A DNA stretch of 64,000 nt from a bacterium. GTDB lineage: Bacteria; Patescibacteriota; UBA1384; VFKW01. Positions 1 to 64,000 of this stretch are shown here, in pieces. The notes below the pieces were generated by a model. That model was given only the letters and a program-made list of their open reading frames with translations. It had not been told where the DNA came from and did not search any database. The stretch covers positions 113,117 through 177,116 of the forward strand of contig JAUSIS010000013.1 in NCBI GenBank assembly GCA_030647355.1, read 5' to 3'. How positions within the stretch are numbered: the first letter of the stretch is position 1; each line of letters begins with the position of its first letter. Made by a program: the position numbers and the translations under genes.

Positions 1-1233
1 GCCTGTTTTATGGCAGCCCTGCTCACTTCCGACTATCAGAATTTAGATCGAATTACTATCGAAATTGAAGAATGCAACAGAATGGGCATGGAAGTCTTGG
101 CTCCAAATGTAAATGAGTCGTTCGTAGAATTTGGCGTCCTTAAAGAGACAAATAACATTAGCTTTGGTCTAGCTGCAATCAAAAATGTCGGGGTCGGTGT
201 CGCCAAAGCTATTGTAGATGAGAGGAAAGTTGCAGGCTCTTATCAATCTATAGAAGACTTTGCCTCAAGACTCGGTACTAATATAATGAATAAAAAAGTA
301 CTTGAGGCATTAATTAAATCAGGCGCCCTAGACTGTTTTGGTGAGCGAAACCAGCTATTAGCCGGTGTAGAATTAATTTTGAAGTTCACCTCAAATTTCG
401 AAAAAATGCTCTCATCGAGCCAGCTAGACCTGTTTACAAATACTAAAATACGCAGTAAAACCCAATCAGTCCCCTTCCCTCAAGTTACATCAGCCGATAA
501 AAAACAGATTCTAGCTTGGGAGAAAGAACTCTTAGGAATCTATCTCTCAGATCATCCTCTAAAAGCAATCCAAAATATTCTGCCAAAAATTGCTACTCCC
601 ATCAATCAGCTATCGGATAAAGTGGGATCAATCGAGCGAATAGGCGGAATCATAACAACTGTCAAAAAAATAATGACCAAAAACAATCAACCTATGATCT
701 TCATGAAATTGGAAGATTTATCCTCAAATATAGAGGTAGTAGTCTTTCCGCGCGCCTACGAAAACGTTGCCCAAGAATGCCAAGTAGATAGACTAGTCTG
801 CGTGGAAGGTAAAATTCAAAAGAAAGACAATGAGCTAAAAATAATCGCCGAGCAAATTGATGAAATCCCCTCCGACACCGAAAATTTAGTAAAATTAGAA
901 GTTAAATATCACAAGATATCTAAAGAAAACGGAAGTGAACCGAAGTTGTCAGAACCCGACGAACCCGAACCCAAAACAATAGAAACTCCTCCTTCCCCTC
1001 CGCTTGTGTTGCGGCTGGATCATTCTTCCAATAAAAAAACCCTTGAAGATATTAGACAAATCGTATCACAATATCCCGGCAATACTCCTCTAGTTCTGGA
1101 GATACCTCAAAATGATGAATACCAAAAAGTAAAAACGAAGACTAAAATTGAACTATCACCAGAGTTAATCGCTAAATTAGAGAATCTGCTCCCCAAAACA
1201 AATATTCTTACTCCAACCCTGGAAACTGATTAG
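1..1233 (+). CDS. dnaE: DNA polymerase III alpha subunit, C-terminal fragment (gene continues upstream of window)
   Basis: ORF open to the left edge. The ISFGLAAIKNVG segment resembles the DnaE C-terminal/OB-fold region (FGLGAIKGVG). AT-rich backbone composition. Confidence 0.65.
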   Translation, partial: ACFMAALLTSDYQNLDRITIEIEECNRMGMEVLAPNVNESFVEFGVLKETNNISFGLAAIKNVGVGVAKAIVDERKVAGSYQSIEDFASRLGTNIMNKKVLEALIKSGALDCFGERNQLLAGVELILKFTSNFEKMLSSSQLDLFTNTKIRSKTQSVPFPQVTSADKKQILAWEKELLGIYLSDHPLKAIQNILPKIATPINQLSDKVGSIERIGGIITTVKKIMTKNNQPMIFMKLEDLSSNIEVVVFPRAYENVAQECQVDRLVCVEGKIQKKDNELKIIAEQIDEIPSDTENLVKLEVKYHKISKENGSEPKLSEPDEPEPKTIETPPSPPLVLRLDHSSNKKTLEDIRQIVSQYPGNTPLVLEIPQNDEYQKVKTKTKIELSPELIAKLENLLPKTNILTPTLETD

Positions 1234-1790
1234 GTCTTAGTCTTTTTCGGCACTTCTTCTCCGAAACTATCTTGAAATTCTATTTTACCGGACATTTCAT
1301 TCTTCATCAGGTTGTGAGCTTTAACGATCTGCTGTTGCACATCATAAGGGTCAGTCACGCTTGCTAGTTCCATACCTTCATTAGAACTAGCGGTTTTGAT
1401 ATGTATCGTGCCGAAATTGATCATCATTTGTATCGGTCCTTTCATCTCTGTAGAAATATCTTGAATTCTATCCAGCTCCATTTCACTTATAACCCTGTGA
1501 AAAATACTGCTTTGATCAACCTTGATAATTCGCTGGTTAGTAAGCATATAATTGCTATTGGACCATAAATACCAACGATAGCCAACCAAAAAGCCAGCCG
1601 CTAGTACAAAAATGAACAGCAGATAAGAAAAGACACCGCTTGCACCAAACATAATTAAGGCAAATACAACTACATTTGCTAAAATTAAAATTATAATACC
1701 TGTTTTGGCAAAAACCCAAGCATTTTGCTTAACAATCAGAAGAACATCTTCATCATCCCTTTGCCCGCGAAATGTATAGTCTTCTGTCAA
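1230..1790 (-). CDS. Membrane protein with bacterial PH domain (bPH_2/YdbS-YdbT-like)
   Basis: Two N-terminal TM helices followed by the NQRIIKVD...TAS pattern typical of bPH_2. Apparent TTG start 3 nt after a GGAGGGG RBS. Confidence 0.5.
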   Translation of the reverse strand: MTEDYTFRGQRDDEDVLLIVKQNAWVFAKTGIIILILANVVVFALIMFGASGVFSYLLFIFVLAAGFLVGYRWYLWSNSNYMLTNQRIIKVDQSSIFHRVISEMELDRIQDISTEMKGPIQMMINFGTIHIKTASSNEGMELASVTDPYDVQQQIVKAHNLMKNEMSGKIEFQDSFGEEVPKKTKT

Positions 1791-1815
1791 AACCCCTCCA
1801 AGAATAATATGGTTA

Positions 1816-1982
1816 GTATATGTTGGTTAGTAAATAAATTGCCGGTAAGATACCGAATACCCAGATTGGCATCAAAGCAATAAAGAAGAGCAATAATATC
1901 GTGAGGGAAATCTTATTAACTAACAGTTGTGTATTATCTCCTTTAATGACTTTATTAATTATTATGATTCTGCTTTGCTTCA
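1816..1982 (-). CDS. Small hydrophobic protein (55 aa), translationally coupled to upstream transferase
   Basis: ORF MKQSRIIIINKV...LLTNIY not in the supplied track. Its ATG overlaps the TGA stop of the upstream gene (ATGA). Single predicted TM segment. Confidence 0.3.
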
Positions 1983-3122
1983 TCTATCCTTCTTAATTCT
2001 TCTGATCCATTCTAACATAACCAGCCCACCCGATAAAAAAAGCATCACCCCAATCAGCCAAATAAGAGCCCAAAATTTTCCTTCCGGACCGGTTCTCAAG
2101 GCAACATATCCAAAAATAATCGAACCGGCATACAGCATCAAAACAGTCTGTTTAACTGTCAACCCTGCTCGCATTAACCTGTGGTGAATATGATTTTGAT
2201 CTGCCTCAAAAGGTGATTTATGGTGAATCAGTCGGTTGCTGACGACCCATATACCATCCAAAAGAGGTAATCCCATAATAAGCGAGGCTGTCGCCACCTT
2301 TCCCCCGGAAATTATTGCCAGTATTGCCAACATATATCCCAAAAACATACTTCCGGTATCCCCCAGAAACATCCGAGCCGGACTAAAATTAAAAGGTAAA
2401 AAACCAAATACACTTCCGGCTAAAATTATCGCCAATATCGCAACTGCCGGTTGATTTATTCTAGGACTAATCGCCAACAAGAAGATCGCCAAAGTAGCAA
2501 TAATCACAACTCCACTGGCCAGTCCGTCTACCCCGTCTAGCCAATTCACCACATTCATTATTAAAACTATCCATAGCACAACAAATAGCTGTCCCCAGCT
2601 AAACGAAAAATTCCCAATTGTAAATATTGTCTGATCCAAATGAATGAGAGAATCAAAGGGATTATTAATCCAATTAATTGTCACCCCGAATCCTGCAACC
2701 GCAAACCCTGCTAAAAACTGAGCTAATAGTTTCCCAGACCACTTCACTCCTTTAATGTCGTCATAGAGCATCACCGAAGCGATTATCAAAGCCCCTAAGA
2801 GCACACCGAATAAATTTCTGTCCAAACCCCAAACCGTTTCATCAACGAACTTCAATCTATCGGCACTAAACACCAAAATCAAAGTGACCACCAGCCAAAA
2901 ACTGATGAATATTCCTAGCCCGCCGATTCTAGGCAGAGGTTTGGAATGTATATCGCGATCTCGCACTCTTTGAGTGATATTTTTCAAAATTGCCCATTTT
3001 CGCAACCGAAAACAAACAGCGAATGAAATAATTCCTACTGCAACTACTAGAAACAAATAAGACCAAACCATTTCCATTAATCCTCCGGGCAAATCATCAA
3101 TCAGCGTTTTACTTTGCCCCAA
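1980..3122 (-). CDS. Glycosyltransferase family 4, polyprenyl-phosphate sugar-phosphate transferase (MraY/WecA type)
   Basis: Multi-TM protein with a DD motif (MLYDDIKG), NVVNWLDGVDGLASG (NxxNxxDGxDGL) and an HIHHRL motif. Confidence 0.7.
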   Translation of the reverse strand: MGQSKTLIDDLPGGLMEMVWSYLFLVVAVGIISFAVCFRLRKWAILKNITQRVRDRDIHSKPLPRIGGLGIFISFWLVVTLILVFSADRLKFVDETVWGLDRNLFGVLLGALIIASVMLYDDIKGVKWSGKLLAQFLAGFAVAGFGVTINWINNPFDSLIHLDQTIFTIGNFSFSWGQLFVVLWIVLIMNVVNWLDGVDGLASGVVIIATLAIFLLAISPRINQPAVAILAIILAGSVFGFLPFNFSPARMFLGDTGSMFLGYMLAILAIISGGKVATASLIMGLPLLDGIWVVSNRLIHHKSPFEADQNHIHHRLMRAGLTVKQTVLMLYAGSIIFGYVALRTGPEGKFWALIWLIGVMLFLSGGLVMLEWIRRIKKDR

Positions 3123-3694
3123 TCGGTGCCATGCATAATTTGGGAAATTACCAAATCATAATCTAGGATTTCTTCTTTTTTAAACCATAACTCAATCTCA
3201 CACTTGGCTTCCTCAACCGAACCGGAAGCATGAACTAATGTTTGCATTGATCTACCTAGTTTGTCAGCTACACTATATGACTCTTGAGAATAGTCGCCCC
3301 TGATACTGCCTAAATCGGCAGTTAATGGATTGGTAGTTCCAACCGTCTTCCTGCCAAGTTCAACAGCATGCGCACCTTCCCATATCATCGCTAACATTGG
3401 TCGCCCGCTGTAATACTCGATTAGCCCCTCGCGTATCTGGGTAGCCAGTTCGCGGGGTGTTAAATCAATTTTATTTCCCCACGCTTCGTGTCCTTTGAGT
3501 GCGTTCGTCCCCGTTGGAATAAGCCACGCATCATCATTAGGATAATGTTTGCCAATAAGCTCTTCCGTCGGTGCAATTAATTTCGCCGCAACCAGTTTAA
3601 GACCCCTGCGCTCGAATCTGGTTATTAACTCGCCGATTAATTGCCGCTGAACCGACTCCGGTTTAATCGCAATAAACGTCTGCTCTTTTACCAT
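3101..3694 (-). CDS. ndk: Nucleoside diphosphate kinase, with an internal insertion
   Basis: IAIKPESVQRQLIGELITRFERRGLKLVA, a catalytic His in LVHASGS, and EEAKCEIELWF. Confidence 0.85.
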   Translation of the reverse strand: MVKEQTFIAIKPESVQRQLIGELITRFERRGLKLVAAKLIAPTEELIGKHYPNDDAWLIPTGTNALKGHEAWGNKIDLTPRELATQIREGLIEYYSGRPMLAMIWEGAHAVELGRKTVGTTNPLTADLGSIRGDYSQESYSVADKLGRSMQTLVHASGSVEEAKCEIELWFKKEEILDYDLVISQIMHGTDWGKVKR

Positions 3695-3746
3695 CTATCC
3701 TCCAAAAATCAACTACTTATTATATATTCTAATACATTTTATTCAA

Positions 3747-5018
3747 TCAGTCCATATCAAGTAGAGATTGTAGTTTGTTCCCATCCTTAAGCGGAGCGAC
3801 AATAGCCAAGTTCAAGTTCTTATTAATAAATATTCGTTTGGCAACCCTCATCACATCTTCTGCTGTCACACTTTCAATCTTCTTAATAACTTGATCGGCA
3901 GTCAATACTTCAGGCATTAAAAGCTCCTGCCTACCGAACCAGCCAGAGACGCTATCTGTATCATCCATGGACAAACTTATCGCGCCCTTTAGATAATCTT
4001 TGGCTTTTTGCAATTCGTCAGGGCGGACAATCACATCCCGCAGTAATTTAAATTCCTTAATCACCCCCTCTATCGCTTCCTCTAATTTACCTAAATTTAA
4101 TCCTGCATGCACGATCAATGCGCCAGTGTCCTCATATGATTCGATATGTGATGAAATGTGATAAGCCAAACCTTTTTCTTCCCGTATCTTTAAAAATAAT
4201 CGAGAACTCATCCCTTGACCCAAAATACAGTTAAGCAAATTCCAAGTGTATCGATCAGGATCGGTGTTCCCAAAACCTCTTACACCTAAAGCTAAATGCG
4301 CCTGATCAGTCTGCTTAAAATAAACCGATTTCTTGGGTTCTTTCTGTACTTCATACGCCTTCTTTGAAACAAGAATCTTACCATTAGTAGCTTTACCAAA
4401 AATACTACCAAAACCGTCAACCACTTTCTGATGGGTAATATTCCCGGCAACTGATATAACAATAGAGTTACCTTGATAGAAACTATTCAGGTACGAAATA
4501 AAATCTTTCCGCTTGATATTCTGAATATTGTTCTTACTGCCAACTATTGGCCAGCCCAATGGCTGATCGGGCCACATTAAACCAATAAGAAGTTCATATA
4601 CATGACTAGGCGGGTCATCGTAACGGCGGTTAATTTCTTCCACGATCACTCCGCGCTCCCGATCAATCGCTTCTTTCTCTAATAGAGAACTAAAAACCAT
4701 TTCCCCTAGTACTTCAAATCCGCGTTTGGCAAACTCAAAAGGTAACAAATTCCAATACGCTGTATGATCCTGATCTGTCCAGGCATTCAATTGACCGCCT
4801 ACACCTTCAATTGCTCTAGCAATATCTGCTTGGCCAGGATATTTCTTGGTGCCCTTAAAAAGCATATGCTCCAGAAAATGTGAAATACCGTTTATCTTCT
4901 CCGTCTCATAACGGCTCCCCGCTTTTACATATACCGTAGTTGCCAGCGAACGCATATGCGGCATCTCCGATGTCAAAATTCTTACCCCATTTGCTAAAAT
5001 CGTTTTTTTATAATCCAT
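3747..5018 (-). CDS. M16 family zinc peptidase (pitrilysin-like)
   Basis: Inverted zincin motif HFLEHMLFKGT (HxxEH) near the N-terminus. Length and architecture typical of M16. Confidence 0.8.
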   Translation of the reverse strand: MDYKKTILANGVRILTSEMPHMRSLATTVYVKAGSRYETEKINGISHFLEHMLFKGTKKYPGQADIARAIEGVGGQLNAWTDQDHTAYWNLLPFEFAKRGFEVLGEMVFSSLLEKEAIDRERGVIVEEINRRYDDPPSHVYELLIGLMWPDQPLGWPIVGSKNNIQNIKRKDFISYLNSFYQGNSIVISVAGNITHQKVVDGFGSIFGKATNGKILVSKKAYEVQKEPKKSVYFKQTDQAHLALGVRGFGNTDPDRYTWNLLNCILGQGMSSRLFLKIREEKGLAYHISSHIESYEDTGALIVHAGLNLGKLEEAIEGVIKEFKLLRDVIVRPDELQKAKDYLKGAISLSMDDTDSVSGWFGRQELLMPEVLTADQVIKKIESVTAEDVMRVAKRIFINKNLNLAIVAPLKDGNKLQSLLDMD

Positions 5019-5210
5019 TCGTACTTCCTTTGTTTAATATTAGATGAATTAGTGTAAGCAATCAAGGACACTAAAAATATTACGATAATTAAATATATAT
5101 ATTAGGAGGAACAATTAAAAAACGCCAATATAAACGCCAAAAGATTTGACACTTGACAATACAAATAATAAACTAGATATAGATAATAAAATAAGCAACT
5201 GGGAGGGGAT

Positions 5211-6668
5211 ATGTCACTAAGCGCGCCTTTGGATAAAATAATTCCACTAACTGACGCTCGAGATAATTTCTCAAAAATAGTTTCCGAAATAGAGAAAACT
5301 ACTGAAGGCATGTATGTCCTAACCAAAGGCGGCAAACCGTCCGTAGCTATTATCAATATTAATTATTTAGAACGCTTAACCGGCGGTCCATTAATCAAGC
5401 CAAGCGAAGAAAATGAGCAAACAGCTGACGAAGCCGATACCCCAAGCGATGAATCATCCAAACTGGCAAAATTTGACGATAAGTCAGCAGATAAACAAAA
5501 CGATACCAAACAAGACGACGATATTAAAAAAACTCCGACCGGTTTCATAAAACCCGCAATACCCAATACTCCATCATTTACCCCCCCGCCTGCTATAAAA
5601 CCCATCATTCCCATTACCCCCTCTAGCCCTCCAGCCACCCCAACTCCCTCTCCGTCAACTTCCACACCCTCTACACCAAAACCTCCCACACTGGCGCCAC
5701 CCCAACCGCCAATTATAAAACCGGCACCATTTACCCCTCAAGCACCATTCAAACCAACCACCCCCCCGCCTGCCGTCCCATCTCCAAGTACCAATAATCC
5801 TCCGGCACCTACCCCTAAACCACAAGTCAACAACCTCGCTTCCAGTATGAAAACCCCGCCGGCGATCGCCGCTGTTCAAGCGCAGACCCAAACTCCCCCT
5901 GCTCCATCGCCAACCCCGCCCCCGCCAAAAATAAATCCTACCTGGTTAAATCCGGCGCCTCCCACTCCGCCAGCTCCGCCAACCAACCAAACCCCTCCTG
6001 CACAACCGGCCAGCCAACCAATATCGCCGACCGCCGTCTCGACACCCCCCCTGCCGACACCCAAGAATAATACACCAACCCCTGTAACCGCCAATCCAAG
6101 TGGAGCACCTACCCAATCTCCGTCCGCCCCAGGTATACCCCAACCACAACCAACACCTTTTAACGTTCCGAACCAGACACCACCCGCAGCGCCAAAAATA
6201 AATCCTACTTGGCTAAATCCAGCAGCGCCTACCCCTCCCGCTAACCAACCAGCCAGTATGCCGCCAACCCCCCCACCCGCCGCTTCTATCCCAACCAATC
6301 CAACACCACCCATTACCAACCAACCTCCACAACAACCTGCAAAACCCTACAGCCCGCAATTTAACTCCGGAAGCGGTGCTGCTCGAACATTAAGTGTCAA
6401 CCAACCAACTACTGCTCCGACCCCTAACACACCAACCCCGACATCCCCAGTTGCAACAGTCCCCGCCCAAACACCTCCCACCCAAGCTCCCCAAAACCCG
6501 CCAATATCCCCTCCCCCCATCACAAATACGGTTGCCATGACACCCCCGACAACTCCAACTCAACCAGCTACTCCAGCACCCTCTAATCCCACACCCCCCC
6601 AAACTCCACCGATACCTCCCCCGCCTGCTCCTCCTGCAGCCAATTCAGTATCAGATATGGAAATATAG
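5211..6668 (+). CDS. Phd/YefM antitoxin-like N-terminal domain fused to a ~400-aa Pro/Thr-rich low-complexity tail
   Basis: N-terminus LTDARDNFSKIVSEIEKTTEGMYVLTKGGKPSVAIININYLERL matches the YefM/Phd fold. The remainder is P/T/A-rich with an internal repeat, (P/A)PKINPTWLNPA(P/A)PTPPA, present twice. Confidence 0.55.
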   Translation: MSLSAPLDKIIPLTDARDNFSKIVSEIEKTTEGMYVLTKGGKPSVAIININYLERLTGGPLIKPSEENEQTADEADTPSDESSKLAKFDDKSADKQNDTKQDDDIKKTPTGFIKPAIPNTPSFTPPPAIKPIIPITPSSPPATPTPSPSTSTPSTPKPPTLAPPQPPIIKPAPFTPQAPFKPTTPPPAVPSPSTNNPPAPTPKPQVNNLASSMKTPPAIAAVQAQTQTPPAPSPTPPPPKINPTWLNPAPPTPPAPPTNQTPPAQPASQPISPTAVSTPPLPTPKNNTPTPVTANPSGAPTQSPSAPGIPQPQPTPFNVPNQTPPAAPKINPTWLNPAAPTPPANQPASMPPTPPPAASIPTNPTPPITNQPPQQPAKPYSPQFNSGSGAARTLSVNQPTTAPTPNTPTPTSPVATVPAQTPPTQAPQNPPISPPPITNTVAMTPPTTPTQPATPAPSNPTPPQTPPIPPPPAPPAANSVSDMEI

Positions 6669-6720
6669 ACCCATAACAAAACCACCAGCAAAGCTGGTGG
6701 TTTTTGGTTAAACAGCAAAT

Positions 6721-7332
6721 CTAGTGTTTTTTGAAATGTTTCATCACATACCAAACAATCGCCAACAATATGGCTACGATAATAATATAATCGAATCCGT
6801 GAAATGTACTTCTGATTGAATCCCAATTATCACCCAACACTACACCGACATAAGCCAATCCTAGCGTCCAAGGCAACGACCCCAAAAAGGTATACACAAT
6901 AAAACGTTTGAAATGCATTTTACTAATTCCGGCTGGAAGTGAAATAAAAGTCCGAACCACCGGTAGTAATCTCGAAATAAATATCGCCCACTCCCCGTAA
7001 CGACTAAACCACTTATCAGCTCTCTCAAGATCGCGATTAGATACAAAAATAAACCTACCATATTTTTCAACTAATGGACGCCCGCCCCAAGCTCCTAACC
7101 AATACGACACCGAAGACCCGATCACGCACCCCACTGCGCCTGCCACTCCGACTAACCAGAGATTCATTACTCCCCTACTAACCAAAAATCCCGAAAAAGG
7201 CATTATTACTTCTGAAGGCAGGGGAATATTCGCACTTTCTATTGCCATCAAACCAACCACTCCGCCATATCCGGTTGCCCGAATAACATGAATGATAAAA
7301 TTTCCCAGTGTTGTCAAAATCGCTTCAACCAT
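6721..7332 (-). CDS. DedA/SNARE-associated family membrane protein
   Basis: GYGGVVGLMAIESANIPLPSE...RLLPVVRTFISLPAGISKM is a typical DedA core. Confidence 0.8.
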   Translation of the reverse strand: MVEAILTTLGNFIIHVIRATGYGGVVGLMAIESANIPLPSEVIMPFSGFLVSRGVMNLWLVGVAGAVGCVIGSSVSYWLGAWGGRPLVEKYGRFIFVSNRDLERADKWFSRYGEWAIFISRLLPVVRTFISLPAGISKMHFKRFIVYTFLGSLPWTLGLAYVGVVLGDNWDSIRSTFHGFDYIIIVAILLAIVWYVMKHFKKH

Positions 7333-7340
7333 CTATTCTC

Positions 7341-7943
7341 CTATCTAGACCGATAATGAAATAATGTAAAAACTCCAAGCGCCGTAATAAGACCCACCAA
7401 TGAGCCGGCAATTACCTGCAAGAGAGAATGCCTTTTTCTGTGTATACGAGACCATCCAACCGGGATCAGAAAAAAATACAAAATTAAAGCATATGGGTTA
7501 TATAGATAAGCCAACAATGTCACTACAGAAGAAAAGGCCATTGTGTGCAGACTGATCTTCCAAAAAACTGTAACAAATATAATAATTACCAGCTCGCTTA
7601 TCAGAGTAATACCCATAATAGTCAACGCCGCCGGAGCATCCTTTCTAAGCAAAACCCAGGTACCGATAACGGCACCGATAAGAGCAATCGCCAGCGGACG
7701 TAATCTTTCTTCCCTTTCACTTAAATTTAACCCGCGGACATTACCCTTATGAAAAGCCCAGTAGACATATGCCGAAGCCGGACCAATCAAGATAAAAATC
7801 CCAAGCAGCGCCCATATCCAAAAATACTCATAACGCGACTCGTAATATACCGAGATCGCTAGTATCGCCAGTCCTGCAACCAAAGGCGGAGAAAAGACAG
7901 CCGATATCATAAAAGCTAATCTGTCTTTTATTGTTTTTGTCAT
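7341..7943 (-). CDS. Membrane protein, divergent PAP2-like phosphatase
   Basis: Multi-TM protein. KISLHT and SRIHRKRHSLLQ resemble PAP2 motifs 2 and 3 (PSGH, SRx5Hx3D). Stop/start overlap with the next PAP2 gene. Confidence 0.4.
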   Translation of the reverse strand: MTKTIKDRLAFMISAVFSPPLVAGLAILAISVYYESRYEYFWIWALLGIFILIGPASAYVYWAFHKGNVRGLNLSEREERLRPLAIALIGAVIGTWVLLRKDAPAALTIMGITLISELVIIIFVTVFWKISLHTMAFSSVVTLLAYLYNPYALILYFFLIPVGWSRIHRKRHSLLQVIAGSLVGLITALGVFTLFHYRSR

Positions 7944-8518
7944 AATCTAAACCTCTTCAAAAATCCCAATACAGGCACTGCTAAATACCTATCCAAATAC
8001 TCATCAATCAGCCAGAATAATACTGCCGCAATACACCCAACAATAGCTCCTACAATTACATCAAGAGGATAATGCACCCCGACAAACACTCTTGTAATAC
8101 TTATAATCCCTGCAATAATAAACATAATATTTCCCAACCTCTTGTAACCATGTAAGCGCATTGATAAGGCTAAGGCAAAAAGCAAAGCAGCATGATCCGA
8201 AGGAAAAGATGTATCGGGCCTGTGAAACAATAATTCTTGAGTGCCCGCAAATGCCTCCGGCCTTGGACGATTTACCAATAGCGCCAAAGCTTTGCCGAAA
8301 ACCAGCCATCCAAAAACCGCCGCAACAACAGATTTAAATACTGCCTTTTTAGTCGGGGCAGACCAAAACCATAAAACCAAAAGTAATATAGGCAATCCAT
8401 AAATCAAATACTGGGCTAAAAAAATCCAAACTTGGTTTAACCAGTGATTTTTATCAACCAGCTCTTGAATCGAAATCAAGAATCTACCATCAAATTCAAA
8501 AATCTTACCCATAAACAT
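7940..8518 (-). CDS. PAP2 family phosphatase (BcrC/PgpB-like)
   Basis: Motif 1 VNRPRP, motif 2 FPSDHA and motif 3 SRVFVGVHYPLD are all present. Confidence 0.7.
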   Translation of the reverse strand: MFMGKIFEFDGRFLISIQELVDKNHWLNQVWIFLAQYLIYGLPILLLVLWFWSAPTKKAVFKSVVAAVFGWLVFGKALALLVNRPRPEAFAGTQELLFHRPDTSFPSDHAALLFALALSMRLHGYKRLGNIMFIIAGIISITRVFVGVHYPLDVIVGAIVGCIAAVLFWLIDEYLDRYLAVPVLGFLKRFRL

Positions 8519-8623
8519 ATCTTAACATTATTAAAAAGCAATTCCAACAAATTACTCTACACCACAATCTTTCTTGCAGCATAGATTAATATGTCGTACA
8601 ATCTATATATACAAGGAGGATTC

Positions 8624-9577
8624 ATGGATCTCAATTCAGCTATTAGGCAATTTCTTGAATATTGCGAGCTCGAAAAAGGACATTCGCCTTTGACAATCAG
8701 GAATTACTCACAATACCTGGAGCGCTTCCATGCATGGGCAAACTTACAGAATATATCAAAACTAGAAGAAATCACTCAGGACACTATAAGGCAATACCGG
8801 CTGTATTTAAATCGAATCCAAGATGAAAACGGCAACAATCTAAAAAAAATCACCATCAATTATCATCTTATAGCCCTGCGCTCGTTTCTGAAATTTATCA
8901 GTAAAAAAGATTTGGCTCAAACTCTGCAAGCAGAAAAAATTGAACTTGCCGATACCGATGAAAGACAAATCAGCTTTCTTAGTCCGGAAGAAGTTGAAAC
9001 ATTGTTAAATCAACCTAATCAAAGCTCAATAATCGGCTTGCGGGATAAAGCAATCCTGGAAACCCTATATTCAACCGGCTTGCGCGTCAGCGAATTAGTC
9101 AATCTTAAACGCGATCAAATCAACATCGAAAAAGGAGAATTTGCAGTCCTTGGTAAGGGCGGCAAGGTTAGAGTTGTCTTCCTTTCCGATCGAGCAAAGA
9201 TTTGTCTTAAGCAATTCCTCGCTAGGCGTAGCGACACTGACGACTATGTCTTTATTCGTTTTGGACGTAAGAAAAACCCGGCATTGCAAATAGGAACTGA
9301 AGAATTAAAACTAACCTCGCGTACAATTCAGAGAATTATCCATCATTATGCAGTAAAAGCGGGCATCATAAAGCCGGTTACACCTCATGTCCTGCGCCAT
9401 AGCTTTGCCACCGACCTACTTTCCAACGGTGCCGACCTTCGTAGCGTCCAAACTCTTCTCGGTCACTCTTCTGTCACCACAACCCAAATCTACACTCACG
9501 TGACAGACCCCCAATTAAAAGAAATTCATAAGCAATTCCACGGCAAAACACTAAAGACACCTCTGGAAAAGAATTAA
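8624..9577 (+). CDS. Tyrosine recombinase XerC/XerD family
   Basis: LRVSEL, HVLRHSFAT and LLGHSSVTTTQIYTHV catalytic-region motifs. RTIQRIIHHYAVKAGI is XerD-like. AAGGAGGA RBS before ATG at 8624. Confidence 0.8.
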   Translation: MDLNSAIRQFLEYCELEKGHSPLTIRNYSQYLERFHAWANLQNISKLEEITQDTIRQYRLYLNRIQDENGNNLKKITINYHLIALRSFLKFISKKDLAQTLQAEKIELADTDERQISFLSPEEVETLLNQPNQSSIIGLRDKAILETLYSTGLRVSELVNLKRDQINIEKGEFAVLGKGGKVRVVFLSDRAKICLKQFLARRSDTDDYVFIRFGRKKNPALQIGTEELKLTSRTIQRIIHHYAVKAGIIKPVTPHVLRHSFATDLLSNGADLRSVQTLLGHSSVTTTQIYTHVTDPQLKEIHKQFHGKTLKTPLEKN

Positions 9578-9591
9578 TATTGGAAAATAAT

Positions 9592-9627
9592 TAGCAAAAA
9601 AAGAAGGACCCCGCCGGTCCTTTTCAT
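9592..9627. terminator. Bidirectional intrinsic terminator between xerD-like gene and GC-rich cassette
   Basis: A7 - GGACCCCGCCGGTCC - TTTTCAT. Confidence 0.55.
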
Positions 9628-10127
9628 GTAGTTGTAGCTCGAGGGAGTATCGTGAAAATAGCTTGTGCAAAACCTGGTTGGCCGATAGGCGGTAGATACG
9701 GGTAGAACTTCACCCGATCCTTTACATCCGGGTGGCAAAGCATACCCTTGATGATTATAAATCCACGATGGCCTTCTTCGGATGTTTGCAGTGGCTTGTA
9801 GCGCGGTCTGCAACCAATACAGCAGCTATTTACTATTATCACTACGAAACGTCCATCGGCCACACCATGCGCTACGTACGCAATCCCTCGACTGTCATTG
9901 TGCTTCAGGGTATTGGCCAGAGCGTCCCCAATCGGCTCCCGGATATTCTGCCATACTGGATCGTCGTCGTTGTTACCCAGAAAACTGAAGAGCGCTTCAC
10001 AGACTGACAAACGCGCCCGACTAGCGCTCCTCTGGGTCGTGACATCCATGTCCAGATAATCCAGACCGATAGGCTCCCTGTCCAATACCTTAGCTACGAG
10101 TCTCTCAAGCGCTGCGCTTTTTGCCAT
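9624..10127 (-). CDS. Hypothetical protein (GC-rich cassette)
   Basis: 167-aa ORF with visibly higher GC than the flanks. Flanked by the hairpin terminator at 9606-9627. No recognisable motif. Confidence 0.35.
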   Translation of the reverse strand: MAKSAALERLVAKVLDREPIGLDYLDMDVTTQRSASRARLSVCEALFSFLGNNDDDPVWQNIREPIGDALANTLKHNDSRGIAYVAHGVADGRFVVIIVNSCCIGCRPRYKPLQTSEEGHRGFIIIKGMLCHPDVKDRVKFYPYLPPIGQPGFAQAIFTILPRATTT

Positions 10128-10253
10128 AATACTCCTCCGTGAAGTTCTTCCCGCAGTGCCCCCGCTTGTAATCCAACTAGCAGCCAGTTTAATTCATATA
10201 TAGCACTAGAACGAATCCTCGTCAAATTGTCAATATTCTAGTATAATCATCTC

Positions 10254-10988
10254 ATGCAGAAAGAAAAATTGACCGACTATTTAAATATCGCTATATCAGA
10301 AATAAACGACGGAAACATGTCATACGTCTGGGGCAACCACCAAGAAGTTCTAGAAAACCGTACAAAATTCTTAGAAAAATCTGGCTTCGATACCAACAAT
10401 TGCGCTGTCATGAGCGTAACACATGGCACAGATATATTGATCGCCGACCAATCATATCGAGGCAAAGGAATGTTTGACCATTCAACTGCCCTAAAAGTTG
10501 ACGCTTTAATGACTCAAGATCCTAAAATTGTTCTTTGCCTACTGATCGCTGATTGCCTGCCAATCGTTTTTTATGATCCAAAAAAAAATATCTTAGCCCT
10601 CGCCCACATGGGTTGGAAAAGCACTAATGAAAAACTTGCCATGAAACTGATCACACTAATGAAACAAAAATTCGGCAGTAATCCAAAGGATATTGTTGTA
10701 TCCATCGGTCCTGGAATACACAAAAAATCTTCTATCTTCCCAAGTCCCGTTCTTCAAGAAAAAACGCTCAATTGGCAGCCTTATTTAAAAAATTTACCGA
10801 ACAACCAAACGTCAGTTGACAATCTCGGATATAACTATCAACAGCTTCTTGATTCGGGTATTATTGCAAAAAATATTGAAATTAACCCAATAGACACAGC
10901 CCAATCGCCGGATTACTTTTCTCACTATCGCTCCGTTCGGACCGGCGAGTCTGAAGGTAGATTCATGGTCGCCGTTCGCTTAAAATAA
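10254..10988 (+). CDS. pgeF: PgeF/YfiH family (Cu-oxidase_4/DUF152) purine nucleoside-processing enzyme
   Basis: HGTDIL...IADCLPIVFYD...ALAHMGWKS motifs of the YfiH family. AT-rich native composition. Confidence 0.7.
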   Translation: MQKEKLTDYLNIAISEINDGNMSYVWGNHQEVLENRTKFLEKSGFDTNNCAVMSVTHGTDILIADQSYRGKGMFDHSTALKVDALMTQDPKIVLCLLIADCLPIVFYDPKKNILALAHMGWKSTNEKLAMKLITLMKQKFGSNPKDIVVSIGPGIHKKSSIFPSPVLQEKTLNWQPYLKNLPNNQTSVDNLGYNYQQLLDSGIIAKNIEINPIDTAQSPDYFSHYRSVRTGESEGRFMVAVRLK

Positions 10989-11169
10989 CAAATCAACGAA
11001 ACTCTCTATGGCATAATTTTCATAGGATAAAATGACAAGCCTGTTTTACATCACTGGAAATTTTTGTATAATCCAGATACGATACAAACCAGCGGGAGGA
11101 AAGTCGTTGAGACATGCAGGAAGACAGACAAGACGGTCAACTTTGCCCTTCAAACAACAAGTCGCCGTA

Positions 11170-11571
11170 ATGTTGCGCACAAGATTCTACATTGGCATGC
11201 TTGTCGCCGGAGAAACCACCGGCACATGGGATGATCCGCTTTTTCAAGCGCCAGATCTCATCCCGCCAATCTCACTTGACGACGAAGAAATCAACATGGT
11301 TGCATTGATGCAAACTGATGATTTCTTGCTGGCAGCCATGGACTACTTGCAAAACGGACTACCGGAAGAGCTTATCGAGAATGGCCTGGACGCATTGGAA
11401 GCGTGGCTTGGATTGGGCATTTTGCGTCTGCAAGTCGGCTTAGCCATTACGGCAGAAGAAATCAGCGAAATCCCGGCAAGTATGTGGGAACTCAACAGAG
11501 ATAAGCTCTGGATAAAGTTCAGAGACGACTACTATTTCTGGAGTGAGCTTTATTTCCCCAAAAGCACCTAA
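11170..11571 (+). CDS. Hypothetical acidic protein (GC-rich cassette); start uncertain
   Basis: ORF in a GC-rich segment downstream of a TTTACA-N16-TATAAT promoter (~11055-11083). Followed by hairpin terminator GGGAAGC...GCTTCCC+T-run at ~11583-11610. Confidence 0.35.
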   Translation: MLRTRFYIGMLVAGETTGTWDDPLFQAPDLIPPISLDDEEINMVALMQTDDFLLAAMDYLQNGLPEELIENGLDALEAWLGLGILRLQVGLAITAEEISEIPASMWELNRDKLWIKFRDDYYFWSELYFPKST

Positions 11572-11655
11572 CTGCACAATGGGAAGCGACAAGCTTCCCT
11601 CTTTTTGTAAACAAAAAAACCCGACGCAATCGTCGGGATATAAGATATAAAATGG

Positions 11656-12273
11656 CTAGCCGCCCGCCGCCGCCTCCTCGGGAGTCACCACATGAATACT
11701 GAATTGACAGTCCAGTGCTGTCTCAAGCCCGAGACGTACCTGGCGAACTTGTTCGCCAGACTCCCCGATCAGCTCGCCGCACTTTGAGATGTAGCGAAAT
11801 CGTAGCAGTCTGCCGGCTTGCATCACTCGAATACCATCCAGATCAGCATTCAAATCCAGCTCACCAATGTCATAGTTGGCATATATCTTGAATAGCTTGC
11901 GAGTCAGCTCATGCGCTTCAGCTCCCCGCGCTTCTCCGCGGTGCCGGGTTCCAATACTCCAAAGCAAGATATATTGACAGGGAGTAACATCCCCCATCCG
12001 CGTTATTAGCTCCAACCACTCATGGGTAACTGGTTTCTCACGATCGAGAAAATAATAATGCCTGCCTGGACGGCCGGTAGCATTGCCATTCTCATAACCT
12101 GAACAGGTGTACCAGAGAACAGTAGTCAAAAGACTATTCTGATACTCCCTATGCGACAGAACAAAGTACGACCGATCCGGGACATAAATCAACCTGATCG
12201 CCTCCCCCAATGTTAATATCAACATACTAAGTCCAAAATTAATTTTCGTCAAATCTGCAAAACAACCGACCAC
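11656..12273 (-). CDS. Hypothetical protein (GC-rich cassette); start uncertain
   Basis: 205-aa ORF. Terminator hairpin CCCGACGATTGCGTCGGG+T-run on the minus strand at ~11615-11645. Confidence 0.35.
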   Translation of the reverse strand: MVGCFADLTKINFGLSMLILTLGEAIRLIYVPDRSYFVLSHREYQNSLLTTVLWYTCSGYENGNATGRPGRHYYFLDREKPVTHEWLELITRMGDVTPCQYILLWSIGTRHRGEARGAEAHELTRKLFKIYANYDIGELDLNADLDGIRVMQAGRLLRFRYISKCGELIGESGEQVRQVRLGLETALDCQFSIHVVTPEEAAAGG

Positions 12274-12487
12274 CCAAGGGCTCTCTTTGCCCCCTTTATT
12301 CAGAGATTAAGACCTTGACAATTCTTTTTGGTATCTCTATAATACGGACACAGTCCGCCAATTGGCTAAATTGTACCTGATCTTTATAAAAGATCATGCC
12401 TGCCAAATAGCACTTTGCGCATTTACCAAGTACTCAAAGCGCTGTTTGGCAAACCCAATCAGCTGTTCCCGGAGTTAGAGGAATGAA

Positions 12488-13045
12488 ATGGTACAAACGG
12501 TGGACAATCCTGTTCGAGTCACCAAAGTGGACCCTCTTGTCCACGCCGTCAATGCGCTCGCGAAGTTATTCGGAGCGCCGTCGTTTCCGGAGGAAAACCT
12601 TGCGGGGTTGACCCTGCAAGGACTTTATAGCAAGATGCTAGCCAGTCAGAGACGAACAAGAAGGCATGTCAGTTGGTGCCTTTCTGGCACAAAGGGTTTC
12701 TACTTCATCGTCAAAGGACATGGCGGGGAAACCGTCGTCCGAATTCATCCGGGGATAAAGACTGGTGATGTAGAGCTGAATGCCAGGTTGAAAAACACCA
12801 AACAAACTGGCCTCGCCCTTGAAGCCCGCTGGGCCTTGGACTATGGTTATGTAATCAGTGCCAAGACCCGAGACGAGAACAGCTTTGATGCTGATTCTCT
12901 CGACTACCAAAAGAATGTCCTTTGTGACATCTTAGGGAGAATCAGCATCATGGCACGTGCCTTAGAAACTGATGAGCCGGAAACCCAGGTAATCCGCCGA
13001 TTCATCGGGGCTCCTGCCTATAAGGCACTGCAACTCGCCGCCTAA
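12488..13045 (+). CDS. Hypothetical protein (GC-rich cassette)
   Basis: 185-aa ORF. Upstream TTGACA-N17-TATAAT promoter at ~12318-12346. Leader contains the palindrome GATCTTTATAAAAGATC. Hairpin terminator CCCAGGA...TCCTGGG+T7 at ~13066-13105. Confidence 0.45.
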   Translation: MVQTVDNPVRVTKVDPLVHAVNALAKLFGAPSFPEENLAGLTLQGLYSKMLASQRRTRRHVSWCLSGTKGFYFIVKGHGGETVVRIHPGIKTGDVELNARLKNTKQTGLALEARWALDYGYVISAKTRDENSFDADSLDYQKNVLCDILGRISIMARALETDEPETQVIRRFIGAPAYKALQLAA

Positions 13046-13215
13046 ACCGCCAGTTATCTGGCATCCGAACCTCACCCAGGATGAAATCAAATTCTCCTGG
13101 GTTTTTTTATACCCATAATCTCAAAAGTCAGTCGAATGCTAGGCTCGCTTGTTTGACGTAAAGACAACTTTATGGTTTACTAAAGCCACTGTTGGTTTTT
13201 TAGGGGGACTGATAA

Positions 13216-13680
13216 ATGAGAATGTTCGCATTGTCAGAAGATCTTCGGTTACAGAGCACTAAGCAAGGCGATGACTTCGTGGTTCGCTTCCCGCTAGGAA
13301 GAAATGGCATTCCTGGCGTTGCACTTTACAACGCTGGGAGAAACAACACAGCCGAAGCACCCGTCGTCAATCTTCCAAGCGACCAGGCACTCATTCTGGC
13401 ACACCGGATCACGGCTCGCTGTCGTGATCATGTCTTTTCGAAAGTCACCGAGGTCAAATCTCTCGGAGACGACTGCTATTACCATATCATACTCAAGTGC
13501 GGCTTCACCTACAGGTTCACGAATGACGCCGATTTCCGGCGGAATATCAAACCGGAAGTCGGGGACATGATCCTCATCCACTTCAACGCCCGCAGAGGCA
13601 AACACTTGGTCATAAAGTCCAGCGGGCAAAGATCGTTTCCGGCCTGCGAGATCACCGACGATGACATCATCGCCGAATAG
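13216..13680 (+). CDS. Hypothetical protein (GC-rich cassette)
   Basis: 154-aa ORF with a GGGGGA RBS. Hairpin terminator GGGGAAC...GTTCCCC+T-run at ~13700-13730. Confidence 0.45.
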   Translation: MRMFALSEDLRLQSTKQGDDFVVRFPLGRNGIPGVALYNAGRNNTAEAPVVNLPSDQALILAHRITARCRDHVFSKVTEVKSLGDDCYYHIILKCGFTYRFTNDADFRRNIKPEVGDMILIHFNARRGKHLVIKSSGQRSFPACEITDDDIIAE

Positions 13681-13934
13681 CCAATCCACACTATTCACGG
13701 GGAACACTACACGTTCCCCTATTTTTAATAAAAAAGACGGAATCCGTGTCCTCTTAAGAAACCAAGATCGCTGCCTCGCCACCGTTTGACAAAAACCTAT
13801 TTTTATGCTAATATATAACATCAAGACAAACCTCGTAATATCTTCCTTCAACCTATGGACAGCGCCTTGCGTACAAAAACAGTATTCAGAGCGCTGTTCA
13901 TAGCATCATATCACTTCGAAGGAGGATCCGTTTC

Positions 13935-14471
13935 ATGGAAAAAATCATCGTTATGGCATTAAGCGCGGTGAAAGTGCTGTTTGGCAAGGTGATTCTCTCT
14001 TGCCAAACAGCCGAGACACTTCAGGAGATCCAGGAAGTTATATCACAATGTCCTGACTGGAGAAAGTCCCTCGACAAGGTCAGCTTCTCCGAGAAGACTG
14101 GCTTATCGCTCTGCCGCCTGATCCACGGAGGTGCCTTATACCTCCAGCTGCGAAACCCCGTCGGACTGGTTAACTCGATCAGGATCGGAGTAATCGTAGC
14201 AGGAGACTCCGAATTCCAAACACCAACGACCTTGAACTTGCTCTTCTGTCAGTTGAAGGATCGGAAAGAATGGCGATTGGAAAAAGCAAGATGTGATCTT
14301 GCGGGAGTCATCGAGCCCGAGCCCATTCTGCGGCTTACGGAGCTACTTGGCCCAAATGGGCTTCCCGAACTAGGAGAAACCCTCAACCAGGCACCAATCG
14401 AACAAACCCGGGAAATCAGGGAGTTTCTGGACTCCTGGGTCCAGCAGCAGGTAACGACCGCAACCGCCTAG
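13935..14471 (+). CDS. Hypothetical protein, paralog A of a tandem pair (178 aa)
   Basis: Shares the block TGLSLCRLIHGGALYLQLRN with TLCQAVIGGALCLRFQE of the downstream 178-aa ORF. Upstream motif GCGCTGTTCATAG is shared with the paralog. GAAGGAGGA RBS. Confidence 0.5.
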   Translation: MEKIIVMALSAVKVLFGKVILSCQTAETLQEIQEVISQCPDWRKSLDKVSFSEKTGLSLCRLIHGGALYLQLRNPVGLVNSIRIGVIVAGDSEFQTPTTLNLLFCQLKDRKEWRLEKARCDLAGVIEPEPILRLTELLGPNGLPELGETLNQAPIEQTREIREFLDSWVQQQVTTATA

Positions 14472-14728
14472 CGACACCAACGCACACCAGAAACATCCTC
14501 ACCCTACAAAACCTCATTCCCCCGAGGCAAGACAAAGCACCACGCTTTTCACCTCGGGGCTTTGTTATTTATAGGCATTTTATAATTTTTAATTGACAAA
14601 ACTCAACAAATATGTGATTTTCAGATTAATATATTGTTCCTTTCAACCCCTCCTAGTGCTTATGGGCAGCACTTTGGATACCTAACTCAAGTATAAAAGG
14701 CATCCGAGGCGCTGTTCATAGACTACAT

Positions 14729-15265
14729 ATGGAGGACATAATGAATATTGTGCAAATGGCTCTTGTAGCGCTACGTGAACTGTTCGAAACTACAATGTCG
14801 GAAGAGTTCCCTGACCTGGGAAGCATCGCTTCCGAGCTGGAAAACATACGGCTTGGCAAATTCAAGTATTCCTACGACAACAACGGATTAACGCTCTGTC
14901 AAGCGGTAATCGGTGGCGCACTCTGCCTTCGTTTTCAAGAATCATCTCGGAGTAACACAGGCAAAGATCGGCTCACAGTCTGGCTCATCGGCGTGAGCTC
15001 CCTGAAGTGCAGCCAACTCACTCTTAGCCTCGGGTACAACCTAATAGGAATTGGGGTAGCGGAACTAGGTGCTATCAACTGCTCTTGGAGCACATCAGAT
15101 GTAGTTGCAAGCGGCGAGCCGATCAGTGCTTTCTTAAGACTGCTCCGGTTAGACGACTACAAAATGCTGGAAAGCGCCCTGAAAGCCAAGGAGGGTTTGG
15201 ATGACGTGCGCTACCTGAAGTACCTTCTCGATCTCTGGCGCCAGCGTTACCCAGAAAGCAAGTGA
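14729..15265 (+). CDS. Hypothetical protein, paralog B of a tandem pair (178 aa)
   Basis: Same length and conserved central block as 13935-14471. Upstream GCGCTGTTCATAG motif. Followed 12 nt later by a small Zn-ribbon ORF. Confidence 0.5.
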   Translation: MEDIMNIVQMALVALRELFETTMSEEFPDLGSIASELENIRLGKFKYSYDNNGLTLCQAVIGGALCLRFQESSRSNTGKDRLTVWLIGVSSLKCSQLTLSLGYNLIGIGVAELGAINCSWSTSDVVASGEPISAFLRLLRLDDYKMLESALKAKEGLDDVRYLKYLLDLWRQRYPESK

Positions 15266-15277
15266 AAGGAGCCCTGT

Positions 15278-15502
15278 ATGTTTCTTGCCCAATGTATCTT
15301 TGGTTTGTTCGTAGGCAGTATGATGTGCTATGTGTTGTGGTTCGTTTTCTTCGATCGCGAATGTCCCAAGTGCCATTCGCACTACATCAAGCACAACGAT
15401 GAATGCATTGCCGGAGGCGCCTACTTTCGAACCGTATTCTGCCGGAACTGCAGATACGTTCTCGAAACCAAGACTATCTGCGCCCCTATCTGCCATATAT
15501 GA
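15278..15502 (+). CDS. Small membrane-anchored zinc-ribbon protein (74 aa)
   Basis: N-terminal TM helix followed by CPKC...CRNC (two CxxC pairs). Tightly linked downstream of paralog B. Confidence 0.45.
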   Translation: MFLAQCIFGLFVGSMMCYVLWFVFFDRECPKCHSHYIKHNDECIAGGAYFRTVFCRNCRYVLETKTICAPICHI

Positions 15503-15594
15503 CCCCTGACGACATGTCTCGGGTCTCTTTTTATCTTTACAGAGTGAACCTTCGGTGTATAATACTAATAACGCTGCACCTTAAGGAGTAGAAG

Positions 15595-16506
15595 ATGGGA
15601 AAGATTCTCGCCCTTATGTGTCCCGGACAAGGATCGGCACACATTGGCATGGGTGAGGATCTTTATCAAACCTCGTCCTATGCCCGAACCGTTTACCATT
15701 TCGCCGACGACTATCTAAGGGGTTATCTCCGACAAATCCTGCCTTTTGAGCATTCCGACCTGACCTTGAGTAGTATCTGCTTCGAGGGGCCCCGGGAACT
15801 TCTGGAGCTACCCTCGATTGCGCCGCTGGCTGTTTTTGTCACCAGTATCGCTAACCTCCGTCTTCTTGAGGAGATAGCCGAAGAGGTAGAATGGATAGTC
15901 GCCGGACACAGCCTCGGTGAATATACTGCCTTGGTTGCCTCTAGAGTTCTGACTTACCAACAAGCCCTCTCACTAGTTCTTATCCGAACCAGATTGATGG
16001 TTCATCACGCGAGTCGAATAAACGGCGCAATGGTAGCTACTCTGGGGTTAACTGAAGCACAGGTTGCCGAAATCTGCCAGAAACACCAGCCCACAGGTGT
16101 GATCGTCATGGCAAATTACAACTGTCCGGGACAAATCGTGCTCTCGGGAGATAAGCTTGTACTTGAGAATGCCTGTCAAGACATTCTCCGCCTTGGAGGA
16201 AAGACGCGCGAACTCAATGTCGGCGGTCCCTGGCATTCCCCCCTGATGCAGCCTGCCGCTGATAAGTTCAAACCGCATCTTCGTAGAGCCAAGATCGCCT
16301 CACCCACAGGAACGCTCTACCTAAGCGGTACCGGACGGAAGGTTTCCGCACCTGCAACCATCCGCCATCACCTGCGTATTCAAATGGTATCTCCCGTACT
16401 CTGGGAGAAAACCATTCGCAACATGCTAAGAGATGGAGTAACCGACTTTATCGAGCTCGAACCGAGCAGGATACTAAGGGGATTTCTCAAGCGCATCAAG
16501 TCCTAG
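15595..16506 (+). CDS. fabD: Malonyl-CoA:ACP transacylase family acyltransferase (FabD-like)
   Basis: CPGQGS N-terminal motif, GHSLGEY active-site nucleophile elbow, ANYNCPGQIVLSG, and PWHSPLMQPAADKF as in FabD. GC-rich. Confidence 0.8.
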   Translation: MGKILALMCPGQGSAHIGMGEDLYQTSSYARTVYHFADDYLRGYLRQILPFEHSDLTLSSICFEGPRELLELPSIAPLAVFVTSIANLRLLEEIAEEVEWIVAGHSLGEYTALVASRVLTYQQALSLVLIRTRLMVHHASRINGAMVATLGLTEAQVAEICQKHQPTGVIVMANYNCPGQIVLSGDKLVLENACQDILRLGGKTRELNVGGPWHSPLMQPAADKFKPHLRRAKIASPTGTLYLSGTGRKVSAPATIRHHLRIQMVSPVLWEKTIRNMLRDGVTDFIELEPSRILRGFLKRIKS

Positions 16507-16583
16507 CCATCTAGGACTTTTTTTATGCTCAATAGACACTACACTAATACAACAACATACCAGTTTTTCACAAGCAAAGCTCG

Positions 16584-16796
16584 GTGTATAATATAGCTAT
16601 GCTAAAAAAATATCTACTCTATCTGCTAATGGGGCTGGTTGCTGAAGGCATCATCCGAGGGTTTTTCTATTTTGAAGATCGCTACCAAGCCACTCATCCT
16701 GTAAAGCAAAAAATCAATATTGAGAAAGTTGACCCAAAATATCGTCAGGACCTGCAAGACCTGAAAGATCTCAAAGATACCATTAACGGACAATAA
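16584..16796 (+). CDS. Small membrane protein with C-terminal DLKDLKD motif
   Basis: One TM helix. C-terminus ...DLQDLKDLKD matches the ...DLKDLKDLY C-terminus of the 47351-47653 small membrane ORF. Confidence 0.35.
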   Translation: MYNIAMLKKYLLYLLMGLVAEGIIRGFFYFEDRYQATHPVKQKINIEKVDPKYRQDLQDLKDLKDTINGQ

Positions 16797-16916
16797 TCTC
16801 CGGCCACAACCTCAAAAGCGCCTGTTGTAATATTAGCTAACCGGTTGACTTTGGCTGACAATTATAGTATACTTTTCGCATACTGAACGACCGAACGACT
16901 ATTTTGGAGGTAACCA

Positions 16917-17192
16917 ATGTCTGCTGCACAGATACCCGCCTCTCCCCCAAGTCTTGAGATTCCGACGCCCCCCACCGCCACCACCTACCGAGATGAAGGC
17001 CACGATGGCTCTCCTCCGGTTCAGGTCGGATGTACTCAATTCAACTCACATACTTGCCCTCTTCGCTTCCGGGGCCGCAACGAACCCTCGGAATGGTCAG
17101 GGGCCAAGTATGAGTACGATCCTCTACCGCCCCTGGACCACGACCCTGTGTGGTGCGCTACCTGCCCCGACAGGAGGCAGAAGATCAAATGA
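16917..17192 (+). CDS. Small Pro-rich Cys-containing protein (possible Zn ribbon)
   Basis: Strong GGAGGT RBS. CTQFNSHTC...CATC cysteine pairs. TTGACT-N17-TATACT promoter at ~16845-16873. Terminator at 17459-17492. Confidence 0.4.
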   Translation: MSAAQIPASPPSLEIPTPPTATTYRDEGHDGSPPVQVGCTQFNSHTCPLRFRGRNEPSEWSGAKYEYDPLPPLDHDPVWCATCPDRRQKIK

Positions 17193-17458
17193 ACTATTCG
17201 GGCTTTGCTGGATTGCGCGAATTCGTCAAGGCAATGACCACCTGTGGCAAGAGCATACGCTTGGATTAAGTCCTACTGATCCAAGCAGCAGCCGAAAAGG
17301 CCAAGCTCAGCTAGGAGCAGCGCATTGAGATCTATGAGATACTCGCTGCATCAGGATCTGATAGCATAGCGCAGAGTCGGCTGGAGAAACTCATGACTGG
17401 CACGGAAAGCCAAGTCACATCCGGCGCCGCCTAGGCGCCCGAACTTCATCCCACCCCA

Positions 17459-17492
17459 CCCCCGCCCTTTCCCAGAAAGAGCGGGGTTTTTT
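17459..17492 (+). terminator. Intrinsic terminator, family CCCACCCC...stem...TTTTTTCATACC
   Basis: Hairpin CCCCGCCCTTTC-CCAGA-GAAAGAGCGGGG followed by T6 and CATACC. Confidence 0.6.
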
Positions 17493-17506
17493 CATACCTC
17501 CACCGC

Positions 17507-17535
17507 TTGACCAGTTGTTTATGTAATGCAATAAT
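17507..17535 (+). promoter_or_regulatory. sigma70-type promoter TTGACC-N17-AATAAT upstream of purD
   Basis: Starts 14 nt after the TTTTTTCATACC terminator tail. Confidence 0.45.
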
Positions 17536-17600
17536 CCAGGCAACGCATTGTAGTAAATTCTGCATAACAACAAACCATAGAAACGGAGGAAAACACAGTA

Positions 17601-18878
17601 ATGCGTGTACTTATCGTCGGAAAGGGCGGACGTGAGCATGCTCTAACATGGATGATCACCCAAAGCCCAAGAAAGCCGGAAATTCTGGCAGCACCGGGCA
17701 ATCCCGGCATCGCCAAGTTCGGCACGTGCTATCCAATTTCGGACACAAACCTGGACGGCATCGTCAACCTGGCAGTTGAGAAAAAGGTCGACATCGTTGT
17801 AGTCGGCCCTGAAAACCCTCTGGACGCTGGCTTAGTTGACCGCTTGGCAGACGCCAATATTCTGGCATTCGGCCCCACAGCCGCCGCCGCGCGACTCGAG
17901 TCATCCAAGCTTTTTGGCAAAGGGATCATGGAAGCCGCCGGTGTCACCACTCCTGACTATCGGGCGTTCAACAATCCCGGGAAGGCGCTCAAGTACCTGC
18001 GAGAGCTGCATCTCAGCGACTTCCCGATTGTCATCAAAGCCGACGGTCTCGCTTTTGGCAAAGGCGTCTATATCTGCCTGACTCTGGAAGCCGCCGAGCG
18101 AGCAGTCCAAAACCTCATGGTCGCACGGCTTCTCGGAGAAGCCGGTGACGCCATCCTGGTCGAGGACTTCGTGAGCGGATTGGAATGCTCGGTACTCGCC
18201 GTCTGCGACGGCGAACGCTTCGTCTATTTCCGCGCCATTCGCGACTACAAGCGAATCGGCGTTGGAGACACAGGCGAGAACACTGGCGGAATGGGAGCTG
18301 TTACACCGGTTCCTGGATGCGACATCGCCTTCCACGAATGGGTAGCAGATCACATCATCGCACCCATACTCGCAGAGATGAGACGGCGCGGCATCCCCTA
18401 CAAGGGCTGCCTCTACCTCGGCTTGCTGATCAAGGACGGCGTGATCTATGTGTTGGAATTCAATGTTCGCTTCGGCGACCCTGAAACCCAACCGGCCATG
18501 CTGATGCTTGACGAGGATCTCCTGAAACTGATGCTGGATGCGAGCCACGGCAATCTTGCCATCTCCCGTCCTGCTAGGTGGCTCAATGGAGCAGCCGCCT
18601 GCATCGTCGGCGCCGCCAATGGCTATCCTGGCAATTACGCTAAGGGCAAAGCCATCTACGGCATCAACGAGGTCGAAACTGACGACACAATCGCCTTCCA
18701 AGCCGGTACTGCGCGTCACGGAAACATACTCGTCACCGACGGCGGCAGAGTAGTCGGCGTAACGTCTTACGACGCCAATAGTCTGCCGGCAGCGCTTGAC
18801 AAGTCCCTGGCAGGAATCAGTAAAATCCGCTGCTCGGACATGATCTGGCGCCCCGACATCGGCCACAACGCCGTCTGA
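17601..18878 (+). CDS. purD: Phosphoribosylamine--glycine ligase (GAR synthetase)
   Basis: MRVLIVGKGGREHALTW N-terminus, PGNPGIA, an ATP-grasp core and PurD C-domain all colinear with PurD. Very GC-rich relative to the backbone. Confidence 0.85.
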   Translation: MRVLIVGKGGREHALTWMITQSPRKPEILAAPGNPGIAKFGTCYPISDTNLDGIVNLAVEKKVDIVVVGPENPLDAGLVDRLADANILAFGPTAAAARLESSKLFGKGIMEAAGVTTPDYRAFNNPGKALKYLRELHLSDFPIVIKADGLAFGKGVYICLTLEAAERAVQNLMVARLLGEAGDAILVEDFVSGLECSVLAVCDGERFVYFRAIRDYKRIGVGDTGENTGGMGAVTPVPGCDIAFHEWVADHIIAPILAEMRRRGIPYKGCLYLGLLIKDGVIYVLEFNVRFGDPETQPAMLMLDEDLLKLMLDASHGNLAISRPARWLNGAAACIVGAANGYPGNYAKGKAIYGINEVETDDTIAFQAGTARHGNILVTDGGRVVGVTSYDANSLPAALDKSLAGISKIRCSDMIWRPDIGHNAV

Positions 18879-18912
18879 CCAAATCATCCGGAACTAAACA
18901 CCGGCAACCAAC

Positions 18913-18932
18913 GCCCCTTCGGGGGCTTTTTT
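18913..18932 (+). terminator. Intrinsic terminator after purD (GCCCCTTCGGGGGC+T6+CATACC)
   Basis: Perfect tetraloop hairpin followed by a T-run. The same hairpin type recurs at ~19674-19700. Confidence 0.65.
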
Positions 18933-18946
18933 CATACCAGTTAATC

Positions 18947-18975
18947 TTGACAAAAAAGCGTTTATACCGTACAAT
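18947..18975 (+). promoter_or_regulatory. Consensus sigma70-type promoter TTGACA-N17-TACAAT
   Basis: Located right after the TTTTTTCATACC terminator of purD. Drives the 19089 cassette. Confidence 0.55.
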
Positions 18976-19088
18976 CACATGTTGGTTGCACCTCTGGAAT
19001 CTTCCTTGATTGGCTGCGCTTTGGATATTGTTCAAATCAGTATTCAAACCGTTGCCAACCACCAACGAAAAAATAGGAGGATTACCGT

Positions 19089-19661
19089 TTGAATGCACGC
19101 CAACGAATGATCTGTTTTGTCCAAGGGATAGTTGCCGGACTCTGGAACAACCCGAAGTTCGAAACCGCTATCCTACCTGAGGCAACCGGGCTGAAACGGC
19201 TCGAGAATAGTTTCAGCCAGTACCCGGCACCCGCGGAACCGAACCGTATCATAACGGAGTACGGGCATGATGTCTTGAGTATTGGCTACATGACACTCGG
19301 CGGGCTGTTGACTTTCAACTGCTACCCCTACTCTTACATCATGTGTTGCATCAGGACTACCGTCGGACCTGACAGCCTGGAACAACTCTTCTCTCTCGGT
19401 TGGAACCTCAAAACCGACCAGATGGATAGGGTTGGAACGCCTAACTCAAATATCCTGTATCAAGGACTAAACGGCGCTTTCCTGGATCGGCTCAACGAAC
19501 AACTCGATGTTCTTGGACGGATACTGGCCGGCAGGTATCCCGGTGCTGACATCTATGGCTATTACACCGACCAGCTCAAGCAAATGCTGATGGCGGACGA
19601 GAGTCCTAGTGCGGTATTGTTCCGCGATCTACTCCTTGAATGCGGCTCGATCAGAGCCTAA
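19089..19661 (+). CDS. Hypothetical protein (GC-rich cassette)
   Basis: 190-aa ORF with a GGAGGA RBS. Own promoter at 18947-18975 and terminator at ~19674-19700. Confidence 0.45.
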   Translation: MNARQRMICFVQGIVAGLWNNPKFETAILPEATGLKRLENSFSQYPAPAEPNRIITEYGHDVLSIGYMTLGGLLTFNCYPYSYIMCCIRTTVGPDSLEQLFSLGWNLKTDQMDRVGTPNSNILYQGLNGAFLDRLNEQLDVLGRILAGRYPGADIYGYYTDQLKQMLMADESPSAVLFRDLLLECGSIRA

Positions 19662-19761
19662 CGATCCCCTACCAACGCCCCTTCGGGGGTTCTTTTTTTA
19701 TTTCCATGCGTTTGGGTTGACCTTGATAATCGCTCAGCTTATACTCAAGCAAAGGAGCATT

Positions 19762-20370
19762 ATGCAAAAAAGTCCAGAGACATTTACGGAATTAGACCAC
19801 GACGAAGTGCAACGAAAAAGAGATATTGCCGAAATCGAACATTTTAAATTTAAGGGTGCCTGGAAAAGAATAGGCGCCGATTGCTCTGGAGATTCCAGAG
19901 GAGCATGCGCACGAAGCAATAGTGGCAAATGTGGTGTCTACCATAACTGTGAAGCTGCCTCGGCAGCAATGGGGCCCGAGGAAATATGCCCAGCTCACAC
20001 ATCCGAAGAAGATGCTCATAAAGAAGCGGAAGCTATTTACGAAAAAGTTAGTCAACTGGCAAAATTCCATGATATTAGCGATAAGTCCTTTGAATTAAAA
20101 CATGAAATTATCGCTACTAACGGTGATAAAGTTCAACCGAAATATATACTTGATAAAACAGACGAAAGATCAACTGAAGATTTAGCTTGGTATGATCCTG
20201 AGGACATTAAAACTAGTCTAATACTCAAAACAAACTTCCAAAAAGATAGTGATCGGGAAGGGAATGATAATTCTTCTTTCGAGCTTCCTCCGTCTCCTAC
20301 CCCGGAACAGCTAGGAATACTAAAAGAATTCTGCGAAATTCATGGATTATTTAGATCCGAACAACAATAG
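19762..20370 (+). CDS. Hypothetical acidic protein with Cys-rich segment
   Basis: Start at MQKSPETF after an AAAGGAG RBS. Promoter TTGACC-N17-TATACT at 19716-19745. Confidence 0.4.
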   Translation: MQKSPETFTELDHDEVQRKRDIAEIEHFKFKGAWKRIGADCSGDSRGACARSNSGKCGVYHNCEAASAAMGPEEICPAHTSEEDAHKEAEAIYEKVSQLAKFHDISDKSFELKHEIIATNGDKVQPKYILDKTDERSTEDLAWYDPEDIKTSLILKTNFQKDSDREGNDNSSFELPPSPTPEQLGILKEFCEIHGLFRSEQQ

Positions 20371-20450
20371 AGAAACTATATTACTCGAAAAAGCCCGCTT
20401 GACCAGTTACCGACGGGGTGTATAATCCAGACAAAGAAAAGAAAGCTTGA

Positions 20451-21335
20451 ATGAATAACCTTAGAGATAAACCACTTTTTATAGTCACCCTTTTAGCAGC
20501 ACTACTAGCTTTTTGTATATTCAAGAATGAGCTAAGTCAAAAAACAATTTTCTTGGGAATTGCACATACGAACTTATTACAGTTGATTCTCATATTTGCC
20601 ATTCTCCTTTCGCTATCAGCATATTTATACGCATTAGATTTCGTTAGATATGGCACCAGTTTCGAGAATAACATCATCTTGAGACGTTTTATCCTCGTCG
20701 GACACTTTTTTTATATCTTAGCAGTTTTCTTTCCTATAATTATTGGGTTAGTTTGGCTCATAGTCTGGTTATTAAATATTATCTTAGCAAACGTAATTGT
20801 TAATCAGATAGTTACAGTAGTAGTTCTTAGTCTGTCATTTTTCATAAGTAGTTACTTTGCAGACAAAATGAAAAGAAGCCAGAGGAATCAGTTGGCAGAA
20901 AAAATACAAGAGAAAACCGAAGAAAATATGGAAAGAGCATTTGAGCTATATACACAAAAATTTTACCCATCTTTCATTTTAGAAAGCTATAACACCGCTC
21001 TTTCCTTGATTCGAACTACGCTTGAATCAAAAGGCTATAGCACTATTAATCTGCCTGCTACAACGCTCCTGCTGCTCGCCAAGAAAGAAAAGGTTATTTC
21101 ACCATCAGCGCAGGAAAAATTAAATAAACTAAAGATTCTTAGAAATAAAGCAGCCCACATGAATATTACTTTGAGTAAAGCAGATGCTGATTTTGCTAAG
21201 GAAATAGTCAAAAGCATATCAAAACAATTAGATTTCCATCAGTTACTCGAGAAGGAAACGGAAGAAGACCAGCAGAAGTTTAACAAACAAATTAAAACAA
21301 TACAAAATTATATAAAAAAAATTAGAAATAAATAA
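20451..21335 (+). CDS. Membrane-anchored protein with C-terminal HEPN-like (Rx4H, DUF4145-like) domain
   Basis: About four N-terminal TM helices. C-terminal LNKLKILRNKAAHMN carries an Rx4H HEPN motif in a helical context. Very AT-rich. Confidence 0.45.
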   Translation: MNNLRDKPLFIVTLLAALLAFCIFKNELSQKTIFLGIAHTNLLQLILIFAILLSLSAYLYALDFVRYGTSFENNIILRRFILVGHFFYILAVFFPIIIGLVWLIVWLLNIILANVIVNQIVTVVVLSLSFFISSYFADKMKRSQRNQLAEKIQEKTEENMERAFELYTQKFYPSFILESYNTALSLIRTTLESKGYSTINLPATTLLLLAKKEKVISPSAQEKLNKLKILRNKAAHMNITLSKADADFAKEIVKSISKQLDFHQLLEKETEEDQQKFNKQIKTIQNYIKKIRNK

Positions 21336-21399
21336 ATGATTCTCTTTTGCAGGAAGACGAAATAAGCTAACGCTTCTAAACTCTAATTAAAAAGAATAG

Positions 21400-21665
21400 C
21401 TCCCGCTTCATCGCTCCTTTGTTTCTTTGAAAAGGAGAAGTCAATTACGCTCCCAAAGAAGCCTCGGCCACAGGATGGAATCCTAGTGGAACGCTGGGAG
21501 TGTCTTTGAGGAAGTAATTTATTTTCGACGCTTCCCAAGAAGTCGTGCAGGGGTATGGGATTGTAAGGGACATAGGGGGCGGCATCGAAACGAGCCCCCT
21601 TACCCCTTACATACCCTGGCGCTGTCAGCGCCAAAAACCCAGGCATGTCCCATGCCCTCAAACAA
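21400..21665. ncRNA. GC-rich structured intergenic element (candidate small RNA; strand and class unknown)
   Basis: GC-rich island between two AT-rich genes. Nested hairpins CCTGGCGCTGTCAGCGCCAAAAACCCAGG and GGGGGCGGCATCGAAACGAGCCCCC. The 99-aa minus-strand ORF across it looks spurious. Confidence 0.3.
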
Positions 21666-21719
21666 TCTATGCTATAATACAAATAGTAAACTCACTCAAA
21701 AAATAAAAAAGGAGAGGAA

Positions 21720-22439
21720 ATGTTGGAGCTCAAAGATGTAACTAAAAAATTCGGCCCCATAACCGCCGTAGATAATTTATCTTTTGAAATAAACGAAGGC
21801 GAAATAGTCGGCCTCATCGGCCCAAACGGCTCCGGCAAAACCACCGCCCTCAAAATGATTGCCGGCCTCTACCGCCCAACTTCCGGCAAAATAACCATCA
21901 AAAACCACGATGTCGCCAAAGACGCCGAAGAAACTCGCGCTCTTCTCGGCTACATTCCGGATGAACCGGCTGTCTACAGCAAACTGACCGGCGACGAATT
22001 CCTCAATTTTGTCGGAGAAACATTTGGCATCCCCGCCGACAAACGCCAAAGCGCCATTGCCGAACTCCACAAACAATTCCCAATGGAAGAACAAACCGGC
22101 GGCTATTTTGAAGATTATTCCCGCGGCACCCGCCAAAAATTTATGATCATGGCCGCCTTACTTCACAAATCGCCTTTGCTTTTGATTGACGAGCCGATAG
22201 TCGGCCTCGACCCCTCGAGCGCCCACACCGCCACTCGCCTCTTCTCCGAATATGCCAAAGAAGACAAAAGAGCCATTCTCGTCTCCACCCATTCTCTGGC
22301 AGTCGCCCAAGAACTCTGCGACCGCTTCATCGTCTTATCAAAAGGCAAAATGGTTGCCCAAGGGTCGCTGAGCGAACTGCGCAAAGACGCCCAAACCGAC
22401 GGCTCTTTAGAGCAAATCTATCTCAAACTGGCAGAATAA
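21720..22439 (+). CDS. ABC transporter ATP-binding protein
   Basis: Walker A GPNGSGKTT, signature region, Walker B LLLIDEP, and an H-loop. Confidence 0.85.
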   Translation: MLELKDVTKKFGPITAVDNLSFEINEGEIVGLIGPNGSGKTTALKMIAGLYRPTSGKITIKNHDVAKDAEETRALLGYIPDEPAVYSKLTGDEFLNFVGETFGIPADKRQSAIAELHKQFPMEEQTGGYFEDYSRGTRQKFMIMAALLHKSPLLLIDEPIVGLDPSSAHTATRLFSEYAKEDKRAILVSTHSLAVAQELCDRFIVLSKGKMVAQGSLSELRKDAQTDGSLEQIYLKLAE

Positions 22440-22441
22440 TC

Positions 22442-24082
22442 ATGAACACATTATCACTTTTCAACATAATCAACCGCGGCAATTCCTATTGGCGAGGCAA
22501 AAACAAGGCCTTTCCCGTTATTGTCTCCGCTTTTATCGTCCTTATCTTAGGGATTGCCTTCGGCGAATATTACGGCTTCCGATATATCCTGCATACTCTC
22601 GAAGAAGATCCTTTCTTCAAAAACATCATCATTTCCTTTAGCTTCCACGCTATCTTCGCCATTCTCTTTTCCTTGATTGTCGCCAGCGCCCTTATCATAA
22701 GCCCGATATTATTTTTGAAAAACCGCTATGATAATTTTCTATTATCCTTGCCAATTAAAACCCATACCATTTTCTCCGCCCGTTTCATTACCCAGCTAAT
22801 TCTTCTCGGCTGGACAGCCATTATCTTCGGCATGCCGATAATTCTCGCCATCGGCATCAACACCCACGCTTCATTTTCGTTTTACCTGATCGCTGTCATT
22901 TATTTAGCCCTGCTTATCGTCTTAGCCGGAGCTATCAGCAATGCCCTATTGCTTTTGATAATCGCCGTCACCAAAAACAAAATCCCCCGCCTTACCACCC
23001 TGATTAGCTTGGCGGGCGCCGCCCTTTTCTTCTATGCCTTAGTGCGCACTGTCACCCCCCACAACCTCGTGCCATTGCTCCTGCCCGACAACCAAAGCCA
23101 CGTCACTGCCCTTGTAAACATCACCACACAATTTCGCTATTGGCCTTCCACTTGGTATGCCGATTCTGTCTTGCCGCTCGTCAACGGCACTGCGCTTTCG
23201 ACAATTAACTTTCTAATTCTGCCCCTGGTAACCATTGCCGTTTTTCTAATTCAATATCTTCTGGCAGTCAAATTCTACCGCTCGGCACTCCAAGAAACCC
23301 AAGAAAGCCGCGAGAAAAAACCCAAAAAGAACAGTTTTCTAATCAAACTATCCGGCGCCCCAATGCTTTTAGTACGCCAATGGGCGCAAGTCGCCCGCAC
23401 CCGAAACGACATTAACCAACTTTTCCTGTTTATCCTACTCTTTCTTATGTATCTCGGCTTTATCGCCAATTCTCCCAATCTCGGCAGCACACCGGATCCG
23501 GTTTGGACGCCACGCATAATATTTTTCCTCCTGCTTGTGGTCGTCTATTTCATTATCTTAATGGCACTGCGCTTTGCTTTTCCCTTTGCCAGCTTGTCAG
23601 CCAATCTCTCGTGGTTCAATCTATCTCTGCCCCGCTTTCGCGCCCGCTCCTATTCCAGCCATATCATGGCCACATTCCTGCCCATCGCCATAATCCTCGA
23701 GGTAATTATTTTCTTTACCTCCCGCATCATGCAATTCTCCGCGTCTTTTACCACTCCCATGCTGATTATTACTCCTATTTTATGTTTAACCATTATTACC
23801 CTCATCACTGCCGTCGGTTCGGTCTTCCCCGCCTCCCACAACATCAATCCGGAAACTATGAGCACCACTCCCTCCGGTTTACTGGCTCTGGTCGTCGCCA
23901 ACATTTACGCCCTGCTTGCCATCGCCGCTCTCTGGAAAGAAGCATCCAATGCTATAACCGGCGGTCACATTGGTATAAATATCGGCTCTCTTTATTTAAT
24001 CGCTTTATTGAGTTCACTTCTTCTCACTATAATCTTTTGGCGCATCGGCCAGTCGGCCTTCCGCCACCTTCGCCTGGCATAG
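22442..24082 (+). CDS. ABC-2 type transporter permease (multi-TM)
   Basis: 546-aa highly hydrophobic protein immediately downstream of the ATPase, with start overlapping the ATPase stop. Confidence 0.6.
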   Translation: MNTLSLFNIINRGNSYWRGKNKAFPVIVSAFIVLILGIAFGEYYGFRYILHTLEEDPFFKNIIISFSFHAIFAILFSLIVASALIISPILFLKNRYDNFLLSLPIKTHTIFSARFITQLILLGWTAIIFGMPIILAIGINTHASFSFYLIAVIYLALLIVLAGAISNALLLLIIAVTKNKIPRLTTLISLAGAALFFYALVRTVTPHNLVPLLLPDNQSHVTALVNITTQFRYWPSTWYADSVLPLVNGTALSTINFLILPLVTIAVFLIQYLLAVKFYRSALQETQESREKKPKKNSFLIKLSGAPMLLVRQWAQVARTRNDINQLFLFILLFLMYLGFIANSPNLGSTPDPVWTPRIIFFLLLVVVYFIILMALRFAFPFASLSANLSWFNLSLPRFRARSYSSHIMATFLPIAIILEVIIFFTSRIMQFSASFTTPMLIITPILCLTIITLITAVGSVFPASHNINPETMSTTPSGLLALVVANIYALLAIAALWKEASNAITGGHIGINIGSLYLIALLSSLLLTIIFWRIGQSAFRHLRLA

Positions 24083-24084
24083 AA

Positions 24085-24843
24085 TTATTGCACTTGCGAT
24101 ACTTTCCAAAGCTGCTGGAACCAGTTGCGCATGGCAGTCGCGTTTTCCCTGGAAGTAATCACCACACCAAAATTTTCTTTTATTGAGGTCAAAATTGCTA
24201 CATTATCGCCATAAATATAATAATGCGCCGGACACTCAAAACCAACTGGCCCTATTCGCCTCTTTCTCAAGCCTTCCTTCGGATCAAAAAATGAATCAAT
24301 CTTGCCTCTAACCCATACCGAGCGCGTCCAAATCCCCTTCTTTACCTTTCGAGCCACCCAATCAATAAAAAAATTCTTATCCAAAATATCAGTCAATTTG
24401 TTAGTTTCTCCGACATAATAAATCTCATCAACTGGCGTCTCAAGAATCTCCTCGTAAATCGCCTTAATCTCCTCACCTCGGAAAAACCGGACCCTTGGCT
24501 GAAACGGCGAAAACTCGTATAACCGGTTGAATTCCGGCAGAAATTTCTCCAAATTCTCCGCCTGTTCCTGCAATTTCTCCTGCTTGCCTCGAATCAGCGT
24601 CATAATCTTACGAGGCGGATAAGGTATATAAATCCGACGTGTTGCCGTCTGCGTAATCTCAATTAATCCCCTATCTCTTAAGTTTTCTAATTCATGAAAA
24701 ACCGTCGTCCTCGGCAAACCAGTCTTTTCTTTAATTGACACTATACTCGATTCACCAAGTTCAAGACAAGCCAAATAAACTTCAATCTCTTTTTCACTTA
24801 AATCCAATTGTTTTAAAAAATCATCGAATTGCATACTGTCCAC
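24085..24843 (-). CDS. TrmB family transcriptional regulator
   Basis: N-terminal HTH LSEKEIEVYLACLELGESSIVSIKEKTGLPRTTVFHELENLRDRGLI typical of TrmB. C-terminal sensor domain. Confidence 0.7.
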   Translation of the reverse strand: MDSMQFDDFLKQLDLSEKEIEVYLACLELGESSIVSIKEKTGLPRTTVFHELENLRDRGLIEITQTATRRIYIPYPPRKIMTLIRGKQEKLQEQAENLEKFLPEFNRLYEFSPFQPRVRFFRGEEIKAIYEEILETPVDEIYYVGETNKLTDILDKNFFIDWVARKVKKGIWTRSVWVRGKIDSFFDPKEGLRKRRIGPVGFECPAHYYIYGDNVAILTSIKENFGVVITSRENATAMRNWFQQLWKVSQVQ

Positions 24844-24974
24844 CTATTTGGATGATATTAGGAATTGATTTAATCTTACAATAAGCCAAATAACCTGTCA
24901 ATATGGCAATTGGTATCCAATGGTATTGACATTTTTTTGCTCTTAGCGGATAATTTCACGTCAAGCTTAAAGCT

Positions 24975-25165
24975 GACAAAGAACCCATTGCACAAGTCTC
25001 TTAGGTACGAAACAGGAAAGATTATCGACGAAAGACTAGAACTTATGAGGAAACGTAGCCAAAGCTACGTTGACAAATAATTCTTGGCTTGCAGTCATAA
25101 GATTCCCTGCTGCAGTAACCAATAGATCCTGTGAAATGGGTTCGTTACCTTAACAAGAAAGGAAC
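24975..25165 (+). promoter_or_regulatory. Long structured leader upstream of the secreted-protein/radical-SAM operon (riboswitch-like architecture, class unknown)
   Basis: Promoter TTGACA-N17-GATAAT at ~24927-24955. Long-range pairing GAACCCATT (~25003) with AATGGGTTC (~25133) encloses about 120 nt containing the hairpin CGTAGCCAAAGCTACG. Confidence 0.3.
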
Positions 25166-25741
25166 ATGACCCTAATGAAACGTCTGATCATGGCAGTCCT
25201 GGCAGTATTTCTCATTTCTACCTCCCGCACCACCGCCGACCAGCTGGACACCCAGTTCAACTCCTCCCTTACCTGGAACCAGGACGGCATAACCAGCAAA
25301 TACATCCATAGGGAGGCCTACTTTGCCCATCTACGGGAGAATGAGGTGAACATCGGTGCTAGAGTCTCTGATAATCTGACACTGTACGGCGCCTACATCA
25401 CCAACAACCAAGGGGTAGATCGGGCCGGTATCGTCATCGCCATATCCCAACCGCTGGATAGTAAATGGCATGCCTCCGCCAGTCTTCACCTCTACAAAGG
25501 GCTGAACTCCGCTCCCGACAGGTTCAAATGGACCTTGGTCATCGCCAAACCGGTAAGCAAACACTGGTTAGTCGGTATCTACAACTTCGGCAACAGCGTG
25601 CACGGCAATCCCAATAAGTATTGGGAAGGCGGGCCAGCGCTGATTTATCGAAATGGCGCAACAACCATCCCCATTTTCTTTCTCCTGAAAGACGAGGGAA
25701 GAAAGGGAATCCAAGCCAACCTGAACTTCGCGCTAAAATAG
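25166..25741 (+). CDS. Secreted hypothetical protein (signal peptide, beta-rich)
   Basis: N-terminal signal MKRLIMAVLAVFLISTSRTTA. GC-rich. Overlaps or abuts the downstream radical SAM gene. Confidence 0.45.
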   Translation: MTLMKRLIMAVLAVFLISTSRTTADQLDTQFNSSLTWNQDGITSKYIHREAYFAHLRENEVNIGARVSDNLTLYGAYITNNQGVDRAGIVIAISQPLDSKWHASASLHLYKGLNSAPDRFKWTLVIAKPVSKHWLVGIYNFGNSVHGNPNKYWEGGPALIYRNGATTIPIFFLLKDEGRKGIQANLNFALK

Positions 25742-25752
25742 GAGGAAGCAAG

Positions 25753-27168
25753 ATGGAAACCTTTGATGCACATGGTAATGATGACCAGTATAACCGAACC
25801 TGGATACTCGAGGGCACTCACCCTCGTTACCCTGCGATTGTGCTGGTTTCGCCCCGAAACGATCCGAACCGCTATCGGCTGATAGACAGCTCTGACAAGG
25901 GAGCTAGGAAGGGCAGGCGGACACGCATGTCCCTGGGACTGCTCTTTCTGGCCAGCCATCTGCAGGAAGAAATGGGATACCAATTCAATCAGGCACGACC
26001 AACGGAGAACAGCATATTAGCAAAGCTCTCCAAGGGAAAGGTCATTGGTATTTCAACTCTCCCCAGTAGCTACCTGATTGCTACCCAATTGGCAAAGATA
26101 GCCAAGGAATCGGGCGCGATATCGGTCGTCCTTGGGGGACCTTATGCCTCCAGCTGCGCCAGGGAAGTACTCCTGAACCAGCCGGCAGTTGATCTGATCA
26201 TCAGCGGCCCGGGGCAGATACCCCTGCAAATGATCCTGGAAGACCAGGCCCCAGCCAGTATAAAGGGAGTTTCCTATCGCCAGAGAAACCAGATAGTTCA
26301 AAATACCCTACAGTGGCCGCCCTATCCTCGGACAGATACCGACTATTCTCTCTGGACAAGGCAATCTGACGAACATCATGCTCTCACCTACTGGCAAGAC
26401 GGCTGCCCGGTGGGATGCAGACAACCATGCGTCTTTTGCTTCTCCCGCAAAACTACTCCCGTCAGATGTCCAAGCGAGCAAGTTATACGAGAAACAAGAG
26501 CGCTGGTTAATCAAGGGTATAAGACTGTCGAGGATGGAGGGGATGATTTCCCCTGCGGCGGAATACAAACCTATGGCTGGTTAGAATCCCTTATGACAGC
26601 TAAGACCAGGGAAAAGCTCAAACTCGATATGTTCATCCACACATCAGTCAGGAGTGCCACCTGGCAATTCCCGGAACACAGCGAGCTTTGGATGATCAAA
26701 CGCCTTAGGGATATCGGCGTCAAGACCATGCAAGTAGGCTTCGAAACAGATAATCCTTACCAGATGGTGCTCGAGAAAGAATCTCCCGATAAGATCGAGT
26801 TCCTAATCCGTACCGCTCGAGAGTTGGGCATGAATTTCTTCGGAAGTTGGATATTCGGTCATCAAGGGGAAAGTCGAGCAACCATGCTCCGGACAGTAGA
26901 GAAAATCTACTCGATTCACGAACAAGGCCTCCTTTGGGGGCTGCAGTTTGACCTCCTCTGGCCAGGCCCCTCAACTCGCGCCCTCCAAATGCTCCTACCC
27001 GATCATCCCGAGTGGCAAGATCGGGACTTCCTCCCACCAGAAGAGGTCATATCCGCCTGGTTCAAGACCTACACCAAGACCACATTAGACGAAGCGAGAA
27101 ACCTGCGCAATCAAGTCGTCGTAGATCTCTATGACCAGCTAAATTGCGTCGGCAGCATGCTTCTATAA
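25753..27168 (+). CDS. B12-binding domain radical SAM protein
   Basis: N-terminal Rossmann-like B12-binding region (VIGISTLPSSYL...VVLGGPYAS). Radical SAM CxxxCxxC motif in the CRQPCVFC segment. AGGAGG RBS before ATG at 25753. Confidence 0.7.
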   Translation: METFDAHGNDDQYNRTWILEGTHPRYPAIVLVSPRNDPNRYRLIDSSDKGARKGRRTRMSLGLLFLASHLQEEMGYQFNQARPTENSILAKLSKGKVIGISTLPSSYLIATQLAKIAKESGAISVVLGGPYASSCAREVLLNQPAVDLIISGPGQIPLQMILEDQAPASIKGVSYRQRNQIVQNTLQWPPYPRTDTDYSLWTRQSDEHHALTYWQDGCPVGCRQPCVFCFSRKTTPVRCPSEQVIRETRALVNQGYKTVEDGGDDFPCGGIQTYGWLESLMTAKTREKLKLDMFIHTSVRSATWQFPEHSELWMIKRLRDIGVKTMQVGFETDNPYQMVLEKESPDKIEFLIRTARELGMNFFGSWIFGHQGESRATMLRTVEKIYSIHEQGLLWGLQFDLLWPGPSTRALQMLLPDHPEWQDRDFLPPEEVISAWFKTYTKTTLDEARNLRNQVVVDLYDQLNCVGSMLL

Positions 27169-27186
27169 ACCCCCACAAACCCCCAC

Positions 27187-27217
27187 CCAGCTCTTTTCAA
27201 AAAAGAGCTGGTTTTTT
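27187..27217 (+). terminator. Intrinsic terminator after radical SAM gene (CCAGCTCTTTT-CAAA-AAAAGAGCTGG+T6)
   Basis: Perfect 11-bp stem preceded by CCCCCACAAACCCCCACC. Confidence 0.65.
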
Positions 27218-27218
27218 A

Positions 27219-27857
27219 TTAGAGAATACCGGGTAGCTCTCCCAATGAGCTATAGACGCTAACCTTATTTTTTCTAGCAATATCTTGGGGATCGGCAATA
27301 TATTTATTCGGAATAAATACCACCTGGCACCCGGCTGCCAATCCTGCCGTCACCCCTATCTCGCTATCTTCCAAAATCAGGCAATCCATCGGCTTGTTGC
27401 CTGTTGCTTCTATCGCCTTAAGGTAACAATCAGGCGCCGGTTTGGGTCGTCCTTGATCGCCCAAAGCAATAATTTTACTAAAAAAATCCGCCACTCCCAG
27501 ATGACTCATCTTGGTTGAGAGCGATATTTCAGCCGCATTGGTAACCAACACTAACTCATACTTTGGCTCCAAATACTCGAGAAGTTCTCGAGCGCCAGTT
27601 TTCAATTGAGCCGAAGGGTAATTCGCCTCCGCCCTGATAAGATCAATCAATTCCTTGTGGGAAAGCTGAATATCGCAATCATTAACAATGCGCTTGGCTA
27701 AATCCTCCCCTGAAAGACCGAAAAAGCTGCCAAATTCATCCGGATCCATTGATTTATTATGATCTTTGAGAATTCGAATTATCGCCCCGTATATCAGTTC
27801 GTCGGTGTTAATCAGTAATCCATCCAGATCGAAAAAAATTGCTTTAATATTCTTCAT
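27219..27857 (-). CDS. HAD superfamily hydrolase (beta-phosphoglucomutase-like subfamily IA)
   Basis: FFDLDG motif I, VTNA motif II, and K...EDS motifs III/IV. Confidence 0.8.
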   Translation of the reverse strand: MKNIKAIFFDLDGLLINTDELIYGAIIRILKDHNKSMDPDEFGSFFGLSGEDLAKRIVNDCDIQLSHKELIDLIRAEANYPSAQLKTGARELLEYLEPKYELVLVTNAAEISLSTKMSHLGVADFFSKIIALGDQGRPKPAPDCYLKAIEATGNKPMDCLILEDSEIGVTAGLAAGCQVVFIPNKYIADPQDIARKNKVSVYSSLGELPGIL

Positions 27858-28185
27858 ACTCCCTCGTTCTCTGGAATAATTATAACACACCTTACATCCA
27901 ACCCACTGCTATGGACCTACGCCACCTCTTTTCTCATAAATTAAAACCGTGCCGACTTATGACTAGGTCAGCGGCACGGTTCCAAGGAGAATTTGTTCCG
28001 GGCGGGACCCCACCCGCCACTAGGGTCACTCACAACAGATGGTAGCACTGTCCCAACTCTCGAAGGGACGCCCCCTCTATGTACCCAGCTTCATGCAACG
28101 CAGGAAGCTTTAGCTAAAGAAGATTATACCCGAAAGAACCCATTAAGTCAACTGGGTATTCTCCCTCGTTGCTTAACCTGCAACC

Positions 28186-28214
28186 TTGACAAACCTGTTG
28201 GCTAATGATAAAAT
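28186..28214 (+). promoter_or_regulatory. Consensus sigma70-type promoter TTGACA-N17-TAAAAT
   Basis: Exact -35 and near-perfect -10 with a 17-nt spacer, about 45 nt upstream of the ORF at 28257. Confidence 0.6.
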
Positions 28215-28256
28215 GCTGACAACCAACCGAACTCTGCATTTCAGGAGGAAGAAACG

Positions 28257-28556
28257 ATGGTATGTCAGAAATATGTCTGCCTATCTAAGTACTTGTTGGA
28301 GCATTTTGGGGACCTGCGAGGACAATTCTGTCGGTGCCAGATTCCGTGTAACAGCACGGATCTGATATTCCTGGCACTCTCCAGACCGGAGTCCTTCCAG
28401 GAAACTGTCGGGCTAAGTATACGGGAATTCAACGCCCTTCATCTGCCCGATGAGGTTTCTGAAGCAATTGAGACTGGCACCATTGACACACTCCCCGAGA
28501 AACTTGAGGTCTGGATCCGGGCTAAAGTACAATACCTGACTGGTAAACCCGCCTAG
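28257..28556 (+). CDS. Hypothetical protein (99 aa)
   Basis: Perfect TTGACA-N17-TAAAAT promoter at 28186-28214 and a GGAGGA RBS. Terminator at 28592-28626. Confidence 0.4.
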   Translation: MVCQKYVCLSKYLLEHFGDLRGQFCRCQIPCNSTDLIFLALSRPESFQETVGLSIREFNALHLPDEVSEAIETGTIDTLPEKLEVWIRAKVQYLTGKPA

Positions 28557-28591
28557 ATCGACACACTGCTTCAGCATCCCCACCCCTTCCC

Positions 28592-28626
28592 GCCCAGCCC
28601 TTTCTGTAAAAGAGCTGGGCTTTTTT
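28592..28626 (+). terminator. Intrinsic terminator (GCCCAGCCCTTT...AAAGAGCTGGGC+T5+CATACC)
   Basis: Preceded by CCCCACCCCTTCCC. Same family as 27187, 29375 and 63914. Confidence 0.6.
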
Positions 28627-28651
28627 CATACCCCTAAGTCAAGATTAACTT

Positions 28652-28680
28652 CTTGACATTTCCACTTCCATAAGGTAAAA
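28652..28680 (+). promoter_or_regulatory. Consensus sigma70-type promoter TTGACA-N17-TAAAAT
   Basis: Identical hexamers to the 28186 promoter. About 40 nt upstream of the ORF at 28722. Confidence 0.6.
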
Positions 28681-28721
28681 TATCGCTACCGTAACAACAT
28701 TACCCTCATGGAGGATTACCA

Positions 28722-29363
28722 ATGCCGAAACTTCTGACTATACCTGAAAGCAGTCTTACCTCTCGCCCGGAGAACCAACCTGGGTACTACCGGCTCGAAA
28801 CCCTGATTGATAAGATTCTTGAGGCAGAGGACAAATTGATCCTCAGCCGGTTTCGAGTCATGCTGTCGATAGAATGCCGAGTCCGGCGGGGGGATGCAAT
28901 ACCCACCCAAGACCTTACGCGCATCGTGCCGAAGCTGATGGAAGCTGCCTCCAAGTCGGAGGAAGAATGGCCATTTTCGGTCGCCCTGTTCATCGAGGCA
29001 CAAACGGGTAGCCGCGCAGTCATTGAACAGTGGCTTCATCTCAACCGAGAAGAATGGAGAGTTGATAGCCGCTGCAGCTGCCCCTACTGTAAGGAGACAC
29101 ACTTCAATGTCCTGACAAAAGCACATCTTGCTTATCATATGCAAGAGCGGCAGGAATTACTGCGAGGTATGGAAGCCTATGTCGAACAGGAGTTCGGCAA
29201 AAGAGCATCCATCGTCAGGACTGAACCATTGGGATTCGTCGAAAATGGGCTCATAGGGTACCAGCTCGTCATTGCGATTCCCGGCAAACCAGATAAGCAG
29301 TACTGCATCGCCGTGGACGACGCCCTGCACAAAGAGGATCTCCTCTGGTCACTTTTCCCCTGA
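28722..29363 (+). CDS. Hypothetical protein (213 aa)
   Basis: Perfect TTGACA-N17-TAAAAT promoter at 28652-28680 and a GGAGGA RBS. Terminator at 29375-29407. CSCPYC motif. Confidence 0.45.
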   Translation: MPKLLTIPESSLTSRPENQPGYYRLETLIDKILEAEDKLILSRFRVMLSIECRVRRGDAIPTQDLTRIVPKLMEAASKSEEEWPFSVALFIEAQTGSRAVIEQWLHLNREEWRVDSRCSCPYCKETHFNVLTKAHLAYHMQERQELLRGMEAYVEQEFGKRASIVRTEPLGFVENGLIGYQLVIAIPGKPDKQYCIAVDDALHKEDLLWSLFP

Positions 29364-29374
29364 TCCAATTCACC

Positions 29375-29407
29375 CCCGCTCTTTCTATGAAAGGGCGGGG
29401 TTTTTTC
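29375..29407 (+). terminator. Intrinsic terminator (CCCCCGCTCTTTC-TAT-GAAAGGGCGGGG+T6+CAT)
   Basis: Near-identical stem to 17459 with the arms swapped. Confidence 0.6.
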
Positions 29408-29445
29408 ATTCTAAAAATAAGTTATAATAACCTCGAGGAGCGCAT

Positions 29446-30627
29446 ATGGCACTATCTTTAGGCATTGTCGGCTTGCCCAATGTCGGCAAATCAACCTTAT
29501 TCAATGCTTTGGTCAAAAACGCCCAGGCCCAAGCTAGCAACTACCCCTTCTGTACCATAGACCCCAATGTCGGCGTAGTTCAGCTACCCGATGAAAGGTT
29601 GGAAAAATTATCTGAAATCTCTAAATCAAAACAAATCGTCCCTACAACCGTCGAATTCACCGATATCGCCGGATTGGTTCAAGGTGCGCATCATGGCGAA
29701 GGATTGGGCAATCAATTTCTCTCTCATATTCGCCAGACCGATGCCATCGCCATGGTTGTCCGCTTCTTTGAAGATAAAGATATTGTTCATGTCGCCGGTG
29801 CTATTGACCCTGTCGACGACATTCATGTCATTAACCTTGAATTAATCCTAGCCGACCTGGCAGTCGCCGAAAAACGTCTGGAAGCCCTCAAAAAAGAGAC
29901 CAAATCGGGCGATGCCAAAGCTAAAAAACGGGTAGAAATTATGCAAAAGATAAAAGATGGATTGGATAGAGAAATCCCTGTCAGACAAATCTTCCCTGAT
30001 CCAAATGATCTCGAACCTATCAAAGATATTCAATTTATCACCTCCAAACCAGTAATTTACATCGCTAATGTCTCGGAGGGCCAAGCCTCAATTACTTCAG
30101 ATGAACTGATAAAGCATCACGGCCTGCAATCTATTCTACAGCCAACAAACATCCAAAAAGTCATTGCGAGGAGTGAAACGACGAAGCAATCTATTGATTG
30201 CCACGCTTCGCTCGCAATGACAAAAAATAATCTAATCCTTATCAGTGCCAAAATCGAAGCTGAACTCTCCGTTCTGGCAGAAAAGGAACAGCAAGAGTAC
30301 CTAGAATCCCTTGGGCTCCATGAAAGCGGCCTCAACCGCCTCATAGAAGCCGCCTACGAGACGCTCGGTTTGATCACCTTCTTTACCTCAGGTGAGAAGG
30401 AAACACGCGCCTGGACCGTCCTAAAGGGTTCGAGCGCCCCTGTAGCCGCCGGCAAGATACATAAAGACTTCGAGAAGGGCTTTATCGCCGCCGATGTCAT
30501 CAAATATAACGATTTTATTAAATATAACGGTTGGCAAGGCACCAAAGAGAAAGGCCTCATCAAAACAGAGGGCAAGCAGTATGTTGTACAGGACGGTGAT
30601 GTTATTTTATTCAAATTTAATGTTTAA
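29446..30627 (+). CDS. ychF: Ribosome-binding ATPase YchF (Obg-family GTPase)
   Basis: GIVGLPNVGKSTLFNAL G1 motif, DIAGLV G3, C-terminal TGS domain. An internal insertion relative to typical YchF. Confidence 0.85.
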   Translation: MALSLGIVGLPNVGKSTLFNALVKNAQAQASNYPFCTIDPNVGVVQLPDERLEKLSEISKSKQIVPTTVEFTDIAGLVQGAHHGEGLGNQFLSHIRQTDAIAMVVRFFEDKDIVHVAGAIDPVDDIHVINLELILADLAVAEKRLEALKKETKSGDAKAKKRVEIMQKIKDGLDREIPVRQIFPDPNDLEPIKDIQFITSKPVIYIANVSEGQASITSDELIKHHGLQSILQPTNIQKVIARSETTKQSIDCHASLAMTKNNLILISAKIEAELSVLAEKEQQEYLESLGLHESGLNRLIEAAYETLGLITFFTSGEKETRAWTVLKGSSAPVAAGKIHKDFEKGFIAADVIKYNDFIKYNGWQGTKEKGLIKTEGKQYVVQDGDVILFKFNV

Positions 30628-30822
30628 AATTAAACTCTAAATCCTAATATCTAAACTCTAAACAAATTCTAATTTATAAATTCAAAACAATTTCTCTTTG
30701 TCATTCGAATTTTGTATTCCGTGCTTATTTAGGATTTCGAATTTAGAATTTTTACTACGCCTGCTTCCCATCCGACCTTTTATATAGTACGCTGAGGTTA
30801 AGTTACTAAATGAAGGAGTGGG

Positions 30823-32847
30823 GTGGCTAAAATTGCTAACCGGGTTTTTGTACCTATTAAATATCTTTACACAAATAATAACAAATCTCTTGTTCTAATT
30901 TTAATTTTGATTTCATTACAAATGCCTCTTTTGGCGATAGTTCCCTTTTCACAAAAAGCCAAAGCTACAATAACTCCGCCTGCTACGCTAAGCGTCTCTG
31001 ACTTACCACCTAAGCCAAACCCTATACCAAACATTATTTATATGAACGATTTCGCCCAAGACTATGATGGTGAGATCGGACTTTTGATGTTAGCATACTT
31101 GCAACACATCGGCTATGCGAAAATTTCAGCCGTTATCGGCGACTGGAGGTACATACAGGCACAATATGCTATTGATGGAATATTGTCCAGCTATAACATT
31201 GGCGATGTTCCAATCGGCGTCTATAATTTGGCTCAAGCTACTTCGGGCGAAGAAAGACATGGCTATCACGACGGACAGTTAAATGATAATGTTACCCAAC
31301 TCAATCGAGAATACGGCGACTCAACTAATGTTCTTCGAGAGACACTAAACAATGCCACAGAACAACTAACCTTAGTCACTAACGGACCTCTAACATCATT
31401 AAATAATTTAATACAATCAGCGGCTTACAATAACGGAAATGACGATATCCCCCTTACTGGAGTTGAATTAATGCAGCAACATGTTGCTAAATTGATTGTC
31501 GGAGGGGGTTATTACTTTAAGAGCCCGTCATGGTCCAACCTCATGATTGCGCCAGCAGAAGCTTACAATGTAATTGAAACCTGGAATTCCTACTTATCTT
31601 CCAAACCAATTATCTTTATGGGAGAAGATGCCTCAGATGCACAAGGAAGAGATGTAAATGATCCTGATGGATTGGTGAATTTTATGAATGCGAAATTACT
31701 GGTAGGTGAAAATATATGGCCGGCAACCAATCCGGCGCATTGGTTTTGGGGACAGGTACCGGGGGAAGCTCAAGATTTTGGCGATGATGGCACATTCGGA
31801 TTAGGCTATGCCGAATCGCATGATCTTATCAGAACTTTTTATTATGTGTTTGGAGAAAGTGTATATTTCACATTATCTGAACCATGCCTGAATTACGTAG
31901 CCCCAGAAAACTCAATGGACGGATCAGAAGTAGCCGGGCAGACAACATGCACACCAATAGAGGGTGTTAATTCCTATTTTATTTACAGCCCAATTAATCA
32001 AGATGATGTAGATGCGTTAAATGATTTAGTTAGCAGAATCGCCTACACCGCTGCTTTTGAGGATATAACCGCACCTACCACCACTATAGCAGCAATTCCC
32101 TCCTCGCCCGACGGCTCGGACAGTTGGCATAAATCAGCCGCTCCTACTGTTTCTCTATCAGCCAATGATGGCAACGGTTTGGGTGTCGATAGAATCTATT
32201 ACAAATGGGATAATAATACGTACCAAGAATACAGCACCTCACTTATCGCTCCTGAAGGCACCCATACTCTCTACTATTATTCAAACGATAATGCCGGTAA
32301 TAGCGAGGTGGCAAAAAACCGGGAATTCAAGGTAGATACTAACACCGTTACTGCTACAATTACTACTCCTGCGGTTACTACTAGCTCTGCCCCCCAACCC
32401 GCCCTCTCCACTACCGCCCCCAGATACGGCCAAAGGAATGTTACTGTAACTAACCTGCAGACAATGCTTAAACAGATGGGCTACTATAACAAATCCTGGC
32501 CGATTACTGGATATTATGGCAACCTGACACGCACCGCTGTTATGCGCTACCAAAAGGCAAAGTATCTCCAAATTAATGGGCGGGTTGATCCGGCTACTTT
32601 GGCATATTTGAATTACAACGGCCAGGGCTATATCTTTACCAAAACCCTCAAACGTGGCTCTTCCGGTAAAGATGTTATTATTCTTCAAGCTAAACTAAAA
32701 CAAGGAAGATTTATGTCCCGATATATCACTACTACTGGTTATTTTGGCTACTATACTAAAATAGCTGTCAAAAAATACCAAAAAGCGCATTCTCTCCCCA
32801 AAACCGGGATTCTTGATCTCGCCACACGACAGGCAATCAACGATTAA
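30823..32847 (+). CDS. Secreted/membrane-anchored protein with two C-terminal peptidoglycan-binding (PG_binding_1-like) domains
   Basis: N-terminal signal-anchor. Two C-terminal repeats matching the PGRP-like PG-binding motif (TGYYGNLTRTAVMRYQKA and TGYFGYYTKIAVKKYQKAHSLPKTG). Central region has no recognised domain. Confidence 0.55.
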   Translation: MAKIANRVFVPIKYLYTNNNKSLVLILILISLQMPLLAIVPFSQKAKATITPPATLSVSDLPPKPNPIPNIIYMNDFAQDYDGEIGLLMLAYLQHIGYAKISAVIGDWRYIQAQYAIDGILSSYNIGDVPIGVYNLAQATSGEERHGYHDGQLNDNVTQLNREYGDSTNVLRETLNNATEQLTLVTNGPLTSLNNLIQSAAYNNGNDDIPLTGVELMQQHVAKLIVGGGYYFKSPSWSNLMIAPAEAYNVIETWNSYLSSKPIIFMGEDASDAQGRDVNDPDGLVNFMNAKLLVGENIWPATNPAHWFWGQVPGEAQDFGDDGTFGLGYAESHDLIRTFYYVFGESVYFTLSEPCLNYVAPENSMDGSEVAGQTTCTPIEGVNSYFIYSPINQDDVDALNDLVSRIAYTAAFEDITAPTTTIAAIPSSPDGSDSWHKSAAPTVSLSANDGNGLGVDRIYYKWDNNTYQEYSTSLIAPEGTHTLYYYSNDNAGNSEVAKNREFKVDTNTVTATITTPAVTTSSAPQPALSTTAPRYGQRNVTVTNLQTMLKQMGYYNKSWPITGYYGNLTRTAVMRYQKAKYLQINGRVDPATLAYLNYNGQGYIFTKTLKRGSSGKDVIILQAKLKQGRFMSRYITTTGYFGYYTKIAVKKYQKAHSLPKTGILDLATRQAIND

Positions 32848-32882
32848 AATTCTTTTTTACTACAACCAAAGTGCTCCAAATT

Positions 32883-32910
32883 AAAAAAAGCACCCGATCA
32901 GTTCGGGTGC
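32883..32910 (-). terminator. Intrinsic terminator of the Dcd-like gene (minus strand)
   Basis: Plus strand reads A7-GCACCCGATCAGTTCGGGTGC, so the minus-strand RNA has the hairpin followed by U7. Confidence 0.6.
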
Positions 32911-32936
32911 CAACATAAACATACCAGCGAGGAAAC

Positions 32937-33776
32937 CTATAGCTCTTCCTCCACAACTTCGTACAAAAGTGACTCAAGCCCCCGTTTTACTACCTTAGGG
33001 AGCTCTCTCATCTGTACGCGCGGAGCCAATGCATAGTGCATATACTCTTGCCGCTCAACGACATCCTCGCGGAGCTCGTCATAAGGAGCACAGATCTCCC
33101 CCTCTACTGTGAAGAACTCCATCTGTCCGATCTTGAGACCCATTTTCAGTTCTAGTGGGAATGGACCCCCATGCTTGAGCTCCAAAACAATGCGGCCGCA
33201 AAATCCCGGATCTATTTTGGGCGCATCCCGAGTGACCGTTATACCCATACGCCCAGTCTTACTACGACCATGCACATACCCCATCAGGTCGCAGGGCAGC
33301 CAGTAGCGTCGCATAGTGTAAGCCAAAGCGAATGTCCCCGGCCTCAACACATACCTCTTGCCCGCATCAATGTGGTATGTCTGCAGATAGCCCTCCGCCC
33401 GCCTCATACTATCCTTATCATTCAGATCAATCACCAGATCAGTCGGCAGGTCCGAATATCCGTCCGTGCCTGGGAGTGGGGCTATTTTGAGTGTGTCTCC
33501 CAACTCCAGGTCGAGCGATACATTCCCCACCATACCATTCGGCTGAAAATCCGCCTCCGTATGCGGCGGATCTACCACAATAAAGCCGTGCCTCCTGGCT
33601 TCCTGGAACGACGGGGGACGCTCTTCAGGTTTGAGCCTCAGAAAATCTTCCCCCGAAAGCTCAATGCCCAAATCCGCCAAGCTAACCAAACGGGATTGGA
33701 TGGAGCTATACCCCAACACGCCAAACTTCTCGATATGCTGTCTTCCTAACATCCGTCTTACTAATTCAGCTCTCAC
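32937..33776 (-). CDS. dCTP deaminase/dUTPase-superfamily protein (extended, Dcd-like)
   Basis: QPNGMVGNVSLDLELG resembles the Dcd N-terminal beta-strand. KIDPGFCGRIVLELKH matches the Dcd/dUTPase active-site motif (IDPGFxGxxTLEL). GC-rich single-gene cassette with terminator at 32883-32910. Confidence 0.6.
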   Translation of the reverse strand: MRAELVRRMLGRQHIEKFGVLGYSSIQSRLVSLADLGIELSGEDFLRLKPEERPPSFQEARRHGFIVVDPPHTEADFQPNGMVGNVSLDLELGDTLKIAPLPGTDGYSDLPTDLVIDLNDKDSMRRAEGYLQTYHIDAGKRYVLRPGTFALAYTMRRYWLPCDLMGYVHGRSKTGRMGITVTRDAPKIDPGFCGRIVLELKHGGPFPLELKMGLKIGQMEFFTVEGEICAPYDELREDVVERQEYMHYALAPRVQMRELPKVVKRGLESLLYEVVEEEL

Positions 33777-33992
33777 TGTTTTGCTCCTAAATGGAAATGT
33801 GCTTTGCGGCTACCATACAGCAAACTCGCCGGGCTATCAAGCCCTAATCGTTTGACTAAAATCCAACCTTAAGTCAAGATACTTCCGACATGAAAGCTAT
33901 GTTACGTCATTGCTCTAGGAATACTAATCTGCCACAACGCCTCAAAATAATTTCTATGTGCCTGTGAGATATCATGGTTCTCGATAACTCCC

Positions 33993-34021
33993 TTGCCAAA
34001 ACCTAAAAACCATACTATAAT
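33993..34021 (+). promoter_or_regulatory. rpsF operon promoter TTGCCA-N17-TATAAT
   Basis: Followed by an approximately 240-nt GC-richer leader before the rpsF GTG. Confidence 0.5.
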
Positions 34022-34029
34022 GTAATCAC

Positions 34030-34262
34030 TTCGCCAAACAGTATCTAGAACCCATCTTATAATTGCTTCTTGAAACGAAACTATCCTCGGCCGAGACGAG
34101 AGCGTAGGAGGTTGAGGAAGCGTAGCCACTGCTACACTGACGAAGCATCCTGCGGTAGCAGTCCGGTCCGAGATAGTTGCAGTTATCAGAGGTAGTTATA
34201 AGATGGGTTCCCAAACAATCTCCTAGTGGGATGATTGATGTAATTAATTTTCTGGAGGTTTC
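34030..34262 (+). ncRNA. Long structured 5' leader of the rpsF-ssb-rpsR operon (candidate ribosomal-protein autoregulatory leader)
   Basis: Visibly GC-rich in an AT-rich context, with multiple complementary segments (GCGTAGCCACTGCTACACTGACG, CTGCGGTAGCAG). No convincing ORF. Confidence 0.35.
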
Positions 34263-34898
34263 GTGAAGAAATACGAACTGACAACTATTACTCTGAAAGA
34301 AGACGAAGCAGACAAAGTCGCGTCTCTCATTCAAGAGCTTGGTGGAAAAATCGAAGATAGAAAAGATCTCGGCAATCGCCGGTTTGCTTATCCAATTAAC
34401 AAAGAAGCGAGCGGCATCTACACTGCATTTACCTTTTCTCTCGACGAACAAAAAATAACCGAACTCAACAAAAAACTAACCGGCAACTCTGATATCATAA
34501 GACACTTGATTATCATTACCAAAGAAATTAAGAAAGAATTCATCTCCAAGCTTTCTGAAGAGCTATCGAAAAAAACTGCCGAAAAGACAGGGGAAGAAGC
34601 TTTGGTTTCTGGTCCAGTTGAAAAAGAAGAGAAGCCGGAAGAGACCAAAGAAGCCAAAACTGAAAAAGAAAAACCCGCTGTAATATCAAAAGCAAAAGAA
34701 CCGGAGCTAAAAAAACCAGAAGAAAAGCAACCAGAAGCCGAAACTGAAAAAGTCGAGCTAAAAGAAGCAACAACAGAGGAAAAACAAGAAGAAAAACCAA
34801 CAGAAAAACCAAAAACCAAAGAACCTGAAGCCAAGAGTGAAGAGGAAGAGCGCCTCAAAAAGCTCAATGAGAAATTGGACGAACTACTTAAGGACTAA
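34263..34898 (+). CDS. rpsF: 30S ribosomal protein S6 with long acidic/lysine-rich C-terminal extension
   Basis: MKKYELTTI...GNRRFAYPI S6 core. GTG start. In the rpsF-ssb-rpsR arrangement. Confidence 0.85.
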   Translation: MKKYELTTITLKEDEADKVASLIQELGGKIEDRKDLGNRRFAYPINKEASGIYTAFTFSLDEQKITELNKKLTGNSDIIRHLIIITKEIKKEFISKLSEELSKKTAEKTGEEALVSGPVEKEEKPEETKEAKTEKEKPAVISKAKEPELKKPEEKQPEAETEKVELKEATTEEKQEEKPTEKPKTKEPEAKSEEEERLKKLNEKLDELLKD

Positions 34899-35044
34899 TT
34901 TAACAAATCCGAATATCAAATGACCAATTTCCAATCAAATTCTAAATCAAAAAAATTTGATATTAGAACTTTAACATTATTTGACATTGGAAATTTGAAA
35001 TTTGAAATTAATTCTCTGCTTCGGCAGAGAAGAAAGGAGTACCC

Positions 35045-35560
35045 ATGTTCAGTCTAAATCGAGCCACGGTCATTGGCAATCTAACCCGCGATCCGGAACT
35101 TCGATATACCCCCAACGGACAAGCGGTCGCATCTTTTGCTATCGCTACCAATCGCCGTTGGAAAAACCAAAGCGGAGAAATGCAGGACGAAGTCCAATAT
35201 CATGAAATCGTTGCTTGGGGCAAATTGGGTGAAATCGCCAACCAAACCCTGGCTAAAGGTAAAAAGGCCTATATCGAAGGGCGAATTCAAACCCGAAGCT
35301 GGGAAGGACCTGACGGCGCCAAACGCAATAAAACCGAGATAGTCGCCGAAAACTTAATCGCTTTGAGTCCGCGTGATAATTTCGGCCAGACAGGTGATTC
35401 TGACTTCCTCTCCGAAGCCCAAGAAAGCCCCCCAGAAACAAAAAAACCTGGCAAAACCGATTCCAGCCCATCGGGCTCTAAAAGTACTGCTAAAAAGGAT
35501 TCTGACGAGGATTCCTTGGACGACAATAGTGAAATAAAACTGGAAGATATACCGTTTTAA
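35045..35560 (+). CDS. ssb: Single-stranded DNA-binding protein
   Basis: OB fold RATVIGNLTRDPELRYTPNG, an acidic disordered tail, and the C-terminal DIPF tip. Confidence 0.9.
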   Translation: MFSLNRATVIGNLTRDPELRYTPNGQAVASFAIATNRRWKNQSGEMQDEVQYHEIVAWGKLGEIANQTLAKGKKAYIEGRIQTRSWEGPDGAKRNKTEIVAENLIALSPRDNFGQTGDSDFLSEAQESPPETKKPGKTDSSPSGSKSTAKKDSDEDSLDDNSEIKLEDIPF

Positions 35561-35574
35561 TTTGAAAGGGAAAT

Positions 35575-35793
35575 ATGGCAAGACAATCAAAATATAAACA
35601 ATGTGCATTCTGCAAAAAACGTATTGATGAGATAGATTTCAAAGATGTAGCTGTAATTCAAAAATACATCACTTCTTGGGGAAAAATAAAAAGTATCCGC
35701 GAATCAGGCAGTTGCGCAAAACATCAAAGATCGCTATCCCATGCCATCAAGCGCGCCCGCTTCATGGCATTATTGGCATACACCAATAAATAA
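35575..35793 (+). CDS. rpsR: 30S ribosomal protein S18
   Basis: CAFCKKRIDEIDFKDV...RQLS.AIKRARFMALLAY typical of S18. Confidence 0.9.
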   Translation: MARQSKYKQCAFCKKRIDEIDFKDVAVIQKYITSWGKIKSIRESGSCAKHQRSLSHAIKRARFMALLAYTNK

Positions 35794-35919
35794 GTAAAAT
35801 GTCTAAGTCCCAATGACAAAAGAATTTCAAAGCCAGAAATCCAAAAGATTTGACATTTGTTATTAAAACATTTATTTGTCCTTTGGACTTTGGACTTTAG
35901 TTTTGAGACAGGGAGTATT

Positions 35920-36480
35920 GTGCTAAACTTAGCAAATATTAAAGTTGGGACAATAATAGAGTTTCGTGGCTCTCCACATGAAGCGATTTTTGTTGAACAC
36001 TCCAAGCAGGGACGCGGAGGGGCAATCCTACGCACTAAACTTCGCAATCTGGAAAATGGGGCTACTGTTGAAAATACTTTCAAAGGAGCTGATAAGGTAG
36101 AGGAAGCAAATTTGAGCTATAAAAAAGCGCAGTTTCTATACAAAGACAGCGATAAACTGTTTTTTATGGATAATAAGACCTTTGATCAAATCGAACTACC
36201 TAAATCGGCTATCGGTAGCCAAGCAGAGTTCCTCAGGGAAGAAACTGCGGTTGATTTAGTCATAATTAATGGCAAAGTAGCCACAGCCAGAATCCCCATA
36301 AAAATAGATCTTAAAGTGACTTATACCGAACCCGGCTATAAAGGCAATACGCAATCAGCCGCCTTCAAACCGGCAACTTTAGAAACGGGCGCTCAAATTC
36401 AAGTCCCTTTGTTTATCTCCAATGGCGAACTCGTACGAGTGGATACTCGCACTGGGACTTATGTTGAACGGGTAAAGTAA
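35920..36480 (+). CDS. efp: Elongation factor P
   Basis: KVGTIIEF...GRGGA...KTFD... pattern. GTG start at 35920 after an AGGGAG RBS. The supplied ORF has a spurious N-terminal extension. Confidence 0.8.
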   Translation: MLNLANIKVGTIIEFRGSPHEAIFVEHSKQGRGGAILRTKLRNLENGATVENTFKGADKVEEANLSYKKAQFLYKDSDKLFFMDNKTFDQIELPKSAIGSQAEFLREETAVDLVIINGKVATARIPIKIDLKVTYTEPGYKGNTQSAAFKPATLETGAQIQVPLFISNGELVRVDTRTGTYVERVK

Positions 36481-36535
36481 AAATCAAACCTCAAAATCCA
36501 AAACCTACGCCCAAATACTGAAATGAACAAAAGTA

Positions 36536-36660
36536 AGTTATTCTTCGAGCCAGTCGAGAAGTTTTCAGAGCTTGTCGAGAAGTTATTTAAGTAAGGTATT
36601 CTTCGAGCTTGTCGAGAAGTTTTCAAAACTTGATCGTTCTCGATTGCCCTCGAACAATAA
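36536..36660. repeat. Tandem REP-like repeats (CTTCGAGCNNGTCGAGAAGTTTT units)
   Basis: TTCTTCGAGCCAGTCGAGAAGTTTTCAGAGCTTGTCGAGAAGTT followed by TTCTTCGAGCTTGTCGAGAAGTTTTCAAAACTTGATCGTTCTCGA. Related units at 44651-44700 and 53420-53469. Confidence 0.55.
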
Positions 36661-36722
36661 GAGATTTTTGTATTTTATACTTAGACATTTGACATTGGAA
36701 ATTTGTTATTTGTCATCACTCT

Positions 36723-39700
36723 CTATTCCTCCGCCGGCACTTCCACCACCGACGTGATCGTACCCGTCGGTAGGTAAGACACGATAAACGCCCGGGAAAT
36801 CCCTCCGTAGTAACCAGTAACTTTCATTTTATTCAATGACTGGGTGTAGGCAATAAGGTTAAGGTAAAAAACCGCATTCCGCACATAGTCTAAAGTCCCT
36901 GGATGATATTGTCGTATAAATTGCTGTGTTGCTAAGTTATTGGGAGTTGCATACCAAACAGTCCATGGAGGTGACGGGGGCTTGTAATAGTGGAATTCTT
37001 GTTCCCAATATTTATTAAACGGGCTGGCAAGGTCGTCTATATCTATTGTAATCTCAACTAAATCATCGATTAGCGCATTTCCAAATCCCCTCTTAATTGC
37101 CAGCCCATTGAGCCATTCTTTCCAATAATCACCGTCTCCCCAAGTACTTGAATCATCAGGATCGTATCCCGGCGGTACGCCTTTGGAGAAAGCACTATTC
37201 ATCAAATCTAAATATTCGATCTGGCTGGATAGGCCGGATGCGCCAGCCAACGAACGGGATGAAATAAACAGAAATCCTCCTTTATCATCCACGCTGGCTA
37301 CCGCCATATTGGCCAGATCGCAAACCTGCCGGGCATTCCCGTCATGGTCTGTTCTGGTTTCGACCTTTTCATTATCCTCATTGTAGTAAGGAAGCTTTCT
37401 TAGCTTCCATCCCGGCTTACTTTGACATGGATAAGTTGCCAGTACATCAAATTTTAGTCCTAAATCGGTAATAGCATAAGCATTTAGACCGTAACCCATA
37501 TAACCACCCGTAACATATCCGGGTTCGCCTATCTTTAACACATCCCTCAATCGGGCGCTATTTAAACGAAAAATTGGATACAAACCGTTCCGGTCATAAA
37601 GACTGGCAAAAATCGGATGAGAAAATTCTACTGATGATCCATCTGTATTGCCCGGACTATTAGACCAGACGTCAAAGCCGTATTCGTTTGGAGGTGGGCT
37701 TCCTATCGGGGGTATATCCGCCAAATCTACTTTGGGATTCTGATCGGACCGTTCATAAGCATAACTGTAATCACCGCTATAAAAAAGCAGATTACCGGCG
37801 GTCTGATCGATGCTAATCGACTGGCTGCCGCTTGTAGAAATCGGCCGGTCTAACCCAAGTTTATCGTCAGGATTATTTTTGAAAAGTTCCCAAGTCTGCT
37901 GGGTTCCGTCAGTTTTAGCGTTAAGTTTCCATAAGAAATTCTTATTCGAAAGACTCGCCCCCGAGGAGCTTCCTCCCCACAGGTAAAGAAAATCTTCTCC
38001 TGCTATAGAGGCATAGTTTAAAGATCCGGCAGTTCTCGTCCTTGGCTTCTTGCTTGGATCAGTATCAACTTTCGGATCAGAATCTACTTTGACATATCTC
38101 CAGTCAACTCTCCAGTTATCAGGTAGTCCGGCTAATTGAGAAACTTCACCTACCCACGAAATAAATGATTGATCCGAAGTGTCTGTATTCAAAACAAACA
38201 TCTTATTACTGCCATTAGAAGTAAACAGATCGCCAGACGTCAAACTATAGGAGGGTTGATACCGCAGTAGTATCCTATGATCATTGTCAGCAATACTCTC
38301 AATATTATCAACAGTCGCAATAAACAGCTTGTTATTTCCGCTGATAATCGGCCCTAATGTTATCTGCTTGCCAGCATACAAACCCCTTGCTTGAGAATCG
38401 TCAAGCTGTAAAGTTGCAGGAGCATCGGTAATCAAGTCTTTAGTGATTGATGTGCTTAAAACCTCGCTGTTATAACTGCCTAAATTTACACTAAACATGG
38501 TTAATCCGTTATTTGCCAAAACCTCGCTGGTTCCACCAAGTATTAAATTATTTTCAAACTCAATTTTTTGACATCCTCGAGATCCAGGCGGATTAGTCGA
38601 AAAACAGCTAGCATCATAAAATATTTTTTTAACAGTACCCTTCATTCTCTGATTTTGCGTTCCTTGATCATCAACCGGACCAACAAGGTACTCCATTCCC
38701 AACGCAATCCCCCTTATGGTGCCTTGAGCTACTTTCAATACTTTAACTGTATCGTTCGGCACGGAGTTATTCATCCTCCCTTCGGGCACTAAAACAGCCT
38801 CATTCTGAATACTGCCTCCCAAGTGGTACATATTAAAATTAACGTTGCTGGATACGCCCTTGGGTTTCAGAAAATGCCAGGTCGGGCTCGCAGTAGTTAC
38901 GCCGGTTAATCTCCATGATGGCTTTTGAATTTTCATGTGGCTGTATCCGCCGAATACATACAAAGTATCCTCGGAAAAAACATAATAGCCCTGCGGATTA
39001 GACATATAATTCGGGCCCTCATAGAGCTGCCTGATGGATTTAACGGGTTGACCGGCTATCACCCCGACTTCGCTAACCCTCCCCCAGTAAACCTCATCAT
39101 AACTATCGGTTTGCTCTAAGTTTGGACTGTTTCCATAATAAGTGGCGACATCTCCCGGCGCCAAGCACCTGTTGCCATTACCCAAAGGATTAGCGCTATT
39201 CGTCATCTCGTCGCAACCCGGAGTTACGGTTGTTGCATTCGATAATTGAAGGGTTAATCTCCTTGTATCCGCAACTGACTCTGTATTCCTGCCCGCCAAT
39301 GGCTGGTCAAAGTGCAATTGATATCTGTAGGTTCCAAATCCAACGTCAGTACCGTCTGGAAACCTGGTAATTTTCGAAATCTTCCCCTTTAAATCAACAT
39401 ATTCAGTATCCCCGCCCGAACCATCTTTGGGCCCGTAAACTCGTATAATATCTCCCACCGTTAATCCGTCCGGATATACCTCATCGCCCACAGCGCCATG
39501 AGGAGCATATACGCTCGAGCGCATACTTAAAGTCACTTCATGTATTTCATTAGCTGGCAGCGTCGTTTTGGGCGTGATATTCGGCTCAATCCAATAATCG
39601 GTCGTTGGATTTACGGCCGAAGAACTGTTGATTGATTTATGCGAAAACACTTCTTGGAGGTAATCTCCGTCAGCTAGTACATCTATAACCGGACGGTCTA

Positions 39701-42113
39701 TAACCAGATTCCACTGGGGACTGGCAATAGTCGGATCGATTCTCCAGACATCCGCTGTGCTTCCGATGCTTGTCATGCCTGAATCCCCTACATTTCCAAG
39801 GTTGCCGCCTGCAACTACCAAATTCTTATTGTCTCTGCTGTAACTAACCAGCGCCTCGCTTCTTGGCAACGGACGGTTAATATTTGTGTTAGCAGGCTTA
39901 ATCAGTTTCCATGTTTGAGGTATGCCTCCGCTCAAACTTAGCTCCCAAAGATCATTCTTCTTATTCACGCCCATATTGAATATTATTGCTGTAAGCGGGT
40001 TATCATCCGAATCATCTGCCGGACGTAGATCCCTGTTTAGATATGTTTCATTAGCTGCCATATTGCCGTTTAGCGCGCGATTAGAAATATCTTTGCCGCC
40101 ATACAAGTACGCTATGTTCTCTGACTCGTCATAAACCATTCCGTGTCCTGACCTGGGAGTCGGGCCGAAATTTAAATCCACATGCATAGTCCCCGCTGCC
40201 CCCGGACCATAATCAATGCTGTTTACTCTGCCCCACAATGGCTCCAGATTGATATCGTCTGGCTCTAGCTGAACTATTGAACCGATCGTATAACCGCTTA
40301 TATTAGCAACCGGAACGGGTTGGTTCGCTCCTGGCAAAATCTCTACCGCAGTCCCTCCGCTCCAAATACTTTTTATTTTACTGATGTCATAGTTCCCGTT
40401 TAAATCGTATTTATTATATTCTTTTTGACCGGTAATAGTTTTAGGAAGTACATATACAGAATAGCCGTGACTCTGAAAATATTCATCATACTGAAAATTC
40501 ACAAAATTGACTCCATATCCGAAATTCATCCTATCGCCTTCCAGCGTCCCGCCAAAATCAAACTTATCAGGAATGAATATCAACGGCTTGGTTGTCAATC
40601 CGGTTCCGTCAATTATATGGATAATATCTGCCTTACCGCATACTTCGCGTGCTCCTCCGTTGTGAACTGGTTGAGAGAAATAGAGCGAATCCGGATCCAC
40701 CGTGAAAAAATTTCCGGCCGTATCGATGCTCGTAATAACCCCATCAACTGTAATGTTGAAATTATAAAAATTGCTCTTCCAATATTCCTGTCCGGTCGTA
40801 TACAGCGGATCAGGCCAAGGGTGACTATCCAATTGCAAATAATAATTATACTTAGCCATGACCTTGAGAAATGCCACTCTATCGCCAATTCCGAAAGACG
40901 ATGCTTGTCCGTATTTTAAGTAAACTTTGGTGTCCGGACCCATAAACGCCGTATCCAAAGATTTTGCGATGTTAACATCGTAAGCCAGTTCGCTTGCCGG
41001 AAAAGTCAGAACGGTTGGGGTTGTTTTCTTATAAAGCTGCCGTACATAATAATCCCCGCTAATTTTTTGAGTACTCCCGTTAGCGACAACAGATGCTTTC
41101 TCCCAATTAATTACATTCGAGGGAGTATTATCCGACGGATTGTAGGCATTCTTCATTACCCATAAATCATTACGCTTTCCTCCAGACAAATTCAGCTCGT
41201 CATTGATGATAGCTTTAGTATTGGGATCCATATTCTTTTCAATCGGTCCCCACTTAAATTGATAATTAGTGTCACCAATAAAAGGAGGGTTGATAATACC
41301 TTCGGTCGGATTAGGTAAATCGCTGTTGGCATCTATCATCAGCTTTCCCCCGACGCGATCCACATTCCCTGTTATCCAGTCTTCCAAATTAGTTCTCTCT
41401 TGGCCATCGAGTACCAGACTGTCTTCCGGCAAAGATAAAATCAAAAGATCGTATTTCAAATAGCCCGGATTACTGAACAGACCGGAATATTTCACCCCGC
41501 CAGTATTAGTCACGCCAACATTCCCTTGATCCAGCGGTCCGCCCATTAAAACCTGCCAGTATTCAATCTTGTTTTTCGCATAAACCTTGCCTGTAGAAGG
41601 GTCAATCGGTGCAAGGGGATTCACAAAATCCTTAAATCCGTTATCTTTCAATATAGTACTGCTAGACATTGCCGATCCAATCGTAGTAAAGATATCATTG
41701 GGCTGGACGTAACTTCCTGCAGCTGCATCCCACGCTGAAATTACTGCGACATTGGTGCACCTGGAAATTGTTTTTATTTTTTCTTCCGGAGTAAACGAGT
41801 AATATTTGATATATGGCGCTTTCTTGGAATCTGTTGAAGCTTGGTTTCCAGTGTCAAAGTTTATTAGCATTGTCTGATCAAAAGACGGGTCACCGGCCAA
41901 TTTTTTGCTTAAATCAGAAACTCCTGCCAGCGCCGCTTCCCTCGCCACTCTCGCGTCATTATAAGAAGCCGCATTGCCGATTATGGAGTAACTGTTTATC
42001 GCCGCTCCTAAGGTCGCCGCCGTCATCAAAGTAACAATAAGCAAAGTAAGAACCAATACAGTCCCCTGCTTTTTGAGACCTGTACAATTAAATTTTATTT
42101 TGCCTAAAGCCAT
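36723..42113 (-). CDS. Giant (1796 aa) T4P-associated surface protein: PilX_N-like N-terminal prepilin-type helix plus Kelch/beta-propeller-like repeats (PilY1-like tip adhesin candidate)
   Basis: N-terminus KKQGTVLVLTLLIVTLMTAATLGAAINS resembles the PilX_N hydrophobic helix. Multiple Kelch-like segments (for example SGHGMVYDESENIAYLYGGKD). Last gene of the minus-strand prepilin/pilC cluster. Confidence 0.65.
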   Translation of the reverse strand: MALGKIKFNCTGLKKQGTVLVLTLLIVTLMTAATLGAAINSYSIIGNAASYNDARVAREAALAGVSDLSKKLAGDPSFDQTMLINFDTGNQASTDSKKAPYIKYYSFTPEEKIKTISRCTNVAVISAWDAAAGSYVQPNDIFTTIGSAMSSSTILKDNGFKDFVNPLAPIDPSTGKVYAKNKIEYWQVLMGGPLDQGNVGVTNTGGVKYSGLFSNPGYLKYDLLILSLPEDSLVLDGQERTNLEDWITGNVDRVGGKLMIDANSDLPNPTEGIINPPFIGDTNYQFKWGPIEKNMDPNTKAIINDELNLSGGKRNDLWVMKNAYNPSDNTPSNVINWEKASVVANGSTQKISGDYYVRQLYKKTTPTVLTFPASELAYDVNIAKSLDTAFMGPDTKVYLKYGQASSFGIGDRVAFLKVMAKYNYYLQLDSHPWPDPLYTTGQEYWKSNFYNFNITVDGVITSIDTAGNFFTVDPDSLYFSQPVHNGGAREVCGKADIIHIIDGTGLTTKPLIFIPDKFDFGGTLEGDRMNFGYGVNFVNFQYDEYFQSHGYSVYVLPKTITGQKEYNKYDLNGNYDISKIKSIWSGGTAVEILPGANQPVPVANISGYTIGSIVQLEPDDINLEPLWGRVNSIDYGPGAAGTMHVDLNFGPTPRSGHGMVYDESENIAYLYGGKDISNRALNGNMAANETYLNRDLRPADDSDDNPLTAIIFNMGVNKKNDLWELSLSGGIPQTWKLIKPANTNINRPLPRSEALVSYSRDNKNLVVAGGNLGNVGDSGMTSIGSTADVWRIDPTIASPQWNLVIDRPVIDVLADGDYLQEVFSHKSINSSSAVNPTTDYWIEPNITPKTTLPANEIHEVTLSMRSSVYAPHGAVGDEVYPDGLTVGDIIRVYGPKDGSGGDTEYVDLKGKISKITRFPDGTDVGFGTYRYQLHFDQPLAGRNTESVADTRRLTLQLSNATTVTPGCDEMTNSANPLGNGNRCLAPGDVATYYGNSPNLEQTDSYDEVYWGRVSEVGVIAGQPVKSIRQLYEGPNYMSNPQGYYVFSEDTLYVFGGYSHMKIQKPSWRLTGVTTASPTWHFLKPKGVSSNVNFNMYHLGGSIQNEAVLVPEGRMNNSVPNDTVKVLKVAQGTIRGIALGMEYLVGPVDDQGTQNQRMKGTVKKIFYDASCFSTNPPGSRGCQKIEFENNLILGGTSEVLANNGLTMFSVNLGSYNSEVLSTSITKDLITDAPATLQLDDSQARGLYAGKQITLGPIISGNNKLFIATVDNIESIADNDHRILLRYQPSYSLTSGDLFTSNGSNKMFVLNTDTSDQSFISWVGEVSQLAGLPDNWRVDWRYVKVDSDPKVDTDPSKKPRTRTAGSLNYASIAGEDFLYLWGGSSSGASLSNKNFLWKLNAKTDGTQQTWELFKNNPDDKLGLDRPISTSGSQSISIDQTAGNLLFYSGDYSYAYERSDQNPKVDLADIPPIGSPPPNEYGFDVWSNSPGNTDGSSVEFSHPIFASLYDRNGLYPIFRLNSARLRDVLKIGEPGYVTGGYMGYGLNAYAITDLGLKFDVLATYPCQSKPGWKLRKLPYYNEDNEKVETRTDHDGNARQVCDLANMAVASVDDKGGFLFISSRSLAGASGLSSQIEYLDLMNSAFSKGVPPGYDPDDSSTWGDGDYWKEWLNGLAIKRGFGNALIDDLVEITIDIDDLASPFNKYWEQEFHYYKPPSPPWTVWYATPNNLATQQFIRQYHPGTLDYVRNAVFYLNLIAYTQSLNKMKVTGYYGGISRAFIVSYLPTGTITSVVEVPAEE

Positions 42114-42124
42114 AACCTCTCCTG

Positions 42125-42778
42125 TCAGATTTCTTCAATATTACTGATATTGCTTGCAATAAAACGCAGTTCAATCTTACTTGGACGCGCCAGCACACTC
42201 AAGAGCTTGGAATTACCCGAATTAAAGTTGCCAAGTTTGCTGTATCGTGCTTCTTCCATAGACATCTCTACCTTAATTGCAAACTTATCATTCGGAGGAA
42301 CAGCGTCCGCACCAGTATAGACAGGAATAAAACGTAGCTTCCGTAAAAATACTTTATCCGAACTAATAATCTGCTTATGTAAGACTCCGGGGGCAGTACT
42401 TTTTTCCACCGTCATTTCAATGCTCCTACTGTTAACCGTCGGATTGATTGTCTCGATAATTGTTGTATTGCCGTCAATATCCAATCGGGTTATTTTAATC
42501 GTATCGCAAAAAACTGAAACCCCTTTACAATTCACCACATCTACTGGCTTAACGATCACTACATTGCTAGCGCTCTGCACCTCACGGTTGATGAACTCGC
42601 CGACAAATCTCGTTTCATCTTGCACTTCCCTCATTCCCTCGACTCTATCGCGCATTCTGGCACTCATAATAACCGAACCGGCTGACATCAACATGGCAAT
42701 AGTAAAAATTACTACGGAAACCAGTATCTCAATCAGTGTAAATCCGTTTCTCTCATTCAATTTCACAGCTTTTATCAT
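42125..42778 (-). CDS. Type IV pilus minor pilin (prepilin-type N-terminal cleavage/methylation domain)
   Basis: NGFTLIEILVSVVIF class III signal peptide. Confidence 0.7.
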   Translation of the reverse strand: MIKAVKLNERNGFTLIEILVSVVIFTIAMLMSAGSVIMSARMRDRVEGMREVQDETRFVGEFINREVQSASNVVIVKPVDVVNCKGVSVFCDTIKITRLDIDGNTTIIETINPTVNSRSIEMTVEKSTAPGVLHKQIISSDKVFLRKLRFIPVYTGADAVPPNDKFAIKVEMSMEEARYSKLGNFNSGNSKLLSVLARPSKIELRFIASNISNIEEI

Positions 42779-43242
42779 ATATTCCTCTTAATTACTGCAA
42801 GAGTCTCAATATAATTTTTTTTGGCTAATTCTGCGGCATCACATTTTGACTTGCTCACTGCCTCCGGCCCAAAGCAAACACCAACTTTGATTTTGGCATA
42901 ATCCGAATCGCTGAAAGCATCCTCCACTGTTATAATTCGGTAATATCTTCCGCCGTAGAGATAAACCTTCCCATCACTGGCGTCATCGGTTACAGCTAAA
43001 TCTTCACTTAAAAACTTTGTCCCGTTACCCGGAAAAGAAACCGACCCTTGATAATTCAAAATTTTCAAAACTTCCACCCCTTCTGTCGCTAGATAATACG
43101 CCTGCGTCTGTACTGCCGCCCGGTCAGCCAGACGAAATGAATTAAAATGCAAAGAAAGCGATGCTGATCCTACAGTTACAACCAGTAAAACGCTAATCAG
43201 CACCTCAATTAACCCAAAACCGTATTTATTCAGTCTCCCCAT
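42775..43242 (-). CDS. Type IV pilus minor pilin (PilV-like prepilin)
   Basis: YGFGLIEVLISVLLV prepilin N-terminus. Confidence 0.7.
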   Translation of the reverse strand: MGRLNKYGFGLIEVLISVLLVVTVGSASLSLHFNSFRLADRAAVQTQAYYLATEGVEVLKILNYQGSVSFPGNGTKFLSEDLAVTDDASDGKVYLYGGRYYRIITVEDAFSDSDYAKIKVGVCFGPEAVSKSKCDAAELAKKNYIETLAVIKRNI

Positions 43243-43252
43243 AAAATATCTC

Positions 43253-44617
43253 CTAATACAATAATTCCAAAACCGGAGCCGGTCTCACAGCTACAGACGA
43301 ATCACCGCCAGTCCCTCCACCTTCATCCTCGATACTAACCGATCCCTCTGAATCGTACTTTTCCTTGCTCAAAAACTCGACACTATCCCCTGAAGTTAAA
43401 TAGAAAACTAGCGGTAGATCATAATCAATCGATCCTGTTCCATTCCACCATGCTTTGTGCCTGGCTAAGTTAAACTCGATTGAATAACGGGTATTCTTTT
43501 CCACGTCTACTAACTCCCCTACTTCACTGCGATTTGCCCCTGCCTCCGCATAGATATGGCAGTCGCTAAACGTAGGACTAGACTCGCTGCAATTCCCCTC
43601 CAAGTCTGAATCCGGCTTAAGCATATAAATATCTACCAAACTGCCTGCTGTAACAATATCGCCTGTAGTCAGCCATAATCTGGCCCGTTTTGGAAATTTG
43701 TTCGGCTCGCTCGGGTCAGTTAAGCTGGCCCAATCGAACATGACAAATGATTGGTTGCCGTCATTAACTCTCAATATATTTCCAATCCAATCCCCTCCCC
43801 CTGCATCCCAATACGAGTCTTGCATAATCAACGATTCAGCGCTTGAATTATCGGGGAAAACCGCCATATCTGTTGACTCGCTGGCTTCTCTCGATATCCA
43901 AACCTGCCCGCTGTATTTGTTAATATTGACATACATAAATTCCGTATCCGAACTCGTTGTATTTTTTATCTTTTCATATCTGATATTTTTCAATTTCACT
44001 CTAAAGGTGTTTTCCTGTTTCGTTGAGTCCCATAATTCCGCGTTCTGCGAATCAACACTCTTCGTACCCCCGCAGGTAATGTCAAAATTTGCTAAAGTAA
44101 ACCGGACACCGGTTCTGGTTATTTTTTTCGATGTGTCGCCGTCAACCGGAATCAATTCCTCAGTGCCTGCTTTAATTGATTCTAAGAGCTTTTCCGGCGA
44201 AAATCCGTCAATCATAATACCGTCCGAAAAATCGATTGATTTGATTAATGTGGACGATAATTGATTGCTTCGATTATCACATGCCGTTACAATTCCCTGA
44301 ATTTCCACCGGTGAATTCGTCACAACTGCGTTTGAACCTGATGTCGTCTTAACTTGCTCATTCTTTTTTGTTATCCCGTTAATAAACTTGATCTCGAAAG
44401 CGGTAAAATTACTCCGACCGACATTCCCCCCCCGTGGAGCAATGGCATCGGTCCGCGCCTCGATCACTGCCTGCCTTATCGTCTCCGCCGCAGTCGTCAG
44501 ACTGCTTCGTTCTTGAATTCCGTTAACTTGAGGCATAGCTAAAGCCGTCAAAATTACAATGACGCCAATTACTACAATTAACTCAATTAAAGTGTATCCT
44601 TTTTTTAATGATTTAAT
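43253..44617 (-). CDS. Large type IV pilin-like protein (~455 aa); start codon uncertain (no in-frame ATG upstream of the prepilin motif)
   Basis: KKGYTLIELIVVIGVIVILTALAMPQ prepilin motif. The only plausible initiation is a non-ATG codon (ATT at 44615-44617) 5 nt after an AAAGGAGA RBS. The in-frame stretch upstream back to 44713 is probably not translated. Confidence 0.55.
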   Translation of the reverse strand: MKSLKKGYTLIELIVVIGVIVILTALAMPQVNGIQERSSLTTAAETIRQAVIEARTDAIAPRGGNVGRSNFTAFEIKFINGITKKNEQVKTTSGSNAVVTNSPVEIQGIVTACDNRSNQLSSTLIKSIDFSDGIMIDGFSPEKLLESIKAGTEELIPVDGDTSKKITRTGVRFTLANFDITCGGTKSVDSQNAELWDSTKQENTFRVKLKNIRYEKIKNTTSSDTEFMYVNINKYSGQVWISREASESTDMAVFPDNSSAESLIMQDSYWDAGGGDWIGNILRVNDGNQSFVMFDWASLTDPSEPNKFPKRARLWLTTGDIVTAGSLVDIYMLKPDSDLEGNCSESSPTFSDCHIYAEAGANRSEVGELVDVEKNTRYSIEFNLARHKAWWNGTGSIDYDLPLVFYLTSGDSVEFLSKEKYDSEGSVSIEDEGGGTGGDSSVAVRPAPVLELLY

Positions 44618-44785
44618 CCCATCTCCTTTTATATTTAAATGTATGTGATATCCTTCGAGCCCCACCGGCCAGCAGAGTCGAGAAGCTCGGTTCTCCACAA
44701 GCCAGAACAGCATCCTTCCCTGTCATTGCGAGCGCATTTCTGTCATTGCGAGCGTAGCGTGGCAATCTTTCTCTTTCCCAACTTC

Positions 44786-44840
44786 CTTCTTACTTCTTAC
44801 TGCTTACCAGCTTATCGCTTATTACTTACTGCTTAACTAG
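44786..44840 (-). repeat. Heptanucleotide tandem repeat (GTAAGNA)n in 5' leader of large pilin gene
   Basis: Plus strand reads CTTACTTCTTACTGCTTACCAGCTTATCGCTTATTACTTACTGCTTAA, about 7 units of NGCTTAC. Related repeat at 53227-53268. Confidence 0.5.
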
Positions 44841-44843
44841 CCC

Positions 44844-45461
44844 CTATTCCATAAGGCAAGGTGTGCAAATTTTGGTAATATCAAACTCGAAAATCCAATC
44901 TGGAGGCACTTCAGGATATACGCTAACCGTTCCATCTGTTCGAATACTCTTATCGGTCCCCTTTTCATATCTGTTAGAATCACTGCCGGCTCCTGTTGTA
45001 TCCGTCGTTAAATCATTATCATTCGAGTTCTCTAGTTGAGCCGAAATCTCAAAATTCAAACCATCTTCCGACGGTCGGTATCTGTATGCATATCCTGTCT
45101 TTGAATCCTGCACATAGGTATCGGCATAACCGTCCTTGATCATCCCATTAACATTACCGCCATCACCCTTCATAAGTTTCTCGTAGCCGCCTTGCTCGCC
45201 GTCATAATAGCAAGGGAAATTAACTTTCAAAGCAGGTAATGTTTTCTCGCAAGGCAGAGGGTAAGTCTTTTTATCGGCATAATATAAAGTCAAATACCCC
45301 TGTATTTTCGCCAAATCACTTTTCCTTTTAGCATCTCTGGATCTCAACCTCACTGCGCTCGTGCCAACCAGCGAAATTACCATTAAAATTGAAATGATGG
45401 AAATAACTACCAACAATTCTATCAGAGTAAAAGCTGAAATCCTTTCCCTTTTAATTTTCAT
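44844..45461 (-). CDS. Type IV pilin (major pilin candidate)
   Basis: ISAFTLIELLVVISIISIL prepilin leader and N-terminal helix. 205 aa. Confidence 0.75.
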   Translation of the reverse strand: MKIKRERISAFTLIELLVVISIISILMVISLVGTSAVRLRSRDAKRKSDLAKIQGYLTLYYADKKTYPLPCEKTLPALKVNFPCYYDGEQGGYEKLMKGDGGNVNGMIKDGYADTYVQDSKTGYAYRYRPSEDGLNFEISAQLENSNDNDLTTDTTGAGSDSNRYEKGTDKSIRTDGTVSVYPEVPPDWIFEFDITKICTPCLME

Positions 45462-45470
45462 AATGCCTCC

Positions 45471-46664
45471 TTAAAAAGCATTAACCAAGCTATATATCGG
45501 ACCTAAAATACTAATGACCACAAATCCAACACCGCCGCCCAGTACAATAAAGATAAACGGTTCCAAAAGTGATGTAAATGTCTTTAATTTATTATCCACT
45601 TCTTCCTCATAATACTCGGCAAGAGTATCGCACATTCCCGAAAGATCACCAGTCTGCTGACCGACATAGAGCAACTGGCTCATAAGCGGTGGGAAATATT
45701 TACTTTTCTTCAGTACCGAGCTTATCGGCAAACCCTGCTCCAGCGATTTAGATATACTCAATACCAGATCTATGTAAATCGTATTTGTCGTAATAGTCGC
45801 CAATATATTCACCGACTCGATAATCGGCACTCCAGCCAGAAGCAGCAAGGAAAAAGTCCGATTAAAACGAGCATAAAAAACTTCCCTAACAAGAGTCCCA
45901 AACACCGGAAAATTTATGCTTATAACACTTTTAGTCTTTTTGCCAGTGTTACTAATCATAAATACTTTATATCCGGCCACCAAAAATATTATACCCATAA
46001 TAATCAAATACCAATACTGAGTCATAAACCTGCTCAACGCAATCAAAATTTGAGTTTGTATAGGCAAAGCCAGATTTTGCTCCTCAAAAATCTGACTAAT
46101 AGAAGGAATGACCTTAGTCATCACAATAAAAATGACAGCTATCATCACACACACGATTACAATCGGATAAACCATAGCCCCACGGATTTTAGCAGTAAAA
46201 GAAGCCGAAGTCGCCACTTCAGCCGATAACTCGTTAAGAACAATTTCCATCTTACCCGTCGCCTCCCCGGCGCGCAGAACCCCGGTTTCTATACTGGGAA
46301 AAACTTGCGGATAATTTTCCATCATCCGTGATAATGGAAAACCATTCTGTAATCCAAGACTCATCTCCTCTAATACTCTTCCCAGCGATTTATTGGGTGT
46401 TTGCCTGGCAATCTCGATCGCTTGTGTAATAGAAACACCGGCTTTAAGCATTGTCGTTAACTGCCGATACAGCAAACTGCGATCTCTCGCCTTCACAGAA
46501 AAAGACAGAAATATGTCCTGCCATTTGGTTTTCTCAGTAATTGAGATTACTTTGAGTCCCCGTTTTTCCACATCTTTATGCACTTGTTCCATATCAGAAG
46601 AGGCAACCTTGCCGTTGACAATTTGCCCTTTGTCATCACTCGCCTTAAAAGTAAAGATTTTCAT
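45471..46664 (-). CDS. pilC: Type IV pilus assembly platform protein PilC (GspF family)
   Basis: Two GspF-type repeats each with three TM segments, including the QLLYVGQQTGDL...L motif region. Confidence 0.85.
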   Translation of the reverse strand: MKIFTFKASDDKGQIVNGKVASSDMEQVHKDVEKRGLKVISITEKTKWQDIFLSFSVKARDRSLLYRQLTTMLKAGVSITQAIEIARQTPNKSLGRVLEEMSLGLQNGFPLSRMMENYPQVFPSIETGVLRAGEATGKMEIVLNELSAEVATSASFTAKIRGAMVYPIVIVCVMIAVIFIVMTKVIPSISQIFEEQNLALPIQTQILIALSRFMTQYWYLIIMGIIFLVAGYKVFMISNTGKKTKSVISINFPVFGTLVREVFYARFNRTFSLLLLAGVPIIESVNILATITTNTIYIDLVLSISKSLEQGLPISSVLKKSKYFPPLMSQLLYVGQQTGDLSGMCDTLAEYYEEEVDNKLKTFTSLLEPFIFIVLGGGVGFVVISILGPIYSLVNAF

Positions 46665-46822
46665 TCCCCTCCCGAATTTAACCCAAAACTGTGAGACCGC
46701 TAATTCTATAAACTTATCATATCAAACTACTAAATTACGTCAAGCTGGTTTAACCTTGCAGTATATTACACAGGATAGAAGCCGATTGATCTTGCTAAAT
46801 AAATTCGGTATATTATTCTTGT

Positions 46823-47323
46823 ATGCTAATACTTGCAACCAAATTATTTCGCGCGCCGATCGTCACTCCTTCGGCAGGGAAACTGGGCGAACTCGGCAAT
46901 CCCATAGTCAATCCGTCCGATGCACACCTTTTGGCCTTTCATGTTCTGCCCAGCACTCTTTTCGGCCGAAAAAAAATAATTTCCATAACGGATATCATCG
47001 TCTTGGATCCAAAAATCGTCTTAATCAATAGCCCCGAAAGCATCATAGATTCCCAAGAAATCATCCGAGTCAAGGAGTCCGCCGATCAACAGATCTCCCT
47101 GCTCAAAACTAAAGCATATACCAAGAGTAAAGTATATCTGGGACGAGTTGAAGACATAGTGATAGATAGCGAGACCAATATGATAATAAAATATTATATT
47201 AAACATATAATTCAGAGCCGGATACTGCCCGCCGATAAAGTCGTTGAAACTAAACATAATAAAATAATATTTGACGATACAGTAATTGCCCCTAATGTCG
47301 AAGTTAAGGGTGTGCCAGCTTAG
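46823..47323 (+). CDS. Hypothetical protein, possible PRC-barrel-like domains
   Basis: Two repeats of a G..V.D.V.D....I....I pattern (KLGELGNPIVNPSD..., YLGRVEDIVIDSETNMII). Weak assignment. Confidence 0.3.
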   Translation: MLILATKLFRAPIVTPSAGKLGELGNPIVNPSDAHLLAFHVLPSTLFGRKKIISITDIIVLDPKIVLINSPESIIDSQEIIRVKESADQQISLLKTKAYTKSKVYLGRVEDIVIDSETNMIIKYYIKHIIQSRILPADKVVETKHNKIIFDDTVIAPNVEVKGVPA

Positions 47324-47350
47324 CATTAGGTCAATAAAAGAGGAGGGGAG

Positions 47351-47653
47351 ATGGATCAGGCGCCACAAAAAACGGATCAAACACCAGCCGGTGAATCAAA
47401 AGATGTGCTGGTAACAATGGATCGGTTAATTCAGGCAACTAACCAATTAACCGATATTCAAAAAAAAATATACAAACAAAACAAAATTGGTCCAGTTATG
47501 ATTCGCAGTATCGCCTATGCCCTTGGTTCCACTCTTGGTTTGGCTTTAGTTATCTCTATACTATTTTATATCTTAAAATCAATCGGGGTGCTTGACAGCC
47601 TCTCCGGCGTATTTGGCGATCTTAAAGACTTAAAAGATCTCTACACTAACTAG
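47351..47653 (+). CDS. Small membrane protein with C-terminal DLKDLKD motif
   Basis: GGAGGGGAG RBS, one TM helix, C-terminal GDLKDLKDLYTN. Related C-terminus in the 16584-16796 ORF. Confidence 0.4.
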   Translation: MDQAPQKTDQTPAGESKDVLVTMDRLIQATNQLTDIQKKIYKQNKIGPVMIRSIAYALGSTLGLALVISILFYILKSIGVLDSLSGVFGDLKDLKDLYTN

Positions 47654-48422
47654 TCTCTCGCAAAAACTGCCAAAACAGCTCAAAAATCGTCTTTTGACTA
47701 CCTGCCAGTTCTTTATCTTGAATTATCGTTGCCATCGGTCTTTGAAACGATGCCTTCAATACATTATCTCCATAAACCAAAACAAACCCAGGCAATGTAA
47801 AACCAACCGGCAATAACCTGATCGGCCAGCCCCCATCAATTTCCACATCTTCTCCCCGAAGTTTATTAATCGTCTTCTGATCAATTCTCCTTATTTCCAT
47901 ATGCCTCTTGGTCGCCTCCTCACTAAACCACTGAAAATGATCCGGCATCCATCTATTCCATGGTTCAAGCGACCCGTAGATCATTAGCGGCTGCTTACTG
48001 GTTAAGCAGAGATTTAATGCTTCAACTAAACCCTTGGCGCCATCGTAAAAATGCACGCTCGGCTTTCCCACCACCTCGTCGGAAAGCCCTCTAAGTTGGG
48101 GAATCAATTCCTTTAACTCCTCCTGCTTCTCGTCTAAAATCTTCTTTTGACGCGCAACTTCCTCCGCTTTATCTCCGATAAAATCAATAAGCTTCTCTGG
48201 TCCCTCGGCGACAAAAGTCTTGCGCTTCCCTTCCGCACTGCCTATCGCGGCGAAACCATTTTTTACAAGGTCGTCCAATATGTCGTAGACGGTTGTCCTT
48301 TGCACCTTAGTTTCTTTGGCAATCTCGCTAGCTGACATCTCCCCATTTTGTAAAAGAGCCAAATAAATAAGCGACTTCTTATCGGAAAATCCCATTTTTT
48401 GTAATGTTTGAGAAAATGACAT
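47646..48422 (-). CDS. TrmB family transcriptional regulator
   Basis: N-terminal HTH LSDKKSLIYLALLQNGEMSASEIAKETKVQRTTVYDILDDLVKNGF. Same architecture as 24085-24843. Confidence 0.7.
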   Translation of the reverse strand: MSFSQTLQKMGFSDKKSLIYLALLQNGEMSASEIAKETKVQRTTVYDILDDLVKNGFAAIGSAEGKRKTFVAEGPEKLIDFIGDKAEEVARQKKILDEKQEELKELIPQLRGLSDEVVGKPSVHFYDGAKGLVEALNLCLTSKQPLMIYGSLEPWNRWMPDHFQWFSEEATKRHMEIRRIDQKTINKLRGEDVEIDGGWPIRLLPVGFTLPGFVLVYGDNVLKASFQRPMATIIQDKELAGSQKTIFELFWQFLRETS

Positions 48423-48560
48423 ATTTAGCTCCTGTCGACAATATCTCTACAGTAAAATAATAATCTGCCTCCAGTAAAATGTCAAGTATTCAAAACCTGT
48501 CGCTGGTCAGCCGACAATATTTCATCCCCCGATTTTCCCAATTTTAATCGAAAAATCCGC

Positions 48561-48899
48561 CTAATCCAGCTTACCGCTCACTAGTCTTTCCAAAAAAGTC
48601 AAATCCTTCATGCAATAGCTAAGTGCCGCATTCACAATATCCGACTTGCTGATTTTTAACCGCCTTTCCATGCGCAGTCGAAATTTAGCTACTTCCAGAT
48701 CCTCGAGAATCTGCGGATTGAAATAAAAAGTGAACTTGACAGGGTCAGTTTCCTCCAGCTTGGCAATCTTGAAATTTGAACCGCTCCTTATCCCCCTTTC
48801 CTCCGGCTCTTCCACGGAGGGTTTATCCTCGGTTTGCTTCCCGTGCGAACCGAATAGAAGGTCCGCTCCGGGTAGATCCTCCCTACCTGTTTTTGACAT
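48561..48899 (-). CDS. Small ParA-partner protein (putative centromere-binding/partition adaptor)
   Basis: 112-aa ORF overlapping the 3' end of parA by about 17 nt (coupled). C-terminal KISKSDIVNAALSYCM helix. No ParB N-terminal domain. Confidence 0.4.
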   Translation of the reverse strand: MSKTGREDLPGADLLFGSHGKQTEDKPSVEEPEERGIRSGSNFKIAKLEETDPVKFTFYFNPQILEDLEVAKFRLRMERRLKISKSDIVNAALSYCMKDLTFLERLVSGKLD

Positions 48900-49698
48900 T
48901 TTCTACCTCCTTAGCCACTGCGCGATAAGCATCGGCCGCTTCTGAAGTCTTGGCGTGCGTTAGCACCGACTCGCAAGCGACTGTCGCATAATCAAACCGC
49001 ACAGTCTCTTTAATTACCGTTTGAAATACTTTATCTCCGAACGCCTCTCTCGCCCTCTCGGTCACTTGGCGGGAATGATGCGTCCGGCTGTTGTACATCG
49101 TAAGTAGAATACCGATAAGCTCCAAATTGGGGTTCATGCCGCTTTCTTTTATCTTATCAATCGTGTCCATCAGTTGCTTCATACCGCGCATCGCCCAATA
49201 AGCGCACTGCAATGGCACAATCACGCCATCCGACGCTACCAGCGCATTTAGAGTTAAAAGGCCTAAACTAGGCGGGCAATCAATCAAAACGTAATCGTAG
49301 GCGTTTTTGTGAGGTTTTAAGAGGTCATGAAGCGTCTTCTCGCGATTCTCACGCGCAAAAAGCTGAATTTCCGCCGCCGTCAGATCCAATGTTGCCGGCG
49401 CCACTTTCAACCCGGGTATCTTCGTTTTGTGTGAAACTTTAGGCAGAGTGAGCTTATCGTCAAACAACGCATGATAAATACTTCTGTTCCCGATATTATC
49501 AACGTCCACACCCAAACCAATAGACATATTAGATTGGGGATCGAAATCCACCAGAAGAACGTCCTTACCTCTTTCCGCTAGCGCCACACCTAAATTAATC
49601 GTGCTGGTCGTCTTACCAACCCCGCCTTTTTGATTGGCTATCGAGATGACGCGCGTATTTCGGTTTTTGTCCTTGAACATATCAAAGGGACGCAACAC
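48883..49698 (-). CDS. parA: ParA/Soj family partition ATPase
   Basis: Deviant Walker A KGGVGKTT, the DFDPQ motif, and a typical Soj-length protein. Confidence 0.85.
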   Translation of the reverse strand: MLRPFDMFKDKNRNTRVISIANQKGGVGKTTSTINLGVALAERGKDVLLVDFDPQSNMSIGLGVDVDNIGNRSIYHALFDDKLTLPKVSHKTKIPGLKVAPATLDLTAAEIQLFARENREKTLHDLLKPHKNAYDYVLIDCPPSLGLLTLNALVASDGVIVPLQCAYWAMRGMKQLMDTIDKIKESGMNPNLELIGILLTMYNSRTHHSRQVTERAREAFGDKVFQTVIKETVRFDYATVACESVLTHAKTSEAADAYRAVAKEVENVKNR

Positions 49699-49739
49699 AA
49701 CCTCCTCCTTACCTGTTCGAAATTATATACGGAAACTTG

Positions 49740-51050
49740 AATATATAATTACAATTCCTATTGCAGACATAGATTCAATCTTACGGTAATATAATATTAA
49801 TTTTATGTATACATTACACTATACATGCCATTGTATTCTACGTTATTACATGTATTATTTTTTGTCAAGTTTCACTTAATATTATTTGCACGTATTAAAT
49901 TATTCGACTGGTTAATTATTCTATATACGCTTATTAGCGTTTACGTGTAATAATCTATTTCCGCTATATTTTTTAATTGTATTATTATCGCAAAAGAACT
50001 AATTCGTTGATAATACTTGCATACCTCCATGTTAGACTCAGACAGTTCAAAATGTTACAACATAACGTATTCTAATAATAACTTCGGCAATAAAATTCCT
50101 CATGTCAAAGATAAAATTCATGTTCAAAGCGATCCTAAAGCCAAAATAGGTACGATTACAAATCATCTAATAACTAGCAATGTTCACTATAACAATTTGA
50201 AAAACAACAAGTAATAAAATCTATATTACATCAATCGCCACATCGTTCAAATCGTCAGAACCTGCACTAAGTAGTCGGCATTCAATATCTAACATTCCGC
50301 ACTCAAGATTTTACATTTAACATTTGTCAATTTAACAATGCAATTGTCCGCTCGTAAACAATAATTTCTAGCTGAAATATAAAACAAAGTGTCTGCTCCA
50401 AAAGCAATATTTACGATTGTAAAATATTAACAAATAATTTAAGTTGGACGATTGCTCAGTTATTAAAATCAACAAACATACTATGAAACAAAAACTTCTA
50501 AATATTAATATACAGATCGTCGCTCAACTAATAGAATTGGTAAATATACTAACAGAAATACTACATTTCAAAGTCCATAATCATTTGAACAATAATATTT
50601 TATTTTACAACTAATTGAATATGATTTTTGGTCGCAATAATGGCAAAAATGCAAAGCAATATACTCACCAATCGTATTATATATATTGAACTAAAGAGCA
50701 AAATAAGCGCATAAGGTACCTTAAAAAGTGAGTAACCGTATATCAAGTGAGATATTTGTTGTCGAAGTATAATAGACAGATACTAAACTGTTTATACAAT
50801 TATTGTCGAAATCTTTTCTACATTACTTTACGATAATCTACATTAGAATCAGCCAATTAACCACTCAAAAACTAATAATATATCAACTACTTGAGTTTAA
50901 GGAATTTTATGATGATTTAATACTTAGACTTACGACATCCATTTAGCTTGCATTCCCTATATTATTCAATTACACTTGAACGTTAATTGCAACAAATTAT
51001 TGTACAACCTATATTGACATAATAATCAAAAACCCTATTGCATTTGGCAA
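49740..51050. other. 1.3-kb extremely AT-rich non-coding tract between parA and groEL (candidate replication origin or decayed mobile DNA)
   Basis: No ORF longer than 65 aa on either strand. Much lower GC than either neighbour. Adjacent to parA. Confidence 0.4.
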
Positions 51051-51082
51051 AAGAAAAGTCCCGGCTCGCGGGACTTTTCTTA
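51049..51082. terminator. Bidirectional terminator downstream of groEL
   Basis: AAAAGAAAA-GTCCCGGCTCGCGGGAC-TTTTCTT. Confidence 0.6.
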
Positions 51083-51104
51083 CTTTGAATTTATATTTTT
51101 TAGC

Positions 51105-52781
<1,677 letters not shown>

Positions 52782-52927
52782 CTACTTTCTCTTAAGATTC
52801 AATAAAGTTCTATAATTGTTCAATCTTGCCTGGCGAAAGGATACGTTTTTGAGGAGAGTTAAGCGTAGTGCAGCGAGCCTGCGAGCGTAACGCTCTCCGA
52901 CAAAATGTATCCTTGAGCCTGTATTAA

Positions 52928-53227
52928 CTATTCTATAACCCCTAAAATATCTTCTTCTTTTACAATCTTGTATTCTTTGCCTTCAAATTTAATCGAATCC
53001 CCGCCATACTTACTAAACAAAACGACATCCCCCTGCTTTACTCCTAAGGAAACCAGTTTTCCGTCAATCCATTTGCCTGTCCCTATCGCTACTACCTTCC
53101 CTTCCTGTCTTTCTTCTTTGGCCGACTCCGGCAGAATTATCCCGCCCTTTGTCTTCTCTACTTTCTCAAGCGGGAAAACGAGCACGCGATCGCCCAGCGG
53201 TCTTAGCTTTGCCATATCACTCCTCAC
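52928..53227 (-). CDS. groES: Co-chaperonin GroES
   Basis: MAKLRPLGDRVLV...GKVVAIG...Y typical GroES, 99 aa. Confidence 0.9.
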   Translation of the reverse strand: MRSDMAKLRPLGDRVLVFPLEKVEKTKGGIILPESAKEERQEGKVVAIGTGKWIDGKLVSLGVKQGDVVLFSKYGGDSIKFEGKEYKIVKEEDILGVIE

Positions 53228-53268
53228 TTACTTCTTATTGCTTACTGCTTACTAGCTTATTGCTTAAT
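53227..53268 (-). repeat. Heptanucleotide tandem repeat (GTAAGNA)n immediately upstream of groES RBS
   Basis: Plus strand reads CTTACTTCTTATTGCTTACTGCTTACTAGCTTATTGCTTAA. In mRNA sense the repeats run directly into GAGGAG-N6-ATG. Confidence 0.5.
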
Positions 53269-53315
53269 CATTCAACCAATTATTACCTCAAAAGTCAACA
53301 GTGTTTCGTATTAAA

Positions 53316-53344
53316 AATTGTAAAGTCTGCTTTACATTTTGTCA
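53316..53344 (-). promoter_or_regulatory. groES promoter (TTGACA-N17-TACAAT on minus strand) with embedded inverted repeat TGTAAAG-N4-CTTTACA
   Basis: The inverted repeat at 53318-53335 lies between -35 and -10, consistent with an operator (heat-shock repressor site candidate). Not a canonical CIRCE sequence. Confidence 0.5.
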
Positions 53345-53375
53345 AGCCCATTATTGGGACCGCTGAAAAACCTAA

Positions 53376-53470
53376 TTATTCTCCGAGCGATCCGCCATCC
53401 GCCAACTGGCGGAGGCGGAGAGTCGAGAAGTTTTATCCTGCTAGTTCTCGACAAGCTCGAACAATAAAGC
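53376..53470. repeat. REP-like hairpin pair upstream of groES (CCGCCATCCGCCAACTGGCGGAGGCGG; GTCGAGAAG-N15-TTCTCGAC ... CTCGAACAATAAAG)
   Basis: Inverted copies of the GTCGAGAAG unit form a hairpin. The tail CTCGAACAATAA is shared with 36650-36660. Confidence 0.5.
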
Positions 53471-53551
53471 AAAATATGCCTTTTCAAAGAAGTTTTTCAG
53501 CGGTCTCTTATTTACAGCGGGCCCTGCATCCTATCTAGTAGAAAGAATATT

Positions 53552-53753
53552 ATCCTTTGAGAGGTATCTCGGAGGTCGAGCGAGCATTCATCCTTTTCCA
53601 CCTTAAAGAATAAGGTGTACTTTTTAAAGGCCTCTCGGAGGCGGAGCAAGCTTGGTCCCCGCCTTGGCGGGGTTGCGAGCCGAGAGAGAGCGGCGATTTT
53701 CGCTGGAAAAATCGAACGCGTGCCTTTAAGAAATACGCCTTATTCACTCCCAC
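53552..53753 (+). repeat. Copy 1 of a ~190-bp two-copy structured element (core ~53620-53753)
   Basis: Shares TTGAGAGGTATCTCG...CTTTTTAAAGGCCTCTCG.AGGC..GCAAGCT.GGT.CCCGCC..GGCGGGGTTGCGAGCCGAGAG.GAGCGGCGATTTTCGCTGGAAAAATCGAACGCGTGCCTTTAA with 60768-60958. Outer stem AATAAGGTGTAC.../...GTACGCCTTATT. Confidence 0.6.
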
Positions 53754-53758
53754 TCGCC

Positions 53759-53787
53759 TTGACAATCGCTCATCCGGCTGTTACAAT
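53759..53787 (+). promoter_or_regulatory. Consensus sigma70-type promoter TTGACA-N17-TACAAT
   Basis: Immediately downstream of copy 1 of the two-copy structured element. Drives the 53846 cassette. Confidence 0.55.
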
Positions 53788-53845
53788 ACCTTCAGATTCA
53801 CGCACCCTACATTTCATAGCGCTAAAGCGCGGAGGCACTTTTCGG

Positions 53846-54607
53846 ATGTTGATGGACAAGCTGGATATCGCTCAGTTTCTGGAGAAACGATTGTCAGAGG
53901 CGTCACTCAAGGTAACAATCTTGGCCTTGTTGGTTGTCGGAGGAATCTTCGGCATCACCTGCTCGGCGAACGCAGGTCACATCTTGATCGCCTTGATGTT
54001 GCTGGCAGCCAATATCGTAGTTGGCTTCTGGCTCCTCATCCGTTTTCCACTCACCCTGCACGACCGAGACAACTGCATCGTGCGATTGGTATACCATCGT
54101 CGGTCGCACTACTTCTACGTCGCTGACGGCACCCCTTGCTACCTGGACGTGCTCGGCCTTTCTATGAAGCTCCTGATCGTCGCCGACATGTTTCTTCATC
54201 AGGTGGCAACGAAAGAGTACCGACTCGACGACAACTTCACTCACACTACCACGTCCCTTGGAGTCGAGTTCACTCTTTCCAAAATCGCCAAAGAGAATCT
54301 CGGCAATACCATGGAACAGCTGCTCACTAGATATCGTGGCAGCAACAATGCAAGCTTGACAGCCGACCAGCTACCAGAGCACGGCAACAGGATCGTGGTT
54401 GCTGTCAAGGCAAACCCATATCTCCTGCTAGGCGACGACGGCACTCTGGAAGACCTTCGCAATAGGATCTACGACCAGACCGGTTACGAGGTCGTAGGTA
54501 TCCAAGCTATCCAGCGCCACGAACAGCGCCCCGGAAAGCCAGAGGAGCCAATCGTCATCCCGGAGCTCGCCATTGCCACACTCAACGAGCCTCCATCGGC
54601 AAGGTAA
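53846..54607 (+). CDS. Hypothetical membrane protein (two N-terminal TM helices; GC-rich cassette)
   Basis: Start at MLMDK. TTGACA-N17-TACAAT promoter at 53759-53787. Terminator at 54667-54689. Confidence 0.45.
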   Translation: MLMDKLDIAQFLEKRLSEASLKVTILALLVVGGIFGITCSANAGHILIALMLLAANIVVGFWLLIRFPLTLHDRDNCIVRLVYHRRSHYFYVADGTPCYLDVLGLSMKLLIVADMFLHQVATKEYRLDDNFTHTTTSLGVEFTLSKIAKENLGNTMEQLLTRYRGSNNASLTADQLPEHGNRIVVAVKANPYLLLGDDGTLEDLRNRIYDQTGYEVVGIQAIQRHEQRPGKPEEPIVIPELAIATLNEPPSAR

Positions 54608-54666
54608 GAACTCCAGGAAAGGAATGCGCACACCCAGCACCCCCAAGGAGTAACTGCAAACCCGCA

Positions 54667-54689
54667 GGCCTCGATCCGAGGCCTTTTTT
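54667..54689 (+). terminator. Intrinsic terminator (GGCCTCGGATCGAGGCC+T6+CATAC)
   Basis: Perfect hairpin plus T-run plus CATAC tail. Confidence 0.6.
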
Positions 54690-55306
54690 CATACAAAAAA
54701 TGCTTATGAGACACTCCTAATGACGCGGCATAACTCTCAAGTACGATTCTAACGGCACCGTATCAGTATTAATCTTTCTATAACCCACCCCTTCCACCCG
54801 TAACTAGTATTAAATAATTTAATTATTCCCCCTATACAAGTATAGTATCTTACTTGTAATACCTATCAAGTAATCCAATTTCCAGAATTCAAAAGGCAGT
54901 GGCAACGAGAAGGGGGTACTCGTATATGCCACCACCAGAATCCCATATTAGCAAAGCCCCCAAATTCTGTCAAGGTTCACGATGTTAGTTCAAACCATAT
55001 TGAAAAATCTCCTGTTTTAGTCGCCAACCGATCGTCGCTATACTCAATTGTGGTATAATGTAATCACTCTAACTAATTCTCCTCGGACAAACGCCTATGG
55101 ATATATTTTGATGTATTGAGCTATTCGACGAGGAGGGGATTATGAGCTGTCTAAGAGACTATTCAACAGTCTCCAGCCAGCTGGATTAATGTAAATTGTC
55201 CAGCAACAGATAGTAAGTTTGAGGTATAAAGAATTGACAAATCCTAACCTATAAATTAAAATAAGCGCGGCAATACAAGAAAAAACTGAAAAAGGAGGAC
55301 CTGTAA

Positions 55307-56248
55307 TTGCCAGCCATATTGCGAATCGTACCCAGAAAAACATATGCTACTTTCTCGGAGTTCATTGCAGCGACGCCTCCGTACTCGATAGGAATTGACG
55401 GCATCGTAGCCGAATCAACCCAGTACGAGCAAAAAGGGCCATACCTGAACCTAAACCATCATGACTCCTGTGACCGATTGGCCACGCGCAGTGCCTGCGG
55501 ACAAGCGTTGTGCTATATGCGAGCTGGCTTGAATGAGCAGTTTCGCCTCAATGGCCAGTACCACGCGATTGTGCACGCCAATCACCCCGACGAGGATGTC
55601 TGCACCGCCTGGTTCGTCCTGAAACACCCGGAGCTGACATGTCAGACAATCCACCCCTTGCTGAATCGGTTGATTGCCGTCGAGGATACTATGGACACCA
55701 TGGCCGGCGCTTACCCGTTCCACAAGGATTTACCTCTGCTGGAAGAGTTCGCCTGGATCTTCGAGCCCTACACTCGAGCCAGACAACTGGGAATCATTCA
55801 CCAACCGGCTATCAGCGAACATACCATGATCGGCATCGTTACCGATGTCGAGAATCGTATCATGCGCCACATCACAGGTAAGGGTGAGAGAATCGCCCTA
55901 GATACCCGCTATACCTTGTTGGATAAGGTGGGCCCGGTCGCCATTATCGAGGAGACCGGCCAGCATGCCCGCATCGGACTATTCGGCGATGGCCACAAGG
56001 CATATCTGTCCATCCAGGAATTGTCCAACGGCAATCTCAAGGTATCTGTCGGCCGCATGTCGCCCTTCATCGGATTCAATGTCATCCAGTTCCTAAGCCT
56101 CTGCAACCGAGAGGAGAGACCCTCGGGGGGCAATATCTGGGGCGGCGGCAACAATGTCGGCGGAAGCCCTCGTGACGGCGGCACCAAACTCAAGCTTGTC
56201 ACCCTCAAGGGAGCCCTGGTGCATTGCATCAGACCGATCAAAGCCTAG
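55307..56248 (+). CDS. Hypothetical protein (313 aa; GC-rich cassette)
   Basis: GGAGGA RBS. His/Asp-rich motifs (NLNHHDSCD, VHANHPDED) suggest a metal-dependent enzyme but fit no family I can assign. Terminator at 56242-56276. Confidence 0.45.
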   Translation: MPAILRIVPRKTYATFSEFIAATPPYSIGIDGIVAESTQYEQKGPYLNLNHHDSCDRLATRSACGQALCYMRAGLNEQFRLNGQYHAIVHANHPDEDVCTAWFVLKHPELTCQTIHPLLNRLIAVEDTMDTMAGAYPFHKDLPLLEEFAWIFEPYTRARQLGIIHQPAISEHTMIGIVTDVENRIMRHITGKGERIALDTRYTLLDKVGPVAIIEETGQHARIGLFGDGHKAYLSIQELSNGNLKVSVGRMSPFIGFNVIQFLSLCNREERPSGGNIWGGGNNVGGSPRDGGTKLKLVTLKGALVHCIRPIKA

Positions 56249-56276
56249 CGATAACATCAATAGGCTTCTTTTTTTA
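56242..56276 (+). terminator. Intrinsic terminator with conserved loop GCGATAACATCAA (copy 1)
   Basis: AGCCTA-GCGATAACATCAA-TAGGCT+TCTTTTTTT directly after the stop of the 55307-56248 ORF. Confidence 0.55.
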
Positions 56277-56392
56277 TTTCTTCTTTGCCTTTTAAAATTA
56301 TTTCGATCACTAAATTATTATTAATAATTTAGTATTTTTGATTTTAATGATAGCAATAACATATTCTTAGGTATTAGAAAAGTAAATGAGAA

Positions 56393-57031
56393 TTATTTAT
56401 TCAACTTCAGTTTCTTAAATATTTCAATTGTTTTTTTAATATCTGAGTCACGATTGTTCTTTGGATCTCTCCATTCATAAGAATTATCATAACCAGCCTG
56501 TTCAGCAACAAGTTTTATAAAACATGATTTGGGAGCATCTTTAATAGAATGAGACATATAATAGTGCTTATTCTCAGATCTATACATCCAATAATCTTTG
56601 TGTTTCATGTTATGTAAAGAAATTATAGTAAATTGTAATCCCAACTCTAATTCATCAAACAACTTTTCTAAATTATCACGAGAAAAATATATAGGAATGA
56701 TATGCAGGTGTGCATGAGTAATACTGAGTGGATGCCTTCCCTTTGATAAAGAACCATGTTCAAAAATTATTGGGTAAGTTCCAATAATTTTAAGATATTC
56801 ATCACAAATTCTATCTAATAAATTTTCTAACCTAAATAGATTACAAGAATCTAATTCTGCAAACCCATTGATATGTTGTTTGGAAATAATCATTAAATAA
56901 TTAGGAATAGACATCCCTAATGCTGGTTTAATTAATACCAAATCATCCTCATAAAGAACTGTATTTTCTGGTTTAGAGTAAAGTTCTTTATCAGTTTGAT
57001 TTACTAAAGAGCAAAACACACAATCTTTCAT
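56393..57031 (-). CDS. HIT (histidine triad) family nucleotide hydrolase/transferase
   Basis: N-terminal CVFC and the histidine triad ITHAHLHIIP (HxHxHxx). Extremely AT-rich. Confidence 0.75.
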   Translation of the reverse strand: MKDCVFCSLVNQTDKELYSKPENTVLYEDDLVLIKPALGMSIPNYLMIISKQHINGFAELDSCNLFRLENLLDRICDEYLKIIGTYPIIFEHGSLSKGRHPLSITHAHLHIIPIYFSRDNLEKLFDELELGLQFTIISLHNMKHKDYWMYRSENKHYYMSHSIKDAPKSCFIKLVAEQAGYDNSYEWRDPKNNRDSDIKKTIEIFKKLKLNK

Positions 57032-57038
57032 TAGTTCA

Positions 57039-57521
57039 TTAATCTTTCTTGATTATATGTGTTAAAGTGTCCAATTTGTTGTTCACCATCAAATCTTTAA
57101 CAGTGAATGGTTTAAGATCTATTTCTTCTAATTCATCAATAGAAACCCATTTGATAAATAAGTGTTTTTCTTCACCACGATCAATTTCTATAACTTCTCT
57201 GTCAACTGTTTCAACGTCTTCTTCTAGTTCAATAATGTAGTAGAATTCTACACCATGTTGAACAATTCCTTTTTTCTCATAGAAATTCTCTTGAATACAT
57301 AATAGATTTGTATTTTTAACAGTGTAATCTAATTCTTCCTTGATTTCTCTAGTAACAGCAGTAGTAGAATCTTCGCCTATTTCAATATGTCCGCCTGGAA
57401 TGTGATAATATGGCGCATTATCCACATTCATAATTAGGAATTTGTCATTGTGCTTGATAATTCCTACAACTCGATTATAGTAATTATAATCATCCGTTTT
57501 AAATTTAACTTCTTGTTTCAT
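57039..57521 (-). CDS. NUDIX hydrolase
   Basis: Nudix box GGHIEIGEDSTTAVTREIKEELDY (GX5EX7REUXEEXGU). Start at MKQEVKF after an AAAGGAAA RBS. Overlaps the upstream kinase by about 16 nt. Confidence 0.75.
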   Translation of the reverse strand: MKQEVKFKTDDYNYYNRVVGIIKHNDKFLIMNVDNAPYYHIPGGHIEIGEDSTTAVTREIKEELDYTVKNTNLLCIQENFYEKKGIVQHGVEFYYIIELEEDVETVDREVIEIDRGEEKHLFIKWVSIDELEEIDLKPFTVKDLMVNNKLDTLTHIIKKD

Positions 57522-58224
57522 TTTCAATATTTCCTTTCTTATAAATATTTTCAATTTGTCTTATATCCATAAAATTATTGGTTGTATCGTAAACAATGTT
57601 TGCTTTTGCCCCATTGTTCAATATACTATACAAATTCATGTGTCGTAAAATATCAACACCATACTTTATCCCATCAGAGCCAAGTTTCTCTCGTTCTATA
57701 AACCTTGCTACAAGAACAGATTCTTCACCCGTTAACATTATAGACAATGTTGAATCGTTCCAAATATCTGTTAGTGGCAGTAAAGCATGATTTAATACAA
57801 TTAAGTCAGGTTTATCCAATGGACTCCACTTGATTATTTTACTGTATTTAGATAAGAAATCTTCATAATCTAAGTCCTTAAAATCGTTTAATATTTTAAG
57901 AATTGTTCTATTTATGTATTCCATTATAACTTCGTACCATTCTATATATTCATCAAGAGTTATAATCTTTTCATAAATAGCACACCTCAGAAAGTACGTT
58001 CTCAAATCTTCACTTTTCTTAATTGGTTCATTGTGAGTAAATCCAAACACATTGTTTTCAATATCTTCTTCAAAAAACGTTGTTCTCAAATACTCTAAGT
58101 CTAAAGAAAGACCATTATGTAAAGAAGCAAAGGAATTACACAGTGTTGTTTTACCACAACAAGGCAACCCCGCAATACTAATAATCTCTGTCATTGTGTC
58201 CTTTCTTAATGAATGGTTACTCAT
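57505..58224 (-). CDS. P-loop nucleoside/nucleotide kinase-like protein
   Basis: Walker A IISIAGLPCCGKTTL resembles uridine/nicotinamide-riboside kinase-type P-loops. Substrate unknown. Confidence 0.55.
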   Translation of the reverse strand: MSNHSLRKDTMTEIISIAGLPCCGKTTLCNSFASLHNGLSLDLEYLRTTFFEEDIENNVFGFTHNEPIKKSEDLRTYFLRCAIYEKIITLDEYIEWYEVIMEYINRTILKILNDFKDLDYEDFLSKYSKIIKWSPLDKPDLIVLNHALLPLTDIWNDSTLSIMLTGEESVLVARFIEREKLGSDGIKYGVDILRHMNLYSILNNGAKANIVYDTTNNFMDIRQIENIYKKGNIENETRS

Positions 58225-58406
58225 ATTACAAGCTATTGTCTGATTGTTTGAAAATTTATTTATTGTAGCATACTGACTGGTCGAGTTGAATTTTAACGGG
58301 TCAATGGATCACTCGAATGAGTCGTTAAAATAAAAAGATTATTTTTAGGATTTCAACTTTATTATGTTTTTCTAATTTTGAAGTTGAAGTTGTGGGAAGT
58401 GATTGC

Positions 58407-58916
58407 TCACTCCCCACGGTTGCAGAGAAGAGCAACGATAGGTAATGGAACGCTAATTCCTTCTTCTCGACATAGAGCCAAAATAGTCGCTGCCCCTTCC
58501 GCGTCATCGGGAGTATGCAATCTATTTTCAGCTAGTTTGTCTTGAAGTGATAGACCGTCGTAACCCATCAGTACCAGCTCATCCTTCGAGTGATAGCAAA
58601 ACTTTTTCCTGATTCCATCCGTATCCATTCTTCCTTTAAGCTGTCGTAGAACTTCCCAAATATCCGTATTTGTGGGATTTTTGACTACGATAACCATCGA
58701 AAGACCAAACGAGATGGCCTTAACTGTCGAAGAGTAAGTTGGCTCCACTACTTTCTCTGGATAAATCATTTGGACGATTTCCGGCCTTATTTGCCAGTAT
58801 TCTTTCCATACTATTTCTAAGCCCCCTTCCTCAAGACATCTGATGATGTCATTTTCCAAACTATCCCTGATAGAGTCAGGTTTAAGAATTACTAGTCCAT
58901 ATTGCATTGCTAGCAC
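58407..58916 (-). CDS. Divergent nucleoside diphosphate kinase-like protein (second NDK-fold paralog)
   Basis: GLVILKPDSIRDSLENDIIRCLEEGGLEIV aligns with the NDK N-terminus (IKPDGV...RFEKKGFKLV). NRLHTPDDAEGA aligns with the catalytic NxxHGSD region, with the catalytic His retained. Confidence 0.5.
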   Translation of the reverse strand: MLAMQYGLVILKPDSIRDSLENDIIRCLEEGGLEIVWKEYWQIRPEIVQMIYPEKVVEPTYSSTVKAISFGLSMVIVVKNPTNTDIWEVLRQLKGRMDTDGIRKKFCYHSKDELVLMGYDGLSLQDKLAENRLHTPDDAEGAATILALCREEGISVPLPIVALLCNRGE

Positions 58917-59223
58917 CCCCCTTATACAAATATGCTAGTTTCTAGCTATAAAATCCCAAGTAAAACATATACTTATTTAGGTTTTTGTCAAGTCTCACAA
59001 GGAGGATAATTCTAAACAGGGACGAGATCGTTATCTTTTGCAATTATTATACTGCTACGATAAGTTTCTTCTCTCAAATGATTTTAAGTTGAAAAACTCT
59101 TCAATGTGCATAAAAGCCTTTGCGGACGGTTGTTAATGTTCACTAATCAGGTGAAAACCAGTATTTAGATATTTGTATTTCTTTAGCAAGGCCTGTGATT
59201 TCTTGGTAGTGTTTCATTCTAAA

Positions 59224-59258
59224 CGCATCAGCTAGCCCCCGCGATAACATCAAAGGGC
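59224..59258 (+). terminator. Terminator-like hairpin with the same loop GCGATAACATCAA (copy 2), not preceded by a plus-strand gene
   Basis: AGCCC-CCGCGATAACATCAA-AGGGCT+TCTTTTATT. Upstream GCATCAG also matches the 3' end of the 55307 gene. Confidence 0.45.
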
Positions 59259-59347
59259 TTCTTTTATTACCAATTTTTCTCCTTGTTTTTGATTTTCCCC
59301 TATGTTAATCTTTAATTACTAAATTAGTTCAAAAGAAGTGGGGTAAT

Positions 59348-60385
59348 ATGGCTAAAAGAATTTTCTCGGGAATCCAACCAAGCGGCATCATTCATATTGG
59401 CAACTATCTCGGCGCTATCAAGCAATGGGTTGAACTGCAAAACAATCCGCCAACTGGCGAAGATGAAGCTATCTTTTGCATTGTTGATCTCCATGCCATT
59501 ACCGTCCGCCAAAACCCCGAGCAATTGCGCAAAAACACCTTATCTGCTGCCGCCTGGTACATTGCCTGCGGCATAAACCCGCAAAAATCGGATATCTTTA
59601 TCCAATCCACCCGCCCCGAGCACACCGAACTGGCTTGGATTCTAAGTTGCTACACACAAATCGGCGAACTGGCTCGGATGACTCAGTACAAGGAAAAAAC
59701 TCAAAAATTACAGAACGACTTAGGAGATACAGGGTTTATCGTAAAAGCGGCACCCTCGGCTGGACTTCTTACCTATCCAACCCTTATGGCCGCCGACATT
59801 CTTCTTTACCAAACAACCACTGTCCCTGTTGGTGAAGATCAAGTTCAGCACGTTGAATTAACCCGTGACATAGCCAAACGCTTCAACAACCTATACGGAC
59901 AGACCTTCACTATCCCTGACTACTCTACAAAAATCTCCGGCAAACGCATTATGGCTCTCGACGACCCGTCCAAGAAAATGTCCAAATCCGCCGCCAGCGA
60001 ATATAATTACATGGCTCTATCTGATTCTCCCGAGAAAATCCGTCAAAAGATCCGCAAAGCCGTCACTGATTCTGGCACCCAAGTCAAATACGAAAAAGAC
60101 CAGCCTGCCATTTCTAATCTGTTAAACATCCACTCAGAAATCTCCGGTAAAGAAGTAGCCGAGTTGGAAGATGAATTTTCCAGTAAAAACTATGGGGAAT
60201 TCAAAGAAGCCCTTGCCGATACGATTATCTCTCATCTAGCACCAATTCAATCAAAATATAATAGCTTAATGCAAAGTCCTACCGAATTAGAAAAAATCCT
60301 TAAAGCAGGAAGCGAAAAAGTCGCATCCACCGCTCAGAAAACTCTCTCTGATGTCAAAACCAAAATCGGCTTACTAAACCTGTAA
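59348..60385 (+). CDS. trpS: Tryptophan--tRNA ligase
   Basis: FSGIQPSGIIHIGNYLGA (HIGH-class motif) and KKMSKSAAS (KMSKS). Confidence 0.9.
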   Translation: MAKRIFSGIQPSGIIHIGNYLGAIKQWVELQNNPPTGEDEAIFCIVDLHAITVRQNPEQLRKNTLSAAAWYIACGINPQKSDIFIQSTRPEHTELAWILSCYTQIGELARMTQYKEKTQKLQNDLGDTGFIVKAAPSAGLLTYPTLMAADILLYQTTTVPVGEDQVQHVELTRDIAKRFNNLYGQTFTIPDYSTKISGKRIMALDDPSKKMSKSAASEYNYMALSDSPEKIRQKIRKAVTDSGTQVKYEKDQPAISNLLNIHSEISGKEVAELEDEFSSKNYGEFKEALADTIISHLAPIQSKYNSLMQSPTELEKILKAGSEKVASTAQKTLSDVKTKIGLLNL

Positions 60386-60531
60386 ACAAGCTAAGGTTTG
60401 CAAAATCTCAGATGTCATAAATTCGTAAAGTCATCCAAAATTATAGCCATATTCTTGGCATTTTAGTGATATCCGACAATGCGATCAATAACTCTTTCGA
60501 ATATGCTTGTAATCCATTAAGCGAAAGGAGG

Positions 60532-60693
60532 TATGTGAGAAGAAAACGTCTCAGAAAAATTATTCGCTACCGAGATAAGGCTCTCAAGGAGATCAAGAAA
60601 CTCCAGCAAAAAGTTGATCGCAATTACTCGGAAATCCGAACCACACTATATTCCATCAGGAAACTGCCCCCTCAATACGATACCGACAAGTAA
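60532..60693 (+). CDS. Small basic coiled-coil protein (~53 aa)
   Basis: GTG start 5 nt after a GAAAGGAGG RBS. Followed by hairpin terminator CCGGCACCGCTCCTGCCGG+T-run at 60702-60731. Confidence 0.35.
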   Translation, partial: YVRRKRLRKIIRYRDKALKEIKKLQQKVDRNYSEIRTTLYSIRKLPPQYDTDK

Positions 60694-60767
60694 ATCCCCA
60701 CAAAAACCGGCACCGCTCCTGCCGGTTTTTGTATTCCATCCCCCTTATTTATTTTTCGAGACCAGGA

Positions 60768-60958
60768 TATTGTTTTTGAGAGGTATCTCGCAAACCCGCT
60801 AACCCATCCCTCTTTTTCACATAAATACGATGTGCTTTTTAAAGGCCTCTCGCAGGCAAGGCAAGCTGGGTTCCCGCCAAGGCGGGGTTGCGAGCCGAGA
60901 GTGAGCGGCGATTTTCGCTGGAAAAATCGAACGCGTGCCTTTAAAAAGCACGTCGTAT
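60768..60958 (+). repeat. Copy 2 of the ~190-bp two-copy structured element (core ~60825-60958)
   Basis: Outer inverted repeat ATACGATGTGCTTTTTAAAGGC / GCCTTTAAAAAGCACGTCGTAT (one mismatch) differs from copy 1 but keeps complementarity. Confidence 0.6.
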
Positions 60959-60974
60959 TTCAACCTTTACTCTG

Positions 60975-62378
60975 CTAGTTCAGCGAATCCAAATTAGCCC
61001 CAAAACTCCAATCAATCTCCGGCGCATCCTTCAGAAGTCCCACCACAATTTTCTTCATCTCTTCGTATCTCTCTTGGGTTTTGGCCTCAAACTTCGGTGA
61101 TAGATAAGGGCCGTTCTGAGAATAACGAACGATAAACATCGCATCTGAAAAATCCACTCTTATCCCATCTATATCGCTTATCTTCTCGCCCTTGTATTTT
61201 TCCTTCATCTCTTTAACCATTCGATCAACCACCTCTGCCTTAACCTCGTCAGGGCAACCGATCTTGATTTCCGGACTGGAGATATAAACCGGGAATTCCT
61301 TAATAACCTCGGAAAATGGCTTGTCTCGTCTCGATAAATACTCAAGCAACCTCAAAGCTGCATAAAAGCCGTCATCATGCCCGTAAAATTTATCAACAAA
61401 GAAGAAATGACCCGACAATTCTCCGGCAAAAGGCGCTTTTTCCTCAAATAACTTCTCCTTTATCCAAGAATGCCCCGTTAGCCACATGATTGGCTTCCCG
61501 CCATTGGCTCGAATAGTCTCCTCAACTACCTTGGAACACAAGGCATTATAGATAATCTTCTCACCCGGATTGTTCTCCAGAACATCGGCTGCAAAAATCG
61601 CCACCAGCATATCATTCCAAATAACCGCACCCTTGTCATCAACCACACCCAACCTGTCGCCATCTGCATCAAAAGTTAAGCCGATATCGGCCTTCTCTTC
61701 CAAAACTGCCTTAGCCAATCTTTCTGCCAAATGTCTTTCCGTTGGGTCAGGCGTTCCATTGGGAAAGCTGCCGTCAATCTCGGAATTGCGTACTACTAGC
61801 TCTGCCCCTATTTTCTCCATTAATCTCGGCAAAAATTTAGCCGCCGTAGCATTGTTGAAATCCGCCAAAATACGAAATTTCTTATCAATCTTGATCTTCT
61901 CTAATAGTTTAGCAAAATACGCCTCTGTTATATCTTCTTTCTTAACCGTTCCTTTCCCTGTGGCAAATTCACCTTCCTCTGCCAATTTCCTAACCTCCTG
62001 AATCTGATCAGTTACCATTGTCTGCGAAAAATCCGCCCCCAGCTTGAAACCATTGTATTCTGCCGGATTGTGCGAAGCCGACACCATTACCGCCCCTTTG
62101 GTATTGAAATGATATTGGCCGTAATAAACAATCTGTACCAGAGACATACCTAAATCAAACACATCTATCCCTGTACTGGTTAAACCCCGAATAATCGCCT
62201 CCCGATAATCATCGCTAGTCAATCTGCAATCCGATCCCACAACAGCTGTTTTTATCCCATTTTTGACTAGCCAAGTGCCATAAGCTTTACCGATAATTTC
62301 CACACTCTCCACATTCAAATCCTTATCAACTACACCTCGAATATCGTATCCACGAAAAATATATGGGTTTATCGTCAT
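60975..62378 (-). CDS. Phosphoglucomutase/phosphomannomutase (alpha-D-phosphohexomutase) family
   Basis: Active-site loop GAVMVSASHNPAEYNGFKL, the metal-binding FDADGDR motif, and a sugar-binding GELSGH motif. Confidence 0.8.
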   Translation of the reverse strand: MTINPYIFRGYDIRGVVDKDLNVESVEIIGKAYGTWLVKNGIKTAVVGSDCRLTSDDYREAIIRGLTSTGIDVFDLGMSLVQIVYYGQYHFNTKGAVMVSASHNPAEYNGFKLGADFSQTMVTDQIQEVRKLAEEGEFATGKGTVKKEDITEAYFAKLLEKIKIDKKFRILADFNNATAAKFLPRLMEKIGAELVVRNSEIDGSFPNGTPDPTERHLAERLAKAVLEEKADIGLTFDADGDRLGVVDDKGAVIWNDMLVAIFAADVLENNPGEKIIYNALCSKVVEETIRANGGKPIMWLTGHSWIKEKLFEEKAPFAGELSGHFFFVDKFYGHDDGFYAALRLLEYLSRRDKPFSEVIKEFPVYISSPEIKIGCPDEVKAEVVDRMVKEMKEKYKGEKISDIDGIRVDFSDAMFIVRYSQNGPYLSPKFEAKTQERYEEMKKIVVGLLKDAPEIDWSFGANLDSLN

Positions 62379-62585
62379 TATTTACTCCTCGTAATTTATA
62401 TTACTCCTCGTGTTACTATTTTATACCTTTGATAAGTCCCTAGCAATCCCTAAATTATCAATATTAAGTATGGAGCGCTATTTTCTCGCTGGGAAAATAG
62501 ATAGCGTGTTTTCGAAATACAAGATGCCCTAATGACTATCCGTCGATAATAAAATATGTTAAAATATGGCCAAACGGAGAACAAA

Positions 62586-63464
62586 ATGACTAAAAAGAAA
62601 AAAATATTATTCATATCTCTCCCTGTGCTAGCTATCGCCATTCTTGCAACGATCGCCTTTCTCATCTGGCCGCCTAAAACCGCCGTGGCACCTCAAGAGC
62701 CCGACAAAACATCCGAGACACCAACTGAATCTAATAATAATTCTTCCGAAGAGCCGCAACCCACACCAACTCCTGCGCCTACTCCTACGCCAACTCCCGC
62801 GCCTACTCCTACGCCAGCTCCCACACCTACACCAACCCCAACTCGCCCCACCATATTACCTCTTAACAAAGAAATCTCGATTGGCAAAACCACCGGCAAG
62901 CGCATTGCTCTCACTTTCGATGCCGGTTCGGGCGCCGTCCAAACCCCTCAAATCCTGGATATTCTGAAACAAAATAACCTCCATGCCTCGTTTGCCCTTA
63001 CCGGCAAATGGATTGAGAAAAATCCTACTCTTGTCAAACGCATGATTGCAGATGGCCATACTTTCATCAATCACACTTATTCCCACCCCTATCTGACACA
63101 AATCTCCGATGACCAGATTAAAGAAGAGTTTGCCAAAACCGAAGCCCTTCTCAAAGCTCTCGATTCAACAGCCGTCATGAAACCATATTTTCGCCCTCCC
63201 TACGGCAATCGCAACCAGCACGTTTGGGATTATGCCGCCTCTTTGGGCTATCAGTCAATCTACTGGACAGTTGACGCTCTCGATTGGAAAACCGGCACCA
63301 CCGCCGACACAGTCAAACAACGCATCTATGCCAATGAAAAACCAGGTGCCATCATCCTAATGCATGTCGGCGACGATCTCACCCCGCAAGTTTTACAAGA
63401 AGTCATAACCAAACTCCAATCAGATGGTTACTCCCTTGGCACTCTCGAATCCGTCCTCCAATAA
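62586..63464 (+). CDS. Polysaccharide deacetylase (NodB/CE4) with N-terminal TM anchor and (TPxP)n linker
   Basis: LTFDAG (TFDDG-like) motif, HTFINHTYSHP (HxxxxH) and MHVGDD motifs. The TPTPAPTPTPTPAP linker is a tandem repeat at the DNA level. Confidence 0.75.
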   Translation: MTKKKKILFISLPVLAIAILATIAFLIWPPKTAVAPQEPDKTSETPTESNNNSSEEPQPTPTPAPTPTPTPAPTPTPAPTPTPTPTRPTILPLNKEISIGKTTGKRIALTFDAGSGAVQTPQILDILKQNNLHASFALTGKWIEKNPTLVKRMIADGHTFINHTYSHPYLTQISDDQIKEEFAKTEALLKALDSTAVMKPYFRPPYGNRNQHVWDYAASLGYQSIYWTVDALDWKTGTTADTVKQRIYANEKPGAIILMHVGDDLTPQVLQEVITKLQSDGYSLGTLESVLQ

Positions 63465-63561
63465 CTCTCAAGTAGTTTACATAACCACCCTATCGTGCTA
63501 TACTTTAGCCAGTAAAAGCGTGCATTCTTCATTCACAATTTCATCACACGGAGGGACCGCA

Positions 63562-63897
63562 ATGTTGCACTATGTCATCGGTTTCGTTGCATTAATCTCC
63601 CTCGTAGTCTGCTCTGCCAGCTCGGTCCTCCTCTATCACCCTCTAGTCAGTATTAGCCGACGATGGGTAAGATTGTCAGCAGTCATCTCTGCCGCCGTCT
63701 ACTGGATCACAGGCACTATGGCCCTCACCCCCTTCTTAACCTCTCTCAAGTTTCCGGGCTATGGTCCAGTTGCAGCCAGTGCCATAATAGCACTCGTCGG
63801 AGGGATAGCCGCCTGTACAATCGCCGAAGGCGTATTCAATAACTCAGGCAACCTTCGGTTACGACAGAAGCTCGCCGATCAAAACCGGCGCTACTAG
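63562..63897 (+). CDS. Small multi-TM membrane protein (GC-rich cassette)
   Basis: Start at MLHYVIGF after a GGAGGGA RBS. TTTACA-N17-TATACT promoter at 63476-63504. Terminator at 63914-63949. Confidence 0.4.
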   Translation: MLHYVIGFVALISLVVCSASSVLLYHPLVSISRRWVRLSAVISAAVYWITGTMALTPFLTSLKFPGYGPVAASAIIALVGGIAACTIAEGVFNNSGNLRLRQKLADQNRRY

Positions 63898-63913
63898 CCC
63901 CACCCCCTTCCTC

Positions 63914-63949
63914 GCCCAGCTCTTACCTAAAAAGAGCTGGGCTCTTTTC
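63914..63949 (+). terminator. Intrinsic terminator (GCCCAGCTCTT-ACCTAAA-AAGAGCTGGGC+TCTTTTCAT)
   Basis: Preceded by AGCCCCACCCCCTTCC. Same family. Confidence 0.6.
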
Positions 63950-64000
63950 ATTAAACATATCTTCCATTGCCTCCTAAAAAACGTCCGCTTGACAAAAAAA

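Follow-up and report, generated by a model that had tools for sequence, protein, structure and literature searches.

A TrmB-linked radical SAM locus in a patescibacterial genome with a probable MITE-like palindromic element in its 5′ leader

Organization of the locus

The locus lies within a 64,000-nt stretch of a patescibacterial contig, hereafter the window, and consists of a two-gene operon on the plus strand together with a divergently oriented regulator gene. The operon begins with a sigma-70-type promoter (24926-24954; TTGACA-N17-GATAAT), which matches 11 of the 12 consensus positions and has a kept equivalent at two related loci (L001 and L214), and closes with a plus-strand intrinsic terminator (27187-27217) composed of an 11-bp stem with five G-C pairs (27187-27211), a 3-nt loop and a T6 tail. 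Between them are a leader of about 200 nt, a gene for a secreted protein and a gene for a radical SAM (rSAM) enzyme; from promoter to terminator, this unit is a real operon. The promoter, the leader with its long-range closing helix and the terminator had been described in a first-pass annotation of this DNA, which is partly supported: its features are all found at or near the positions assigned to them, yet its interpretation mostly fails. The description of the cassette as GC-rich holds insofar as its GC content is 52% against a window mean of 44%, around the 95th percentile of 1-kb windows, but the window contains several further genes that are equally rich.

The first gene (25175-25741, plus strand) encodes an orphan protein of 188 aa with a Sec-type signal peptide and a predicted β-rich structure, deposited as hypothetical protein P0009. 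The open reading frame of 191 aa proposed initially (25166-25741) uses an alternative start at 25166, but the ATG at 25175 is the better one, being placed 10 nt after AAAGGAA and yielding the 188 aa of the deposited protein. The proposed signal peptide itself stands, as the N-terminus, MKRLIMAVLAVFLISTSRTTA followed by DQ, is Sec signal peptide-like by inspection. No matches were obtained against Pfam, NCBIfam or the PDB, even at E ≤ 10, and the AlphaFold model is unreliable (pLDDT 38.6). The only detectable relative is a partial ORF at locus L003 (29% identity, E = 3e-11), located 9 nt upstream of the rSAM orthologue, and because this homologue adjoins the orthologue, the first gene is considered real. 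In the window, the stop codon TAG (25739-25741) is separated by 11 nt from the ATG of the rSAM gene at 25753; the two genes are tightly coupled.

Upstream and divergent from the operon, a minus-strand gene (24085-24843) encodes a winged-helix transcription regulator of 252 aa belonging to the TrmB family, with a PF01978 match over residues 10-77 (52.6 bits against a cut-off of 25.6). A divergent TrmB gene is the recurrent neighbor of the rSAM gene, occurring at four of the six loci with readable upstream sequence: the window, L001 and L002, whose orthologues show 49-56% identity, and L215, where the TrmB gene occupies the same divergent position. At L214, the divergent ORF is TrmB-like only over its first few residues. 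The region between the divergent genes contains an inverted repeat, TGTCAATA-N20-TATTGACA (24896-24931), which holds the −35 boxes of both promoters, namely TTGACA at 24901 on the minus strand and at 24926 on the plus strand. The block CCTGTCAATA..TATCC..ATTGACA is kept in L001 and L214, and the palindrome is found in three of the five rSAM upstream regions read, L002 and L215 being the two that lack it.

Judged from its sequence, this palindrome is a putative TrmB operator. The locus would form a divergent regulator/enzyme unit with back-to-back promoters whose −35 boxes lie inside a conserved palindrome, and TrmB would bind this site, controlling the regulator and enzyme genes in response to some ligand. 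The arrangement resembles that of the archaeal sugar-sensing TrmB repressors in the N-terminal TrmB winged helix, which scores above the Pfam threshold, in the divergent orientation of the gene relative to its presumed target, and in the palindromic site overlapping the promoters. It differs from them in the small size of the protein (only 252 aa), in its C-terminal half, where no sugar-binding domain is recognized, and in the host, a CPR bacterium. A literature search on TrmB together with radical SAM returned nothing relevant.

The radical SAM enzyme and the co-transcribed secreted protein

The second gene (25753-27168, plus strand) encodes an rSAM enzyme with an N-terminal B12-binding-like Rossmann domain, as characterized with Pfam, AlphaFold and Foldseek; the B12-domain assignment made earlier is retained, with a length of 471 aa instead of 472. 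The Pfam Radical_SAM match lies above its cut-off (36.9 against 29.5 bits), the B12-binding match lies below the gathering cut-off (25.8 against 32.1 bits), and every NCBIfam match is far below the curated cut-off. The radical SAM core carries a three-cysteine [4Fe-4S] motif. The CxxxCxxC motif noted previously is present in the window protein (C222-x3-C226-x2-C229), but the set conserved family-wide is C218, C226 and C229 (Cx7-8CxxC), and C222, the canonical first cysteine, occurs in only 3 of 12 members.

The AlphaFold model (pLDDT 82) retrieved the class B enzymes MgmA, TsrM, AprD4, TokK and CysS as best Foldseek matches, and the family profile searched against the PDB returned AprD4, MgmA and TsrM. 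With MgmA (PDB 9ccb), TsrM (6wte), TokK (7kdx) and AprD4 (6fd2), the protein shares an N-terminal Rossmann B12-binding-like domain and a radical SAM partial TIM barrel (Foldseek E-values of 6e-15 to 1e-11, TM-scores of 0.55-0.6), but it is only 13-19% identical to them, and its family differs from class B enzymes in the conserved Cx7-8CxxC spacing. Neither Pfam nor NCBIfam detects a SPASM or twitch domain, and a single cysteine is present past residue 384. The subfamily check points to a class B architecture but reaches no curated family: by sequence and predicted fold, the protein is a class-B-type enzyme without SPASM or twitch clusters, in an uncharacterized and rare subfamily. The subfamily comprises about 12 clusters among 1.8 billion representatives, and an alignment scan of genome and metagenome contig collections yielded no relatives. 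Its reaction is most likely a radical methylation or rearrangement that may depend on cobalamin; as AprD4 illustrates, a B12-binding domain need not bind B12. The result is a small, TrmB-linked subfamily of B12-domain rSAM enzymes in Patescibacteria, organisms with a very reduced metabolism; it is a tractable target, with a non-canonical conserved cysteine spacing and no characterized relative.

The pairing of a secreted protein with an rSAM enzyme had been taken as reminiscent of a maturation system, with the secreted protein as a possible substrate. In such a system, the 188-aa protein would undergo modification by the class B enzyme, C-methylation for instance, ahead of its export through Sec. 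This proposal is weakly supported and, in our assessment, unlikely. The tight coupling recurs at L003, with spacers of 11 nt in the window and 9 nt at L003, and the arrangement is kept even though the proteins of the two loci are only 29% (secreted protein) and 44% (rSAM) identical; against this, the pairing is not conserved more widely, the secreted-protein gene lying beside the rSAM gene at only two of the seven loci examined (the window and L003) and being absent at L001, L002, L212/L213, L214 and L215, while TrmB is the recurrent partner. The best structural and sequence neighbors of the enzyme include the protein or peptide modifiers MgmA and the ApyD and rSAM_ocin_1 models, all far below family cut-offs, but also the small-molecule enzymes AprD4, TsrM, TokK, HpnJ and BchE. 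A small-molecule substrate is likewise suggested by a distant member (L212), whose operon also encodes a NitT/TauT-type ABC importer. The anatomy expected of a SPASM/twitch RiPP maturase, a cysteine-rich auxiliary domain with a co-occurring precursor gene, is not found; RRE, SPASM and twitch domains are all absent, and a folded β-rich protein of 188 aa is not RiPP-like. Since most family members lack its gene, the secreted protein is probably not the substrate of the enzyme. In this lineage, its gene would have been gained in the interval that separates the promoter from the rSAM gene, an arrangement common to one other known relative (L003).

A 163-nt palindromic element in the leader

The leader previously described as riboswitch-like contains a 163-nt palindromic, MITE-like repeat element within the 5′ UTR (24981-25143, plus strand), closed by a helix in which GAACCCATT (24981-24989) pairs with AATGGGTTC (25135-25143). 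Folding of the leader (24958-25175) gives −65.4 kcal/mol, with z = −6.1 relative to 200 dinucleotide shuffles; because the opposite strand yields a fold just as strong (z = −5.75), the pairing is that of a DNA-level palindrome. The element alone forms a single unbranched hairpin of −53.9 kcal/mol. A second 163-nt copy (34048-34210, plus strand), 9 kb away, lies between a TTGCCA-N17-TATAAT promoter and rpsF (34263-34898) and folds at −99.8 kcal/mol (z = −8.2). Both copies are located about 20 nt downstream of the promoter and upstream of the ribosome-binding site. The covariance model R1 scores them at 192 and 187 bits and finds only these two in the window and in 10 kb of additional sequence from this genome (~74 kb in all). 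A filters-off R1 match at 38190-38336 (20.8 bits) was rejected: it is part of a 1796-aa ORF and lacks terminal repeats.

The two window copies are about 55% identical, with the same ends, shared conserved blocks and near-perfect pairing in both, and compensatory changes are present in 18 of 50 pairs. The conserved blocks are strand-specific (ACGAAAC, GACGARAG, UGAGGAA...UGAC, GCAGUC and UGCAGU), and the apex is conserved as AUGAGGAA-stem-loop-YUGAC; loosely, and by eye only, the AUGAGGAA/CUGA apex resembles a C/D-box or K-turn-like motif. Divergence of sequence with retained pairing and strand-specific blocks is the pattern expected from selection on RNA structure.

Two further copies were identified, giving copy lengths of 158-163 nt and the same ends, GAACCCAT...ATGGGTTC, in all four. 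The copy in a Saccharibacteria MAG (L089) scores 62.5 bits with R1; its ends and apex are those of the window copies, and its apical stem covaries. The copy in a cyanobacterial MAG (L087), 163 nt long and intergenic, follows the stop codon of one gene and lies about 240 nt before argB. All four are co-oriented with their flanking genes. Between L087 and L089, 19 of 21 terminal positions are common, defining a 21-nt terminal inverted repeat, and the interiors are not alignable. The flanks are TATA on both sides at L087 and TAT on both sides at L089; those of the window copies do not match (A and G for one copy, TA and CC for the other), and no clear target-site duplication is seen there.

The element shows presence/absence polymorphism between relatives. 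Upstream of rpsF in L211, the sequence TATAAT..TTCGCCAAA..GTATCTA is directly followed by AACCAAATCAAG..GGAGGTTTCGTG, so that both window flanks are matched and the 163 nt are missing, as in an empty site. An R1 search of the rpsF loci of six relatives (L206-L211) detected no copy, and by R1 or by reading of the leaders, the element is absent at the rSAM loci L001, L002, L214 and L215; in L001 and L214, the leader is only about 55 nt long and has the same promoter and operator block.

Other searches produced chance matches. The metagenome pattern ACGAAAC..GACGANAG..TGAGGAA retrieved 81 loci, all of them coding or chance matches and none matched by R1; a termini-plus-apex pattern retrieved 115 loci from viral contigs, none with the right-hand end; and four genome contigs (L085, L086, L088 and L090) showed no extended hairpin and no model score. 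Within the window, GAACCCAT/ATGGGTTC end pairs at IS-like spacing do not occur, nor was an autonomous IS carrying these ends seen there. The identities 6S RNA, SRP RNA, retron ncRNA, integron attC and REP/RAYT were rejected by reasoning only, since their anatomy does not fit, their partner genes are missing or their consensus ends do not match.

Mobile repeat or regulatory RNA

As a short, non-coding element with terminal inverted repeats that is present or absent between relatives, the 163-nt element is most likely a MITE-like mobile repeat of the Correia/ERIC type and not a ligand sensor. In common with Correia elements (NEMIS, Neisseria) and ERIC sequences (enterobacteria), which are non-coding, 100-160 bp long and bounded by terminal inverted repeats, it is found in intergenic regions or UTRs, where such elements are co-transcribed with their neighbors into long hairpins; TA-type flanks, seen for two of its copies, and polymorphism among relatives are further shared properties. 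It differs from them in several respects: it has no sequence similarity to either; it occurs in CPR/Patescibacteria, with one cyanobacterial MAG copy; its copy number is low (two seen in ~74 kb); strong divergence among its copies has left their pairing and apex motif intact; and the two window copies lack a target-site duplication. Correia elements are processed by RNase III.

The reading that we favor, and hold with reasonable though not high confidence, combines a divergent TrmB/rSAM unit, an optional secreted-protein gene and an inserted mobile hairpin. The MITE-like element would have been inserted into the operon 5′ UTR in this lineage and would be co-transcribed, giving an RNA hairpin with a stem of some 70 bp. 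If it acts as Correia and ERIC elements do, its most likely effect would be on translation or on the processing or stability of the mRNA, with RNase III as one possible route. A search of the literature on the terminal sequence of the element and on MITEs in CPR found nothing relevant; no description of the family was encountered, and its identical ends in CPR and cyanobacterial MAGs hint at mobility between phyla. These findings are of moderate interest and do not overturn current understanding, but they carry a caution for work that seeks riboswitches in CPR genomes from their leaders: here, a promoter-proximal fold with a long-range closing helix and z = −6, very convincing as a riboswitch, came from what is most likely a palindromic mobile repeat.

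That the hairpin is instead a genuine cis-regulatory RNA, a riboswitch or protein-binding leader governing both rpsF and the rSAM operon, with its spread reflecting recruitment of a functional RNA module and not selfish transposition, appears quite improbable, although several properties would fit. Like riboswitches and ribosomal-protein leaders, the element is structured and lies between promoter (~20 nt upstream) and ribosome-binding site in both window copies, one of which precedes rpsF, as does the S6:S18 leader; very strong z-scores (−6 to −8) support its fold, stems with 18 compensatory pairs border its strand-specific blocks, the apex motif is kept in L089 with a covarying stem, and each of the four copies runs in the direction of its flanking genes. 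Its distribution and anatomy argue otherwise. The 5′ UTR conservation expected of a riboswitch is not seen at orthologous positions, neither at rpsF (L206-L211), where a clean empty site exists, nor at the rSAM gene (L001, L002, L214 and L215); all relatives examined lack the element. Absence of conservation is what the first-pass annotation had itself named as counting against its proposal, and the suggestion of a ligand-sensing riboswitch is not supported; the leader structure is one of two copies of a palindrome. The hairpin is unbranched, with perfect terminal inverted repeats and equal folding on both strands, unlike known leaders. Long terminal repeats and TA-rich flanks are common to L087 and L089, whose interiors are not, and the L087 copy is placed just past the stop of a gene, ~240 nt from the next one. 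The inner-loop motifs were not found elsewhere, the 81 metagenome pattern matches being spurious, and the genes downstream of the copies are functionally unrelated. Rfam 15 at gathering thresholds matched nothing in the whole window, in agreement with the earlier statement that no known riboswitch box is recognizable, and relaxed searches of both copies gave, at best, snoRNA noise and a traJ_5 match whose 20.5 bits fall short of the gathering score of 50.

An equally improbable joint reading holds that some CPR bacteria use the rSAM enzyme, with its unusual Cx7-8CxxC spacing, to modify the co-transcribed secreted protein prior to export, and that, separately, the hairpin is a mobile functional RNA module. 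In this reading the secreted protein may be β-barrel-like, as the L003 homologue ends in an alternating-hydrophobic, OMP-like sequence (...FDFRYNY). If true, the former would be a protein-modification system new to science, in organisms whose cells are believed to have no outer membrane, and the latter would mean that the element is no purely selfish MITE.

Least plausible of all is recent horizontal acquisition of the cassette as a GC-rich island with the hairpin at one insertion boundary: the cassette has a GC content of 52% against 41-43% in the flanking TrmB and HAD genes, and the rSAM gene is GC-richer than its TrmB neighbor in all four genomes examined, but the window is compositionally patchy, with other genes at 51-58% GC, the same hairpin also precedes the core gene rpsF, and the TrmB-rSAM pair and promoter region are syntenic and co-diverged in relatives, so that the rSAM gene is no recent arrival.

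Operon layout and the palindrome in its leader

The operon is preceded by the near-consensus promoter TTGACA-N17-GATAAT (24926-24954, + strand), with a predicted transcription start at about 24961, and is closed by a strong intrinsic terminator at 27187-27217. Its first ORF, with the best start at ATG 25175, encodes 188 aa and matches a deposited hypothetical protein; the N-terminus (MKRLIMAVLAVFLISTSRTTA|DQ) looks, by inspection, like a Sec signal peptide. The radical SAM (rSAM) gene (25753-27168, 471 aa) begins 11 nt after the stop, and its product scores above threshold for Pfam Radical_SAM and below threshold for the B12-binding domain. The promoter, structured leader, signal-peptide ORF, rSAM ORF and terminator of the first-pass annotation were all found; both ORFs are real, with their sizes and spacing corrected to these values. 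The GC content of the cassette is 52% against a window mean of 44%, but other genes in this strongly patchy window (0.31 to 0.59 in 400-nt windows across 18000-34000) are just as GC-rich. No tRNA or tmRNA gene was detected across the 64 kb.

Folding of the 218-nt leader gives -65.4 kcal/mol (z = -6.1 relative to dinucleotide-shuffled sequences), with a closing helix between GAACCCATT (24981-24989) and AATGGGTTC (25135-25143). Its reverse strand folds equally well (z = -5.75), and since both strands fold alike, the pairing reflects a DNA-level palindrome. An inverted-repeat search of the whole window located a second copy at 34048-34210 (+ strand), whose arm ends are identical to those of the leader copy, 5' of rpsF, the gene for ribosomal protein S6 (34263-34898). 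Both copies are exactly 163 nt long and lie on the + strand, each about 20 nt 3' of a sigma-70-like -10 box and 5' of a ribosome-binding site. They share the blocks GAACCCAT, ACGAAAC, GACGARAG, TGAGGAA-R-CGTAGCC-loop-GCTAC-NN-TGAC, GCAGTC, TGCAGT and ATGGGTTC, separated by stems whose sequences differ between the copies, 18 of the 50 pairs showing compensatory changes; each bare element forms a single unbranched hairpin (-53.9 and -87.0 kcal/mol). A covariance model of the element (R1) recovered only these two copies in the window, even when run with filters off, and none in an additional 10 kb of the same genome. The element has no match in Rfam 15, and no Rfam family reached the gathering threshold in the 64-kb window; the leader itself gave no match, as the first reading by eye had suggested.

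Insertion, distribution and nature of the element

Judged by its S6 homologues, the organism belongs to the CPR/Patescibacteria, with Berkelbacteria and 'Patescibacteria group' members as its nearest named relatives. Among six rpsF loci from three relatives (L206-L211), R1 found no match. In L211, the closest relative (S6 identity 53%), the region upstream of rpsF aligns to both flanks of the window element: TATAAT..TTCGCCAAAAAAAGTATCTA|AACCAAATCAAG..GGAGGTTTCGTG corresponds to TATAAT..TTCGCCAAACAGTATCTA[163 nt]CCAAACAATC..GGAGGTTTCGTG in the window, so that, judging from this alignment, the L211 leader is an empty site. At two relatives' rSAM loci (L001 and L214), the promoter and its palindrome are as in the window, with a leader of just ~55 nt leading directly to the rSAM gene. 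These comparisons identify the element as an insertion rather than a conserved leader.

A pattern scan over GTDB species genomes returned six loci, two of which, in other phyla, carry the element. In Candidatus Saccharibacteria UBA5145 (L089; R1 score 62.5 bits, fold -96 kcal/mol), it has the ends and the apex of the window copies, the apex being ATGAGGAAG-stem-loop-stem-CTGACGA with a covarying apical stem. In a cyanobacterial MAG (L087), a hairpin of 163 nt that shares the ends of the window copies lies 14 nt past a gene's stop and ~240 nt ahead of argB. These two agree at 19 of 21 terminal positions (GAACCCATTTnnTATCTTTTC), have unalignable interiors, and are flanked by TATA|..|TATA (L087) and TAT|..|TAT (L089). 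The remaining four loci are probably chance matches, and neither the metagenome nor the viral contigs searched yielded the inner-loop motifs found in the window copies.

Several traits together favour a MITE-like element, presumably comparable to the Correia and ERIC elements: it is short and bounded by terminal inverted repeats, one relative has an empty site, flanks are TA-rich, and copies occur across phyla. We found no description of this palindromic repeat family, which is new, yet of a known kind. The alternative that it is a functional RNA is improbable but is retained, because no target duplication is visible at the window copies, no autonomous partner element turned up, and the well-preserved pairing and strand-specific conserved blocks also fit selection on RNA. 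The proposal that the leader is a riboswitch is rejected in favor of a MITE-like insertion, given the second copy, the empty site, the short leaders in relatives and the occurrence in other phyla.

Further features were recorded in the window. S6 comprises 211 aa, including a ~110-aa Lys/Glu/Pro-rich C-terminal extension, with similar lengths in relatives (161-239 aa), and rpsF is followed by an SSB gene (35045-35560). The intergenic region 21336-21720, 5' of an ABC-transporter ATPase gene, folds at -113.6 kcal/mol over 321 nt (z = -5.0), has no Rfam match and may be a further repeat or non-coding RNA. An inverted repeat at 60823-60960 (24-nt arms, 96% complementary, 90 nt between) is unlike the 163-nt element in sequence, and an additional stable hairpin region lies at 53351-53551.

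A TrmB-linked radical SAM subfamily

In the window and in the relatives' loci L001, L002 and L215, the rSAM gene is preceded by a divergently oriented gene for a TrmB-family regulator, the three regulators aligned being 49-56% identical to the window protein. In all four, the GC content of the rSAM gene exceeds that of the TrmB gene by 9-16 percentage points (0.589 vs 0.432 in L002). Both -35 boxes fall within the palindrome TGTCAATA-N20-TATTGACA, a putative operator that L001 and L214 share with the window. At L214, the divergent ORF (3-224, - strand) matches TrmB at its first residues only (MQ.DDF) despite this conserved promoter/operator region, and may reflect a frameshift, pseudogene or assembly error.

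Among 5.8 billion proteins, a word-indexed search returned three relatives only; when 1.84 billion representatives were searched exhaustively with a profile, ~12 clusters proved similar over their full length (E < 1e-59), past which scores fall steeply to generic B12-domain rSAM proteins. Curated NCBIfam models are all far off (best 20-36 bits vs cut-offs of 250-750), and the next-nearest neighbours, too, are unassigned. The AlphaFold model (pLDDT 82) matches MgmA, TsrM, AprD4, TokK and CysS structurally, and the family profile retrieves AprD4, MgmA, TsrM, RimO and TokK among PDB sequences. The protein has no SPASM or twitch domain and a single Cys past residue 384. The CxxxCxxC motif noted earlier is present in the window protein, but only C218, C226 and C229 are invariant in the 12-member alignment (window residues 218-229). 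C222, the canonical first Cys, is kept in three members only, so the conserved subfamily spacing is Cx7-8CxxC, which may represent a non-canonical [4Fe-4S] ligand arrangement. The subfamily is a rare, uncharacterised, TrmB-linked, class-B-type group of a known kind in CPR bacteria.

The 188-aa protein and the substrate of the enzyme

Only in the window and in L003 (partial ORF, 29% identity, E = 3e-11, 9-nt spacer) does the 188-aa gene adjoin the rSAM gene; at L001, L002, L212/L213, L214 and L215 it is absent. For its product, no family or solved relative was detected and no usable structure was predicted. At L212 (842-6396), the gene of a distant subfamily member (P0010) is flanked, in an apparent operon, by genes for a 481-aa HTH-like protein and a NitT/TauT-type ABC importer (permease, ATPase and NMT1/THI5-like binding protein), a context that hints at a small-molecule substrate. 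The earlier pairing of a maturase with the secreted protein as its substrate is possible in the window lineage, but unsupported by family-wide gene context. The L003 homologue (1-312) ends in ...GIEFDFRYNY, with alternating hydrophobics and a terminal aromatic residue, resembling an outer-membrane β-barrel signal; this is odd because CPR bacteria are generally considered to lack an outer membrane. The window protein ends in ...NLNFALK (25700-25741).

Follow-up and report, generated by a model that had tools for sequence, protein, structure and literature searches.

A rare, elongated dCTP deaminase of Patescibacteria with a probable role in thymidylate supply

The 64,000-nucleotide stretch of patescibacterial DNA analysed here (the window) encodes a 279-aa protein that is a dCTP deaminase (Dcd) of the dUTPase fold, both divergent and elongated. 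With a probability of about three in four, it is a functional, chromosomally inherited dCTP deaminase that belongs to a rare elongated subfamily of Patescibacteria and feeds thymidylate synthesis. The initial annotation had hesitated between an anti-phage effector and an enzyme that supplies dUMP; the latter is favoured here, given an intact active site and homologues encoded within Tmk-Dcd(-ThyX) clusters. As things stand, the dcd-like gene appears to encode an ordinary metabolic enzyme.

Assignment to the family is supported by sequence profiles and by the predicted fold. In a profile search, the protein scored 92.2 bits with the Pfam DCD domain (PF22769; cutoff 27) over residues 60-223 and 77 bits with the PHROG dCTP deaminase profile. 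It remained below the threshold of the NCBIfam equivalog TIGR02274 (88.8 bits vs. a cutoff of 92.8), a near miss that is consistent with a divergent subfamily. The trimeric dUTPase (Dut) model of Pfam (PF00692; cutoff 22) gave 13.1 bits, and the NCBIfam dUTPase models gave 13-20 bits against cutoffs of 103-130, i.e., none was reached. Among PDB sequences searched with HMMER, E. coli Dcd was the top match (E = 3e-21, residues 121-244), followed by bifunctional Dcd:dut enzymes. The AF2 model (pLDDT 74 overall and 84-92 in the core) matches E. coli Dcd (2j4h/1xs1) with E = 4.5e-14, a probability of 1.0, and a target TM of 0.80. The Pfam score and the predicted fold thus agree on the Dcd/dUTPase assignment proposed initially.

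The coding sequence, its putative expression signals, and the conserved segments of the protein are listed in Table 1. The gene product is identical to NCBI MDO8513792.1. An alternative start, the ATG at 33752 (Met9), is aligned with the "ML" start found in most homologues. The promoter is a candidate only, because its match in the consensus scan is no better than chance expectation. The terminator-like hairpin lies 26 nt past the stop codon; an A-tract on its opposite side suggests possible use by the convergent PG-binding gene as well. Thus, the presence of a protein-coding gene, one of the initial claims, is confirmed by an open reading frame with a ribosome-binding site and a downstream terminator. 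The gene was also described as standing alone between convergent terminators, of which one terminator-like hairpin was found downstream but no second terminator; upstream, 486 bp of divergent promoter region, shared with rpsF, take the place of a terminator. No flanking repeats were found that would mark the boundaries of a cassette.

Table 1. Features of the dcd-like gene and its product (positions in the window)
Feature	Position	Strand	Residues	Details and basis
CDS of elongated Dcd-family protein	32937..33776	minus	1-279	279 aa; stop codon 32937-32939; GTG start; ORF list
Shine-Dalgarno AGGAG	33784..33788	minus		7 nt 5' of GTG; read from sequence
Weak sigma70-like promoter candidate	33812..33840	minus		TTGATA-17-TATGGT (9/12); consensus scan
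Intrinsic-terminator-like hairpin	32879..32911	minus		hairpin 32911-32889; 9-bp stem, 6 GC pairs, then T-run; scan and sequence
GRSKTGR motif	33249..33269	minus	170-176	invariant alignment columns; HMMER alignment to PDB 1xs1/2j4h
KIDPGFCGRIVLELKH	33171..33218	minus	187-202	alignment with characterised enzymes
Family-conserved N-terminal segment, before first core strand	33591..33722	minus	19-62	occupancy 0.93; pLDDT 87-96
Loop insertion	33438..33479	minus	100-113	alignments; 19% identity to window
C-terminal extension, past lid region PYDE..RQE	32940..33026	minus	251-279	occupancy 0.72; pLDDT <50

A 163-nt hairpin element adjoins the dcd-like gene; it occurs in two copies, is linked to promoters, and is more intriguing than the gene itself. 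It has no match in Rfam, is absent from distant rpsF loci, and was not found in a pattern scan of viral contigs; an exact look-up of S18, made in following up the element, also returned no match.

The residues expected of a dCTP deaminase are in place. Both sequence stretches highlighted in the initial annotation, the Dcd-type active-site motif (Table 1) and the N-terminal QPN...VSLDLELG stretch (residues 78-93), were found. Ser172 and Arg176 correspond to E. coli Ser111 and Arg115, Asp189 to D128, and Ala185 to the pocket residue Ala124, whilst Glu199 is the counterpart of the catalytic glutamate (E138 in E. coli, E129 in M. tuberculosis, and E145 in M. jannaschii); the catalytic Glu and Ser are therefore both retained. 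All five residues are invariant among 13 aligned family members and E. coli Dcd, as they are in the anchor sequences. In the region of the C-terminal lid, which in Dcd closes over the triphosphate (E. coli Tyr171, Lys178, and Gln182), "PY" and "RQE(G)" are conserved, with pLDDT <50; Lys178 and Tyr179 of the E. coli lid have no obvious counterparts, and the lid and tail are modelled at low confidence.

By analogy with the E. coli, M. tuberculosis, and M. jannaschii enzymes, the protein would be a homotrimer whose active sites lie between the subunits. Its substrate would be dCTP-Mg2+, and deamination of the cytosine ring would be metal-free, with Glu199 probably acting as the general base together with Ser172 and Arg176. 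The product would be dUTP (or dUMP and PPi, if the enzyme is bifunctional), which could then be converted to dTTP through thymidylate synthase, Tmk, and Ndk. In general, the dUMP precursor is provided by Dcd or Dcd:dut, under regulation by dTTP (PMC5519681).

The excess length noted initially (approx. 90 aa over housekeeping Dcd/Dut) amounts to 86 aa relative to E. coli Dcd (193 aa), and it is divided among a conserved segment near the N-terminus, an insertion in a loop, and an extension at the C-terminus. The N-terminal segment shows 47% mean identity of the family to the window protein, the same as the core, and is absent from Dcd enzymes of approx. 190 aa; it is also encoded 5' of the mis-called start of one homologue (P0002) and is lost in another (P0013). 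In most homologues, the loop insertion has the sequence "NPHxHPV...", from which the window protein departs; in the latter, residues 104-108 have low pLDDT. The C-terminal extension is weakly conserved in the family. Our guess is that these segments are peripheral structural or regulatory decorations.

The elongated subfamily, defined by these three additions, is very rare: it comprises 15 clusters among 5.8 billion and occurs in 1 of 185,579 GTDB species representatives, an extremely patchy distribution that, as far as can be seen, is confined to Patescibacteria (CPR bacteria). In the genome scan, a Ca. Saccharibacteria MAG ranked first and Dehalococcoidia next. Links to phages are weak; the top tblastn match among 50,697 phage records shows 32% identity over 68% of the query, and the matches of a BFVD fold search are confined to the core.

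The neighbourhoods of the homologous genes, of which there are at least five distinct types, point to nucleotide metabolism or housekeeping. At locus L006, the order is Tmk-Dcd-ThyX-kinase-dCMP deaminase-TrxR, and at L088, it is Tmk-Dcd-TrxR. Loci L002, L004, and L005 are mutually syntenic, as are L090 and L092. The gene of the closest homologue (52% identity) faces a convergent ychF, which has 66.5% identity to the window ychF, and the same ychF/dcd arrangement is found in the window. A 137-aa ORF that seemed to recur beside the gene in L091 and L092/L093 is a coincidence, because the proteins are unrelated. In the window itself, two Ndk genes and PurD are encoded; none of ThyA/ThyX, Tmk, and Dut is encoded within the 64 kb, and a tblastn search of the window with the L006 Tmk, ThyX, dNK, dCMP deaminase, and TrxR proteins matched the Dcd gene only. 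The AT-rich 1.4-kb gap beside parA contains no DnaA-box cluster and no informative repeats. For a host that belongs to the Patescibacteria, the suggestion of a pathway-poor organism is plausible; the window does, however, encode PurD and the two Ndk genes.

In neighbour-joining trees, E. coli Dcd was nearer to the family than M. tuberculosis Dcd:dut in 40 of 100 bootstrap replicates, and the family was placed reliably with neither the mono- nor the bifunctional anchors. Of the two signs that the initial annotation took as speaking against its reading, a conserved chromosomal context is partly seen, in that the closest homologue has the same convergent ychF/dcd pair; a placement within the bifunctional Dcd-Dut enzymes is neither favoured nor disfavoured by the tree. 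We know of no sequence signature for bifunctionality, and the literature on such signatures and on Dcd in CPR metabolism yielded no usable rule. The L006 thymidylate cluster contains no dut gene, which would fit direct formation of dUMP. It is conceivable, albeit quite unlikely, that the three additions make this Dcd functionally distinct, e.g., a deaminase under different regulation that forms dUMP on its own and so enables Patescibacteria without dut to synthesise thymidylate; it was perhaps also spread among them by horizontal transfer. If the extra segments do alter regulation or confer bifunctionality, this would help to explain dTTP synthesis without Dut in reduced genomes.

Two other functions have to be weighed against dCTP deamination for thymidylate synthesis. 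A stand-alone dCTP deaminase could be an anti-phage effector that is switched on by infection and drains dCTP; the only support for this is the general precedent of phage defence by depletion of dCTP, together with the locally raised GC content and the single-gene layout. However, the precedent enzymes, in which a kinase domain is joined to a zinc-dependent cytosine deaminase domain, do not have the Dcd fold, and the window protein carries no sensor or regulatory domain. PADLOC gave no match at E<=1. No defence genes adjoin the gene in the window, where the sole match is a generic ABC-ATPase similarity 11 kb away, and none were found at approx. 10 homologous loci (L002-L007, L088-L094), where the neighbours are housekeeping or nucleotide-metabolism genes. 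Two homologues lie inside thymidylate-pathway clusters, and the nearest relative retains the ychF/dcd synteny. Because the fold of the defensive enzyme is unrelated, PADLOC matches and defence neighbours are missing, and Tmk-Dcd(-ThyX) clusters occur, this proposal is unsupported; it is already largely refuted and extremely improbable. With nothing to link the gene to anti-phage defence, the protein is best seen as belonging to a well-known family of enzymes, within which it is slightly unusual. Alternatively, a Dcd-fold enzyme might have another activity, being a dUTPase only or acting as a deaminase or pyrophosphatase on some other pyrimidine nucleotide, its specificity being changed by the extra segments. 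Pyrococcus and Thermococcus proteins annotated as Dcd are in fact dUTPases (PMC5122711; PDB 9ln0/8y1w), and both the score under the TIGR02274 cutoff and the lid region, which is unlike that of E. coli Dcd, would agree with such a departure. Nonetheless, the catalytic Glu, which each of the three characterised deaminases retains and for which the archaeal Dcd-like dUTPase P45 (9ln0), inactive as a deaminase, has Met, is invariant in the family, along with the Ser, Arg, Asp, and pocket Ala, and the Tmk/ThyX neighbourhood suits dUMP supply. A different activity is therefore improbable.

A further question concerns the origin of the gene and is compatible with the dCTP deaminase mechanism: with the same chemistry, it could be an accessory gene that moves between Patescibacteria by horizontal transfer, as opposed to an ancestral housekeeping gene. 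The GC content of the gene is 0.527, as compared with about 0.42 and 0.39 in the flanking genes, so that it is locally GC-richer, as noted initially, but "foreign-looking" overstates the case: its GC3 ranks 9th among 59 window genes (z = 1.16), and approx. one quarter of the window genes have the same GC content of approx. 0.52. As the window is compositionally bimodal, the contrast is not specific to the dcd-like gene. In four of seven loci, GC3 exceeds that of the neighbours by 0.11-0.25 (0.59 vs. 0.35-0.48 in the window, 0.52 vs. 0.27-0.33 in L088, 0.44 vs. 0.21-0.30 in L007, and 0.47 vs. 0.29-0.31 in L090), which would not be expected of a housekeeping gene with purely vertical inheritance, and both the variety of neighbourhoods and the patchy distribution would suit transfer. 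However, GC3 is host-like in L091, L006, and L004; no integrase, transposase, tRNA, or flanking repeats adjoin the gene, and the nearest recombinase is 23 kb away. The ychF/dcd arrangement is common to the closest relative. Moreover, in the syntenic L088/L006 block, Dcd is 58% similar, compared with 49% for TrxR and 51% for MiaA, and thus there is no sign of replacement in situ. Circulation as an accessory gene is somewhat unlikely, although an older horizontal spread among these bacteria is possible.

The importance of these observations is modest: a rare, structurally decorated subfamily is documented in Patescibacteria, in whose host-dependent way of life nucleotide economy plays a central part. 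A tempting mis-inference is also corrected, namely that a defence effector may lie behind any stand-alone "dCTP deaminase". The demonstrated defensive dCTP deaminase has 576 aa and combines an N-terminal kinase/NTPase domain with a zinc-dependent cytosine deaminase domain (bioRxiv 10.1101/2021.04.26.441389). This enzyme (Tal et al.; "dCTPdeaminase" in PADLOC/DefenseFinder) and AvcD share only the nominal reaction with the window protein. The fold of these enzymes is unrelated, and they have no sequence similarity to the window protein, which lies outside any defence-island context, shows no PF00383-type match to a zinc-dependent cytidine/dCMP deaminase domain, and, with 279 aa and a single DCD domain, has neither the N-terminal nucleotide-kinase domain nor the size (>350 aa) of such effectors.

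Closer likenesses are found among Dcd enzymes. A CPR/Chloroflexi-rich Dcd clade is related to the eukaryotic "Dcd2" (Mol Biol Evol 2023, PMC10733785) and shows the same taxonomic pairing as the genome scan, a likeness of taxonomy that may serve as a lead. Complementation of E. coli delta-dcd by Dcd2 of Dictyostelium, a eukaryotic descendant of that clade, shows that the divergent Dcds in this part of the family have genuine deaminase activity (PMC10733785). Metagenomic Dcd proteins of approx. 212-248 aa (P0014-P0023, P0058, P0065, P0134, and P0161) are the next-best matches to the family profile (87-173 bits). They share an extra helical segment, inserted after the canonical "LSDRDI..RL" helix of the N-terminus and ahead of the first strand of the core, but do not have the C-terminal extension and NPHxHP loop of the elongated family, with which they group at 21/100 bootstrap. 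The bifunctional dCTP deaminase:dUTPases (EC 3.5.4.30; M. tuberculosis 2QXX, M. jannaschii 1OGH, and B. halodurans 4XJC) have the same fold and catalytic residues (Foldseek E of 1e-12 to 1e-10 against the model) but lower sequence scores (59-62 bits for M. tuberculosis and B. halodurans, 26 bits for M. jannaschii). The best match in both sequence and structure is the monofunctional E. coli Dcd (EC 3.5.4.13; PDB 1XS1, 2J4H): at approx. 29% identity, His121 is not conserved and Lys178 and Tyr179 are not obviously so, but Ser111, Arg115, Ala124, Asp128, and Glu138 are kept, and the PY and Q-x-G elements of the lid are recognisable.

The elongated Dcd-like protein is probably (about three chances in four) a metal-independent dCTP deaminase that would assemble as a homotrimer, with substrate, product and regulation all predicted, and whose deamination product would enter thymidylate synthesis. 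The ORF proposed in the initial annotation was recovered (see the table below), and the two motifs quoted there are indeed present, as residues 187-202 (KIDPGFCGRIVLELKH) and residues 78-93 (QPN...VSLDLELG). An AGGAG can be read in the sequence 7 nt ahead of the GTG start; as the in-frame ATG of Met9 falls, in the alignment, where most homologues have their 'ML' start, the true start is either the GTG or this ATG. The convergent pair of terminators that had been described reduces to a single one, the opposite flank being a 486-bp divergent promoter region common to rpsF. The protein is a hypothetical protein in NCBI, and its homologues are listed in JGI as dCTP deaminase.

Coordinates of the features discussed in the text
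Feature	Position	Strand	Description
dcd-like ORF	32937-33776	-	279 aa; from the ORF list
Terminator-like hairpin with T-run	32911-32889		3' of the dcd-like stop codon; from the terminator scan
Hairpin element, copy 1	34048-34210	+	163 nt, rod-like; in the 486-bp gap between the dcd-like gene and rpsF
Hairpin element, copy 2	24981-25143	+	exactly 163 nt; same orientation as copy 1
Unusually stable predicted fold	21486-21655	+	upstream of ABC transporter
Unusually stable predicted fold	60816-60985	+	end of the 60.4-61.0 kb gap; overlaps end of phosphoglucomutase gene
Type IV pilus-like cluster	36723-46664	-	PilC (T2SSF), several N-methyl pseudopilins, 1,796-aa protein
Tyrosine recombinase gene	8591-9577		XerC/D-like; ~23 kb from the dcd-like gene
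Gene for 485-aa protein	5211-6668	+	antitoxin-like N-terminus, sub-threshold
Non-coding AT-rich stretch	49699-51104		1.4 kb, GC 0.28; between parA and groEL
Terminator-like hairpin	51051-51081		inside the AT-rich stretch
AT-rich gene trio	56393-58916	-	HIT/DcpS-like protein, NUDIX hydrolase, AAA_18 nucleotide-kinase-like protein
GC ~0.52 gene class	11032-15265, 19089-19661, 25166-25741, 28722-29363, 53615-54607, 55307-56248, others		many ORFans without Pfam matches; PurD, FabD-like, B12-radical SAM, Dcd gene

Assignment to the Dcd family is based on the Pfam DCD model (PF22769; 92.2 bits against a cutoff of 27, residues 60-223), the PHROG dCTP deaminase family (77 bits) and the NCBIfam equivalog TIGR02274, which at 88.8 bits falls slightly under its cutoff of 92.8; the dUTPase models of Pfam and NCBIfam remained far under threshold. 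By sequence, the closest solved structures are those of E. coli Dcd (E = 3e-21), followed by the bifunctional enzymes of B. halodurans, M. tuberculosis (Mtb) and M. jannaschii (Mj). An AlphaFold2 model built from the family alignment (mean pLDDT 74, with residues ~20-100 and 120-230 at 84-96) matches E. coli Dcd structures in Foldseek (E = 5e-14, target TM 0.80). In alignments, Ser172, Arg176, Ala185, Asp189 and Glu199 correspond to E. coli Ser111, Arg115, Ala124, Asp128 and Glu138 and are invariant across the family, so that the catalytic Glu and Ser whose retention was to be checked are both kept. Arg115 and Glu138 are reportedly essential for deamination in the E. coli enzyme, and the mutant PDB entries E138A and E138D are among the structure matches. 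The characterised anchor sequences used here are 100% identical to PDB chains (E. coli 1xs1, Mtb 2qxx, Mj 1ogh and P45 9ln0, the last a Pyrococcus-type dUTPase). A Dcd-like archaeal dUTPase is known to lack deaminase activity (PMC5122711), and P45, the archaeal dUTPase control, carries Met where the dcd-like protein has Glu199; thus, the deaminase-specific residue is kept in the latter.

The ~86 additional residues are distributed over several segments. Residues 1-18 form a poorly conserved N-terminal tail, whereas residues 19-62 are a confidently modelled segment (pLDDT 87-96) with an occupancy of 0.93 in the family alignment, conserved to the same degree as the catalytic core: identity to the window protein is 47% for the segment and 48% for the core. 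In a looser set of metagenomic Dcds of ~212-248 aa (P0015, P0017 and others), ~30 inserted residues separate the canonical 'LSDRDI..RL' helix, with which these proteins begin, from the first core strand, and this layout suggests that residues 19-62 may have arisen by insertion after helix 1; the MAFFT alignment and the Pfam coordinates suggest instead a pure N-terminal extension. The segment is encoded upstream of a mis-called start in the closest homologue, P0002, and is broken by stop codons in the lineage of homologue P0013; at least one lineage can thus do without it. The loop inserted at residues 100-113 reads 'NPHxHPV' in most members and is divergent in the window protein; a C-terminal extension past the lid region (residues 251-279) shows weak conservation and low model confidence.

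The elongated family is very rare. A single-sequence search returned 13 family proteins and a profile search 15 clusters in total, among 5.8 billion. When 1.84 billion representatives were searched exhaustively by HMM, 8,823 proteins reached E<=1e-3, among which two close clusters (>345 bits) and five at 136-173 bits are followed by a continuum of ordinary ~190-aa Dcds. A full-length member occurs in one of 185,579 GTDB species genomes, a Ca. Saccharibacteria MAG, the next matches being Dehalococcoidia Dcds at 32-37% identity. A bootstrapped NJ tree recovered the family as monophyletic (79/100) and paired the window protein with P0002 (96/100), and gave no supported placement of the family relative to monofunctional E. 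coli Dcd versus bifunctional Mtb/Mj enzymes. A CPR-rich Dcd clade has already been described (PMC10733785). The same HMM search also found a Dcd-like domain at the C-terminus of 688-760-aa proteins (P0078, P0084, P0093, P0095, P0103, P0119, P0126, P0128 and P0145), in which the Dcd fold forms part of a multidomain fusion; should any Dcd-fold proteins serve defence or signalling, these would be likelier candidates than the window gene.

Overall, the window resembles a typical CPR chromosome. Its named GroEL relatives (70-72% identity) belong to Ca. Berkelbacteria and 'Patescibacteria group' bacteria; the gene order is ychF, a gene for a 674-aa PG-binding protein, the dcd-like gene and rpsF-ssb-rpsR-efp, with GroEL, ParA, PurD and two Ndk genes elsewhere. 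The type IV pilus-like cluster, whose 1,796-aa protein shows faint Kelch/beta-propeller signals, is typical of episymbiotic Patescibacteria. No tRNA genes, and no Dut, ThyA/ThyX or Tmk, were found in the 64 kb. The AT-rich stretch between parA and groEL holds no DnaA-box cluster, informative repeats or Rfam matches. The 485-aa protein has a Phd/YefM antitoxin-like N-terminus (26.7 bits, cutoff 29.8); its codon-position composition is unusual (GC2 0.63) and suggests a long low-complexity tail.

Dcd and Dcd:dut are known to control dUMP supply and the dCTP:dTTP balance (PMC5519681), a role with which a contribution to thymidylate supply agrees. Such a contribution also fits the recurrence of Tmk, and the presence of ThyX, next to the gene at homologous loci; the alternative of dUMP supply offered by the initial annotation is favoured. 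Locus L006 reads Tmk-Dcd-ThyX-kinase-dCMP deaminase-TrxR...MiaA with dNK close by, and L088 reads Tmk-Dcd-TrxR...MiaA. Other settings are Tig-ClpP...Dcd (L090, L092), SBP_bac_5-Dcd-Metallophos (three syntenic Saccharibacteria-type contigs) and GH130-Dcd-Def (L007); L091 has the window layout without the PG-binding gene, ychF (its YchF being 66.5% identical to that of the window) lying convergent with the Dcd gene. Whether the enzyme would be bifunctional, releasing dUMP and PPi, or would release dUTP stands at roughly even odds, the missing dut in the otherwise complete L006 cluster lending weak support to the former.

With a GC of 0.527 and a GC3 of 0.586, the gene does exceed its immediate neighbours, as its description as a GC-rich cassette implied; within the window, however, it reaches only z ~1.2 (9th of 59 genes), and no boundary repeats or mobility genes were found around it, the XerC/D-like gene, ~23 kb away, being the only recombinase gene in the window. 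Recent cassette insertion is further opposed by the ychF synteny common to the window and its nearest relative, and by the congruent divergence of the L088/L006 block (Dcd 58%, TrxR 49%, MiaA 51%). Across the homologous loci, the gene's GC3 resembles that of the host in L091, L006 and L004 and lies 0.11-0.25 above neighbours in the window, L088, L007 and L090; in view of this, of the patchy distribution and of the variety of neighbourhoods, horizontal spread among Patescibacteria may have taken place. Window genes are bimodal in GC, ribosomal, pilus and other core genes forming a class at ~0.41 beside that at ~0.52, among whose ORFans no paralogy was found. The AT-rich trio (GC 0.28-0.30, z about -2.3 to -2.5) adjoins the second Ndk gene, and by composition this small nucleotide-metabolism cluster stands out as foreign much more than the Dcd gene does; were Dcd monofunctional, the cluster's NUDIX enzyme could in principle deal with dUTP.

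The 163-nt hairpin element is possibly more interesting than the Dcd gene. Copy 1 folds at -88 kcal/mol on the + strand (z = -11.3) vs -66 on the complement (z = -5.4). The two copies share identical 8-nt termini (GAACCCAT...ATGGGTTC), a common apex and ~60% identity overall, and their flanks are non-homologous; 31 of 50 consensus pairs are unchanged, 18 differ on both sides with pairing kept and one differs on one side. Each copy is preceded by a sigma70-like promoter scoring 11/12, beginning exactly 27 nt past its -10 hexamer, and is followed by the start codon of a + strand gene: that of rpsF lies 52 nt after copy 1, and that of the ORF at 25166 lies 22 nt after copy 2. Rfam gave no match and a covariance-model scan of the window no further convincing copy. 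The element may act as a leader-RNA module, or it may be a palindromic repeat of the MITE type. The two other stable folds, both in intergenic stretches (z about -5.3 to -5.5 vs mononucleotide shuffles) have no sequence relation to it.

That the gene might be an anti-phage nucleotide-depletion effector, as had also been proposed, is very improbable, the idea being based on a common enzyme name and not on homology. PADLOC models gave no match to the protein at E<=1; among the neighbours tested they matched only by generic ABC-ATPase similarity (11 kb off) and through the HTH of a TrmB-like regulator. The gene has no defence neighbours, and none were seen at any homologous locus examined. The defensive dCTP deaminase, which was recognised through its defence-island association, is 576 aa long and joins a kinase domain at its N-terminus to a zinc-dependent cytosine deaminase domain at its C-terminus (bioRxiv 10.1101/2021.04.26.441389). 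The window protein has neither domain; it belongs to a known enzyme family, as a divergent representative that carries conserved decorations.

What the first reader, a model, noticed from the sequence alone, without database searches (positions are those of the whole stretch)
36723..46664. Type IV pilus locus ending in a 1796-aa PilX-N-like/Kelch-repeat giant protein: candidate pilus-tip adhesin
Co-directional genes on the minus strand are pilC, a 205-aa pilin, a ~455-aa pilin-like protein, two minor pilins (GFTLIE/GFGLIE leaders) and finally a 5.4-kb gene. The giant gene has a short N-terminal segment resembling the PilX_N pseudopilin helix (KKQGTVLVLTLLIVTLMTAATLGA), and the rest is a large extracellular region with multiple Kelch/beta-propeller-like repeats. 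This architecture resembles PilY1-type tip adhesins but is far larger. For an organism likely living attached to other cells, such a protein is a prime candidate for host or partner recognition.
Basis: partly seen in the sequence, partly recalled or inferred. Interest (0 to 1): 0.65.

Follow-up and report, generated by a model that had tools for sequence, protein, structure and literature searches.

The report
Giant GspK/PilX-like pilus tip protein
A candidate-phyla-radiation bacterium has a six-gene type IV pilus cassette whose last gene encodes a 1796-residue protein with a pilin-type N-terminus and a Kelch propeller, making it a plausible pilus-tip adhesin; this kind of protein already has experimental precedent in Saccharibacteria.

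Summary
Six tightly packed minus-strand genes (36723-46664) encode PilC, a GspG-like pilin, three further prepilins with G|F/YxLIE leaders, and a 1796-aa protein.

The rest of the protein contains four to five Kelch blades spread over 820 residues, at least four copies of a ~50-aa repeat module, and a possible GATase1-like domain.

About 17 related giants (1470-1840 aa) exist in 15 billion proteins. All eight loci examined have the giant as the last gene of the same cassette. One relative comes from a Berkelbacteria MAG.

Best reading: a modular GspK/PilX-position minor pilin that caps the pilus and binds a partner-cell ligand. It is not a PilY1 homologue. The closest precedent is TM7x PilX2. 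Tip location and adhesion are inferred, not shown. No pilB, pilT, pilM or pilD lies in the window.

The parts
46716..46743 (-). Best sigma-70-like promoter match of the region (TTGACG-16-TATGAT with TG), 52 nt upstream of pilC
   Evidence: It scores 10 of 12 and is the only site with an extended -10. This is a consensus match only. The number of sites in the region (35) is not clearly above the shuffled expectation (26.5 +/- 5.1).
45471..46664 (-). pilC/gspF platform protein (397 aa)
   Evidence: Pfam T2SSF E 7e-51 with two stretches. NCBIfam GspF 2.5e-86 and PilC 1e-76, below the equivalog cut-offs.
44844..45461 (-). GspG-like pilin (205 aa), candidate major pilin. Leader MKIKRERISA|FTLIE, with Ala rather than Gly at -1
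   Evidence: N_methyl E 5e-6. The positional family matches E. coli GspG at hhalign E 2.3e-12, probability 97.7 %.
43253..44713 (-). Large pilin-like protein. It is 486 aa from the first ATG, and more likely 454 aa from an ATT at 44617 that follows an AAAGGAG Shine-Dalgarno sequence. Prepilin motif KKG|YTLIE
   Evidence: N_methyl at aa 37-60, E 7e-5. DNA read. The positional family is GspG/GspH-like (2.7e-8 and 4e-5). Orthologues of 231-546 aa sit at the same position in relatives.
42775..43242 (-). GspI/PilV-like minor pilin (155 aa), leader YG|FGLIE
   Evidence: TIGR02523 PilV E 8e-6. The positional family matches GspI best, E 1.1e-5.
42125..42778 (-). Minor pilin (217 aa), leader NG|FTLIE. 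Its class is ambiguous (GspH, G, I or J). It overlaps the previous gene by 4 nt
   Evidence: N_methyl E 1.9e-7. NCBIfam ComGF 2.5e-4 and GspJ 9e-4. hhalign E 2e-6 to 2e-5 against GspH, G, I and J.
36723..42113 (-). Giant gene (1796 aa): a GspK/PilX-class modular pilin-like protein
   Evidence: About 17 full-length homologues of 1470-1840 aa.
41709..42113 (-). Giant aa 1-135, the pilin-like module. It has a basic leader ending in Gly17, a hydrophobic segment without Glu+5 (G|TVLVLT), a continuous helix predicted for aa 16-73, and then beta strands
41094..41558 (-). Giant aa ~186-340: conserved alpha/beta region (MGGPLDQ, YDLLILSLP, LEDWI..GGKLMID), tentatively a non-catalytic GATase1/ThuA/DUF4159-like domain. 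Boundaries are approximate
40176..40328 (-). Giant aa 596-646: reference copy of a ~50-aa repeat module (GD.V......WG.V..I), probably a small beta module
   Evidence: hhalign self-comparison of the family profile.
39696..40175 (-). Giant aa 647-806: Kelch blades 1 and 2. Blade 1 carries an insert of about 40 aa
   Evidence: Pfam Kelch hits at aa 650-683. Blade profile E 3e-6 and self-match.
39315..39494 (-). Giant aa 874-933: repeat module copy
   Evidence: hhalign E 6.8e-5.
39030..39182 (-). Giant aa 978-1028: repeat module copy
   Evidence: hhalign E 2.5e-5.
38859..39026 (-). Giant aa 1030-1085: Kelch blade 3
   Evidence: hhalign E 6e-5 and 4e-5 to blades 2 and 4.
38598..38738 (-). Giant aa 1126-1172: repeat module copy. 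A weaker fifth copy lies at aa 1235-1282
   Evidence: hhalign E 1.1e-4, and E 0.078 for the fifth copy.
37710..38057 (-). Giant aa 1353-1468: Kelch blade 4 and a weaker blade 5
   Evidence: Pfam Beta-prop_ATRN-LZTR1 and Kelch_2 at aa 1368-1450. hhalign E 1.4e-7 for blade 4 and 0.009 for blade 5.
36726..36881 (-). Giant aa 1745-1796: strongly conserved C-terminal helix plus three strands (NAVFYLNLIAY...KVTGYYGGISRAFIVSY...EVPAEE). It may complete the pilin module
   Evidence: Invariant V1765 and G1767, and nearly invariant Y1768, Y1769, G1771 and R1774, across 15 sequences. AF2 strands with pLDDT about 75. Only a weak match to the C-terminus of the small PilX-like pilins, E 0.006.

Best explanation
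The locus is a type IV filament pilin cassette in the canonical order F-G-(H)-I-(J)-K: pilC, a GspG-like major pilin, three canonical minor prepilins, and a giant protein that occupies the GspK/PilX position.

Proposed mechanism:
1. All five pilin-like proteins insert into the membrane through their N-terminal hydrophobic helix.
2. A prepilin peptidase, encoded elsewhere, cleaves after the conserved Gly (Ala in the 205-aa pilin).
3. The giant's pilin module (aa ~18-135, perhaps completed by the conserved C-terminal hairpin) joins the small minor pilins to form the priming complex on PilC.
4. Because the giant lacks Glu+5, as GspK and PilX do, it can only be the top-most subunit.
5. Polymerisation of the 205-aa pilin beneath the complex pushes it outward, so the ectodomain of about 1,660 residues (very roughly 190 kDa) caps the filament.
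6. That ectodomain consists of a possible GATase1-like domain and one Kelch propeller whose blades are separated by at least four repeat modules and by poorly conserved stretches. It binds a ligand, most likely a glycan or surface protein, on a partner cell.
7. Retraction then pulls the cells together.

Shown here: gene order, prepilin motifs, homology of the N-terminal module to PilX_N/GspK-type pilins, Kelch blades and repeats, conserved ends with a divergent middle, and strict synteny across relatives.

Inferred: cleavage, incorporation into the pilus, tip position, ligand binding, and the epibiotic life style.
For: The E. coli gspF-G-H-I-J-K order is confirmed.

Reciprocal specificity within the cassette:
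- Gene 2 matches GspG (E 2e-12) and gene 4 matches GspI (E 1e-5).
- None of genes 2-5 matches GspK (E 0.07-0.27).
- The giant's N-terminus matches GspK best (E 2-4e-4), against 0.3-0.45 for GspG, H and J.

Family-level support for the N-terminal module:
- NCBIfam GspK hits 9 of 17 family N-termini, best E 2.5e-6. Verru_Chthon cassette protein A hits 4 of 17.
- A profile search of 5.8e9 proteins returns small CPR proteins, some carrying PF14341 or named PilX.
- hhalign between that small family and the giant family gives probability 95.8 %, E 6.8e-9.
- Those small genes lie near the end of the run of minor-pilin genes in pilB-pilT-pilC-pilin-pilD operons.

Sequence and structure features:
- Gly(-1) is kept in 14 of 15 members, Thr+6 is invariant, and there is no Glu+5.
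- AF2 predicts a 58-residue N-terminal helix followed by strands.
- The ends are conserved (42-50 % identity) and the middle is divergent (15-30 %).

Synteny holds in 8 of 8 loci, with a 4-nt overlap with the preceding gene in three distant relatives.

Precedent: TM7x PilX2, a minor pilin with a non-canonical signal and a beta-propeller, is needed for host binding (PMC12206443). Modular pilins are widespread, and GspK and ComZ carry domains inserted into the pilin sheet (PMC8179133).
Against: - On this single sequence the PilX_N and GspK matches are not significant. No curated family threshold is reached.
- The C-terminal hairpin matches the small pilins only weakly (E 0.006) and does not match E. 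coli GspK.
- An SPase-I-type site (LGAA|I) after the hydrophobic segment cannot be excluded from sequence.
- No pilB, pilT, pilM or pilD is in the 64-kb window, and none is called in the up to 10 kb shown on each side of the giant in relatives.
- An ectodomain of about 190 kDa is more than twice the size of the largest modular pilin listed in PMC8179133 (860 aa). It would have to cross the cell wall on a thin filament.
- No ligand, host or expression data exist.
Confidence: 0.6

Rival explanations
1. The giant is a membrane-anchored or wall-associated surface adhesin that is co-transcribed with the pilus genes but never incorporated into the filament. Its N-terminal helix would act as a signal-anchor or Sec signal. 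This would resemble the tapirins, adhesins encoded next to the T4P locus of Caldicellulosiruptor.
For: - No curated pilin model reaches threshold on the protein.
- It lacks Phe+1 and Glu+5.
- Its very large size argues against transport on a pilus tip.
- The tapirin HMM weakly hits 5 of 17 family N-termini (E 0.022).
- Giant membrane proteins have been proposed as host-recognition factors in another CPR bacterium (PMC8080830).
Against: - The N-terminal 120 residues are the best-conserved part of the protein.
- They are homologous to small PilX_N-type minor pilins that have no ectodomain at all.
- They resemble GspK specifically.
- Gly(-1) is conserved.
- The gene always holds the position after the other pilin genes and overlaps the preceding gene by 4 nt in three distant relatives.
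Confidence: 0.2
2. The giant is a true GspK/PilX-position tip subunit, but its ectodomain does not bind a partner cell. It could capture DNA for uptake (as proposed for Thermus ComZ), or act only as a priming or capping and length-control factor of a Com-like or pseudopilus filament.
For: - The F-G-H-I-J-K order is also the comG and T2SS order (and general knowledge).
- CPR type IV pili have been linked to competence (PMC6744442).
- ComZ is a large minor pilin with an inserted domain that is thought to bind DNA (cited in PMC8179133).
Against: - Kelch propellers and GATase1-like accessory domains are typically protein- or glycan-binding (general knowledge).
- Conserved ends with a divergent middle fit a diversifying receptor-binding surface.
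- In TM7x the T4P-2 mutants, including the pilX2 mutant, kept wild-type competence but lost host binding (PMC11623550, PMC12206443).
Confidence: 0.12
3. The ectodomain is an enzyme acting on a partner's envelope, for example a galactose-oxidase-type or glycan-modifying activity, delivered by the pilus rather than serving as a passive adhesin.
For: - Kelch_4 and Kelch_3 are the 'galactose oxidase central domain' families.
Against: - No catalytic domain family was detected.
- The GATase1-like hits come from a low-confidence model.
- No conserved Cys-His-Glu triad was identified. The invariant Cys119 lies in the pilin module.
Confidence: 0.05

Closest known systems
PilX2 (and PilX1) of Nanosynbacter lyticus TM7x, Saccharibacteria (PMC12206443, PMC11623550)
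   Same: - It is a minor pilin of a Patescibacteria type IV pilus.
- Its N-terminal signal is non-canonical and is not predicted to be cut by PilD.
- It carries a large extra domain that is a beta-propeller.
- It is encoded with the other minor pilins.
- It is proposed to be the tip adhesin. Experimentally, pilX2 deletion halves host binding.
   Different: - The PilX2 propeller is a seven-bladed RCC1 type appended at the C-terminus. Here the blades are Kelch type and interrupted by inserted modules, there is a further alpha/beta domain, and the C-terminal hairpin is conserved.
- The organism here belongs to a different lineage; one relative is a Berkelbacteria MAG.
GspK / XcpX (T2SS) and PilX (T4aP) tip minor pseudopilins
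   Same: - Last position in the G-H-I-J-K gene series.
- Gly(-1) with no Glu+5.
- Profile matches in register.
- GspK also has an extra domain inserted into the pilin fold (PMC8179133).
   Different: - GspK is about 330 aa with an alpha-helical insert; here about 1,650 residues of mostly beta structure lie between the conserved ends.
- Curated cut-offs are not reached (12.4 bits against 130 for NF037980).
- There is no T2SSK domain hit.
- CPR bacteria lack PilQ and appear not to have a Gram-negative envelope (PMC6744442), which argues against a T2SS role.
Small (107-132 aa) PilX_N-type minor pilins of other CPR bacteria, e.g. Azambacteria (P0021-P0059)
   Same: - They are homologous over the N-terminal ~120 residues (hhalign E 6.8e-9).
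- They share the G|xxLLLT and DS..A..AADSGV motifs.
- They lie near the end of the minor-pilin gene run.
   Different: They have no ectodomain. The giant is 13-17 times longer.
Modular type IV pilins (S. sanguinis PilB/PilC, ETEC CofB, Thermus ComZ; PMC8179133)
   Same: A pilin 'carrier' module is combined with an effector module or modules, giving a subunit that is only compatible with the filament tip and mediates adhesion.
   Different: - Those proteins carry a canonical class III signal (IPR012902).
- The largest one listed in that survey is 860 aa.
- This family would be missed by such a survey because it lacks the N_methyl motif.
PilY1 / PilC tip-associated adhesins
   Same: A functional analogy only: a large propeller-containing protein encoded after the minor pilin genes and thought to sit on the tip complex.
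   Different: - PilY1 is not a pilin; it has a Sec signal and docks on the minor pilins.
- Its C-terminal propeller family was not detected here.
- No vWA domain was detected.

Membership tests
GspK/PilX-class minor (pseudo)pilin (Pfam PF14341 PilX_N; NCBIfam NF037980 GspK) | Basic leader ending in Gly, followed by ~20 hydrophobic residues, without the Glu+5 of other pilins | tested here: met
   The giant reads ...LKKQG|TVLVLTLLIV. Gly is kept in 14 of 15 family members, Leu sits at +5, and Thr+6 is invariant. The four other pilins of the cassette all have Glu+5.
GspK/PilX-class minor (pseudo)pilin (Pfam PF14341 PilX_N; NCBIfam NF037980 GspK) | Score above the curated cut-off of the family model | tested here: not met
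   Pfam PilX_N gives no hit at E <= 10 on aa 1-120 and hits only 1 of 15 members at E 0.075. NF037980 scores 12.4 bits against a cut-off of 130 on this protein. The best family member reaches E 2.5e-6, and only the N-terminal 60 profile positions match.
GspK/PilX-class minor (pseudo)pilin (Pfam PF14341 PilX_N; NCBIfam NF037980 GspK) | Profile-level homology to proteins annotated as PilX_N or GspK, and specificity against other pilin classes | tested here: met
   One search returns hits that include PF14341-annotated and PilX-named proteins (E 2e-5 to 2e-2 on 5.8e9 sequences). One search gives hhalign probability 95.8 %, E 6.8e-9. rank GspK (2-4e-4) above GspI (4e-3) and well above GspG, H and J (0.3-0.45).
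GspK/PilX-class minor (pseudo)pilin (Pfam PF14341 PilX_N; NCBIfam NF037980 GspK) | Pilin fold: long alpha-1 helix packed on a beta sheet | tested here: inconclusive
GspK/PilX-class minor (pseudo)pilin (Pfam PF14341 PilX_N; NCBIfam NF037980 GspK) | Gene at the end of the minor pilin series downstream of gspF/pilC and the major pilin | tested here: met
   for the window, for the E. coli reference order, and for the same position in all seven relatives' loci.
GspK/PilX-class minor (pseudo)pilin (Pfam PF14341 PilX_N; NCBIfam NF037980 GspK) | Cleavage by prepilin peptidase and incorporation at the filament tip | not testable with these tools
   This needs proteomics or imaging. No prepilin peptidase gene lies in the window.
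Canonical type IV pilin (N_methyl / IPR012902, G|FxxxE) | N-terminal methylation motif with Phe+1 and Glu+5 | tested here: not met
   The giant has no N_methyl or TIGR02532 hit. Its +1 residue is Thr and its +5 residue is Leu.
PilY1 / PilC tip adhesin family | C-terminal PilY1/Neisseria PilC propeller domain, a Sec-type signal, and often a vWA domain | tested here: not met
   The Pfam scan at E <= 0.1 lists only Kelch-type families for the giant and for all 15 members. No vWA domain was found, and the N-terminus is pilin-like.
Kelch beta-propeller | Repeated ~50-aa four-stranded blades with the GG doublet and conserved Trp | tested here: met
   Kelch families hit 15 of 15 members, best E 2.8e-17. 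Blades lie at aa 647-740, 744-806, 1030-1085 and 1353-1413 (E <= 1e-4), plus 1420-1468 (E 0.009). Foldseek top hits are KLHDC2, LZTR1, TYW4, MKLN1 and FBXO42 (E 1.6e-5 and weaker).
Kelch beta-propeller | A closed propeller of six or seven blades | tested here: inconclusive
   Only four to five blades are detectable by sequence. The model has mean pLDDT 48, and TM-scores to Kelch domains are only 0.27-0.28.
Complete type IVa pilus machinery | PilB and PilT ATPases, PilM/N/O, and PilD peptidase | tested here: not met
   None of the 40 largest ORFs of the window outside the cassette matches these families. None is called in the up to 10 kb shown on each side of the giant in relatives. The rest of the 241,868-bp contig could not be read, so absence from the genome is not shown.

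The most novel reading that the evidence does not exclude
The giant may be a 'split' GspK-type pilin. In this reading its pilin fold is completed by the invariant extreme C-terminal hairpin (..KVTGYYGG.sRafiV..). The whole stretch of about 1,600 residues between the pilin-like N-terminal region and that hairpin (the alpha/beta domain and a Kelch propeller that itself carries nested repeat inserts) would then be an insertion inside the pilin beta sheet. That would be by far the largest such insertion known, and it would form a cap of about 190 kDa on a pilus only a few nanometres thick. The divergent middle would then be the host-range determinant of a Berkelbacteria-related CPR clade in which this cassette is vertically conserved.
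Probability: 0.3. Interest if true: 0.6.

Novelty: new variant of a known kind. Interest (0 to 1): 0.45.

Why it matters
How CPR/Patescibacteria cells recognise partners is known experimentally only for a few Saccharibacteria, where a PilX-type minor pilin with a propeller contributes to host binding.

This family extends that design to another, uncultivated lineage. It is much larger and has a different architecture, which motif-based surveys of modular pilins would miss.

The protein has conserved ends and a divergent middle. That gives a concrete, expressible candidate for receptor-binding studies and for predicting host range from metagenomes.

It also raises a mechanical question: how can a tip subunit of about 190 kDa be assembled and moved through a cell wall?

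Tried and rejected
- **Direct Pfam and NCBIfam calls on the giant.** No PilX_N, GspK, PilY1 or vWA hit reached significance.
- **PDB sequence search with the N-terminal profile.** Only spurious poxvirus and BceB transmembrane matches came back.
- **Foldseek of the N+C chimera model against PDB.** Nothing significant; the top hits were flavodoxin-like at E ~0.5.
- **Pattern scan of JGI metagenome contigs.** No confirmed relatives. The GTDB representative genomes hold only one relative.
- **First MSA for the chimera.** It was built from separate N- and C-terminal fragments, which MAFFT misaligned, so it was discarded. Full-length homologues were used as rows instead.
- **Match of the C-terminal hairpin to E. 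coli GspK.** None found (E 0.45). The split-pilin idea therefore rests on weak evidence only.
- **PilY1-like reading.** Rejected for lack of any PilY1 domain and because the N-terminus is pilin-like.
- **Reading with several propellers.** Judged unlikely, because only four to five blades are detectable.
- **Strain-level variability.** It could not be assessed: the closest relative is about 41 % identical by MAFFT alignment (36 % by BLASTP), and every 90 % cluster looked up has one to three members.

Full report
**Observation.** The minus strand between 36723 and 46664 carries six co-directional ORFs of 397, 205, 486, 155, 217 and 1796 aa. The gaps between them are 9, 130, 10, -4 and 11 nt. The best promoter-like site of the region lies just upstream of the first gene, at 46743-46716.
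- The first product is PilC/GspF (T2SSF E 7e-51; GspF and PilC models at 1e-70 to 1e-86).
- The next four products carry the prepilin N_methyl motif, with leaders SA|FTLIE, KKG|YTLIE, YG|FGLIE and NG|FTLIE.
- For the third gene the motif starts at residue 37 of the ATG-initiated ORF.
- The 1796-aa ORF is real. It is identical to an NCBI MAG protein annotated 'hypothetical' on a 241,868-bp contig, and it has full-length homologues.

**What the giant protein is made of.** On the single sequence the databases say little. There are only sub-threshold Kelch hits (Kelch_4 just above its cut-off), no PilX_N, no PilY1 and no NCBIfam family.

An exhaustive HMMER search with the N-terminal 640 residues found the three close homologues plus P0005. 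It also found a distant subfamily of proteins of about 1500-1760 aa, including some truncated entries, that share only the first ~200 residues at sequence level. In total about 17 giants exist among 15 billion proteins, all in clusters of one to three sequences.

A 15-sequence alignment shows the same overall architecture. Both ends are conserved (42-50 % identity among close relatives in aa 1-300 and 1701-1796). The middle is divergent (15-30 %), with minima at aa 401-600 and 1101-1200.

Domain content:
- Kelch families hit all 15 members, best E 2.8e-17.
- Profile self-comparison places blades at aa 647-740, 744-806, 1030-1085 and 1353-1413, with a weaker one at 1420-1468.
- A ~50-aa module (GD.V...WG.V..I) recurs at aa 596-646, 874-933, 978-1028 and 1126-1172, and weakly at 1235-1282. 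It lies between the blades.
- An AF2 model of aa 396-1595 is all-beta but low confidence (pLDDT 48). Its best Foldseek hits are six-bladed Kelch propellers (KLHDC2, LZTR1, TYW4, MKLN1, FBXO42). Their alignments are stretched over 450-600 columns, which is what one propeller split by inserts would give.

I therefore read the 'multiple Kelch repeats' as one dispersed propeller. This is inference.

The segment ...KKQG|TVLVLTLLIVTLM... keeps Gly at -1 in 14 of 15 members. Thr at +6 is invariant and Glu never occurs at +5. All four other pilins of the cassette have Glu+5. The segment continues into a conserved amphipathic stretch (..YND..VA..AA.AGV..L).

Family-level tests are positive:
- The NCBIfam GspK model hits 9 of 17 N-termini (best E 2.5e-6; this protein E 0.082, in register). 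Verru_Chthon cassette protein A hits 4 of 17.
- The family profile searched against 5.8e9 proteins returns about 39 small (107-132 aa) CPR proteins at E 2e-5 to 2e-2. Several of these carry Pfam PilX_N, or are named PilX by JGI or 'PilX N-terminal domain-containing' by NCBI.
- hhalign between that small family and the giant family gives probability 95.8 %, E 6.8e-9, over residues 1-123.
- Against the five E. coli K-12 pseudopilins the profile prefers GspK (E 2-4e-4) over GspI (4e-3) and over GspG, H and J (0.3-0.45).
- AF2 on a chimera of aa 1-395 plus 1476-1796 predicts a single 58-residue helix (aa 16-73) followed by strands, with pLDDT 55-84 in that part.

Caveats: no curated threshold is met, the models are poor, and Foldseek on the chimera found nothing.

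**Cassette logic.** I built families for the four upstream pilins from eight loci and compared them with the E. coli pseudopilins.
- The 205-aa gene is GspG-like (E 2e-12).
- The 454-aa gene is GspG/GspH-like.
- The 155-aa gene is GspI-like (E 1e-5).
- The 217-aa gene is ambiguous (H, G, I or J).
- None of them is GspK-like (E 0.07-0.27).

The cassette therefore reproduces the F-G-H-I-J-K order, with the giant as its only K-type member. In other CPR genomes the small PilX-like homologue lies near the end of the minor-pilin run in pilB-pilT-pilC-pilin-pilD operons.

**Co-occurrence.** In every locus examined the giant is the last gene of pilC + pilin + three pilin-like genes. In three distant relatives it overlaps the preceding gene by 4 nt. 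The loci are the window, three close relatives, P0005, and three members of the distant subfamily at about 18 % identity. The flanks are also syntenic: a PRC-barrel gene upstream, and EF-P, S18, SSB and S6 downstream. One relative is a Candidatus Berkelbacteria MAG. The cassette thus looks vertically inherited in a CPR lineage.

The extreme C-terminus (NAVFY.N.IAY...KVTGYYGG..RAF.V...EVPAEE) is nearly invariant and is predicted as a helix plus three strands with pLDDT about 75. It resembles the C-terminal hairpin of the small PilX-like pilins (TIKSLGSYRTVKRQFEV), but only at E 0.006, and it does not match E. coli GspK. The idea that it completes the pilin sheet, making the rest an insertion as in GspK and ComZ (PMC8179133), is attractive but unproven.

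**Mechanism.** The best-supported reading is a modular minor pilin in the GspK/PilX position.
- It nucleates the filament with the other minor pilins.
- Lacking Glu+5, it sits on top and displays a Kelch-based binding platform at the pilus tip.
- Its divergent middle region would determine ligand specificity.

This matches the experimentally studied PilX2 of the saccharibacterium TM7x. PilX2 has a non-canonical signal and a seven-bladed propeller, and its deletion halves host binding and impairs competition (PMC12206443, PMC11623550). It also fits the general concept of modular pilins (PMC8179133), whose largest listed example is 860 aa.

Evidence against or missing:
- No ATPase, PilM or peptidase genes are in the window or in the flanks shown for relatives.
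- The cap would be very large, about 190 kDa.
- Cleavage type, localisation and ligand are all untested.

Rivals are a co-transcribed but non-pilus surface adhesin, a tip subunit with a non-adhesive role (DNA capture or priming), and an enzyme.

**Comparison and novelty.** The protein is not a PilY1 family member: no PilY1 domain was detected and it has a pilin-type N-terminus. It works like a GspK/PilX-class tip subunit and resembles one at profile and fold level, yet it fails the curated family thresholds. The kind of protein (CPR PilX-type pilin with a propeller adhesin) is already known. The Kelch, repeat and GATase1-like architecture, the size, and the conserved C-terminal hairpin make it a new variant. 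No paper in the searchable library combines Patescibacteria, Kelch and pilus.

**Verdict.** Interest is moderate.

Noticed in passing
window 9600-34200, compared with L005, L010 and L011: In three distant relatives the giant gene is followed directly by EF-P, (S18), SSB, S6, a XerC/D-type integrase, PAP2, M16 peptidase, NDK, GT4 and DnaE. In the window the integrase (8591-9577) and S6 (34263-34898) are separated by about 24 kb. That stretch carries a laccase-like gene, an acyltransferase, purD, an ABC transporter pair, TrmB, a radical-SAM/B12 protein, HAD, YchF and a PG_binding protein. GC reaches 0.53 at 14-20 kb against about 0.42 elsewhere. This could be an island inserted next to the recombinase, or a rearrangement.
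   Followed up: partly
window 44714-44843 (minus strand): The only sizeable gap in the cassette (130 nt, between the 205-aa pilin gene and the next gene) holds a direct repeat, GCGCTCGCAATGACAG, present twice. This could mark internal regulation that separates major-pilin expression from minor-pilin expression.
   Followed up: no
window 44615-44629 (minus strand): The second pilin-like gene probably starts at a non-canonical ATT (44617), 5 nt after AAAGGAG. That gives a 7-residue leader (M)KSLKKG|YTLIE, instead of the 39-residue leader implied by the upstream ATG at 44713.
   Followed up: partly
window 44844-45461: The GspG-like candidate major pilin has Ala rather than Gly at the -1 cleavage position (RISA|FTLIE). 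The L005 and L011 orthologues also have Ala, while L002, L003, L007 and L010 have Gly.
   Followed up: partly
window 46823-47323 (+): A 166-aa ORF is transcribed divergently from pilC. ORFs at the same position in relatives carry a PRC-barrel hit (mostly faint; unmarked in L011). It is conserved next to the cassette in L002, L005, L007 and L011. Any link to the pilus is unknown. The window ORF itself was not scanned.
   Followed up: partly
L012-L014 and proteins P0021-P0059: This is a tight family of 107-132-aa CPR minor pilins (G|IALLLT...DINDS..AIYAADSGVEW...FTIKSLGSYRTVKRQFEV). Most have no precomputed Pfam hit on record, and only five of about 39 carry PF14341 PilX_N. They lie in complete pilB-pilT-pilC-pilin-pilD operons. 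They are useful as the minimal version of the giant's pilin module.
   Followed up: partly
giant family N-termini (alignment A5): The NCBIfam 'tapirin' model (cellulose-binding proteins encoded next to the T4P locus of Caldicellulosiruptor) weakly hits 5 of 17 N-termini (E 0.022). Verru_Chthon cassette protein A hits 4 of 17 (E 4e-4). This hints that several large proteins encoded next to pilus loci share a GspK-type N-terminus.
   Followed up: no
window 5211-6668 (+): A 485-aa ORF has only a weak, sub-threshold Phd/YefM antitoxin match at its N-terminus (E 5e-6, 26.7 bits against a 29.8 cut-off). That is unusually long for an antitoxin-domain protein.
   Followed up: no
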